From positions 6,644,830 through 6,708,829 of the forward strand of contig CAVNZM010000008.1 in NCBI GenBank assembly GCA_963693365.1: a DNA stretch of 64,000 nt, given 5' to 3'. The stretch's first letter is position 1. Each line of letters opens with the position of its first letter. This document shows positions 1 to 64,000 of the stretch, piece by piece. This stretch comes from Amoebidium appalachense (Eukaryota; Protista; Ichthyosporea). Made by a program: the position numbers and the translations under genes. The notes under the pieces are model-generated. The model ran no database searches. It saw nothing but the letters and a program-made list of their open reading frames with translations, and was not told where the DNA came from.

Positions 1-459
1 ATGGTGGTTCTTAGTGGTGGTGCGAAGTGAGAGAGTGGGCAGAAAATGGCGAAATGATGGTCATATGTGGTGAGGTAGTTGTGGCGGTGCAGGGAGGGTG
101 AAGAGATGTGGTGTGAGATAGTTGTGGTATATGCGAGTATGTGGTGATATAGAGGTGGCTGTGCAGGCAACAGCGAGGGGAGATAGCAGTGAGATATAAT
201 GAGATAGTTGCAAAACGAGATATGAGGAGTTAATCGTGGTTGTGCAGACAAGCAAGTAGTCCATAGTGGTGAAGTAGCGGTTGGGGGGGGTGGTGGTGGT
301 GGTGCTGTGTGTGTGTGTGTGTGTGTGGCCGGTGGGAGTGGGGGGTAAAACAGGGTACGAAGTAAAGAAATTACAACGGACAGTACATGCAGATTCTGGA
401 GGGGCCACACACACACACATATATATATAAAAAGGGGGGGGGGGGGGGGGGGGGGGGGG

Positions 460-600
460 ATGTATGCGTTAGAGGGTTGAAAATATGGAGGAGACAACAA
501 ACAACAACAAAAACGTCACAAAAATGAGAAGCGTGCAGGCAGAAGACATTTGAACAGAGCCCATCATCAGGGGGGTTCCTATGCCTCCACAAAAGCATGA
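460..600. repeat. Copy of a short dispersed repeat family (core GGGGTTCCTRTGCCTCCACAAAA / TTGAACAGAGnnnATCATCA)
   Basis: Related sequence recurs at ~6935-7120 and ~8265-8330 (both inverted), ~18380-18400, ~18805-18870 and ~19741-19760. Confidence 0.6.
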
Positions 601-861
601 GGGGGGGGGGGGGGGGGGGGGGGGGGGGAGTGCGAAGCACACATTCATGACGGGCAACAGAATGCTGAGCGCAAACAGTGCCTAATGAGTATGCATGATA
701 TGCAGCGCTCATCCCCCGGTATGTGTGTGCTTGTGTGTGTGTGTGTGTCGTGTGTTGTGTGTGCACGGGCTCGTGTGGAAATGCTTGTGGTCGTGGTGGT
801 GGTGGTGGTGGTGGTGGTTGGGGGGGGGGGGGGGGGGGGGGGGGAGGAGGGGTGCAGTTAC

Positions 862-922
862 CGATGTTGTAAAAGGGCCGGTGCCTGTGGCCAAAACGCT
901 GCAGTCTGAGTCTGACCACCAT
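862..922 (-). CDS. MRPS16: Mitochondrial ribosomal protein S16 (bS16m), first coding exon; the remaining exons were not found in the window
   Basis: ATG at 922 reads MVVRLRLQRFGHRHRPFYNI, the S16 N-terminal motif (RLxRxGxxxxPFYxI). A phase-1 GT donor (G|GTAACT) follows at 861-860. Confidence 0.85.
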
Positions 923-960
923 CGTGCCTGCTTGCCGTTAATGTGGGGGAGAGGATGCGT

Positions 961-1031
<71 letters not shown>

Positions 1032-1508
1032 GCAAGGGAGGGAGGAGGGAGGGAAACAGGATGTAAAGAGGGAGGCGGAGAGTGAGAGGGAGGGGCGGGA
1101 CGGCTCCGGAGGGGGGGGGGGGGGGGGGAGACAGAGAGGGTTAGAAAAAACACAGCACCGAGTTACACAAAGCAGGTAAAAGGCAGGAAGTTGGACGATT
1201 GGCAAAAACCGACACACGGAGCGATAGGCAAAAAAACACAAACAAAAACCAAAAAACAAACAAACAAAAAAAGAATGCCCAAAATTCTAAAAAAACAAAG
1301 CAAGGACAACAAACTGTAACTGTGTCGAACCTGTCTCCCATGGTTGGGACATTCGGTCAGCACCAGACCACCAACAAACTCGTGTGTATGAGGAGTCTGG
1401 TATGTGTGTAACCACAGTGTTTTGGGTCTTCCAGTTTAGAAAGGAGGCCTAGCTAAGAACAATTATGTTGTGGATATTGGCATGCAGGTTGTGCCCAGAT
1501 ATTGCACA

Positions 1509-1687
1509 TACCCAGAAAATCACATCTCACCATTCCCGAAAATCATATCTCATCAATGTACAAACCCGGAAAATCACATCTCACCATTCCCGGAAATCAC
1601 ATCTCATCAATGTACCCGGAAAATCACATCTCACCATTCCCGGAAATCACATCTAATCAATGTACAAACCCGGAAAATCACATCTCG
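1509..1687. repeat. Minisatellite with a dimeric ~50-54 bp unit (CCCGGAAAATCACATCTCACCATT + CCCGGAAATCACATCTCATCAATGTACAAA), ~3.5 copies
   Basis: Seven consecutive AAATCA(C/T)ATCT cores alternating between two sub-unit types. Confidence 0.9.
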
Positions 1688-1938
1688 ATAATGACAACAG
1701 GAAAAACACCTCTCATGAAATGATTTCTGGTCCGGGCAAGATTTCCTTTCCTTTAGAGACATGTCAACAAAGTCAAACAAATGGGTAAATACAATCCCAA
1801 TTTACAGGGAGCCCGTCTACACACAAACCAAAACCTCCCACAGAAGTTAGCCGAACCACAGGTAGCTAAAAAATCTCTCAGGCCAGGAAAACCGTGTGCA
1901 TACACTACAACAATGGAAGGGGGGGGGGGGGGGGGGGG

Positions 1939-1971
<33 letters not shown>

Positions 1972-2035
1972 GGGGGGGGGGGGAGGGAGAGGGAGAGGGG
2001 GAGAGGGGGGAGGGGGAGGGGGGAGGGGGGGAGGG

Positions 2036-2108
<73 letters not shown>

Positions 2109-5100
2109 AGGGGTTCATGGAGAGAAACAAGCTAAATGAAAGGAGGGAGATTGCCGAGTGTCTTGAAACTTCATGACAAGAAAAGTCGTTTGTTCGCAAA
2201 ATGGCAACCCCCGCCCCCCCTTCTCCCTTTTTCCCCCCCCTCCCCCCCTCCCCCCCCTCTCCCTCCAGACTACACCCCCCACCGACCCACCCTCTCTGCC
2301 CTTTGGTCTCCATAGGAGATGTTTTGTCCACTTCAAAACAACTTCTTGTTAGCTTAGCAACACTGTATTCCAACCAAAAACGACAAAAACCTCCAAAATA
2401 CAGCAACCATCTCCTCTCACCCTCGCCTGCTTCACTCCGTCCGTCTCTGCCTCCAACCCCCCCCCCCCCCTCCCCAATCCCACTGTTCAGCTCCCGAGAA
2501 AGGTGGGTGGGAAGAGACGGGGGAAGAAGGGGGGGGTTGGAAAGGCATTCAAAAGCACAAGCTGCGCATTCATGACGGACAACACTACACAGAGCGCATG
2601 CACGCATAAAGAGCATGTATCATAAGCTAAGACCAGATGTCAGAGAGGTGTTTGTGCGCGTTACAGGTTCCCCCCGGGGGGGGGGAGATGTGTGTGTGTG
2701 GGGGGGGGGGGGAAGAGGGAGAAGGAGAGAGAGAGAGAGAGAGGAGGAAGAGGGCGAAATGCAGTGAGAGAGACGGAGGGAGGGAGAGAGAAGGAGAGAG
2801 CAAGAAAGGGAGGGAGGGAGGGAGTAAGGAAGGGAGTGAAACATTGAAAGGGGGAGACAAAATGGGGAGGGGGAGGGGGGAGGGGGGGGGAGTGTGTGTG
2901 TGTGTGTTCGAGAAAGGGAGGGGGGGAGACAGAGCGAGAAAGAGGGAGAGGAAGCCAGAGGTGGTGCAGCTCTCGCAAGCCATGAACAGCCACACAAAGC
3001 ATTCACTTGCAAAGGCCAACGGAGACGTGAGACACACGCACACACACAAATACCTTGTCAGCTAAACTTCTCTTGTTGTATGCGTGCCGTTCCTGTCCTC
3101 GCTCCCTTCCTTATAGGGCGCTCTCTCGTTCCTTTCTCACTCCTCCGTCGGTAACTCAACTAAATGCTACCGTAACTATAAGATGTATATTTCTGCAATC
3201 AGAGGTGATAACGACACTTTCTTTGACTTCTATAACGGATGTCCTGCTTTCTTCTTCTCATAACCCCAACACTACCTGATTGGCTTAGGCTATACAAACG
3301 TCGTTGTCGTGTTTGCTTCTTACAGAGAACAAGCTAATGTGCAAGGTGACACGAGTTCAAGGTGAAGAATCCAAGGTCCACAAAACAAGCTACGCTACTG
3401 TGCAAGCAGCCCTCTATATCTATTCACCAGTCCAGAGATGTCAATTCTCCCTTCAGAAAATCGTGAGGCTTTGTCCTCTTGACCGAGTTCTTCTGACTGC
3501 CCCGTGCGCATGCGGCGCACGCACACTGCACTGGACAGACCGTCCCTGGCGCAGCTGGCGGGTCACCGCGAGCCGACCCGCAGAGCGATCGCGATTCGGA
3601 GCATGATCATTCCTGGACCATGCCATGTCCTGTACAGTTGGACTACGTTTATGTTTTTCCTTTATTTAGCTTTGACAAATATATTGTAATAGAATATAGA
3701 CATCTATTATGAAAGTTTTCCGAAAACAAGCTACTGCCCTTTACAGGTTCAGTATTTTCTCTTCCCACTCAGGGAGAGCATACAAGTTCAGTGATATGGA
3801 AGTGCACGGCGCAGGGCCCATATCCCGCGGCCGCGGGCCCCACGTGCATATCCATATGGCGCACAAGCGGGAAAAAAGCGCGGCAGTAGGGTTTGTCGGA
3901 GCCACCACATGCGAACACGTGGCAAAGGCACGACCTTAGGGTGCAGCAACACGGTGCCCAGAAAACCGCGAGCTTCAGTCAAGGCTAAGCCCTATACGCA
4001 ACGTCGTCCCCACAAATTTAGACTGACTGCGAGGGTCTTAGAACCAAGCGGGTTATATACCCGAAGACTGACAGCTCTGCAACGGTAATGGGGCACCCCA
4101 ACAGTCAGGGCGAACTGGAATGCACATGTGGCCATGGGCACACATGTAAGTTGGTGTTACTGCATCTCACAGACCCGAGATCACACGGAGCCCGTACAGT
4201 ACTGGTGTGCTTTGGCCCCAACAAAGTTGGTCGCCTGCCAATTGCACACGATACAAAGCATAAGCGGCCTTGCACCCTGAGTGACACGCAGCGTATACGT
4301 GGGCACGTAATTACGCGTAGCGCGCTGTCAGATTGTGACACTGCCCAGATCTGGCTCCCCAAAACCAGTTCGGTTCAGTTCCACAACATTTTGACCCGAT
4401 TTCGCTTCGGGTCGATTCGGGCAGTAGGTGATTGCATCAAAGTTTTGCTGGGCGGGTCAGCTGGCGCCTGTATCATAGCGCTGCCGAGTCCGGCGGGTTG
4501 CGGAGGTCCGAAAACGTGAACTGTGTCGAACATGCCCCCGTGTAGTGCAGAGATCCATGCTCACGGCAATTGGCAACACTATTATATGGAAAGTATATAT
4601 AGTCGCAAGGCTGCCAAATATGCATGCATGGTCACGGTGATCTGCATCGCAGCCCCCTAATTCTTATCAACACAGATATATCATAAAGACAACACATATC
4701 ATCCAGCTGCAACGTGCAAACACAGCGCTAGCGCAGCCGCAGCAAGTGTGCCCGTCAACTTCATACCTTTTGTACAAGAAGAGGTTTGAAATACGGAAGG
4801 CATGTCATTTTCAGTTGGACACTCTTGCTTATAAATAATCTTATGCGTAACACAACACAACTGCGTTTGCACCCCACAAATGTTGTTCCCTCTAGCTTCA
4901 GTGTTGGTAGGTCATCTGGGCCTGCTGGTCCTTCTGAGGCTTGAGCAATCTGGTGTCTTCTTCGTTTATTCCCTGTTTCATTAACAGTTTCAAAGCCCTG
5001 GTTTACACCGCCACAGCTTAGATGTTCATAGACAAACCGCTGAGCCATTTTGCCGGACAGGCAACTGCTGATTGCATTTCAAAGGTGCTCCAACTACAGC

Positions 5101-6259
5101 TAGCCTCAATAAATGAAATGCTGATACATATAATTTAGGGGTTTACGCTGTTTACTCGAGGCAAAGCGATTCATACGCATCCTTCATAGGTGCTCATTCA
5201 AAACTTGGCCATTTGACCTTCTTCATCCCCTCTCCATCTTTCTCTTCTTCCTTCTTCTGCAACTCTCTCGCGCCAGAGTCTCCTGCGGTTGCTGAGCTAA
5301 CCGCGAGACCAATTATTTGCGGGAACATTTTCGGCATTTCAACAACAATGATGCCCAATCATTCGTAGTACTTTATTTTGTAGAGATCTAGTAAAGAAAT
5401 TTATAAGCCATGCTAAGTTTAAAAACATTAGTTGATTGGGTAAACGTTACAATTGTCATGCATAATAACACTACGTAATTCTTCCAGTTCATCTCTGTCG
5501 ACGTCACCAACACCCGAGGGTTCACAGCTGTAAAAACGTGATCCTTTGCAACGGAAAAAAAGTAAGAAGCAATCGTTTAGTTTTCCATCAAGGCGAGTAT
5601 TAGAGTTTATACGTTAGTGAGTAGCGCGATAACTAATCATTACAAGTGATAGATTCTTCTTTTACCGTAAGGTTTATATTCATAGAACTGAGGAAAGTTA
5701 GGGAGGTCGATAGCTCATCACAAGCCGAATCCTAAGCTGGTTGCTTGTGAATACTAAGAGGTAAGGGTTCTGATTTCCCTCTCTCCCTTCTGTTTTGCCT
5801 GATATCGCCGCTTAGATGCGGCTACTTCTGGACTTCGGTGTTGCCCTGTTTTCCTTTCTGTGCATCAAACACCAATGGTGTCGCTGCTGGTTTTTTGTAC
5901 CTTTTGTTGTTGGTGCTTTTGGTGGATCCCACTTCTTTGTCCGTGTTTTCTTTTGGTGGAGCCAGCTCGTGTGCACACCTACTATCTTCTTGAAATGCCT
6001 TTATACCTTTGAAACCACAAATGACACACAGGTTCTTGTTTCCCCTCCTATCGAGGGTTGATGGATTTCTCCCGAGGTTTCATGCCCTTGTTCTCAAGCA
6101 TGAGTTAACCCTTGTGCACACCTGCTGCCTTTCTGCCACATGCACGCGGGAGTGCTCACGCTGCACAGAATGCATTATGAGCACCATCATCATGCCCCCC
6201 AGACTTCGAAATCCAATGTTCATGCATGCGCTTGCATCTGCTGCACGTGCGCGTGTGCA

Positions 6260-6327
<68 letters not shown>

Positions 6328-6758
6328 TCACACACACACACACAGGCACACACACACAGGCACAATGGCACACGTGAAAAGACACACAGACAGGTTTACA
6401 CAGACACACACTTCCACACATGCGCTCACGCGCAAAGCACACACAGACAGACATTTGCAACCACCCACGTTTTCTCATGCATATATCCCTTTTTCGTTTC
6501 CCACGCCTTCCGCCCCGCCTCTCCTCCATTCTTTTCCGCCGGTAGATCCCACCAATTTAAATCTATCAAATCCCAACACTGTGGGAGCCCCCTCCCCCAC
6601 CCTCCCTCCCCCCCTTCCCCCCCCTCCCCCCCCCCCCCCCCCCCCTCCCCACTCCCGCCTTCCCCCCCGTGATGCAACAACACGGCCTGCATGTTCTGCG
6701 TTGCCCCCCCAAACTAAGTATGAGTCTTGCTGGTACCACGAGTGCCGTGTGTTTTGTG

Positions 6759-6851
6759 TTTGTGTTCGTGTTCCCCCTTGCTTGCTCAGTGTATTGCTTC
6801 TCGATTTGTGTTCGTGTTCCCCCTTGCTTGCTCAGTGTATTGCTTCTCGAT
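6759..6851. repeat. Tandem duplication, 46-bp unit x2
   Basis: TTTGTGTTCGTGTTCCCCCTTGCTTGCTCAGTGTATTGCTTCTCGA repeated head to tail. Confidence 0.85.
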
Positions 6852-7808
6852 CTTCGTACTCTCCTCATATCCCCCCCCCCCCCCCCCCCCCCTGCCCCCC
6901 CGGTCCCCCCCTCCCCCCCCCTCCCCCCTGGCTTTTCCCGCCTGAGGATGGACTCTGCTTCCTATGCGTGTTCTTCATGTGTGTTCTGCACTCTGTGTGT
7001 GATGTCACTTATTCGTACCCTTAACACATTATACTCCCCTTGGATTGCCCACTTTTGTGACGTTTTGTTGTTGCTCTTTGTTGTCTCCTCCATATTTACA
7101 ACCCTCGAACACATACATCATCCCCCCTCCCCCCTCCCTTCCCCTTCTCCCCCGCACTCTTGTTCCATTTCTTTTTGACCTCTTTTCTAATGTCTACATT
7201 ATTTAATTGTTTATAAATATGGCGGGTGAAAGTGAGGAGGATGAGGTACATATATTTTCCCTGCCCCCCAAACCTCCCCTCTCCTGCCTTTGAAGACACA
7301 CATCCCCTTCTAACGTTCCCAACCTTCTTGTACCCTAGTCCTGTGTTTACCACTGCTTGCTAGTCTTCCCATTTCCTTTCTGTCATCCTCTACCCACGCC
7401 ACACTGCATGTGTGTGTTTTCCGGCACGCGGGTGAGCTGTCAGAGTTGTGTGTGCTTGTGATCGTGTTATTGTCTGTGTTCAAATCTGTCTCCCCCCCCC
7501 CCCCCCCCCCCCCCTCCTCTCTCTCCGGCCTATCTCAAAAACTCTAACACAGCCTCACCATATCACAACTGATAACCCCCCAAACAACCGCCCGTCCCTC
7601 ACTACCTCCCCCCCCCCCCCCCCTCCCCCCCCTCTTTCCCCATAAAAAACTTCAAAACTTTAACAAGCACGATTATTTGTAGGCAAAAGACCTCTCCGTT
7701 TGAAAAACCAATTTCACTTTTGCCCATTTCTTCAATGCATAGCAAGGCTTTCCTCTGATTCCGTTTAGATCTGCGTGCTTTCGCTGAAACTAAAACTTTT
7801 TTTTTGGT

Positions 7809-7849
<41 letters not shown>

Positions 7850-8587
7850 AATGGTGCTGCCTGGCATATGTTTGTATTTATAGCACGTGCCATTTGTTTG
7901 AAGTAGATGTGCAGGTTACATCACACATGCATGTGTGCAAGACACGCACCACCTACATAACGTGAACGGACACGCACATGGCAACACCTGTGAATGCTAA
8001 CAAACCCGTATATGTTTGCACACAAACACACGCACGCGCACATACACACTCACACATGTGTGCACACACTTATTCATACGTACACACATGCGCGCGTGCG
8101 CGCGCGCACACACACACACAAGCGTATGTGCGCAAACACACATACACAGAGACTCGCACACATGCACGCACATGCGTATGCAAGTAACCTTTTTTCCTTC
8201 AATTGATCCACCATTGTCCTCTGACTATTTTTTTTTTTTTTTTTTTTTAGCTCGAGAGCCGAAACCTATGATTTTGTGGAGGCACAGGAACCCCATTTTA
8301 TGATGGGGTCTGCTCCTGTGCCTACTGCCTGCATAGTTGTTGTGGTTTCCGCCATGTTTTTGCGGCTTTGTGGTATTTAAAGGTTTATGGCTTCTCTTTT
8401 CCCAGCCGCTGATGCGTCTTGGTGTTTTGTTACTAATTCTTCCAACTTCCAAGATTCCAACTCTTCAATGCATACATGCCCCCCCCTCCCCCCCCCCCCC
8501 CCCCCCCTCCCTGCTTCAGCCCCTTTCCACTCTTTTTATCCACCGTCGTCTTACACAAACATATCTACGTGCTCACACAAACACACA

Positions 8588-8659
<72 letters not shown>

Positions 8660-9286
8660 GACACACGCACACAATACACACAAGCAAAAGCACGAACACA
8701 TACATGGAATATTCATGCGCAACCACTTCCTTGCACAACAGTCACTTTACACACAAGTTTACTCTATCACTAGTTTACCAACGAACAAGCACATTTGCAC
8801 ACGAGTTCATGTGGGCGCGCAAGCACAAACCCACATGCACACACACTCACACATGCACACGCACGGGCGCAGGCACGCACGCACACACGCTCTTTATGTC
8901 TATTTCTCACAGTCACACACATGCACACACGCCTGCGCACCGCCTGCGCAGGCACGCACATGCACACACCTAATCTAAACAAAACCATGCTTTTCCCATT
9001 ACAGCACTCCTATTCTGACCTGCAGGGAGGAGTGCATACATCTTCACTTTCCCTTTTATTTTATTTTATTTTTTATTTTTTATTTATAGAGACTCCTTGT
9101 GTAACCAAACCGATTGTGCACCCTCTTCATCTGAGACTGAGATGCATCTCCTAACGAATTATAAACCTGTAGAAATCCATACATAATTTTTTCCTTTTTT
9201 TTTCCCTCTTTTTTTCTTCTTTTTTTTCTTTCTTTCTTCCCCCCCCCCCTCCCCCCCCCCCCCCCCCCCCTTTTTTTTTTCCCAGA

Positions 9287-13438
<4,152 letters not shown>

Positions 13439-14066
13439 GCATTTTTTCCACGTGCTTGACGGAAGCCCGCTTCTTTCCATGTCTTTCCGCAGTGTTCTGT
13501 GTGTGCGTATTGTGTGCGCAATGCACCTTGTAGGTCTAACGTTTTTGTGCAACTCTCTAACTGTATGATGGATCTATATGCAACAAATCAACGCCCTGCA
13601 CGCACATATCACGATTAAAAAATTCGAGTTGATTTTATGAGCATGGATTTTGGTTCAGTATAGCGGCTCCAAAGTTACACGCCACGTTTACATCGCCATG
13701 GCTTTCTCTGACAGCTCTGTAAGAAAGTTACTCTAGCCCTTATTCTGAACAGATTCCTTAAGTTTTCGATTCTTCCCCTTTTCTTCTTTCCTTCTCCCTT
13801 TTTTATATTTAATGAACATATCTTCTTCATTATCCTAAAAAGGTTATTGAGAGCAGCTGTGCTTGTTGATTGGTGCTTTTGCGGTGGTTGTAGATGTGGC
13901 AAAAACGACTGTGTTTTGGGTTGTGCAAACATTCAACCGGATTTCACGAATAAAAGTAAAAACTACATACACTGAACATGCGAGGAGCCCCCCCCCTTCC
14001 CCCCTTTCCCCCCCTCCGCCTCTTCCCCCACCACCTTCGACGCAACCACACACACACATTATCGTA

Positions 14067-14119
<53 letters not shown>

Positions 14120-14437
14120 TCGCACACACACACCGGGGCACACAGGCCCACACATCTGATCACAGACCTGCGTGCAATTGGTAACGGTCTGTGCACGTGT
14201 GTGCCGCCAATTCCGAGGTATATATGAATGTGGGTGTGCTCCGCGCAGGTGTGGCATGCCAAGGAGTTCCGTAATTCCATAACTATGACATAGTACGTCA
14301 CATTTCATCGGGTTTGCCTGTTTATTGGATTAGAGAAGTTGCCATTTTTTGGCAACTAATAGTACCAGTTATGGGGGAGGGGCCTGAAGGGGCGGATGCA
14401 GGGAGGGGGCCCGGGCTGAGGGTGCGTGTGTGTGTCT

Positions 14438-14470
<33 letters not shown>

Positions 14471-14478
14471 TGTGTGTG

Positions 14479-14545
<67 letters not shown>

Positions 14546-15059
14546 ATGTCTACACATGTTGTTGTTGTCGTTTTGGGGGCCGGGGGGGGGGGGGGGGGGG
14601 GGATCAATGGGGGGAGGGGGGGAGGGGGGAGGATAGGAATTTAGGTGGGTTGAGCGAACTAAGAATATGAATGAAGGGGAGAGTATGAGAAGTTTCAGGC
14701 CCATTTCCTGCTGGCTGCACACCAGTGTGTTTACTGTTAAAATTTGTGGCTAACCGGCCAGGCCTATTGGCCCAGGAATTACTATGCTGCTTTTTGTTTT
14801 GCATGTTGCCTACATACAGGAGATGAAATCAAACATGAACCTTCCGACAATGCTTTCCTAAATTGGCTACATATGCCTGTTAAACATTACTAAATATTGG
14901 CACACATGCCATAATGTACTCTGTTAATTGGATAGCTCGATTAAAGCTGTGTTTCTTTTTCTAACCGTTATCAACAAAAAATCTTTTTACATGTTTAAAA
15001 GCAACGTCTAACCTCAAGCAGCTACAATAGAGGCGCCATATCATATCCACTTCCCTGCC

Positions 15060-15270
15060 ACGTCTACTAGTACATCTACTAAGGATATCTACCCCAGTAT
15101 ATCCACTCCAGTATATTTTATTACTAGATCTAGTCCTGTTTATCTACCCCAGCATATCTACTCAAGCATATATACTCGTACATCTAATCCTGCATATCTA
15201 CCCCCAGCATATCTACTCAAGTATTACACTCATACATCTAAGCCTGTATATCTACCCAGGTATCTACACT
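15060..15270. repeat. Degenerate ~14-bp minisatellite (ATATCTACYYYAG) in the 3' flank/UTR of the GMC gene
   Basis: Repeated (T/C)ATCTA(C) cores. The GMC stop codon (15264-15266) lies inside the last unit. Confidence 0.7.
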
Positions 15271-16176
15271 GTCAAACCGTCTTGTTGTGCAATGACCTCT
15301 GCCGTCTTATCAGCTATCATCATCGTGGGGGCATTTGTGTTTCCTCCCAACACATTGGGCATGACCGATGCATCCACAACACGGAGATTGTCCATTCCAT
15401 ATACCTGTGGGATAGTATTTCAAAGTGAGAGAGCGCAAAAAAGAAAAGAAGATCAGAAAAGAAAAGAAGAAAGGAAAAGCAATAACCAAAAAAAAACAAA
15501 AAAAAACGAACACATACAACCACATGGATGCGGTCTTGTAAACATATGTATTTCCTTAGCTCCCCAACCGTCGAATAGACCAGGTGATGTGCCGGTCGCA
15601 ACACCTATTGCCACCCCCCCCCCCCCCCCCCCCCCCCCCCTCCCCCCCCAGGCCATCTCTCCCAACCAACTCACACCAGTGCGGTGCAGACACGTGCACG
15701 CGGCCACACAAGCACTCAGGCACGCACACATACACCCACACCGGCATCACCACCCTCCACCCCCACAATTGGTCTGTAGTAATGATTGCTCCCTTGCTCC
15801 CTGCTGTACCGGCACCCTTCATTGAAGGGTCAAAAACTACATCGAGCTTGCGAATTATACTTTCATGTTCAAGCTGAGAGTTTTCAGAAGCACAGTTGAC
15901 AATTGGGCAGAATTAAAATCAGAGATGGGCTTTCACGAATGAACTGTATTGGTGCTTTTAGCTGGTAAAGTTCGGGATATTATTGCGAGGTTATAGAGCC
16001 CCCCCATTAATCATTTCTATGGACGACGGTGAGTAGGTGTGATGGTGGTGCGGGTTGTTAAGTGTGTATGGAAAAGCGAGTGTGTGTGAGCATGAGTGTG
16101 TGCGTGTGTGGATGTGTCTCCCTGTCTCTCTCTCTCTCTGTGTGGGTGGTGTGTGTGTGTATGCCTGCATGTGTAC

Positions 16177-16221
<45 letters not shown>

Positions 16222-16876
16222 AGGGGCGAGGGGGGTTTGGGGGGGGGGGGGGGGTTGGATAAGTGTTGAACTCTGTTTTTACCTTTAAGCCGACTGGATC
16301 GACCACGGCCATTGGGTCCGACTCTACTCCCATCTTGCACGTGCTAGTTGGGTGGTAGATGGTCTCCGCATAGCGCCGTATGTATTCAACAATGGCTTCA
16401 TTGCTGGCATCCTGGGAAAAAAAAAACTTAAATATTTTTATAAAAGAAATTGGTTTTTTAGAGGGTGCTTGGTGGATTAAGATGAGAAGGCAATGGTGTA
16501 CGTGTGGGTGCGCACGCTTGCGTGTGTGTATTTGTCTAGCTCTATCTCTTACCCATCTATCTTGCGTGTGTGTATTTGTCTAGCTCTATCTCTTACCCAT
16601 CTATCTTGCGTGTGTTCCGCGGGGGAAGAGGGGGAGGGGCAATGGTGTGTGTGTGTGTGCACGCACGCGCGAGTGTGGGTGCACTTCTCTCTCTTCCCAC
16701 CCACCCACCCACCCACCCACCCTCCCTCCCCGTCCTGTCTCCTTCTATCTCTCCCCCTCTCTCGACGTGTGTCTGTGTGTGTCGGTGGACTGGTGGGCGT
16801 GTGGACGACGGTTCATGGGTGTGTGCACGTGCGTGTCTGTGTGTTTCCGTGCATGTGTATGCTTTTGCGGGCAGTA

Positions 16877-16909
<33 letters not shown>

Positions 16910-17289
16910 TGTGTTGGGGGTTCGTGGTGGGGGCGGGGCGGTGGTGGTGGTGGTTGTACAGGGGGCGGGGGGGAGGGGGGAGGGGGGAGGGGGGAGGGGG
17001 GGGGGGGGGGGGAGGGGGGGAGGGGAGGTGGTTGAATTGTGTACGTGTGCGCGCGCATGGATGCGTCTGCGCGTGTGCGCGCATGCGTATGTTTGGGGGG
17101 GGGGGGGGGGGGGGAGTGGAGGCGTGGAGGAGGAGAGGAATTTTGTGTGCATGTTTGTGCATGAATGCCGGTGAACCCCTATCCCCACCGCTTACAGGCC
17201 TGTGTGCACACTGGCTCATTCTCATGGTGCATGTGTGTGCATTTGTGTTTTACTCCCTAGAACCACACCGAGTTGGGCTGCAGGAGACG

Positions 17290-17323
<34 letters not shown>

Positions 17324-17789
17324 GGAGAGAGAAGGAGAGAGATAGAGAGAAAGGAAGGGGGGGAGGGGGGAGGGGGGGGGGGGGGGACCAGCGGAATGCT
17401 TGGCCTCTGCCACTTGTATCTCTCCAACGCTTTCGTCTTGAGCACTTCAATAAGTAAATTCACCGATTGCACCATTTCATCGAGATCACGTGGGTCAGAT
17501 AGGTAGTTGTGGTCTATGGATGGTGGGGAAAACGGGTTGTTGTCTCGAAGGGTGACGGAGCCGGCGCTGTGTGGGTGGAGGAGGCAGCTGTGGAGAGACA
17601 CTCCCTGCCCTAGACGGAAGCCAAAACCCTGTGTTTGGGATGGTTTGTGTGTGAGTGAAAAAAAATTTTGTTGCGCGTCTTTGTGTGTGTTTGGGGTGGT
17701 TTATGTGTTGGTTAAACGTATCATATATGGATGTTTGTGTGTTGGTGATTTGGTGTTGTGTTGACGTTGATGTGTTGGTTATGTGCCCC

Positions 17790-17821
<32 letters not shown>

Positions 17822-18414
17822 TTTTTTTTTCTTTTGACGCCCTGTGTGTTAAGTGGTGTCAAATGAGACGGTGTGCTCTGAAGGTAGTATGGTGGTGAAA
17901 TGTAACTATGAGCTAGCATAACAAGCCGGCAATAATATATCATAGAAAAGGGAAAAGGGAACAAACACGACCCTACGGAGGGAGACAAGGCAATCCCTTT
18001 CTGCATCTACATAAACCATGTCCGTTGTGTGTGTGTGTGTGTTGGGGGGGGGGGGGGGGGGGGGGGGGGGGAATGCGGAAGTGGGTAGGTGAAATGGAGC
18101 GAATTGTTAAGCAAGGAGCAAATTTCTAAAGCAATGTGCTTGAAAACAAGCCGTTAGAAACAAGAAAAAACCGGGGAAAGGAAAGAAACAGCGGAAGTAG
18201 AAAATGAATTCCTTGCATGAATGAATGCAGATCGGTTCATAAGGGCAATCTTTTTCGGGTCTGGCCCTATTCGTACCCCGTTGCCGACAGACGAAAAAAA
18301 CTCACAAAACAAAAATCTCGTCAAAACCAATAACAAATGGGCATGCAACCGACACCCTACCAGAGACCAACAGATAACGTTTTCATGCCTCCACAGGATA
18401 AAAAGAAGGGGATG

Positions 18415-18445
<31 letters not shown>

Positions 18446-18689
18446 GCTCGTACATGGGGTTGTGATGGCAACCGCTCCAGGTGCAGTTGGAATTGTGCCC
18501 GGGAGGGTTGATCAGCGTATGGCACAAATGCCCCTGCATGGCAACAATTTAATTCATGTAATTAGAAAAAATTGGTTAAGTATAGAATGAGATAACAATC
18601 GAACAATAAAAATAAAAAGCTCCATTAGTCACGAGCACCAAAGTGGGGACGCACAACACACGGGCACGCGTTCATGTGCGCGCGCGCGT

Positions 18690-18740
<51 letters not shown>

Positions 18741-20494
18741 GGCACATGAACAGCAAGCGCACAATCAACTTCGACACAAGACGAAGACACAAATGATTGT
18801 GCCGGCAAAAAGGCACTTGAACAGAGACTATCATCAAGGGCACTTGAACAGAGACTATCATCAAGGGCGTTCTTTTGCGAGATTGAAGGGTTCCTAGACC
18901 TAGGGAGGTGGGGGGGAGAAAGGTGCAAATGGTAGAGAGAGGGTAGGATGTGTTCCTGAATACAATGTACACATCCACAGCGGACAACACCATGCAGATG
19001 GTGTGAAATAGAGAAAGTACCAAGGAGCGGGGGGAAGAAGAGGGGCACGGAGGAGGGGGGGGGCAGGGGGAGGAAGGGGGAGGGGGAGGGGGGGGGAGGG
19101 GAGGGAGCGGGGAGGGAGGGGCAGGGGGGGAGAGAGAGACCGGGGGGGGGGGGGGGGGAGTGTGGGGGGGGGGGGGGGGGGGGGGAGGTGGGGGAAGAGA
19201 GAGGGAGGGAGGGATGGAGGGAGAGAGAGAGAGAAGGGGGAGATGGGTGGGGGAAGGGGGGGAGGGGGGTGGGGGGAGGGGGTGGGAAGTCTATAACACG
19301 GGGAAGGTCTAATTCATATAGAAGTACAAACACTACCACACACCCGGTTCGCACGAGACAGCGCTCATGAAAGTGTCTGCGTGGCCCTGCATGAAGCGCA
19401 CTATGTGCCTGGCCTGGGTCAGCATGTTGCTGGGGTGCCACATCAAGATCTCCTCTAGGAGGTGGGTGCTGGCAACAACACCAATGTCCAGATGGTCCTA
19501 TATGGGGTTAATAATGGTTAAGTCGACATTATTTTTATTTTTTTGTTTGACTGCGAAATTTATATGGAACATTCTTCAACAAAGGGTGTTACCATATATA
19601 GGTAGGGTTGATCATTTTGCTGCGGGACATTAGTGAACCAAGAGCAGACACTTTTAAGAGAGCCTTTAATCGAGGGACGTTGGAGAACGAAGGGGGGGGG
19701 GGTGGGGTGGGGGGTGGAGAGGGGGGAGGGGGGGACGTGGAGGGGTTCCTGTGCCTCCATAACTGAAACGGGGGGAAAGGCGGGGGGAGGAGGGGGGGGA
19801 TGTATACATGAGAAATTTGAAAACAAAAATTTGAAGTTGAGGGAGTGGGGTACTACACACCTGCAAGTTTTGCCCAACGCCTGGTAGGTGATGCACCACA
19901 TCTATCCCTGCCTGTGCAATTTTCTCTCGTGGGCCAATTCCGGACAGCATCAGCAATTGCGGAGAGTTGTAGGCCCCGCTGGCCACAGCTACCCCCCGAG
20001 ACGCCCTCAGCTCGACTTTTTCGCACCCGTGGGGGTTTTTACGGTCAAATTCCGACGCAATTTCGACCCCCACGGCCCGTTTTCCTTCGACGAGGATTTT
20101 TGTTGCTCTTGTGCTGGTCATGACGGTGAGGTTCTTTCGCTCGTCAATGATTGGATGGAGGAACGCTGAGGCGGAATTCCATCGGCGGCCGTTTTTCATG
20201 GTGAACTGTAGGTGTGTGTGGTGGCGGAGGGGAAGGGGGGGGAAGGGGGAAGGGGGGATAATGCATTAGTGATACATCAATACTCCGTAGTGAAAGTTTC
20301 TGAGGATGAAAAGGGGGTCCCTATCTTTTCCGTAGGGAAAAGGGTTTCAACCCTTTAACCTCTCAGGTGTGCCTCCCGCCCCATCCTTTTCTTTTTGGGT
20401 GGGGCTCCAGGGGGGGGAGGGGGGGGGGGAGATATTGAAATGGGTCTTGTCTTATCTCCGTTTCCGGCCTCTCCCCCCCCCTCCCCCCTCCCCC

Positions 20495-20527
<33 letters not shown>

Positions 20528-22383
20528 CGCGGGCGCGGATTGACCGAAAAATGTGCCCACTTATCTTTCAAGTGAAATCTTCCCAAACCTGTGGCTACCT
20601 AGCGGTGGTTGTTGCAATCCGACCCACACATACAAAGCATGTAGACATGAGTTACCATTAAAAAAAAATGTTTAGAAAGGCACAAAAAAACACTTCGTAT
20701 GCATTTGGTGTTGTAAACATGAAGAAGTGGTGTGTGTCCACAGCCCACACTTGCATAGACTCAACCGCACAGTGACCCACACTCACACCCCCACATGCAC
20801 ACGTACAGGCGCACATATATACAAGTGCACGTGCACACACCATTGGTAGGTCGCCATGGCACATCTGGACATATACAGGCACGAATTGTACGCGAGAGGG
20901 CAATGTGAGGTGCAACACAAAACACACAGCATATGAGCATAATCACACCTTCTCATACATCTGCAAGTATGCAAGCACGCTGACTCGTTTTACTATCCTT
21001 GATTCATCTTTTTGGTAGCAAAGAAGTTGCTATTCAACTAAAGTGAGCATCAGATCGTGTGCACGGGTATTGCAATGGTGTGATAAAAAAGGCATCGGAT
21101 GCACTAGAAGTTGACCAATTCAATTCCGCAACACAACCAACCACCACCACTAAAAAGGCAGTCGTGCCCGATAACCCTTCGCAAAAACTAAACACTCAGC
21201 CTGATGCCACAAAAACGCCCCCAGGAAGCAAGATGTAATCTTCCTTTAACCAGCTTCCTAACCCATCCATCACCATTCCCCACATCATTCCTGATAAAGC
21301 CGAAGCATACCTGATAGAATCCACTCCCAATCTGTCTCCTGCCGTTAAAGTCATCGTTTTTCGGACACCCCAGTTCTTCCATGGCATCCACCAGATCTCT
21401 CCCCATCCTCCCCGGGTCTGCCCCTTCGTTCACATGCAGCTCCCCCCCAACCCCATGGTATTCCAATGCACCTCTGCAGTTGTCCTCAAGACGCTTGAAG
21501 ACGGGGAGGACCGACTCGTATTCCCAGCCAGTGTTTCCGAGCGCAGCCCAATCATCATAATCCTCCCTCTGACCCCTATTATGAGACAAGAGATGAGGGT
21601 CGAATACTGATGGCATTCCTGTGCTATAGTTGTAGTTCGCTTCTGAATCAGGTGCAGGAATATGGAAAGCAGTGTGAGGGAGACAGTGTAGGTAAGGGGA
21701 ATCCCCATGTAAGCCTGTTCGGAGGGCACTAGACGCACACTCTTCTTGATGAACATTGTACGAATGCAAGAAGACATTCCTTGTTCAATTCCATTCTTCG
21801 ATCCCTTTTAAGCCCTTTTTGGGGGAGCTGGGGGGAGGGAGGGAGGGAGGGAGGGGGGGAGGGGGGGGGGGGGGGAAGGAGGGGAGGTTAATAGTGCGTG
21901 ACCTGTGTCTCTGCGCTTCTTTTTGCGTTAACAGTTCTGTGTGTTGGCGTCCTGGGCCAAATTCGCGTGCTTGCTTGCTTGCTTTTTTTGGAGGTCTGCT
22001 TGAGTGTTTGTGTACAGGTGTCGATGTCAACTATCGAACGTTGAGATCATGGTAGTAATCAATTACTGCTCTTACCTGATGTAGATCATAGCGTTGATGC
22101 TAGAGGAGCCCCCAAGGCCTCTCCCGCGAGGAAGAAACAGGCTCCTTCCGTTTAGATTCTTTTGTGGTGTGGACCAAAACCTCCAGTTGTACGTACGAGA
22201 AATGGGCAAAATCCAGCCCAACATGCTAGGGGTAGACACGAGCAAGCTTTTGTCTGTAGGCCCGGGCTCAACCAATGCCACCTCAACGCCCTTGTGTGCT
22301 GAAAGGCGGTTTGCTAGAACACACCCGGCGCTTCCAGCACCGACTACTATGTAGTCAAACGCTCGCTTGGAGGGAAGTTCCAT
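15264..22383 (-). CDS. GMC-family FAD oxidoreductase (choline/alcohol dehydrogenase-like), 8 exons: 22383-22076, 21575-21311, 20205-19861, 19497-~19345, 18533-18454, 17628-17389, 16411-16283, 15404-15264; one +1 frameshift in exon 4 as assembled
   Basis: [20 protein letters not shown] (FAD-binding GxGxxG), [58 protein letters not shown]...[11 protein letters not shown] (catalytic His/Asn). Introns are GT-AG. Confidence 0.92.
16517..16615. repeat. Intronic tandem duplication, 44-bp unit x2+
   Basis: CTTGCGTGTGTGTATTTGTCTAGCTCTATCTCTTACCCATCTAT at 16517 and 16561, with a partial third copy. Confidence 0.85.
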
Positions 22384-22697
22384 GGTGGCCAACCTTCGAC
22401 CGAAAATGCTCACTACCTCGACTTAGCTAGTGTACGTGTTTAATTTGGGCACGTGATGGGTTTGTGAATGGGTGTGTGTGCAGAAAGAGCAAGCCCCGTC
22501 ATAATCGTAACAGAGTCCAGAAAGTTCACCGAAGAACGCCTGCCATGCCGCAGTGTGTTCCTAACCCTCTCTCTTCCTTCCGACTCGTTCGCGAACGCCG
22601 TGAAGCTCAAGTTCCTCCGGGTGGTATTCACTGAACATTCCTAAGTTGTGTAAACAAAACCATATATGGTAATGTTACGCGCGTTGTTCCACGTTGT

Positions 22698-22791
22698 CAG
22701 GGTTCGAAGTTACGAAAAAAAATCGGAATTTCCGATATTTGAAAACACAGTTCCGAAAATCGTCCCGGCCGAATCGTTGAACGTCCGAGAG

Positions 22792-22823
<32 letters not shown>

Positions 22824-23678
22824 CCCCCCGGCCCCCGGGGGGAAGCTTCTCATGACTTCGCAGGTCTCATCATACACGGGGCATACACCACCCACACAAG
22901 CTGCACACGTACGTACTTGTCTCCCTGTCCCTGTAGAATGTTCAATGGCAGACCCTGACTGCAGCGCCAGCCTAGCACATGTACATGTTGTCACACCAAA
23001 CACATTTATGCACACACACACGCGCACACACACACAGACACACACACACATTCACACACACACAGCCGTGACACCACATATGCATCATAGCCATGCATGG
23101 CCACATGAAATACAATGCATATGCCTGCGCATATATATATAGGCCGGCCTCCACTTCAAAACTCCCCCCCCCCCAGAAATCGAACCCCATTCCCCCCTCC
23201 TCCGCTGCCCACCGTTCCCTCCACCAGTGCTGCCCCTCCTTCTCCCCCCACCGCCGCTCCGGCCTCACCCCCCCTCCCCCCCCCCCTCTCAGGCGGATCC
23301 CCCCCCCCCCCCCCCCCCCCCCAACTAGTCCTGCTCCCCCCCCCCCCCTCCCCCCCCCCAGGAAGGCCTACACATGGAATGGATCTAGATGCTCAGAGTC
23401 GGCGGCCACCAGGTGCAGGTGCCACGTGTATCACGATCAGTGGCACGCGTCTTAAATGGCAGGCAATACACACACTGTCACGGTGCACCACTGTGTTCCG
23501 TACAAAGACACACATGCACATACATACACAGCCGTGACACCACACATGTGACCTAGGCTAGTACACGTACACAGGCACATACTATCTCAGATCATGATAA
23601 CTGTACTACAAACGTGCACATGCATCCACTCTGTACAATCACATGCTATGCACCCACCCACCCACACACATGTACACA

Positions 23679-23735
<57 letters not shown>

Positions 23736-24258
23736 CTTACACTGCACACACACACCATGTACACGGCGCACGCACACACACCCCGTGGCACACACACACA
23801 CACACAAACACACACAAACACACAAGAAACCGTTGGTACAAACACACACACCCACACTGGCATGTACACACACACACACATACACACACACCCTGCATAC
23901 ATACACACCACACTGCACACGCTACAACACACATACATAAAAACACTGTACATATATACACACACACCATAACCGTTGACACAAAACACACACACACATG
24001 CACACAATTTCATACACACACACACACCGTGACACAAACACACATACATACACACACACACACGTGCATGATGTGCACACATGCACACAACATAGACACA
24101 CACGTACACCGATTACAGGCTGACATAAATACACACACCCACACCTGTACACATACACACACCGTGCATACATACCCACCACTCACACACACACACAATT
24201 GCAAAGAAAATACTCACACACACACAAACACAAACACAACCACCCAACGTGATTTTCT

Positions 24259-24289
<31 letters not shown>

Positions 24290-24343
24290 CCCCCCCCATA
24301 CATTCGATTTCTGCCTGAGCTTCCCATGTTGCTGCCTCAACTC

Positions 24344-24374
<31 letters not shown>

Positions 24375-25884
24375 CCCTCCCTCCCCCCCCCCTCCCCCAG
24401 AATTTTTAAATAAAAACAAGGGACACTACTTGACGGTTACTAGGTGCTGGTGTGTTGTCAGAGATCCAATTTATTTGAAAGGGTTGGCAATATACACATT
24501 GTGCACCCTGTTCTAGTCAAAAGCCAGGAAATCTGCCAGAGCCTTCTTTTGGGCTGCTGCCTCGGCCACCTGGGCCTTTTCCAGCTGCTCCCTGGCCCCT
24601 TCTACAGTCAACCCTTTCAGTTTGCCCTCTTTAACTACTGTAATTTCTTAGCCATTTCGTTCTGAAACTTAAGCTCAGCTTTCACGTGCTTCACATCTGC
24701 CTCTATATCCGGCCCATTCATGGCTATCATGAGCTGATATTGTGCACTGTCTGTGTTGTCATACGTGCTTTGAGAGAAGTCTTGATGATATTCACACCAG
24801 AGAAACCACGTTCACTTGTTGCATTACTAATTGGGATTATTCTCACAATGTTAACCAACTCAAGTACAGCAGCACAATATGATTGCAAAGTTTCTGTCTT
24901 ACAGAGATCGGCCCATGCCTCGTTCAGAGACCTATGCTCAACAGGTACATTTTCTACTTTAACCTCAAGGAGATGCCGGTGCTCAAAGATTATTTGTTTG
25001 GCACGTGGCCACTGATCTATCACATCTTCGGCGGCAAGTGGGGGTATATAATTCGTTCCGCCCACTGTTTTAACAGACCCATAGAACTCAGCGGGCACTC
25101 TAATCTTGTCGTTTCCGTATGCTTCGAGACTGCTTTTGGTAATGGGGAACTTCGATGGAACAAACACGTCCATAGCCTCAGTGCACTCGTCCGAGGGGAA
25201 TCGGTTTTGCAAGTTAATATCAATGAGTGCTTGCACGTATTTGTACATGTGATCCGAGACAACCGAGTAAACATCCTGCATCGTTTGCATGGGAGGTACG
25301 TGCATCGGGTGTTCTTTGTACACTACTTTGTTTTGGCAAATGGTAGCCTTGCAAAACGTCATAAGGTTGGCTACCCCCTCCGTTCCGTACGTGGTATTGG
25401 GACCAAAATACTGTTCTTCGAGCTTCAAATAAAAGAAAATGCGTGCACTGGGAAAAAATAAGGCCCCGGACACAGCGATTCACACAGGAACTAGATACAT
25501 ACGCACACATAGTATATATCCTCATATACACTGGCACTGCCGCACATATGTGTAAGAGGACGTGACCGTACGTATATACGTAGACAAAATGTATATATAT
25601 ATATATATATATATTGTGCATTAATGCACTTCATATTTCCCTTTTATTCCTTCAAAGCTTCAACTGCCAACACCCGGAAGGCCTCTAATAACCACAGGGG
25701 TTTAAGTATGCATTATAATTACATCTAGAGGCACAAATAAGCATGCCCTAGTTTACTGATGCGCGACGATTACGTATACGATTTTTGGTGGGCCTGCTCC
25801 AACGGAGCATTCCGATTTTCGAAGAGGTTTTTCGAAACGGGATTTCGACTTCCGTTAATGGGCTCCACCGTCTTTCGAACCCTG
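22698..25884 (-). mobile_element. hAT-superfamily DNA transposon, 3187 bp, internally deleted / non-autonomous
   Basis: Perfect 11-bp TIRs CAGGGTTCGAA (22698-22708) and TTCGAACCCTG (25874-25884). Perfect 8-bp TSD CACGTTGT (22690-22697, 25885-25892). TTCCGA/TTCGA subterminal repeats and an internal hAT transposase C-terminus. Confidence 0.95.
24727..25447 (-). pseudogene. hAT transposase C-terminal fragment (hAT dimerisation domain, ZNF862-like)
   Basis: NLQNRFP...IIPISNATSERGFSGVNIIKTSLKARM matches the hATC motif P.S.A..ER.FS....IKT..R. No N-terminal or catalytic core exons were found. Confidence 0.85.
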
Positions 25885-26734
25885 CACGTTGTGGAATGGA
25901 CATAGTCGCCTTGGTTGATTGGTTACTTTGTAGATCTTGAAACACCAATCATCTGTTTGCTGCTCATAAAACCGTAGGCTATTTTTTTTGGAGGCGGTAA
26001 GGCTCATGTTGCAAGGCTTCCAACATTATAGTTTTATGGTTACATACATAAACATATACAGCTTATAATCAAAATACATTTATATATGTGGAAAATTTTT
26101 AGCTATACAAAAAATTTACAGCTACCAAGCGGCCGCCAGTTACGGAGATGATGTGCATGATGGAGATATTGCAAATAAGATTCACGAATCATGAATCACC
26201 TATGAGCTCCCCTAAACGTATTTGGATTGGCTTATACTCCATGTCACAATACGGCAAGATCTCAGCGTGATCCTGCGGCGTGCAGCTGGGAAGGGAGCTC
26301 GTGTGGCTGGGCGGGTCTCATTGGGCACTCATTGATACAATAATGATAAAATATATAGATCTTTTGCCCTCATTTATAACTCATAATAATAATATACAAA
26401 ATTAAAATAAAAAGAAATATATGAATAAAAAGCCGTGGTTTGGAGCTTTTTGATCACCATTCGTATGCCTTGATTCTTGATCCCGGACCCGGCCCGGAGC
26501 CATTATTTGTAGGGGGAACCCTGTACAGCCAATCAGAAAACACAACAAGATCTTGCTTTATACCATAGGCGACCTTACGCGTGTTCAATCGAAGACCACG
26601 CTCGAAAGGCGACTATAATAACCCATAGCGTGTGCAGATCCTCCTCAGATTCGCTTTCTTGTGCTCGGAACTTCTTAGCAGTAGGTATTCTTAGTAGGTA
26701 TTAGCACAAGTTCTATTTCCGCACACAAACGAAA

Positions 26735-27451
26735 ATGCTGCAGGGTGCATCAGCCGTTGTCGTTTTCGCTGCCGCCGCGGCAGCAAGCCCACAGTTCTGC
26801 TACTCCAAGACATCGGCAACATGCGAGGAGCTCCAATGCCTCCCCGTCGTTAGCACAGCCGGCTGCAGCCCTGTGACGGCAAACTTCGCCGGTGCCACCT
26901 ACTACACCAAGTTCACCTCGGACGCCGGCAAGGTGACCCTTCAGGCGTTTACCGACAACAAGTGCACCGTGCCCTTTGGTGCCGTAGACGCTGCCTTCGA
27001 CCAGTGCCAGACCAACGTCCTGCTGGCCTCCCTGGCCCTCAACCTGCCTGGAGAGGCCTCCCCCGTCACCATCAAGTCGTTCGTTGCCCAGGACACCGTG
27101 GTTATTGACCCTACCACGAACGCCCCCGTCCCTACCACGGATGCTCCTAAGCCAACTACGGAAGCACCAAAGCCTACTACCACCACTACTGCTAACGCTG
27201 ATGCTCCCAAGACCACCACCAGTGCTGACGCTGCCAAGACCACCACTGAGGCTGCCAAGCCAGACACCACCACGACCGAGGCGACTAAGCCGACCGGTCA
27301 GGTGCCCGTTGAGCCCAGTGTGCGTGCCAACCCCGTGGAGGAGATGATCACCCCACAGAAGAAGGTGGCCCAGCTGGCAAACAGCGGTGTGGCTGCAGCC
27401 CCCACCATATTCGCTGTTGTAGCTGCTCTGGTTGCCGTCTTGCTCAACTAA
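26735..27451 (+). CDS. Intronless 238-aa secreted, probably GPI-anchored surface protein (Cys-containing N-domain plus Thr/Pro/Ala mucin-like stalk)
   Basis: Hydrophobic N-terminal signal peptide (MLQGASAVVVFAAAAAA), 6 Cys in the N-domain, (K)PTT(E/D)A repeats, and a C-terminal NSG omega-like site with hydrophobic tail TIFAVVAALVAVLLN. Strong GC3 codon bias; CCAAT box at ~26528. Confidence 0.85.
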   Translation: MLQGASAVVVFAAAAAASPQFCYSKTSATCEELQCLPVVSTAGCSPVTANFAGATYYTKFTSDAGKVTLQAFTDNKCTVPFGAVDAAFDQCQTNVLLASLALNLPGEASPVTIKSFVAQDTVVIDPTTNAPVPTTDAPKPTTEAPKPTTTTTANADAPKTTTSADAAKTTTEAAKPDTTTTEATKPTGQVPVEPSVRANPVEEMITPQKKVAQLANSGVAAAPTIFAVVAALVAVLLN

Positions 27452-28180
27452 ATATTAGATCAGTGTATGGTGGATATTTTAATTATAAGCAAATGGGAGA
27501 GCTGCACGTTGCAATTGACTAGCTGTAGGAGGGGTCGGTGGTCCTAGACCGATCAATATGTAACATATGTCATTGAGCGTTAGCAAACTTCTAAGCTGAA
27601 CTCGTGCACGGTGACCGTGCTCAGGGTCCCCATACCTGTATAATAATGTTCAATCACAAACTTAGAATACTTATAAACGGCGCCGGCGCCGTTTAAACAG
27701 CCTGTTGTACATGCTGAATAGATTTGAGATACTCACATCACAGCGCTGTCGACTCGAAGGTGTGGCATAATGACATAGTTTTTATTTCAGCAACATAACT
27801 TGACAGCGGTTCGCCGTGCGGTAAGTGCAGAATTTATATAGGTGACCATGGCTTCGATCCATATACATATATGCATATCAAAGGTTAATTACTACCCATC
27901 ATGATGAAGGCATTCATGGTGTTTAATTTGTTTATGAAACTAAAATTTGTAGGCCATGACTCTTTACCACACTGTTTTTTTATCAGTATTGGTTCATCAA
28001 TGATTATGTGCCATTTATATCTGTGACTGCTGACCAGTAAACCGTCGAAGTTCGGCAATATTAATGCTGAATTATCTGTGGTCACATTTCCACAACACTG
28101 CCACATGGCCCCTAACCTGGACAATGAAAGACAGCCCAGCCCCTTCCCGGGTCCCGGCCCGGGCCCCTGCTCCCGCCTAC

Positions 28181-28231
<51 letters not shown>

Positions 28232-28808
28232 ACCCTCATGTGCACCTCCTCCCCCCCTCCCTTCCCCTCCCCCCCCCCCCCCCCCCTCCCTCCCTCCCCC
28301 CTTTCGCTCCCCCTGGCGCCACCAGCACCACCAGCACCACCAGCACCACCACCACCTCTTAGTGAAATACCCCCCCCCCCCCCCCCCCCCCCCCCTTCCC
28401 CCCGAAGATTGGATACCTACCTAATTCTCTATGTTTTTGGGAATTGGATTAATCTTGGAACAGCTTGGAATTCTCAAACCAAATGCCACGTGGCCATGTT
28501 CCCATGCTGTTCAGACTCCAACTAGGGCCACCATTTTGCCATGTGCACCCTCTTGCACAGACCGACTGCGCAAACAGCGCACTCACAGTGTACCCACAAA
28601 AGTACATCACACACTGCGCACACGCACTGGACACGCATACCGTGACGCACACGCACACATACACACACACGCACACACACACACACACACACTCACATGC
28701 AAACACACACACACTCCTGCACGCACGCAAGCACACACGCCTGAACGCACGCACGCAGTGGCACACACACACATGCACACGCACATACACACACCTGCAT
28801 CCGCACAT

Positions 28809-28839
<31 letters not shown>

Positions 28840-29597
28840 CACGCACGCACAGGCGCACGCACACACACGCGCACGCACACGCGCACATACGTACGTACGT
28901 ACGTACGCACGCACGCAAGCACGCACGCACGCACGCATGCACGAATGCATGCACGCACGCACGCACGGCGCACGCGCGCACTCCGCAGCACACACGCACG
29001 CACACACACACACGGCACACACAAACATACACGCACTGCAAGTATGCGTACACATGTGCGGCACACACGCAGTCATTGAGGTGTGCCGAAGTTCCCACAC
29101 CAACAAGACTTGCCAATGGGGCCACCTGGAAACAAAAACACTAATCCACTGAAAAACAAAAAACCGAATTCTAACGAGAATTCAACCAGCTGCAGACTAA
29201 CTGACATTCCTCAACGGCCTCCTCTGAAGTTCTGAATATGTACCCCAACAGACTTCAAAAATCAATATTTCCCGTCCACCCTCAGGTGTTAAAACCGGAC
29301 AACTGACATGTTGGCATCACGGGAGTTCAACAGAATTTGAACACAAAACAAACGTGACCTCATGCGTAGACTTTGAAATGCGCATATTCATGTACACACC
29401 AGTTGGCAACACGCCTACACACCGACATCAACACGCCCCTTATGGTGCGTACACAAACAACACTGTACACAGAATCACGGTCACCCGGTCTCCAGTACAT
29501 AGCTGACAGTGTTAGCTTAGCTGGGGGTTACCTTTAACACCCTAACTAGGGTACAGTCCGTGCTGCGTGGAAGACGTAGTTCCTATGGGGGCCCCCT

Positions 29598-29637
<40 letters not shown>

Positions 29638-30303
29638 CCCTGAGGCTCCTGGAATAAAACGGAAAATCAAAGACAAAAACAAAAAAAGAAAACAGTCTAA
29701 CTGACAGTGTGGCACGTGCTTGTCAGTCACAATGTACGATATATCTTTCCTACTTCGGAACCCTGTCGCGCTTGGCTGCGACCACACACAATAATACTGT
29801 AAGGACACGTGCCTCTGACAACGTGAAAGCATTTGCATACAAACACAAGCCGTTGGAGTCCTTGGGATATCCAATGATGCAATGAAATGAGTGAGTCTCC
29901 GTATCTCACATACAAAGTTGCCATCGAATGCAGGAGCTGCGGCATCTGTAACTTTCGATACCATTTTCCCTCCTCCCCACCCCCCTCTTCCCCTTTTCCC
30001 CCCGTCCAAAAAAAAAAAAAAAAAAAAAAAAAAAGACAATTCCCCTGTCTATCGATGCCTCTTCCAAATAAGGTTTTGAATCCCCGGGAGGCTCAGGAAT
30101 CCATTCCCAGGTGCATAAAGCAACACTCATGCCTACTCCCAGCCACCACCTCTGTATGCTGTACGTGCACAGCCCATGTCTCGTATCTCCCCCCCCCCTC
30201 CCCCCCCCCCCCCCCCCCCCCCCAAACACACACACACACACACCCGCCCCGCCACCCGTCCCCACTCCCCCCTTCCCCTCCACCCCTCCACCCCCCCTCC
30301 CCC

Positions 30304-30364
<61 letters not shown>

Positions 30365-30513
30365 CGCCCCCCCTCCCGGCCTCCCTCCCCCATCCCGTCC
30401 CACAAGTTCCACACAGATACTCACAGTCAATCCACATATGTGCAAGGACACACACCGTGCCAAGAGGCACACAAAGACATATGCACACGCACACACACAC
30501 ACGCATGCACACG

Positions 30514-30601
<88 letters not shown>

Positions 30602-30833
30602 CATACGCGGTGGTTCTTACAGTTAGAGGGCCGACCAGGCACAGACTTCGGAACCCCAACCACAAATCACACAGGCCACTTCATACTAAGTCTTGCGCAA
30701 AGACCTTTGCTGGACTGCTCTTTTCACACACACATCAATACTATATAGTACCCAACGGGCCCGTGCTTCCGTTTCCTCTCCCAGTGGCATGTAACATCCC
30801 CACGTTCCCACCCCCAACCTCCCTCTCCGAACA

Positions 30834-32486
30834 GATCCACCTACCCGCCTGCCTCGGCCCGTACCCGGCTCTCCATGCCTAATACAACACACACTAAATT
30901 ATCAAGGCCCCCCTCCTGCGGATCCACCTACCCGCCTGCCTCGGCCCGTACCCGGCTCTCCATGCCTAATACAACACACACTAAATTATCAAGGCCCCCC
31001 TCCTGCGGATCCACCTACCCGCCTGCCTCGGCCCGTACCCGGCTCTCCATGCCTAATACAACACACACTAAATTATCAAGGCCCCCCTCCTGCGGATCCA
31101 CCTACCCGCCTGCCTCGGCCCGTACCCGGCTCTCCATGCCTAATACAACACACACTAAATTATCAAGGCCCCCCTCCTGCGGATCCACCTACCCGCCTGC
31201 CTCGGCCCGTACCCGGCTCTCCATGCCTAATACAACACACACTAAATTATCAAGGCCCCCCTCCTGCGGATCCACCTACCCGCCTGCCTCGGCCCGTACC
31301 CGGCTCTCCATGCCTAATACAACACACACTAAATTATCAAGGCCCCCCTCCTGCGGATCCACCTACCCGCCTGCCTCGGCCCGTACCCGGCTCTCCATGC
31401 CTAATACAACACACACTAAATTATCAAGGCCCCCCTCCTGCGGATCCACCTACCCGCCTGCCTCGGCCCGTACCCGGCTCTCCATGCCTAATACAACACA
31501 CACTAAATTATCAAGGCCCCCCTCCTGCGGATCCACCTACCCGCCTGCCTCGGCCCGTACCCGGCTCTCCATGCCTAATACAACACACACTAAATTATCA
31601 AGGCCCCCCTCCTGCGGATCCACCTACCCGCCTGCCTCGGCCCGTACCCGGCTCTCCATGCCTAATACAACACACACTAAATTATCAAGGCCCCCCTCCT
31701 GCGGATCCACCTACCCGCCTGCCTCGGCCCGTACCCGGCTCTCCATGCCTAATACAACACACACTAAATTATCAAGGCCCCCCTCCTGCGGATCCACCTA
31801 CCCGCCTGCCTCGGCCCGTACCCGGCTCTCCATGCCTAATACAACACACACTAAATTATCAAGGCCCCCCTCCTGCGGATCCACCTACCCGCCTGCCTCG
31901 GCCCGTACCCGGCTCTCCATGCCTAATACAACACACACTAAATTATCAAGGCCCCCCTCCTGCGGATCCACCTACCCGCCTGCCTCGGCCCGTACCCGGC
32001 TCTCCATGCCTAATACAACACACACTAAATTATCAAGGCCCCCCTCCTGCGGATCCACCTACCCGCCTGCCTCGGCCCGTACCCGGCTCTCCATGCCTAA
32101 TACAACACACACTAAATTATCAAGGCCCCCCTCCTGCGGATCCACCTACCCGCCTGCCTCGGCCCGTACCCGGCTCTCCATGCCTAATACAACACACACT
32201 AAATTATCAAGGCCCCCCTCCTGCGGATCCACCTACCCGCCTGCCTCGGCCCGTACCCGGCTCTCCATGCCTAATACAACACACACTAAATTATCAAGGC
32301 CCCCCTCCTGCGGATCCACCTACCCGCCTGCCTCGGCCCGTACCCGGCTCTCCATGCCTAATACAACACACACTAAATTATCAAGGCCCCCCTCCTGCGG
32401 ATCCACCTACCCGCCTGCCTCGGCCCGTACCCGGCTCTCCATGCCTAATACAACACACACTAAATTATCAAGGCCCCCCTCCTGCG
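30834..32486. repeat. Satellite array, 19 apparently identical 87-bp units
   Basis: Unit GATCCACCTACCCGCCTGCCTCGGCCCGTACCCGGCTCTCCATGCCTAATACAACACACACTAAATTATCAAGGCCCCCCTCCTGCG; 1653 bp = 19 x 87; no spacers. Confidence 0.97.
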
Positions 32487-32849
32487 GGAGAGGGGTGTGT
32501 GTGTGTGTGTGTTTGGGGGGGGGGGGGGGGAAGGGGGAGGTCTGGGGCCGGATAACCTTTTTCGCACACATTATCACCAACCGGCCATGACCCCTCCTTG
32601 ACTATGTAACGAGAGAGAACGGGAGGAGGGGGGAAGGGGGAGGGAGGGGTGGAGGGAGGGGGGAAAGGGAGGTCATGTGTGAGGGGAGAGAGAGAAGGGG
32701 ATGGAAGGGGGGATTGATTCAGAGAGAGCTGAGAGAGCGATGGAGGGAGGAAGGTAGGGACGGAGAGAGAGAGCAAGAGCAGGGGAAATTGGGATCTTGG
32801 GCGAGCAGGGAGGGAGGGGGGGATGGGGGGGGGAAGGAGGAGAGGGAGA

Positions 32850-32941
<92 letters not shown>

Positions 32942-33678
32942 AGGGAGGGAGGGAGGGAGGGAGGGAGGGAGGGAGGGAGGGAGGGAGAGAGGGAGGGATG
33001 GAGAGATAGAGATAGCGTTCTTTAGGCTCTCATCAGTCGCATCCCATTGTCGACTCGTCCACAGGCAAATACTTCATTCAAACAGGGAATCCCCTTCATC
33101 ACACACACAATCCCACCGTATGCGACCCAACATGGAAAGGCTCCCGGGGCTTTTTGATTGCACAGGCACACATATCTGACTGAAGTGGGCATGCAAGGTT
33201 CCGTGGAACATGTACATGTACATCCCATCTTTAACCCATTTCATTTTTCGTGACTGGTTCAGAGGGTAACTATGAGCCCACCCACAAAGTTTAGCAAACA
33301 GGGGTGATGATCTCAAAACATTATAATGTTCATGCACACACCGGGAATATACTAAAGCTAAGTTACCCTGAACACAGAACCAGTAAAAACCTGAACCTGA
33401 AACCTGAGGCCATGACAATCAATAACATGTTTTCATTAATGCTACCACACATTATTGCAGCTATGAAGAAAAAATAATAATAAAAAAACATTTAACCGAA
33501 GACATACATACTTGCATTTGCTACGCACACAACTCCCCACCTACGCCCACGCCCACGCCCAAACACAAGCCTCGCAGACGCGGCATGGGCGAAACGTTTA
33601 CATTTTGACAACCATGCCAGCCACCACAAGAGACAATAAAATGTGGCCTACGAATGGTGGGTGGATAGGTGTGTGTGT

Positions 33679-33709
<31 letters not shown>

Positions 33710-33778
33710 GGGGGGGGGGTAGGTTTGAATCTACGTTTAACAATGTTTGTTTTCTCTTTTGCACGATGGGGTTACACA

Positions 33779-36618
<2,840 letters not shown>

Positions 36619-37556
36619 TCACTGATGGTTAGTCTGTAATAAGGGGTGCTACATAACACAGGGGAAATAAAGAAACGCTGCTCTCGCCTTTGAAGAAATG
36701 CTTGCTGTTCTTGCCGAGTATCAGTGGTATGAGTCGAGCCACAGCTTCTATTTTTTGGATCGTTAGATCTTAGACCAGCAACAGCAAATCGGTGTGCAAA
36801 AACGAACGACAACCCTTCTAGAAGTGCCCTTTCCTTGTGTAAAAAAAAAGGGGGGGGCACTTTCTCAGCTTGACCCTTATTGCTTAGAATACGTTAACTT
36901 ATATTATTGCCCCACTATCTTCCGCTAACAGCTAAGGCGAAGATCTAGAAACGGTAGGAAAGGAAAACAGCATGTGACAAAACTGAGACGAACAAGTGGG
37001 TGCGCACGCAACAAATAGCGTTTTCGCGCACCGTCTTAAAAAGGTAAATGCGCGGCATGTTGATTGGCAGATAATATTTATGAGAGCAGGCACGATTTGT
37101 TAAATATCATGCCTAACAATTGTCGCTACAATGTAAAATGCTACATTCAAGAGTGTTCATTGGATAAATCGTTTTTATTGATGTTTTGATTCGCTTAGAG
37201 CTCATCCAGTTTTTGAGATATCACCGGGCTGCTGGACTCCAATTAGATGACGTCACTTGGTTGAGAGATCACTGTTGCCACCTCGAGATTTTTCCTGATC
37301 GAGCTCTTTCTAAAACATTCTTTACCAGTGCAGCGTACATAAATATATATAAATAGAAATATACACATTATTTACAAAGGCTATTGATGGCCACTTCCCA
37401 GGAGTAAACACTTAACTGCAAAACACACAAACACAAAACGAAAACGAGTCTTAACTTCACAGAAAGTGGCCACATATACGATTTGTGTATATGTACGTAT
37501 TGCACAGACATACATGCTTGTTTGTGTATACATATTGAAAGCTAACAGACACTGCT

Positions 37557-37592
<36 letters not shown>

Positions 37593-38006
37593 GATTCCGG
37601 CGGGCCGGGGAGGCCGGGGAGATGGGGAGACGCGTGAGAGGGGGGAGGCTGGGGAGACATTCACAGTGTGTGTGTGTGCACGTGGGTGGGTGGGTGTGGG
37701 TGTACGGTGTGTGTGTGTGTGTGTGTGTGTGTTGCACGTGCTAACAGATGCTGCCAGCGCTGGGGGGAGTGGGTCCGGGAGGCTGGGGGGAAGGGGAGAG
37801 GGGGAGACACACGTGAGTGGGGTTGGGTGGGTGACTGTGTGCACGTGTGCTGGGGAGTGGGGCTGGGATGGGGGGTTGGGGGGTGGGCCGGGTGGGGGGG
37901 CTGGGGAGCTGGGGGGGGTGGGGGGCTGGGGGGGCTGGGGAGCTGGGGGGGTGGGGGGTGGGGAGACAGTCACGAGGAACCATGGTGGGGTGGGTGTTTA
38001 TTTTTG

Positions 38007-38347
38007 CTATTTGGGCTTGTGCATGTGGCAGTGGGTCGTAGATTTCACCCTGTTAAGACTTGCAGGGATTGCCAGCCTTGGTTTTGCCCTGGCAGTACCC
38101 ATTTTCCCTGCCCACACCCACTGCTGCAGCTGCAACCGGCGGCTGTGGTGCACCAATGGGTGGATCCGGAGTGGACACTGTCAAGTTAGCACGGGTACCC
38201 AGGTGCGCTCGGTGCGGGGGCGCTGCATTTCGGCGGCTGTAAATGCGGCCATGAGGTCGTCCAGCAGGAGGTTTGCATGAGCATAGTCCCCGGCCTTGTG
38301 GGTGCGGAAGATATTGATGGTGTTGTCGCTGTAGAGGAGGACACCGG
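38007..38347 (-). pseudogene. Frameshifted ORF remnant ending in a Cys/His motif (CQGKTKAGNPC..NR....THCHMH), truncated by the LTR at 38348
   Basis: Coding-like sequence GVLLYSDNTINIFRTHKAGDYAHANLLLDDLMAAF... The Cys/His motif is recovered only by assuming a 1-nt indel near 38056. Confidence 0.4.
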
Positions 38348-38765
38348 TGTCGTATCCTAACTCGTGTGTATAAGAGAAGCGGCACTCTTCTAAAAGAACA
38401 CACACTCAGTCTGAGAGGAACGAACGTGTACCAGAAAACTGCAAAGTTTATTACTAAGCCTGACTCCGACGGGCAACCTGAGATCCGAATGGAACCAAGC
38501 CAAGTCACAACTCCGGCCATCAAGGTCGTGCCCCCAAAGATCATCATCACCAGGCCCCCCACGATGCCACATTCCGTAGTACATTCCGATCTAGCGAACT
38601 TATCGTGCGCCTGCACGAGCTAACTGAAGTCTATCGGCTCACACTAATATACATATCATTGTCTCTCCCCTCTCCCTTCCCCTACTAGTGGCACCGCAGA
38701 GTCTAAGTCTGCATTTCATACTACCTCCCCCCCTCCCCCCCCTCTACTCACTTCCCGTACATCAA
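38348..38765 (-). repeat. Truncated 3' LTR of A1
   Basis: Aligns with 57633-58060 and 58528-58925; similarity stops after GTACATCAAT. Confidence 0.8.
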
Positions 38766-39129
38766 TGCAAAAGGGGCAAACCTACGAATCTTGAGAACTT
38801 TTCCCAGAAACTCGTATATCTTGTGAAGGGATGTTTATTTTTGAAAACGGAAAAAACCTTTATAATACAATTTTAAGTCCTCTAGGGAACTTGTACTTAG
38901 AACAATAAAGCGACAGCCGTTTAGTACAGGCAGTTGATTTGTCGACCATACCTGAAGTTCAAATCAATTAGAGAACCCTGTAGATCATGATAGGCTCTCG
39001 ATCGATCGATCACATGTGTCGTGCACAGTCGCAAAACAAAAAAAAGAGGTCCCGTCGAAGTACCCACACTATTCTCCCGCTTTGTCTCCTAACCTTTTCT
39101 ATAGTCACTAAAACTCCGGCGCTTCGAGG

Positions 39130-39940
39130 CCAAACATACACAAGGACAAGTAAAATGGCATTTGCCGACATTATTCTTGTGCCCCGACTTGACACAAGCG
39201 ATATGGTTGACATAGAGTACAAGGATGATGCGCAGTTACTGAGAATCAAGCACTATCCTCTCCCCTACTTTCCTGCAGTGCCTACTAGTAAGTGTGTGAT
39301 TTGGCGCCGGGTGTGCTCGAGGTATATTGTGCTGGTGCTCCACGTCATCAGAGTAGGCTAGCAACGCGTCTGGGTGTATATACTTAACCGCCGTTTCCAT
39401 TTCCCCTGACATGAGACGTCAATGACATCAGTGGTAAGGGCACTACAATGGCGGGTGGGAGGGCGTCACCGGACGCAACAATAGTGGGAATGATGGATAG
39501 GTGCCAGTCTTGCTCCGCAAACCCATAGCCGACTTTGAATGTGCTTTTCATGTCAGACTCTGTGACCGTGAGAAGTTTCTGACCCGCACGCCCGTTGGTT
39601 ATGCGCAGTTCTTTCTCGTCGTCATTGAGCAGATTCTTCTCGTGACGTTTATCTGCTTTTCTTCCACCAGTTCCTCCACCATATCAAACCACAAATTCAT
39701 CTTCTCCTCCGTGAGGACGAAAACACGCGCTTTCGAAAGTTCGTTTGGTTTGCGGAAAGTGAGGTTGTAACCGTGCTGTTTGGCACGGCGTTCGAACAAA
39801 TTGAACCACCCCTCACCTGGAAGCCCGTCTGCTGTCTTGAATTTTTTGCCGTTATGCTCAGCAACGTCCCGTGCAGACCTGAGAACTTCAGCACGAGAAA
39901 CCCCTAACCCCCTCCCAGCCTGGAACACCAGCCCACTAGC
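39130..39940 (-). pseudogene. pogo/Fot1-like (Tc1-mariner) transposase remnant
   Basis: CENP-B-type HTH region (GLPGEGWFNLFERR...LTFRKPNELSKARV), then frameshifted DDE_1-like motifs LLNDDEK and HLSIIPTIVASGDALPPAIVV. Confidence 0.75.
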
Positions 39941-39979
39941 AGGCCAATTTCCTCATCTGCTGTTAGAATGGGCTTAGGG

Positions 39980-42900
39980 CCCGGTTTAGCCATATGATCC
40001 CAATCATTAGCCTCCACATCAACCATTTTGCCAATATGGACTTCTGAAACACTGCATGCACATGTTCAGAGATGGCATTTGCTTGAGGGTGATATGCAGA
40101 AGTAGTGATATGGGAGTGTACCCTTAAAATTTTACAAACCTCCGAAACCAACTGATTTAAAAACACACTACTCCTAATCCATTAACAAAACACGAGGACA
40201 ACCAAACCTAAGACAAATTTGAGCCACAAAAATACGAGCAAACAAATTTTAAACGGCATTAGCAGTGGGGAGAGCAAACACTTCAACCCAACGAGTGGCC
40301 ACGTCGGTTACGGTAGCGAGAGCAGTGTTACCATCAACCGTAGAATTAAAGGGACCAACCACATCTACTGCTACCCGTTCAAACATACGAACATTAAAAT
40401 CCCTAATAAACGACGGGCGGGAACGACTCGAGCTCAGTGGGGACTCTCATTCCTTTCCTGACAACGCATGCATGACAACACATAATCCCTCACCTCCCCA
40501 CTCATAACCGGCCAAAAATACGAACGACTACCACGAAGCAACGACGTCCTATTTACACCCAAATGACCAGCCATGGGATGCTCATGCACCATATGCAAAA
40601 CCTCGGGCACAAGTGCCGCCGGGACCCAAACGCGGTGTCCGTCTGGCCCAGAACAATGATAAACTAAATCCTGCTCTACCTGACACATTTTTGCAAACTG
40701 AGCTACCTTAACCATCTGCCTTTTTTATTTAATTTAAACCAAACCGACCGGCCCCTTTAAATAATTCTTAACCAGACCAATCAACACATCTTCAAGTTCT
40801 TCCTGAGCTGAGATCAAAGCCGTAGGTGTTAAGGCAGGGGCCGAGCCGTGAGGCTTGGTCCCGACCTCAGACACCGACAAATACCTCCCCCCCTCTGCCC
40901 GACACTTCAGTAAGCAAGCAACCCCGGAGCCCAAGAAGACACATCAACATGATGATACACCGCATCTATTCCCTTCTTGTCACTCTAGGCTCCCCCCCCT
41001 TCCCCCCCTCCCCCCCGTCTCTCACTAGCCCCCCCTCCCCCTCCTTCTCTTCAAGTTCTTCCAACAAAATATAAGCGGCGCGAGAGAGCGCATCACAGTC
41101 AACCGGCATTGTTTCACCCTTGGCATAAAACAGTTTATAGGAGAACTCACCGAGAGCCGCGGCCCACTGGCACTTCTGCATCCTCTCGTTGACGAGACGA
41201 GTGGTGCCGGCCATGGCTAGGCAGGGCTTGTGGTCGGTGTAGACCTCGAACGTCCTGCCTGCGTAAATATACCTCCATACTATACCTGCCAGAGACTGCC
41301 CAAAAGATCGCATGGGACTCTCTCTCCGGATTGCTATATCTACGTTCGCTTTTACTAAACGAACGACTAGCATAAGCAATCACTCGCGAGTCCTGCCTCC
41401 CCTGCACTTGATATAACACTGCCGGGCCCCTCAGCAACCTTACTTGCATCACATCGAACTTTAAACATCCCCCCCCCCCCCCCCCCCCCCCCCCCCGGCC
41501 GAAAAATCAGGATGAACAAGCATACTCGAAGACTGCAAAGTAGTAACTTAAGCTTTTCAAAAGCAGAAACAGCATCATCATTCCAATCTATTCTATTCTT
41601 CTTCTCCCCCCCTGTCTGACTAGTTAACGGCAAAGCAATCTTACTATAATCTTTAATATAACAACGAAGATAATTAGTTAAACCTAAAAACTGCTAAGTT
41701 AGTTGAGTGAGTCTGAGGATGTGGCCACTCAACTAGGGCCCGGATTTTCTCCGGATCAGGGGAAAGACCATTACTAGAAACGATATGACCTAAAAACTTT
41801 ACCTCCTGCACACCAATCACAGTCTTGCTACCACTAATACGAAGACCAGACTCACCCAAAGCTAAAAATACCTTTTCACAATTTTCAATCAACTCTTCCA
41901 ACGACCTTACCTTTAATTAAAGCATCATGATCCAAATAAGGGTGGCATACATCCAAATGCGGTGGAGGATTTTATACATTACCCGGCACAACATAGCTGG
42001 AGAGGAGAGCAAACCCCGGGCCATCGGCACCACCTTCAAGTACTGGAACAGCTGGTCACCCAGTGCAAAGGCACTGTCTTCTCCTTGCTGCTCTCCTCCA
42101 GCCTTATCTGCCAAAAAGCTGCTTTTAAATCAAGTTTAGCAAAATGAGTCTAGCCGTGCAGCTGTGAAAGCTGCTCGTCTATGTTAGGGAGAGGCCATTG
42201 GTCTGCCTTTGTGACCCAATTCAGAGCCCTGTAATGGTTCACTAGACGCCAAGACCCGTCGGGCTTCTTAACCAATATTCACCGGACTACTCCACGGACT
42301 GGAACTATGCTCCACATGACCCTTTTTTAACATATCGTTCACTATGATAATTAGCACATCGGACAATTTATACTGCTCCATTCTACAGCTAGGCATAACT
42401 ACCGGCCTATTCAATCACCTGTGTCGATAGGCATTTCCCACCCTTTAACGAAGCCTACTTCGTTATCATCGGCAAGAAACTTTATGCAAACCGAGTCCTA
42501 TCAAATAACTTAGCTAATAATTTTTTCTGCTCTACCGTCCAATCCCCCTCCTTCAAGTTCATACCAAACGGCAAGACTAACTCCGGGCTACCCCGGCGGC
42601 ATCACAAGCGGATGCATCCTTATTCACTGGAGTGCCACTTACTAGTAACATTTCACCTCCTGTATCACATCGGTGCTGCACGGGGTTAGTTTGGGGTACC
42701 TCCGGGTATAGGCGTTCACCAGTAGCACCCCCCCTCCCCCCGGCATACCAATGCCCCCGGGCAATTCCTGATGAGTTAGTGCATGCCGTATGTGGGCGGC
42801 CAGGTCCGACTGTGGCCACCCTGCCCCCCACGGTGTTGCCAGTGGTTAACCCGTCAGATCCACAGGTTAGACCAACCCCCCCCCCCCCCCCCTGCCTGCA

Positions 42901-43870
42901 CATTCTCACACCCAAAATGACCCTCCTTCCTCTTGGGGGTCGGGGGGAGTGGGACCGGTGGTGTCCCGGTCCCCCCCCCCCCCATCGTGTCGGGTGACGT
43001 TTTGGTGGCTATCGTTAAATAAAGCTGTTTCCCCCCCTCCTGAGTCACCCTTCGAGCCGGCATCCTCCTTTTGGGTAATAAGAGAGACCTCTATACTACC
43101 AATCTCATTAGTCACGGAAACTACCGACGGAAACACCTGACCTAACCACTGTGGGCTCGATGCCCTGATTCACTAAATCCGAGTCTATTTCTATCGTCTT
43201 ATCCGGCCATACCCTACTAAGGGTCCATTGAGCCACCTCCTGAAACGGGGATTTCGGAGTAAAAACCCCTAAATCCCCGATCCTAACATGATTGCGGGCC
43301 CGGACACGTACCGTTTGGCACTGATAAGGCTCGATCACTACTTCAGCTACCGTTCTAGCACCGGACTGATAACTGTCGAGCCCATCGTGGGTTTTAATTT
43401 TAACGCCAGACTGCAACTCTAAAACATTCGTACGTTCAAACAAAGCATTCACATGTCTACGAAAAAATGGGGCTCCCAACAAAACACTTTGAGCTAGATC
43501 CTTAACCACATAACAAGTGAATATGCATATTCTGGCCACCTATCTCACACGGCAACACACAAACACCTTCGACAGACATACTACTATTATTAGCACTACC
43601 TAAGGCCGTGCTAGAAGCATCTAAAATAGGAATCTCCCCCCCGGCCTGAGTAAAACGACGAATAAACGAAGCATGCACACAATTAACCTGAGCCCCTCCA
43701 TCGAGCAAAGCAACAGCCTTCAACTTACCATCGGCTAACCATACGCCTCTATAATGCCCGCTAAAACCAACTAAATCCTCCTCCAATTCGAGCAACACAT
43801 CATCACTCACACCCAGACCCTGCCCACGAAGACTCACACCCTCGACACCTACCTGAAGCATACCTACCTG
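39980..43870 (-). pseudogene. Decayed pol (PR-RT-RNaseH-IN) of A1
   Basis: Colinear with the A2 pol (LLDGGAQVN, VKFLGHIVS, YTDHKP, HEHPMAGHLG, AYHPQANAISE) but with many indels and stops. The integrase C-terminus and chromodomain are deleted. Confidence 0.92.
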
Positions 43871-43905
43871 TGGTGCCTGCACGGGTGGGGTGGGGTGTGT
43901 GTGTG

Positions 43906-44164
43906 ACATTTACTAAGTAAAATTGTATAACGTTATGCAGGTTTGAGCATAACGTTATGCACGTTTCAAAAAATTAAAAATGTAATAACTTGGGAACCGT
44001 TCAACCAAAATGCACCAAGTTTTCACAGTTAGTGTGTTGTTATACCCCCTGCACACGTACACTGAGATACCAGCAAAACAGTTTGATCTGCTCAAGCGAT
44101 CACGAAAAAACATGAAAAAACTTTTAAAAAACTTTAGGTCAAAATTTTTCGGTAAAATCCCTTA
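43906..44164. mobile_element. ~260-bp AT-rich insertion (MITE-like) between A1 gag and protease
   Basis: Abrupt composition shift between TGTGTG flanks and an internal palindrome GCATAACGTTATGC. No clear TIR. Confidence 0.4.
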
Positions 44165-44169
44165 TGTGT

Positions 44170-45141
44170 GGGTGTAGGTGTGTCTGCAACCTTCGTGTGT
44201 TGTGGTGGTGGTGTGTTTCTACGTGTCTGTGTCTTCCCCCCCCCTTCCCCCTTTACTCGTGTGTGTCCCCCCCTTTCCGGAAACAATGGCACAGAAACCC
44301 CCTCCGGTGTGGTTAGAAGAAACACCGGGTTGGGACAAGTAACACTGAGACCGTCCACATGTGGCTGGGGAATCTCCCCCAACCACAAAACATTCACACC
44401 ATTCATACCTTTTGGAGAATCAACCCACAAACATTCATGCCATACCACCTCGACGCTGTCTTGAGGACCCACGACGATGCCCGGCTCCCACACGTATCGG
44501 GGCGGTGGGGCGGTGAGGGGGCAAAGGGAAGCTCAACCCGTGTAGGGAGAGGGTGAAGGTCCTCTGCAACCTGGGGGGGACCGATACGATCCCCCCCCCC
44601 CTCCCTCCTTCAAGTTGACCCCAGCTTCCCCCTCCCCCGAAACTCAATAGCCTTGGTAGCTACGGCAATATGCAGGAGAGTGCCCTTGCCGGCCAAAAAA
44701 TTAACATGAACCAAAGAACTGGCCAGGGGGAACTTCATAACCTTGGCGCAAAGCATAACCGGGAGCCCGGTCGTGCTGGGGGGGCCCACCGTGTGCACGA
44801 CGCCCCCCCCTTCCCCCCCTGCCCCCCTCGGCCTCTCTCACCACCAGCACCAAACCCACCACGGCCTCCATGTCCACCCCTACCACCATTCTCTCCTCCA
44901 AACCCACCTCTATGACCACCATTCTCACCACCATGTCCACCCTCCCTCTACCCTGCCCGCCACCACGAGCAGGATTCGGGGCAAACCTCTCGTCGAACTG
45001 CTGCTGCTGTCCTGCTCGTCCACCACGCCCACGACCGCCGCGACCACGGGCCGGCCGCCGCCACGGCCACCTCGGAAGCCGAAGCCCCCTCGGCCAGTGA
45101 GCTGGCCGACGGCCTGGGAGAGCTCAGCAACCTGCTTAACC
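44170..45141 (-). pseudogene. A1 gag C-terminal part (Gly/Arg-rich region, decayed CCHC zinc knuckle)
   Basis: LVKQVAELSQAVGQLTGRGGFGFRGGRGG and GSC*FFGRQGHSPAYC; lies upstream of the protease. Confidence 0.7.
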
Positions 45142-45144
45142 AAC

Positions 45145-46168
45145 CTCTGCGAAAACCTCCCTCCCGTACCCGCAGATAATCGCCGCGCCCGTTGGCTCAC
45201 TTTGACTCATTTAACCCCGATTATCTGCGGATTGCGGACCGAAAACCGATCGGAGATAATCGTATGGCAAGTGGACAGAATTCGTGATTGGCTGGATTCG
45301 ATTTTTAGCGGCGGCTACCCAGGGGTGCCGCCGCGGTGGCTCGCGGTGATCTGGGGCTATCGGAGGTTATGGAATTGAGCGGCCGGCAGCCTATCGGCAG
45401 ATATTCGGAGCTCAAAGAAGTGCCCTTGATAACATTCCTTGAGATGAGTCATTGGAATTCGACTCCCTATGACGTAGCACATACCTTTGGCACGATCGGG
45501 ACGAGCGCGGCGCACACGTGCATAGCTGGAAAGGGGCCAGCTATAGGCGAAAAAAAACCAGGGCGGCCTTCGGAACCACGTGAACGGTAAATACGTTTAT
45601 TGTAGGTTACTCCAGCGCAGCTGGTATATATCATTATTCACGTTTTATTCTAGCCGCTCTAATCCTCACTTCCTATGTTTCACCTTACAGTACATGCTGA
45701 TGATCCGGACCAGCCTGATCTTTCGAACTTCTAGAAACACAATACACAAAATATACACCGACGAAACTTCATCGTGTGCTACAAACAAACTTGAATACTG
45801 CTCGTATGGGTTGTCAGTCTGCAGGGTTGGCTGGCGGTGCCTGTGGGGAGTCCCAGGTTAGATAAGCATGTGAAAGCAAGGACTTCAATAACTGTTTGGT
45901 GTGTCCACCTTGTGGGCTTCTAATCACACACAAGCACAACCACACACACACACGTGGAATCAGTCATCTTGCAACGCACGTGTGCACAACGTAACACAGA
46001 GAACGAAGCAAGGCAAGCCGCGAATACAGCGTTCAAAACAACGTTAACGTTCACACTGTCCTGCATGTGAAACAATAAACGCAACACATGCAGACAAAAC
46101 ACGTGTGTCATTGTCAGGGGCGCATGCATGCACATACGTGTGTGTGCGTGTGTGTGTTTGTGTACGTG

Positions 46169-46238
<70 letters not shown>

Positions 46239-47150
46239 GTGTGTGCGTGTGTGTAGGTGTGTAGGTTTGTGGTGGTGTGTTGTCCGTATTTTGTGTGTGT
46301 GATAGTGTGTTAAGAGTGGCGGTATACCGATGAACCTACGTACACATGTGCACTCAATCATCTTTGCCAAACCTTGTGCACAACACAACACAGAACGAAG
46401 CAAGGCAAGCACAGCAGAAGTCAATCAAAGAAAACGATCAAACTTACCACCCTCTGTCCCGCAAGTAAAACAACAAAGGGAACACATGCAGACAGGAAAC
46501 ATCCTTCTTCAAACAGGCGCGCGAACACACACACGTGTGTGTGTAGTGTGCGTGTGTGTGCCCGTGTGCTTGTGTATGTGTGTGCGTGTGTGCGTGCGTG
46601 CCCGTGTGTGTGTATGTGTGTGTGTGTGTGCATGTGTGTGTGTGTAGGTGTGTCGTCCGGATCTTGTGTTTGTGTGCGGAAGTGCAACGGTATACGTGTG
46701 TTGTGCGTGCGTTGTGTGTTTGCGAGGGTGGGTGGGTGAGCAGGAAGGTGTGGGGTGTACACGTGATCGATAATATGCAAGGCCGTAGGTGTGACAAGCA
46801 AGAGTATGGCCGGTGTGTGTGTGTATGCCTGCAGGTCTGATTTTGTGTGTACTTCATAAAATCGAAGCCATGGGAAAAAAGCAAAAGCCTGGGAAAACAG
46901 TTAATCTTCACAACATGATCCAAAACGGTGGAATTCGAGGGAGGAAAGGGAGAGAGGGAGGTGGAGGGGAGGGGGGGGGGGGGGGAGGGGGGGAGACATG
47001 GAATGGAGGGAGGAGAAAAAAAAAGCACACAGGAACAAGGTAGTTAACTTTGCAATGCATGAAGGGCAAAGAGTTGGGAGAAAGAAGAGGAGAATATAGA
47101 ATTGAGATGCCAGGAAATGGGACGGACGGTGAAAAGAAAAGGGCCGGGGG

Positions 47151-47232
<82 letters not shown>

Positions 47233-47365
47233 ACCTCAGGTCGGGGGAACCTCGATCGGGGGGACCCCAGGGCAGCTGTGCAAGCTGGCATGTTGATCGT
47301 GATGTCGACAGCATTCTTGCTGTGCCTGCAAAGTGTATGGGTGAGTGTTTTTGTGTCGCTTGTCC

Positions 47366-47431
<66 letters not shown>

Positions 47432-47481
47432 TCGTGTGTGCTGTGTGTAAGGGATTGTGGGGGGAGTGAGAATGGGTGGGT

Positions 47482-47512
<31 letters not shown>

Positions 47513-50500
47513 CGGCGGTGGTTAGATGAGTGGGTGCCTATGGGTATAAATTTACAACGCCATGGCAAGTATGGGTGTTCAGGTGTGTGTGTGAAAGCAA
47601 CGGGGGAAACGGGAGAGGGAAAAGGGGGTGTCATGTGCTGAGCTGATTCGTATTAGTTTGCTTCTATATTTTGTGTTTTGGTGAGTGAATTTCGGGGGTT
47701 TTCTTGCATAGTGATGCCGGGGTCTAAATGGGGTATGAGGAGATTAATCAGTGGTATGGGGAGAATCTGATGCAGCGGCGGCTGATTGTTTGGTGCGCGC
47801 GTGCATGCCCCATGCCTCTGCGTACTCTCCATGTTAAATGTTGTATTGCTTCTTGCTGTGTGCGTGGCGAGACCCATGTTGCCTGCTCGCGTGTGTGTAT
47901 GCTTATATGTATTGTGAGTAAACGTGTGTACGTGTTGTAGTGCTGTAGGGGTGTCTGAGGTCGCGGTAGCCAATGGTGTGGAGTGCGTGTAGTCTGTGGG
48001 GGAGGGAGTGTTGTGATTGGCTGAATGTCACTGTGGTATTTGTCTGGCCAGTGGGCCGCGTGTCTGTGAAGTGTCTCGCGGGGTCGCGGGCTTTTGGAAG
48101 TTCTTCTCAGAACACAAAAAACTCGCTTCCCACCCAACTCAAAGAAAAGTTTATACGTATACACAGTTTCGAGCCCCTTTAAGCGTGCAGATAGTTAGAG
48201 TAGTTTGTATACACTCTGTTTGTTGCCACGACAAGCTACACCCCCTTTCTCTGCAGTTTTTTGCAGGGAGGGGGCACACGCACTGTTAGTCCTTCTGGGC
48301 TGTTGCTTTCACCCCTAGTTTTTTTTTTCTTTCACGCCTAGCGGTTATGAGTGGCTTTGACTTAGGACTTTTTCGACAGTTAGAGGTAGAAGAAACATAC
48401 GCACACACAGGCCTACAGCTAGCAACAGTTGGCATAGGCAACTTGAGCAGTAGGACTAGTATCACAGGGGACTTAGTCCTCGCTAAGGACCTTGACCTCC
48501 CTAGGTGACTTAGCAAGCTCAGGGCCGTTTGCCCAGCAGAGGCCTCAGAGGGGACCGGCGGCAGTCACCCTCCCCACGGCGCTACCAGCCCTACCAGCCA
48601 CGGCCACAACGGGATAACAGATGGGCCAGGCTGGCGTCTTTGGGGCGGGACAGCAAGAGCCGGCGCCAGGCTCTTTCCCAGGCACCTGTGACAACTGCAA
48701 GGAGCGGGGGCAACGCGTGGTGTAAACAGCCCCGTCGTGGGGGGCAGGGACGTCGGTGACCGTGTTGCTGGTATGAAGGTTTTATTAGGGGGTAGGCCAT
48801 CTCTTGGGTTGTTGTTGTTGTAATACTATGGGAGTAACTGTTGTGTGGTGTTATTTTTCGGCGAGTTTTCTACTGGTGCCTGGCGTTTTCGACGTGTGTA
48901 TGAGTCCTGTGTTGGCGACGTGTGTGGTTAGGGTCAGTGGAATAGAAAGTCCTGCTGCTGTCTGGGAGCTCGGCCCTCTGACGAGGGGGCTGGGGGGGGG
49001 TCGAAGTGTAGTCATGGCAGTGGCAGGCCCCCACTGTTGTGAACCCCCGTCGTCAAAGGGCCTGGTGCTGAGGCCCCTTGGAGTGGCTGCCCTGGGCCTG
49101 GTGTTGAGGCCCTTTGGAGTGGCTGCCCGTAGTGTTGTTGAGTAGTGTTGTGGTGCCCAGTGCAGCAGTAGGCCTTAGACACACCGCTGGGTAGGGCACG
49201 GTTGGGGCGGAGGCATTCCCAAACCACCGGGACCTACGTAGTAGGAGTCTTTGTCGGGTAGAGGAATGGCCAGCAAGAGAGTCTGGAGGTGTACGTCACA
49301 TGAGTCTGGAGGTGTTCGTCACGGCATGTTTGGTTGTGTTAGGAATATTCTTTGTGGATGGGGCATGCTGAGTGTGGTTTTATGGATGGTGTCTGTTATC
49401 ATGTCTGTTGCTATGTTCCACTCGATATAACATTGTGCCAGGGGCATGGGGTTTTGGGTGCAGGTTGTGGACGGGGGCAGAGGTGCATCTACAGGGCAAC
49501 GTCAGTGGCGGTTCATAATTATCCTTGTTTTGGGGTTGGGTTGGGTATTAACCATGGTGGGGTGGTGTGTGGATGCATGTATATGTTTTATGTTATATGT
49601 TAAATGTTAAATGTTGCTTCCTGCATGGGTAGCGGTAGTTGTAGTCGCTCAGCACATAACTTTATTTTGTTCTTAGGTAGTTTTTACTGAGGTGGAACTC
49701 AGTTATTTTCTGTGCGAGGGGGGAGTTGTCATGTGCTGAGCTGATTCGTATTAGTTTGCTTCTATATTTTGTGTTTTGGTGAGTGAATTTCGGGGGTTTT
49801 CTTGCATAGTGATGCCGGGGTAATGGGGTATGAGGAGATTAATCAGTGGTATGGGGAGAATCTGATGCAGCGGCGGCTGATTGTTTGGTGCGCGCGTGCA
49901 TGCCCCATGCCTCTGCGTACTCTCCATGTTAAATGTTGTATTGCTTCTTGCTGTGTGCGTGGCGAGACCCATGTTGCCTGCTCGCGTGTGTGTATGCTTA
50001 TATGTATTGTGAGTAAACGTGTGTACGTGTTGTAGTGCTGTAGGGGTGTCTGAGGTCGCGGTAGCCAATGGTGTGGAGTGCGTGTAGTCTGTGGGGGAGG
50101 GAGTGTTGTGATTGGCTGAATGTCACTGTGGTATTTGTCTGGCCAGTGGGCCGCGTGTCTGTGAAGTGTCTCGCGGGGTCGCGGGCTTTTGGAAGTTCTT
50201 CTCAGAACACAAAAAACTCGCTTCCCACCCAACTCAAAGAAAAGTTTATACGTATACACAGTTTCGAGCCCCTTTAAGCGTGCAGATAGTTAGAGTAGTT
50301 TGTATACACTCTGTTTGTTGCCACGACAGGGGGGGGGGGGAAGGGGGGGGGGAGAGAGGGGGGGGGGGGGGAGGGAAGGAAGGGAGAGGCGAGGGCATAT
50401 GTGGGTTAGAGTGAAAAGAAGGAGAAGGGATATGAGAACTATTACCTAATGGATGCATGGGCCGAGGTCCCGGTGGGTGGGTGGGTGGGTGGGTTGGGGG

Positions 50501-50945
50501 AGGGGGGGGGGGGGGGGGGAGGCAGGACTGGAGAGAAAGGGGGAAAGGGTTGAGGGGGGAAGGGATTACATAAACAGCCGGGGGGGGGGGGGAGGGGGGG
50601 GGGGGGGGGGGGGGGGGCAGCACCTGAGGGGAGCAGGGGGTCCCCGCTGAGCTGGGCTAACGAACCGTTTCGGCATGTCACGTCTGTGTGTGTGTGCGCG
50701 CGGTGTGTGTGTATGTTTGTGTGCGCGCGCACGGTGTGTGGTGCAAGTATTAATGTGTAAGGTTGGTGTGTTGGGGGGGCAGGGAGGGGGGACTCTCTAT
50801 GGGCATAGATTTAGGAAGGAAGCAAAATGTCAAGCAAAGGCCCTCAAGGGTGTCTGGGCTAACACATGTGGGTGTATGCATGCCAGCTTTCCAACAGGTG
50901 TATGCATCGGTGTTCGTGTGTGCTCTCATCTGTTCTGTGTGTGTG

Positions 50946-51024
<79 letters not shown>

Positions 51025-52224
51025 CGTGTGCTTGTGTGTTTTCCTGTATAGCCCGCAAGGCATGGTGTATGTCTTTGTGTGCCCTTTAAGTTATACGTGT
51101 GCGTATACCTGCACGACTTTGTGGTCAGATGCTAGCCTGCTAAGAGCCAGCACGGTGTGAAACAGGTGGATTTGAGGCCAACCAGACCACGACCCCTTGC
51201 ATGTACAGGTGCAACTCTAAACGGGAGTGCGTGCCTGTAGCTGTCTTTGGTTCCAACTGTTAAGTGTGAAAGTATATTGTGCGCACGTGTGTGTCTGTGT
51301 GTTTGTGGTGGGTGCGGATGTGTGTGTGTGTACGTGTGTTTGTGTGCTGGTGTCCGTGTGTGTGTATGTCTGAAAATTGTGTGTTAACGACTGCGTCTTA
51401 TCGTCTGCACGCTCTTACTCCATGCGTGTGTGTGTGTGTGTGCCGTGTGTGTGTACATGTGTGTGTGTGTGCGTGTGTGTGTGCGTGTGTGTGTGCGTGC
51501 GTGCAAGTGTGTACGCAAGCTTGTGTACCACTTTTCGTCACCCTACCCTAGGCAGACTATACGTGAAGTTGTATACAAGCAGAGAATTAGGAACATGCTT
51601 TTGGTATGTTCAATACCTTTCTCGACGGTAGAAGTATAGAGGTGTGACTGCCAGGAGCACTCACGCCTTGGACTCCCTCATTCTCTCTACCTCTAGAAAG
51701 AGCCCAGATGATCTGTCGGCCCTTATTCTAAAATTGCACGCCGCACCCCTAAGCCATTTAAGTGGCCCCATACTCTGCTAGTTCGCACACTAAATATGAT
51801 AACGACAAAATTTTCCTCCTTTCCATCATCAACCAACTCTCACTTCAGGACAAGCTCAAACTGTACAGTGGAGCGGCCGTCGGGAAGCTGATGACTCCAA
51901 GCCCGGAGGCGCGCATTCAGCATAGCCCCCATTTTGTACAAAGTTGGTTTACCATTGGTCGGCTAAGTGTGGTGCGACATTCCATCATCCGATTCCACTC
52001 ATGAGCCCGCCGAAAAGCGCACGAGCCCGAATGTGATCGTACGATTATCGGAAGGTCGCGGTCAATGTGTCGCGTGCGCCGGCGGAGTTAGGTCTAGTTT
52101 ATACCCTTCCGTCGATTATCGGCAGATCGAAAAGTGCGGTACAATTTACCTCCCGATTACCCACAGATTTCGCTGCATGCCGTTTCGGATTATCTGCGGG
52201 TACGGGGGGTAGTTTTTCGCAGAG
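45145..52224. mobile_element. Unclassified 7080-bp TIR DNA element inserted in A1 gag
   Basis: 37-bp TIRs (45145-45181 and 52188-52224, 34/37 identical, termini CTCTGCG...CGCAGAG). 3-bp TSD AAC (45142-44, 52225-27). GATTATC subterminal repeats. Removing it restores the gag frame QPDALTVLVKQVAEL. Confidence 0.9.
47629..50328 (+). mobile_element. LTR element B1 (2.7 kb), an internally deleted gag-only derivative; LTRs 47629-48233 and 49727-50328
   Basis: TGTCA...CGACA LTRs, apparently differing only by a 3-bp indel. [36 protein letters not shown] before the 3' LTR. No pol. Confidence 0.95.
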
Positions 52225-52227
52225 AAC

Positions 52228-53082
52228 ACAGTGAGTGCATCTGGCTGTTCACCCTCCTTTTCTTCTTCCTTTCCCCTTTCTTTCCACTTTCTCTCTTCTT
52301 CTTATCCACCTCCATCACCTCCTTCCTATCCCTCTTGTTAAACTTCACTTCATGCATAGCAAGCAAGTGACGTTTAACATGAAGCACCACCTCATCAACA
52401 TCATCATGCTCACCAAACATAGGTGCAGTGTCTGTGTTGACAGAGAGAGCCTTGCGTGCAAACTCGAACTTATCTCTAGCACTCACGTCACCAGCCAACT
52501 CACAAAGGTCTTCAAAGACCGTATACTCCCTTTCAAAGAATGCACGAGCTTCAACAGGGGACATAGAGTGAAAGGTATAATTCCATTCTCGCAGATGGGC
52601 GCGGAACGTGCGTCATCGGTCGGCCGTCAAGTATCGGTTGACGAGCCTGGTCGTATACTCGAGCTCGTTCTGGGGCCGGTTAAACTTGAAGGCCTCGAGC
52701 TCACCATCGACGTCGTCGGTCTTGGTCTTGTCATCATCGTTGGGAATGAACCGTGCTGCCAGACGTTTCTGGCCTAACGTACGCTCGTCGCACTCCTCGT
52801 CGTACTGTTGCTCGTATATGTGAACGGCAGTCACCTGTGGTGCCTGCTCGGCCCTGTAAGGGTGCTCCTCCATGAGGGTGCACAGGTCGGCCATTGTTTT
52901 GTGGTCTATGCACTGCTTAATCATTAGGCAAGAGGCCGCCACTCTACTATAGGGGCCTTCTTGGCATCTATTACTAGTGTGGGTGTGTTGGCTACGAGTG
53001 TGCGGTGCCAGCGTGGTATCTCTGAGTCGTGTTTGAGTGTAAAACTAACGCTGTTGTATGTCTCACGTCTATGGTGTGGACC
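52228..53082 (-). pseudogene. A1 gag middle part; the N-terminus continues at ~57421-57490 beyond B2
   Basis: RPQNELEYTTRLVNRYL...MSPVEARAFFE...VKRHLLAMHEVKF aligns with the B2 gag. Contains stops and frameshifts. Confidence 0.75.
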
Positions 53083-54108
53083 TGTGGTGTCGTGGCAACA
53101 TACAGTGTGTATATGAACTACTCTAACTATCTGCACGCTTAAAGGGGCTCGAAACCGTGTATACGTATAAACTTTTCTTTGAGTTGGGTGGGAAGCGAGT
53201 TTTTTGTGTTCTGAGAAGAACTTCCAAAAGCCCGCGACCCCGCGAGACACTTCACAGACACGCGGCCCACTGGCCAGACAAATACCACAGTGACATTCAG
53301 CCAATCACAACACTCCCTCCCCCACAGACTACACGCACTCCACACCATTGGCTACCGCCACCTCAGACACCCCTACAGCACTACAACACGTACACACGTT
53401 TACTCACAATACATATAAGCATACACACACGCGAGCAGCCAACATGGGTCTCGCCAAGCACACAGCAAGAAGCAATACAACATTTAACATGGAGAGTACG
53501 CAGAGGCATGGTGCATGCACGCGCGCACCTTTAACAATCAGCCGCCGCCGCATCAGGTTCTCCCCATACCACTGATTAATCTCCTCATACCCCACTTAGA
53601 CCCCGGCATCACTATGCAAGAAAACCCCCGAAATTCACTCACCAAAACACGAATTATAGAAGCAAACTAATACGAATCAGCTCAGCACATGACAACTCCC
53701 CCTCGCACAGAAAATAACTGAGTTCCACCTCAGTAAAAACTACCTAAAAACAAAATAAAGTTATGTGCTGAGCGACTACAACTACCGCTAACCATGCAGG
53801 AAGCAACATATAACATATAACATAAAACATATACATGCATCCACGCACCACCCCAGCATGGTTAGTACCCAACCCAACCCCAAAACAAGGATAATATGAA
53901 CCGCCACTGACGTTGCCCTGTAGATGCACCTCTGCCCCCGTCCACAACCTGCACCCAAAACCCCATGCCCCTGGCACAATGTTATATCGAGTGGAACATA
54001 GCAACAGACATGATGCCAGTGGGAGAAAATGTAAAGTTTACATTTTGGGTCGGTTCGTATGGTCCTCCAGCGGACTATGAGAGTCCGCCTGGACTCTGAG
54101 AGTCCTGT

Positions 54109-54141
<33 letters not shown>

Positions 54142-54796
54142 TTCTACACGCACGTGCAGCCCCCGTCCACAAAGAATTCCTAACACAACCAAACATGCCG
54201 TGACGAACACCTCCAGACTCATGTGACGTACACCTCCAGACTCTCTTGCTGGCCATTCCTCTACCCGACAAAGACTCCTACTACGTAGGTCCCGGTGGTT
54301 TGGGAATGCCTCCGCCCCAACCGTGCCCTACCCAGCGGTGTGTCTAAGGCCTACTGCTGCACTGGGCACCACAACACTACTCAACAACACTACGGGCAGC
54401 CACTCTAAAGGGCCTCAACACCAGGCCCAGGGCAGCCACTCCAAGGGGCCTCAGCACCAGGCCCTTTGACGACGGGGGTTCACAACAGTGGGGGCCTGCC
54501 ACTGCCATGACTACACTTCGACCCCCCCCCAGCCCCCTCGTCAGAGGGCCGAGCTCCCAGACAGCAGCAGGACTTTCTATTCCACTGACCCTAACCACAC
54601 ACGTCGCCAACACAGGACTCATACACACGTCGAAAACGCCAGGCACCAGTAGAAAACTCGCCGAAAAATAACACCACACAACAGTTACTCCCATAGTATT
54701 ACAACAACAACAACCCAAGAGATGGCCTACCCCCTAATAAAACCTTCATACCAGCAACACGGTCACCGACGTCCCTGCCCCCCACGACGGGGCTGT

Positions 54797-56699
54797 TTAC
54801 ACCACGCGTTGCCCCCGCTCCTTGCAGTTGTCGCAGGTGCCTGGGAAAGAGTCCGGCGCCGGCTCTTGCTGTCCCGCCCGACGACGCCAGCCTGGCCCAT
54901 CATCCCGTTGTGGCCGTGGCTGGTAGGGCTGGTAGCGCCGTGGGGAGGGTGACCGCCGCCGGTCCCCTCTGAGGCCTCTGCCCTCCTCCCTCTCACGGTC
55001 CCGGTACCTGTCTCCTCTGTACCGGTCCCCCTCCTGGTCCTTCTCCTCCAGACGCTTGGTGAGCACAGCCACCTGCTTCAAGAGAGCAGTGAGTGTAGGC
55101 GTGTCCTGCCCAGCCCCATGCTTTACCTCCATGACCTCAGCAGCATGCTTATCCCTCATAGCCAGCTTACTCTCAAACTGCGCTAAAAACCGCCTCTTCA
55201 CCGCCCTCCACGCCAAGTCTACCTCATGCTGCTCTTCATGCTGAGCAAACAGCTCACCAAACTGACTGCTATCTACAAACAGAGAGCGAGCAGCATGAAA
55301 CTTTCCACGAGCATCATTCTCCAACCCAGCAAGAAACACAAGAGCACGAAAATTTTCTTCGAACAGCTCAAAGTGGGTTCTAGCTTCGGTCACAGACATG
55401 GTGAGGGGGGGGTAAGTAAACTTAGCTTGTCTGAGATCAGCGTCAAACTGTTATTTTGTGTGGGTAAACGGAGAAGCAGAGAGCACAGATGGGTGTTATG
55501 TAAAACACAACACAAGGACACACGGGAAAAACACAACCGGAGAGGAGGAACGATTTCTGGAACCATAGGAAGTGAATACGACTGCTTGTGATTTATTTCA
55601 AGATGAGGTCCCTTTTATACTTGGGAATGTGAAACGATAAACCAATCAAAAGAATGAAAACTATGAGTGTAAAATATATCGAATAAAATGTCTGTCGACA
55701 TTTAGAATATAAAACTCAATCCTCTAATGAAAGAAACTTCTAATAAAAGCACGGAAACATTTAATAAAATGAAACCACTTATGTAACTATTAATTCATAA
55801 CATATATTTATACATGTTCTTATCATAACACGTCTAAATATAATTTTTTTCTAATAGTTGAAGAACATAGCACAATGCTACGTCGTGGGAAAGGAATGAG
55901 AAAGGAATGTAAGTTACTATATTTGGGAAAATACAAACGAGATATGATTGGATGACATATATAGATTTTGACGCAAACGACAATACGTGTGCGCGAGCTA
56001 AGTATGTCGATACGTACACAGATCTAAGATGTCGTGTACACGGAAACGGAAAAGAAAGAAAGAAAATGAAGAAAGGAAAAGGAAACAAACTACAACAACT
56101 AATAAATAAATACCAAACTCAACTTCTAAGTCTTGCTGAGAATTAAGTGAAGATGACACAAACTCCCGTCGTCGTCCGTCGTCCAGGTACTTGGCCACCG
56201 CCCTGTCAAGCCACTCAAGCTCATTCTCGGGGCGCAAAACCTCCACCACGTCCCCGGAGCCGCCTGTAACAATAGGCACCTGTGCGTTGGCCGCTTCGTA
56301 GCGGGCGGCCAGCTGGAGTGCGGCCGGGTTGCGGGCTCCACCCGCCACTGTGCGGGCGTACGCAACCGTGCGCACAGACGGCTCGTCGGTAGGCAGTTGT
56401 GTGCTTTCAAGCACTTTCTGGAACTCCAGCATTGAGGAGCCCACCGTGTTCATGATGAGTGTGGCCATCCTTCGAGGCGTTTGGACGTCCTTCCCCTCAG
56501 TGGCCTCTGCTGGGCAAACAGCCCTGAGCTTGCTAAGCCACCTAGGGAGGGCGAGGTCCTTAGCGAGGACTAAGTCCCCTGTGATACTAGTCCTACTGCT
56601 CATGTTGCCTATGCCAACTGTTGCTAGCTGTAGGCCTGTGTGTGCGTATGTTTCTTTTACCTCTAACTGTCGAAAAAGTCCTAAGTCAAAGCCACTCAT
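54797..56699 (-). pseudogene. B2 gag-like ORF (395 aa when the solo LTR is removed), interrupted
   Basis: Removing 55449-56158 plus one TSD joins ...GRRREF|DADLRQAKFTYPPLTMSVTEAR... in frame. Homologous to A1 gag; ends in a broken knuckle CDNCKERGQ. Confidence 0.85.
55449..56158 (-). mobile_element. Solo LTR of a third family (710 bp, AT-rich)
   Basis: TGTTA...TGACA termini, 5-bp TSD CAAAC (55444-48, 56159-63), TATAAAAG on the minus strand at ~55612-55619. Confidence 0.88.
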
Positions 56700-56796
56700 A
56701 ACCGCTAGGCGTGAAAAGAAAAACTAGGGGTGAAAGCAACAGCCCTGAAGGACTAACAGTGCGTGTGCCCCCTCCCTGCAAAAAACTGCAGAGAAA

Positions 56797-56808
56797 GGGG
56801 GTGTAGCT
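56797..56808 (-). promoter_or_regulatory. Putative primer-binding site AGCTACACCCCC immediately after the 5' LTR (also at 48234-48245 and, as AGCTACACCTTT, at 57621-57632)
   Basis: Occupies the PBS position in three elements from two LTR families with otherwise unrelated LTRs. Confidence 0.7.
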
Positions 56809-57632
56809 TGTCGTGGCAACATACAGTGTGTATATGAACTACTCTAACTATCTGCACGCTTAAAGGGGCTCGAAACCGTGTATACGTATAAACTTTTCTT
56901 TGAGTTGGGTGGGAAGCGAGTTTTTTGTGTTCTGAGAAGAACTTCCAAAAGCCCGCGACCCCGCGAGACACTTCACAGACACGCGGCCCACTGGCCAGAC
57001 AAATACCACAGTGACATTCAGCCAATCACAACACTCCCTCCCCCACAGACTACACGCACTCCACACCATTGGCTACCGCCACCTCAGACACCCCTACAGC
57101 ACTACAACACGTACACACGTTTACTCACAATACATATAAGCATACACACACGCGAGCAGGCAACATGGGTCTCGCCAAGCACACAGCAAGAAGCAATACA
57201 ACATTTAACATGGAGAGTACGCAGAGGCATGGTGCATGCACGCGCGCACCTTTAACAATCAGCCGCCGCCGCATCAGGTTCTCCCCATACCACTGATTAA
57301 TCTCCTCATACCCCACTTAGACCCCGGCATCACTATGCAAGAAAACCCCCGAAATTCACTCACCAAAACACGAATTATAGAAGCAAACTAATACGAATCA
57401 GCTCAGCACATGACATGTGGGATCTGTGTGTGCAGGGAGCTATCCTCCGCTGCCAACGCGTAGAACATATTTACGTTAAAGTAACCATGGTGTTGTGTGT
57501 GTCCTAACGTTTTGTGTGTGTGTGTTTTTTTTTTTTTCGTTGCAGTTATCTGAGGTGTAGCAACAGCCCAGAAGGAACTGTCACCGCGTGTAAACTAACG
57601 CGAAAAACCGCACTAAAAGAAAAGGTGTAGCT

Positions 57633-58065
57633 TGTCGTATCCTAACCCGTGTGTAATAAGAGACGCGGCACTCTTCTAAGTAAATACACACTGAGAGGAA
57701 CGAACGTTTTTACGAGGAATCTGCAAAGTTTATTACTAGGCCTGACGCCGACGGGCAACCTGAGATCCGAATGGAACCAAGCTAAGTCACAACTGCGGCC
57801 ATCAAGGCCGTGCCCCCAAAGATCATCATCACCAGGCCCCCCGCCCCACGATGCCACATTCCTTACATTCCGATCTACTAGTAATGAACTTTATCGTGCG
57901 CCTGAACGAGCTAAGTCTATCGGCTCACACTACTATACATATCCTTGTCTCTCCCCTCTCCCTTCCCCTAGTGGCACCGCAGAGTCTAAGTCTACATTTC
58001 ATACTACCTCCCCCCTTCGGAAGTCCCCCCCCCCCCCTCTACTCTTTCCTGTACATCAATATATA
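57633..58065 (-). repeat. 5' LTR of A1 (alignable part; its U3 may extend to 58527, where A2 begins)
   Basis: Similar to 38348-38765; adjoins the PBS and the gag N-terminus. Confidence 0.75.
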
Positions 58066-58527
58066 CAGTATGCGTCCACGCATAACATACTCCACGCACA
58101 ACATAACGTCGACGCCGAGGGATTCTGTTAGCGCACCAAGGGGTCCTATACATAGTAGGACGAATTATCGGGTTTATCTGGTCAGTTTAGACCCCCTATG
58201 TTTAGTATTTCGATCTCTTTCCCAGACAAAACAGTGGTTCGCCGTGATTTCAACGACCGCCCAAAGCTCGCCAGGGCCAATGATAGGCGGCGGCCGCACA
58301 TATGCATCGCATGGTATGCAAAGGACTCATGTGGCCGACTATGTCGATAAACGAGCAGAAACATACGAAGGCCCCAACTAGTTCGAAGCAGTCTTGTATA
58401 GCTAGTTTTTACATCCTAGTCATATAGGCAGGTTGAATGCATATTAAACCCACCGATCATGACCAAGCCAGTAGTCCAGGTGCAGGCAGCTGCACTTGGG
58501 GCGTTGAATAGTGCACTGCACACAGTA

Positions 58528-61500
58528 TGTCGTATCCTATTGTATGTGTACTAGAGACGCGGCACTCTACTAAGTGTACACACACGAAAAGGAACGAACG
58601 TGTACAGGAAAACGGTAAAGTTTATTAAGACCAGGCTCCGACGGGCAAACTTAGATCCGTACGGATTGAGTCTAAGTTACGACTGAGGCCATCAAGGCCG
58701 TGCCCTACAAGATCATCATCACCTGGCCCCCTACGATGCCACATTCCATTAAAATTCCGATCTACTTTTATCGTGCGCCTGCACGAGCTAAGTCGATCTA
58801 CTCAACTAATATATTTAATAACCAAGTCTCACCCCTCACCCTCCCCCTAGTGGCACCGCAGAGTCTAAATCTACATTTCATACTATCCTCCCCCCCCCCT
58901 CCCTCCCCCCCTTTCCTCTACATCTACATATATAAATACGTTTGGCAACATATACTATCAAACCTTGCCAATCCTTACAAAAGGGCTTCTGCCCGAACAA
59001 TCACATTCCTAAGTCCTCCTACGATCTATCCTACACACTAATTAGAATTCTATTGGACGGCTGTCCCGGCTGACGTGGTCCAATGCCCTGCGCCGGCAGA
59101 GGCAAGATGCACGCAGCTGTTCAGCTATAGTATCTTGAGGCCCCGGACTTGATCTTGATGATCTGTGGACCCGGGCCACCCCCCCCCCCCCCCCCCCGAT
59201 CTCGATCGTAGACTTAGGCTAATCTGCTGAGACGGATTAGTATATGTCAACTCCCCCCCCCCGGCCCCCGGAAAAGCTGAGTCCCACCTCAGTCACATTA
59301 CATCTAACACCCCCTAAAAAGACATAGACTAATCAGTCTCCTAAAAAAATTAAATTAAATGAATGACGAAGAAAAATAATAAATTAATCTACACCATAAG
59401 CTTGATACCTACGGAGACACCTATGATAATAAATTAAATTCCTACGACTACGTTCACACTCCTCCTCGGTCTCCTCCCCCCTCCCCCTCCCCCCGTGTGT
59501 CTACGTGTATTTGCATCACTCCCCCCCCGGTCCCCTCCCCCACCGACTTTTTCACACCACGATTAAACTGAGGAATAACTCTCTTTGGCCTAGAGGGAGC
59601 ACTAGGCAACTCCCTCTGCACTAATCTAGCCTCATAAGCACGAATAGAAAACGGGCAATCCAAATGAAACTCAGGCAACCACTGATCTTCCTGATAACCT
59701 CCCTCAAAACGAATTAAATAATAATTTACCTTACCTTCCTTACCTTCGATAACCTTTTTATCCATAATTTTATCTACTGCAGCCTCCGATACATCCACCG
59801 ACCCGTCATAGTCGGGGGTGAATGCATCTAACACTCGACGGCCCTCCGGCCGTTTAACCCTAAGGGCCCTATCATAATATTCCTTTATATCATCTACATT
59901 ATAAAATCTAACATCACTCTCATTATCTAACCTCTGCACCTTATATTCCGTCGGACCTAACCTAGCCACTATTTTATACGGGCCAATGAAAAGAGGCAAC
60001 CATTTCTTACCATACTTACGAAGACCTTCACCTTCACCCTTAACTTCCTGCTCCTGCTTATATCTCTTTTTCCTAGTATGATCCCTAATTAAAACTAAAG
60101 TACCCTCGGCAAATTCACGTAACGGACGTGTGGACACGTCTGCACGTGTCTGTGCCTGCTGTGTACGGGCCAGAGCTGCATCACGTGCAGCCCGGGCCCG
60201 GGTTAGTAGCTGCTCCCGGAACTCAGTCCAGTGGGGATAAGTTAGTCGGTCAGCCCCCCCATCGGCAAAAGTGCCGTATCTAACAAACTAATAGCCTCCT
60301 GCCCATAGACCAAATAAAACGGAGAAAAACCAGTCACAGCATGAGGGGTAGAATTATATGAATGAGCAATAAACCTAGACATATGATCCCAATCATTAGC
60401 CTCCACATCCACCATTTTGCCAAAGGACTTCTGAAACACTGCATGCACACGTTCAGAGATGGCATTTGCTTGAGGGTGATATGCAGACGTAGTGATATGA
60501 GCTACCCTTAAAATTTTACACACCTCCGACACCAACTGATTTAAAAACACACGACTCCTATCCGTTAACAAAACACGAGGACAACCAAACCTAAGACAAA
60601 TTTCATCCACAAAAATACGAGCAAACAAAACGGCATTAGCAGTGGGGAGAGGAAAAACTTCAACCCAACGAGTGGCCACATCGGTGACGGTAACAAGAAC
60701 AGTGTTACCCTCAACCGTAGAATTAAAAGGACCGACCACATCCACGGCTACCCTTTCAAACATACGAACATTAAAATCCCTAATAAACGACGGGCGGGAA
60801 CGAGAGTGGGGACTCTCATTCCTTTCCTGACAATGCATGCATGACAACACATAATCCCTCACCTCCCTACTCATACCCGGCCAAAAATACGAACGATTGA
60901 CACGAAGCAACGTCCTATTTACACCTAAATGACCAGCCATGGGATGCTCATGCACCATATGCAAAACCTCAGGCACAAGTGCCGTCGGGACCCAAACTCG
61001 GTGTCCGTCTGGCCCAGAACAATGATAAACTAAATCCTGCTCTACCTGACACATTTTTGCTAATTTAGCTACCTTAATCATCTGCCTTTTATTTTTAAAT
61101 TTAATCGAATCAACCGGCCCCTTTAAATAATTCTTAACCAGACCAATCAACACATCTTCCTCCTGCGCTAAGATCAAAGCCGTAGGTGCTAAGGCAGGGG
61201 CCGAGCCATGAGACTCGGTCCCGACCTCAGACACTGACAAATACCGCCCCCCCCCTCCCCTACACTTATAAGCAAGCAACCCCGGAGCCCAAGAAGAAAC
61301 ATCAACAGACACAGCATCTATTCCTTTCTGCTCACTCTCCCCGCCCTTCCCCCCTCCCCCCCCCGTCTCTCACTAGCCCCCCCTCCCCCTCCTTCTCTTC
61401 TTCAAACAAAATATAAGCAGCACGAGAGAGAGCATCACAGTCAACCATTGTTTCACCCTTGGCATAAAACAATTTATAGGAGAACTCACCGAGAGCCGCG

Positions 61501-64000
61501 GCCCACTTCTGCATCCTCTCGTTGACCAGACGAGTGGTGCCGGCCATGGCTAGGCAGGGCTTGTGGTCGGTGTAGACCTCAAACGTCCTGCCTGCGAGTA
61601 TATACCTCCATGCCTGTGAGACTGCCCAAAAGATAGCATGGGACTCTCTCTCCGGATTGCTATATCTACGTTCACTTTTACTAAATGAACGACTAGCATA
61701 AGCAATCACTCTATCCTGCCCCTCCTGCACTTGATATAACACGGCCCCCTCAGCAACCTTACTTGCATCACACCGAACTTTAAACATCCCCCCCCCGGCC
61801 GAAAAATCAGGATGAACAAGCATACTCGAAGACTGCAAAGCTAACTTAAGCTTTTCGAAAGCAGCAACAGCATCAGCATTCCAATCAATTCTATTCTTCT
61901 TCTCCCCCCCCGTCTGACTAGTTAACGGCAAAGCAAGCATACTATAATCCTTAATATAACGACGAAGATAATTAGTTAAACCTAAAAATTGCCTTAGTTG
62001 AGTGACAGTCTGAGGACGGGGCCACTCAACTATGGCCCGGATTTTCTCCGGATCAGGGGCAAGACCATTACTAGACACAATATGACCTAAAAACTTAACC
62101 TCCGGCACACCAATCACAGTCTTGCTACCGCTAATACGAAGACCAGACTCACCCAAAGCTAAAAATACTTTTTCACAATTATTAACTAACTCCTCAAATG
62201 ACCTACCTTTAATTAAAACATCATCCAAATAAGGGTGGCATACATCCAAATGAGGGTGGAGAATTTTATACATTACCCGGCACAACATAGCTGGAGAGGA
62301 GAGCAAACCCATCGGCACCACCTTGTACTGGAACAGCTGGTCACCCAGTGCAAAGGCAGTCTTCTCCTTGCTGCTCTCCTCCAACCTTATCTGCCAAAAA
62401 GCTGCTTTTAAATCAAGTTTAGCAAAGTGAGTATAGCCGTGCAGCTGTGAAAGCTGCTCGTCTATGTTAGGGAGAGGCCATTGGTCTGCCTTAGTGATCC
62501 GATTCAGAGCCCTGTAATCGTTCACTAGACGCCAAGACCCGTCGGGCTTCTTAACCAATAGCACCGGACTTCTCCACGGACTCGAACTATGCTCCACATG
62601 ACCCTTTTTTAACATATCACTCACTATTATTAGCGCATCCGACAATTTATACTGCTCCATTCTATAGCTAGGCATCACTACCGGCCTATTATCACCTGTG
62701 TCGATCTGCATTTCAAACCCTTTAACGAAGCCTACTTCGTTATCATCGGCCAGAAATGCAAACCGAGTCCTATCAAATAACTTGGCTAGCAATTTTTTCT
62801 GTTCTACCGTCCAATCCCCCTCCTTCATACCAAACGGCAATACTAACTCCGGGTTACCCCCATCACAAGTGGATGCATCCTTATTCACCGGAGTGCCACT
62901 TAACATTTCACCTCCTGTATTACATCGGTGCTGCTCGGGGTGAGGTTGAGGTACCTCCGGATATAGGCGGTCACCCTTAGCACCCCCCCTCCCCCCGGCA
63001 CACCAATGCCCCCGGGCAATTCCTGATGAGTTAGTGCATGTATGTGGGGGGCCAGGTCTGTGGCCACCCTGCCCCCCACGGTGTTGGTTAACCCGTCAGA
63101 TCCACGGGTTAGACCAACACCCTCCCCCCCTGCCTGCACATTCTCACACCCGGGGTGACCCTCCTTCCTCTTGGGGGTCGGGGGAGTGGGACCGGTGCTG
63201 TCCCGGTCCCCCCCCCCATCGTGTCGGGTGACATTTTGGTGGCTAACGTTAAATAAAGTTGTTCCCCCTCCTCCTGAGTCACCCTTCGAGCCGGCATCCT
63301 CCTTTTGGGTAATAAGAGAGACCTCTATACTACCAATCTCATTAGTGAAACTACCGACGGAAACACCTGACCTAATCACTATAGGCTCGATGCCCGGATT
63401 GACTAATTCTATTTCTATTGTCTTATCCGGCCATACCCTACTAAGGGTCCATTGGGCCACCTCCTGAAATGGGGTTTTCGGAGTAAAAACCCCTAAATCC
63501 CCTATCCTAACATGATTGCCGGCCCGGACACGTACCGTTTGGCACTGATAAGGCTCGATTACTACTTCAGCTACCGTTCTAGCACCAGACTGATAACCGT
63601 CGAGCCCATCATGGGTTTTAATTTTAACGCCGGACTGCAATTCTAAAACATTCGTACGTTCAAACAAAGCATTCACATGTCTACGGAAAAATGGGGCTCC
63701 CAACAAAACACTTTGAGCTAAATCCTTAACCACATAACAAGCAACATGCATAGCCTGGCCACCTATCTCACACGGCAACACACAAACACCTTCCACAGAC
63801 ATACTACTATTATTAGCACTACCTAAGGCTGTGCTAGAAGCATCTAAAATAGGAATTTCCCCCCCGGCCTGATTAAAACGACGAATAAACGAAGCATGCA
63901 CACAATTAACCTGAGCCCCTCCATCGAGCAAAGCAACAGCCTTCAACTTACCATCAGCTAACCATAGGTCTATATAATGCCGGCTAAAACCACCTAAATC
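58528..64000 (-). mobile_element. Ty3/Gypsy chromodomain LTR retrotransposon A2, near intact, continuing beyond the window; 3' LTR 58528-59302
   Basis: LTR TGTCG...TTACA, PPT-like TAGGGGGTGTTAGA adjoining 59303, and pol domain order PR-RT-RH-IN-chromo. Confidence 0.95.
59454..64000 (-). CDS. A2 Pol polyprotein (aspartic protease, dUTPase-like spacer, RT, RNase H, integrase, chromodomain), split by three frameshifts at G-homopolymers
   Basis: LLDGGAQVN; SPWRSPVLLVKKPDGSWRLVNDYRALN; YLDD; CDAS...ERE...YTDHKP...DALSR; HxxxxxxH...CxxC; VDVVGP...LTD...QANAISER; FIGPYKI; VDKIMDKK...YYLIRFEGGYQEDQWLPEFHLDC. Confidence 0.93.

Follow-up and report, generated by a model that had tools for sequence, protein, structure and literature searches.

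Primers of known LTR retrotransposons

A survey of plant LTR retrotransposons distinguishes three types of primer, the whole tRNA, the half tRNA and the self-primer, and the available part of its text confines half-tRNA priming to Ty1/copia elements (PMC6317226). Ty3 and the retroviruses combine TG...CA LTRs with a 5-bp target duplication, a polypurine tract and the domain order PR-RT-RH-IN, all of which recur at the Amoebidium appalachense locus described here. However, the primer-binding sites described here depart from this pattern in lacking TGG, in matching no tRNA 3' end, and in following the LTR without a spacer. Half-tRNA priming is found in Drosophila copia, Ty5, the plant elements Osser, Bryco and Bianca, and the fungal Helenus and Copia elements. 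Like the mechanism proposed below, it relies on a 3'-truncated tRNA and not on the CCA end. In the excerpts at hand, half-tRNA sites lie in the anticodon arm and in Ty1/copia lineages (PMC6317226, PMC10886601), with anticodon-loop primers in fungal Helenus and Copia (PMC10886601), whereas the site proposed here corresponds to nt 1-12 and belongs to Ty3/gypsy elements.

The Tf1/sushi group (Tf1, Tj1, Tosmo, and plant Tcn1) shares with family A of this study the Ty3/gypsy order with a chromodomain, and a primer-binding site that abuts the terminal CA without TGG. Its primer is a short 5'-terminal piece of RNA, a copy of which can remain on the cDNA end, as in our proposal. As far as the accessible text of the two sources goes, self-priming of the Tf1 type requires a complement of the primer site in the LTR (PMC4600332, 10.1101/2022.12.06.519325). 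In contrast, the elements described here display neither an LTR complement nor any sign of the "pretzel" central duplex, and the partner would be a host tRNA acting in trans. The dictyostelid Skipper elements are a further comparable system: these chromodomain Gypsy elements have no TGG, a pyrimidine-rich stretch after the LTR and no self-complement, as here, and the available part of their description leaves the polypyrimidine site unexplained and the primer unknown (PMC5006619). One text supplement of that paper contains none of the primer-binding-site terms. Going by this description only, Skipper differs in that a specific, mixed 9-nt core matching a tRNA 5' end precedes the pyrimidines in our elements.

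In a full-text literature search, with most subscription journals, Repbase annotations and preprint supplements outside its scope, no account of a primer formed by tRNA nt 1-12 came to light. Two sources deal, in their available parts, with tRNA 3'-end sites only (PMC3286476, 10.1101/2023.10.26.564294), and the latter, a survey testing 3' ends only, assigned no site to 361 of its 1512 elements. A 5' tRNA-Asp fragment has been linked to Gypsy primer sites, in the accessible passages as a regulator and not as a primer (PMC11962134). Term searches for primer sites came up empty in the papers on the elements of Capsaspora and Salpingoeca (PMC4007536, PMC6875170). A primer consisting of tRNA nt 1-12 would, if true, constitute a fourth class of LTR priming, and short tRNA fragments from the 5' end would thereby take part in replication. 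Since pipelines that test tRNA 3' ends only would miss such sites, some families recorded as having no primer-binding site may use it, and the idea suggests a test for the unexplained site of Skipper.

Architecture of the two families

The window, the whole 64,000-nt stretch of DNA that was analysed, contains elements of two families, A and B. Family B is present in two copies. B1, on the plus strand, is bounded by a 5' LTR at 47629-48233 and a 3' LTR at 49727-50328; B2, on the minus strand, has a 607-bp 5' LTR at 56809-57415 and a 3' LTR at 53088-53694. These ends are fixed by the TG...CA termini, by near-identical LTR pairs (602/602 and 606/607 aligned bases identical), and by flanking 5-bp target duplications, GGGGG for B1 and CCACA for B2. 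B2 carries two ORF pieces on the minus strand within 54797-56723 (55998-56723 and 54797-55450), termed gag-like from their position. They have no match in Pfam, and the best ESM Atlas score for the B gag-like ORF, 0.89 with an unnamed protein, is a lead only. A 3' hairpin motif and polypurine tract lie at 53696-53733 (minus strand), and no pol was found in family B. About 1.5 kb of B2 (56492-54981) is missing in B1, with an overlap of about 19 bp at the junction (48536-48554); as its LTRs are identical and its target duplication is present despite the deletion, B1 probably moved after its deletion. The B2 insertion (57416 / 53087) falls within a family A leader, about 205 nt past the primer site of that element, and splits this site from the A gag-like ORF.

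All family A features lie on the minus strand. The LTR preceding the primer site occupies 57633-58065, its left boundary being putative. Three LTR copies, which diverge past ...ACGACA, fix its end at 57633, as do a contig edge and a loose end of 255 nt located there. The 3' LTR of a pol-bearing copy lies at 58528-59249, next to a 3' hairpin motif and polypurine tract at 59251-59292, and pol itself extends over 59454-64000 in four frames (protease-like, RT + RNase H, integrase, and SH3-like + chromodomain). The site-preceding LTR is tied to this copy through an LTR identity of 77-84%, and the two do not form one unbroken element. The 58066-58527 segment between the two LTRs is unlike the left part of the other LTR and has TACTG at both ends. 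Gag-like ORF pieces at 52190-53044, homologous to those of family B, continue the family A leader past the B2 insertion. A third family A LTR (38348-38766) is 84% identical to the LTR at 57633, and a second, decayed copy of pol (39987-43777) has 90% DNA identity to the first. Where this second copy breaks off, an ORF piece (39599-39952, minus strand) has no Pfam match; we take it to resemble a pogo/Tigger-type transposase.

Family A has the PR-RT-RH-IN order, an LTR ending in CA and a polypurine tract before the 3' LTR, all typical of Ty3/gypsy elements, and not the Ty1/copia domain order. Its best relative of solved structure is Ty3 (E 5e-60). The C-terminus of its integrase resembles HP1-type chromodomains (E 2e-6); the Pfam Chromo score is 21.8 bits, under the cut-off of 25.1, and that of its relative P0122 is 31.2 bits, over it. 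A tree of RT/RNase H was built from 128 sequences covering the domain, none of them a named reference element or named reference chromovirus, and here family A clusters with eight environmental polymerases (P0121, P0122, and P0270-P0275; 55-68% identity, support 1.0). Members of this clade mostly have a chromodomain match and were seen only on short environmental contigs; P0148, P0150, and P0153 form its sister group.

The initial annotation regarded the two LTR families as otherwise unrelated. Between their LTR bodies there is indeed no alignment (best E 0.12), but that claim fails for the rest of the elements: A and B have in common the LTR tip ACGACA, a leader block past the primer site, the 3' hairpin with its polypurine tract, and gag-like ORFs that match at 39% over 108 aa. 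In family A the leader block lies at 57554-57576 (minus strand) and ends with a second GCTACACC; its B2 counterpart is at 56727-56752 (minus strand). In both families, the block closes with a further stretch partly complementary to the tRNA 5' end, about 60 nt past the primer site. The summed contig depth in bins 57559-57584 is about two to three times that of the primer-site bins, and more families may share the block. As A and B are related, their three primer sites are not independent origins, and one origin is to be counted, not two. We infer that the shared site would be a single inherited signal, retained while the LTRs turned over, and not the product of two inventions. With its LTRs, target duplications, primer site and polypurine tract, its lack of pol and the cis signals that it shares with A, family B has the features of a non-autonomous partner, and is probably a pol-less passenger of family A.

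The primer-binding sites

The putative primer-binding site of B2, AGCTACACCCCC, is found at 56797-56808 on the minus strand, that of B1, identical over its 12 nt, at 48234-48245 on the plus strand, and that of family A, AGCTACACCTTT, at 57621-57632 on the minus strand. The initial annotation had located all three correctly, save for the strand of the B2 and A sites. Each adjoins its LTR and reads AGCTACACC(CCC/TTT), the first base coming right after the terminal CA of the 5' LTR; the claim that there is neither a TGG nor a 2-nt spacer thus holds at all three. None of them has the canonical signature of a tRNA 3'-end site, a TGG start within a few bases of the LTR, and all of them have that of Tf1/sushi sites, which abut the LTR without TGG.

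The 9-mer AGCTACACC occurs three times in the window, at 48234-48242 (plus), 56800-56808 (minus), and 57624-57632 (minus), for a mean of 0.59 expected by chance; a count of three is reached in 3 of 100 shuffles of the window. The 15-mer ACGACAAGCTACACC, formed by the shared LTR tip and the site, is found in the window at these three sites only, and allowing up to two mismatches none of 100 shuffles reaches three. With one mismatch allowed, the bare 12-mer is not above chance in the window (43/100 shuffles), and it is therefore the position of the site that counts. The window contains a single family A site.

Correspondence with a tRNA 5' end

According to the initial annotation, the complement of the site is a tRNA 5' end, nt 1-12, found in some tRNA-Ala species. 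This was addressed with a proxy, in which viral contigs were scanned for the complement of the site followed by two tRNA-like bases (nt 13-14); the resulting 14-nt pattern is biased toward tRNA 5' ends, and all tRNAs examined are viral, not the host's. At least 120 viral loci, from 8 of 64 parts of the viral contigs, carry it. Of the 120 loci listed, 84 have an ARAGORN tRNA that covers the pattern, and the pattern starts at nt 1 in 82 of these tRNAs and at nt 2 in the other two. With this 5'-end-biased pattern, a test for anticodon-arm location thus puts all 84 at the very 5' end. Ala accounts for 59 of the 84 and Asp for 10, the rest being Ile, Met, Lys, Arg, Pro, and Trp, so that the correspondence stands, in viral tRNAs. 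Some human tRNA-Ala genes begin with the same letters. In the window itself, ARAGORN finds no tRNA, and Rfam yields no match over 56400-59400 at E up to 1.

One of the viral loci, L068, encodes a eukaryote-type tRNA-Ala(AGC) bearing the pattern, and serves to evaluate the pairing. With it, the family B site forms 12 bp (-25.5 kcal/mol) and the family A site 11 bp (-17.2 kcal/mol), which upholds the idea that the CCC/TTT difference preserves pairing through G-U wobble. The duplex spans nt 1 to U12 and halts at the LTR edge, as nt 13-14 of the tRNA are unable to pair with the CA of the LTR; a primer ending at U12 would leave a blunt LTR end. Under the window's composition the 12-mer has a probability of 4.7e-7, or ~2e-5 once multiplied by ~50 tRNA types, a figure valid only if the host has such a tRNA end.

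Several points speak against a tRNA partner. Nucleotides 8-12 of tRNAs are stereotyped, and a loose match to some tRNA start would not be rare. The final three positions of the family A site require G-U pairs. Furthermore, the CCCCC of family B also pairs in a predicted leader hairpin, in B2 at 56768-56801 (minus strand; z -1.7), in which the C-run of the site faces a downstream G-run; the predicted fold of the B1 region has a z of -3.1. This hairpin may provide a second reason for the Cs.

These points leave room for an explanation to which we give a low probability, namely that the site binds the end of another small host RNA or follows a Skipper-like polypyrimidine route, the tRNA match being partly chance and the B C-run being kept by the hairpin. 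The A and B sites both lead into pyrimidine tracts, the predicted B hairpin covers the C-run, and the match rests on viral, not host, tRNAs. As described in the part of the source available, Skipper provides the precedent of a chromodomain element with a polypyrimidine stretch and with neither TGG nor LTR complement (PMC5006619). Yet this explanation does not account for a pairing that starts at tRNA nt 1 and breaks off after nt 12, at the LTR edge, nor for the CCC found after an A-type LTR end in one public contig (see below), and the predicted fold of family A has no hairpin over the last three positions of the site.

Proposed priming mechanism

The reading that we favour, as somewhat better than an even bet, is that minus-strand DNA is primed by a 12-nt 5' fragment of a host tRNA of the GGGGGUGUAGCU type, likely tRNA-Ala. 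The initial annotation had proposed such a primer; the missing LTR complement, the match to nt 1-12 and the G-U pairing speak for it, and its premise of unrelated families has had to be dropped. Under nt 1-12 priming, the tRNA would be expected to start with GGGGGTGTAGCT. Its 5' strand would leave the acceptor stem and pair with the site, perfectly in family B and through G-U pairs in family A. A cut after U12, for which the RNase H of the element (as in Tf1) and a host nuclease are about equally probable agents, would create a 3' OH exactly at the end of the LTR, and RT would extend it. Pol-less family B would borrow A-type enzymes for these steps.

Tf1 RNase H cuts its own element RNA. That the element's RNase H would cut the host tRNA-Ala after nt 12 once the 5' strand is paired, thus performing Tf1 chemistry in trans, is a conjecture by analogy that we consider rather doubtful; such a cut, if true, would form a bridge between tRNA priming and self-priming.

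The site would normally be inherited from the element RNA, and a copy of the primer at the cDNA end would occasionally be integrated. Inheritance from the element's RNA is described, in the accessible text, for Ty1 and Ty3 (PMC7472051), and the TTT kept by family A fits it. Because three wobble positions set the A site apart from the proposed primer, primer-derived and element-derived DNA can be told apart by sequence alone, and this wobble marker makes family A an unusually good test case.

The additional stretch partly complementary to the tRNA, which both families have about 60 nt past the site, could instead indicate that the whole tRNA is bound through its 5' strand for dimerisation or packaging, priming proceeding from another 3' end. 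Ty1 and Ty3 bind their tRNA at multiple sites, which is in keeping with such a role. The site is located, however, exactly where a primer must end if the LTR end is to be blunt, and a further primer site was not seen, making this the role to which we assign least probability.

Self-priming

The chromodomain of the family A integrase, and a site that abuts the LTR without TGG, as is typical of Tf1/sushi elements in the available parts of their descriptions (10.1101/2022.12.06.519325, PMC4600332), raise the question of self-priming from the element's 5' end or from another part of its RNA, through a short or imperfect duplex. The left part of one family A LTR is putative, which leaves some room for it. 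Five LTRs were searched for runs pairing with the site, both with and without G-U pairs, and compared with 200 shuffles. The best runs of complement are 4-7 nt long and are equalled by 113-198 of the 200 shuffles, and the LTR-site duplex energies are no better than those of shuffles (60-164/200). The initial annotation had found no conserved self-priming complement inside either LTR, and this observation withstands the comparison. When the search takes in the whole elements, the best pairing is a run of 8-9 nt, mostly G-U.

Tf1-type self-priming from either LTR was therefore rejected, for lack of an above-chance complement in the five LTRs. Snap-back priming from the G-run downstream of the B site, which pairs with it, was likewise discarded, family A having no counterpart of that run. 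Nor would self-priming predict a site common to LTR bodies that cannot be aligned. In its broader form, including short or imperfect duplexes, we hold it to be improbable.

Copies in public contigs

The family A site region (57546-57930) was compared with the contigs of four public runs at 80% likeness; these runs stem from at most three studies, one of which may be the window's own source. The numbers of aligned contigs are 275 (X1), 272 (X3), 98 (X12), and 18 (X16). None of the 40 substitutions listed falls at 57621-57632, and LTR bases 57647, 57648, and 57650 vary. The per-run tallies add four further substitutions that may lie within the site, namely C>T once in X1, G>C once in X3, and A>G twice in X12; conservation across family A copies thus holds among the substitutions listed, with these four as possible exceptions. 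By the tallies, a TTT-to-CCC change at 3% or more is excluded for X1, X3, and X16, whereas X12 still allows one. A frequent one-base deletion at 57620 leaves positions 1-12 of the site unaffected.

One X3 contig (depth 51.4) runs to 57643, continues with TTTTAGGG, and resumes at 57624. It was taken as plus-strand letters, as the opposite reading would have extended the alignment into the A-run of the window. In the element sense, it consists of an A-type LTR end, AGCTACACCCCC, TAAAA, and the terminal 11 nt of the LTR followed by the normal site. Since the family A site ends in TTT, the Cs came from elsewhere, and they end at tRNA nt 1. The variant is what a copy of the GGGGGUGUAGCU primer would leave, and is suggestive of a cDNA end integrated into the LTR tip of another copy. 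In the part of the source available, a full copy of the primer persists on the 3' end of about half of Tf1 cDNA, and non-templated addition by Tf1 RT also occurs (PMC11042837); the layout of the variant, a primer copy followed by extra bases, fits such ends. It is a single contig from one of the four runs, with flank lengths not given, and the joints table does not contain it. Over 13 nt, a rare subfamily of A would look identical, as would a recombinant of A and B carrying the B site.

Relatives elsewhere and other features of the window

Queries with the environmental clade closest to family A recovered no DNA locus in viral, metagenome or prokaryote contigs. Among 95 distant Gypsy loci (16 viral and 79 from metagenomes), few of which have both LTRs, none has the site at a definable LTR end; in L008 and L180, matches to the motif lie upstream, not at a definable LTR end. 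Two distant Gypsy loci with both LTRs (L175:226 and L185:3773) have a TGG-type site 2 bases past the LTR, that is, ordinary priming. A 17-nt pattern made of the LTR tip plus the site was also tried; it is present in eight viral loci, none with RT or DNA likeness, and these matches are attributed to chance.

Elsewhere in the window, a near-perfect tandem array with an 87-bp unit occupies 30747-32612, within long open frames of 613 and 586 aa. A 248-aa frame at 26705-27451 (plus strand) has an apparent signal peptide and a Thr/Ala/Pro-rich tail, and no homologue among 7995 candidates scored. The frame at 24727-25479 (minus strand) shows a weak hAT dimerisation match (E 0.079) and is probably a decayed DNA transposon. 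Finally, an exon-sized piece at 15267-15419 (minus strand) corresponds to the C-terminus of a GMC oxidoreductase (E 3e-11).
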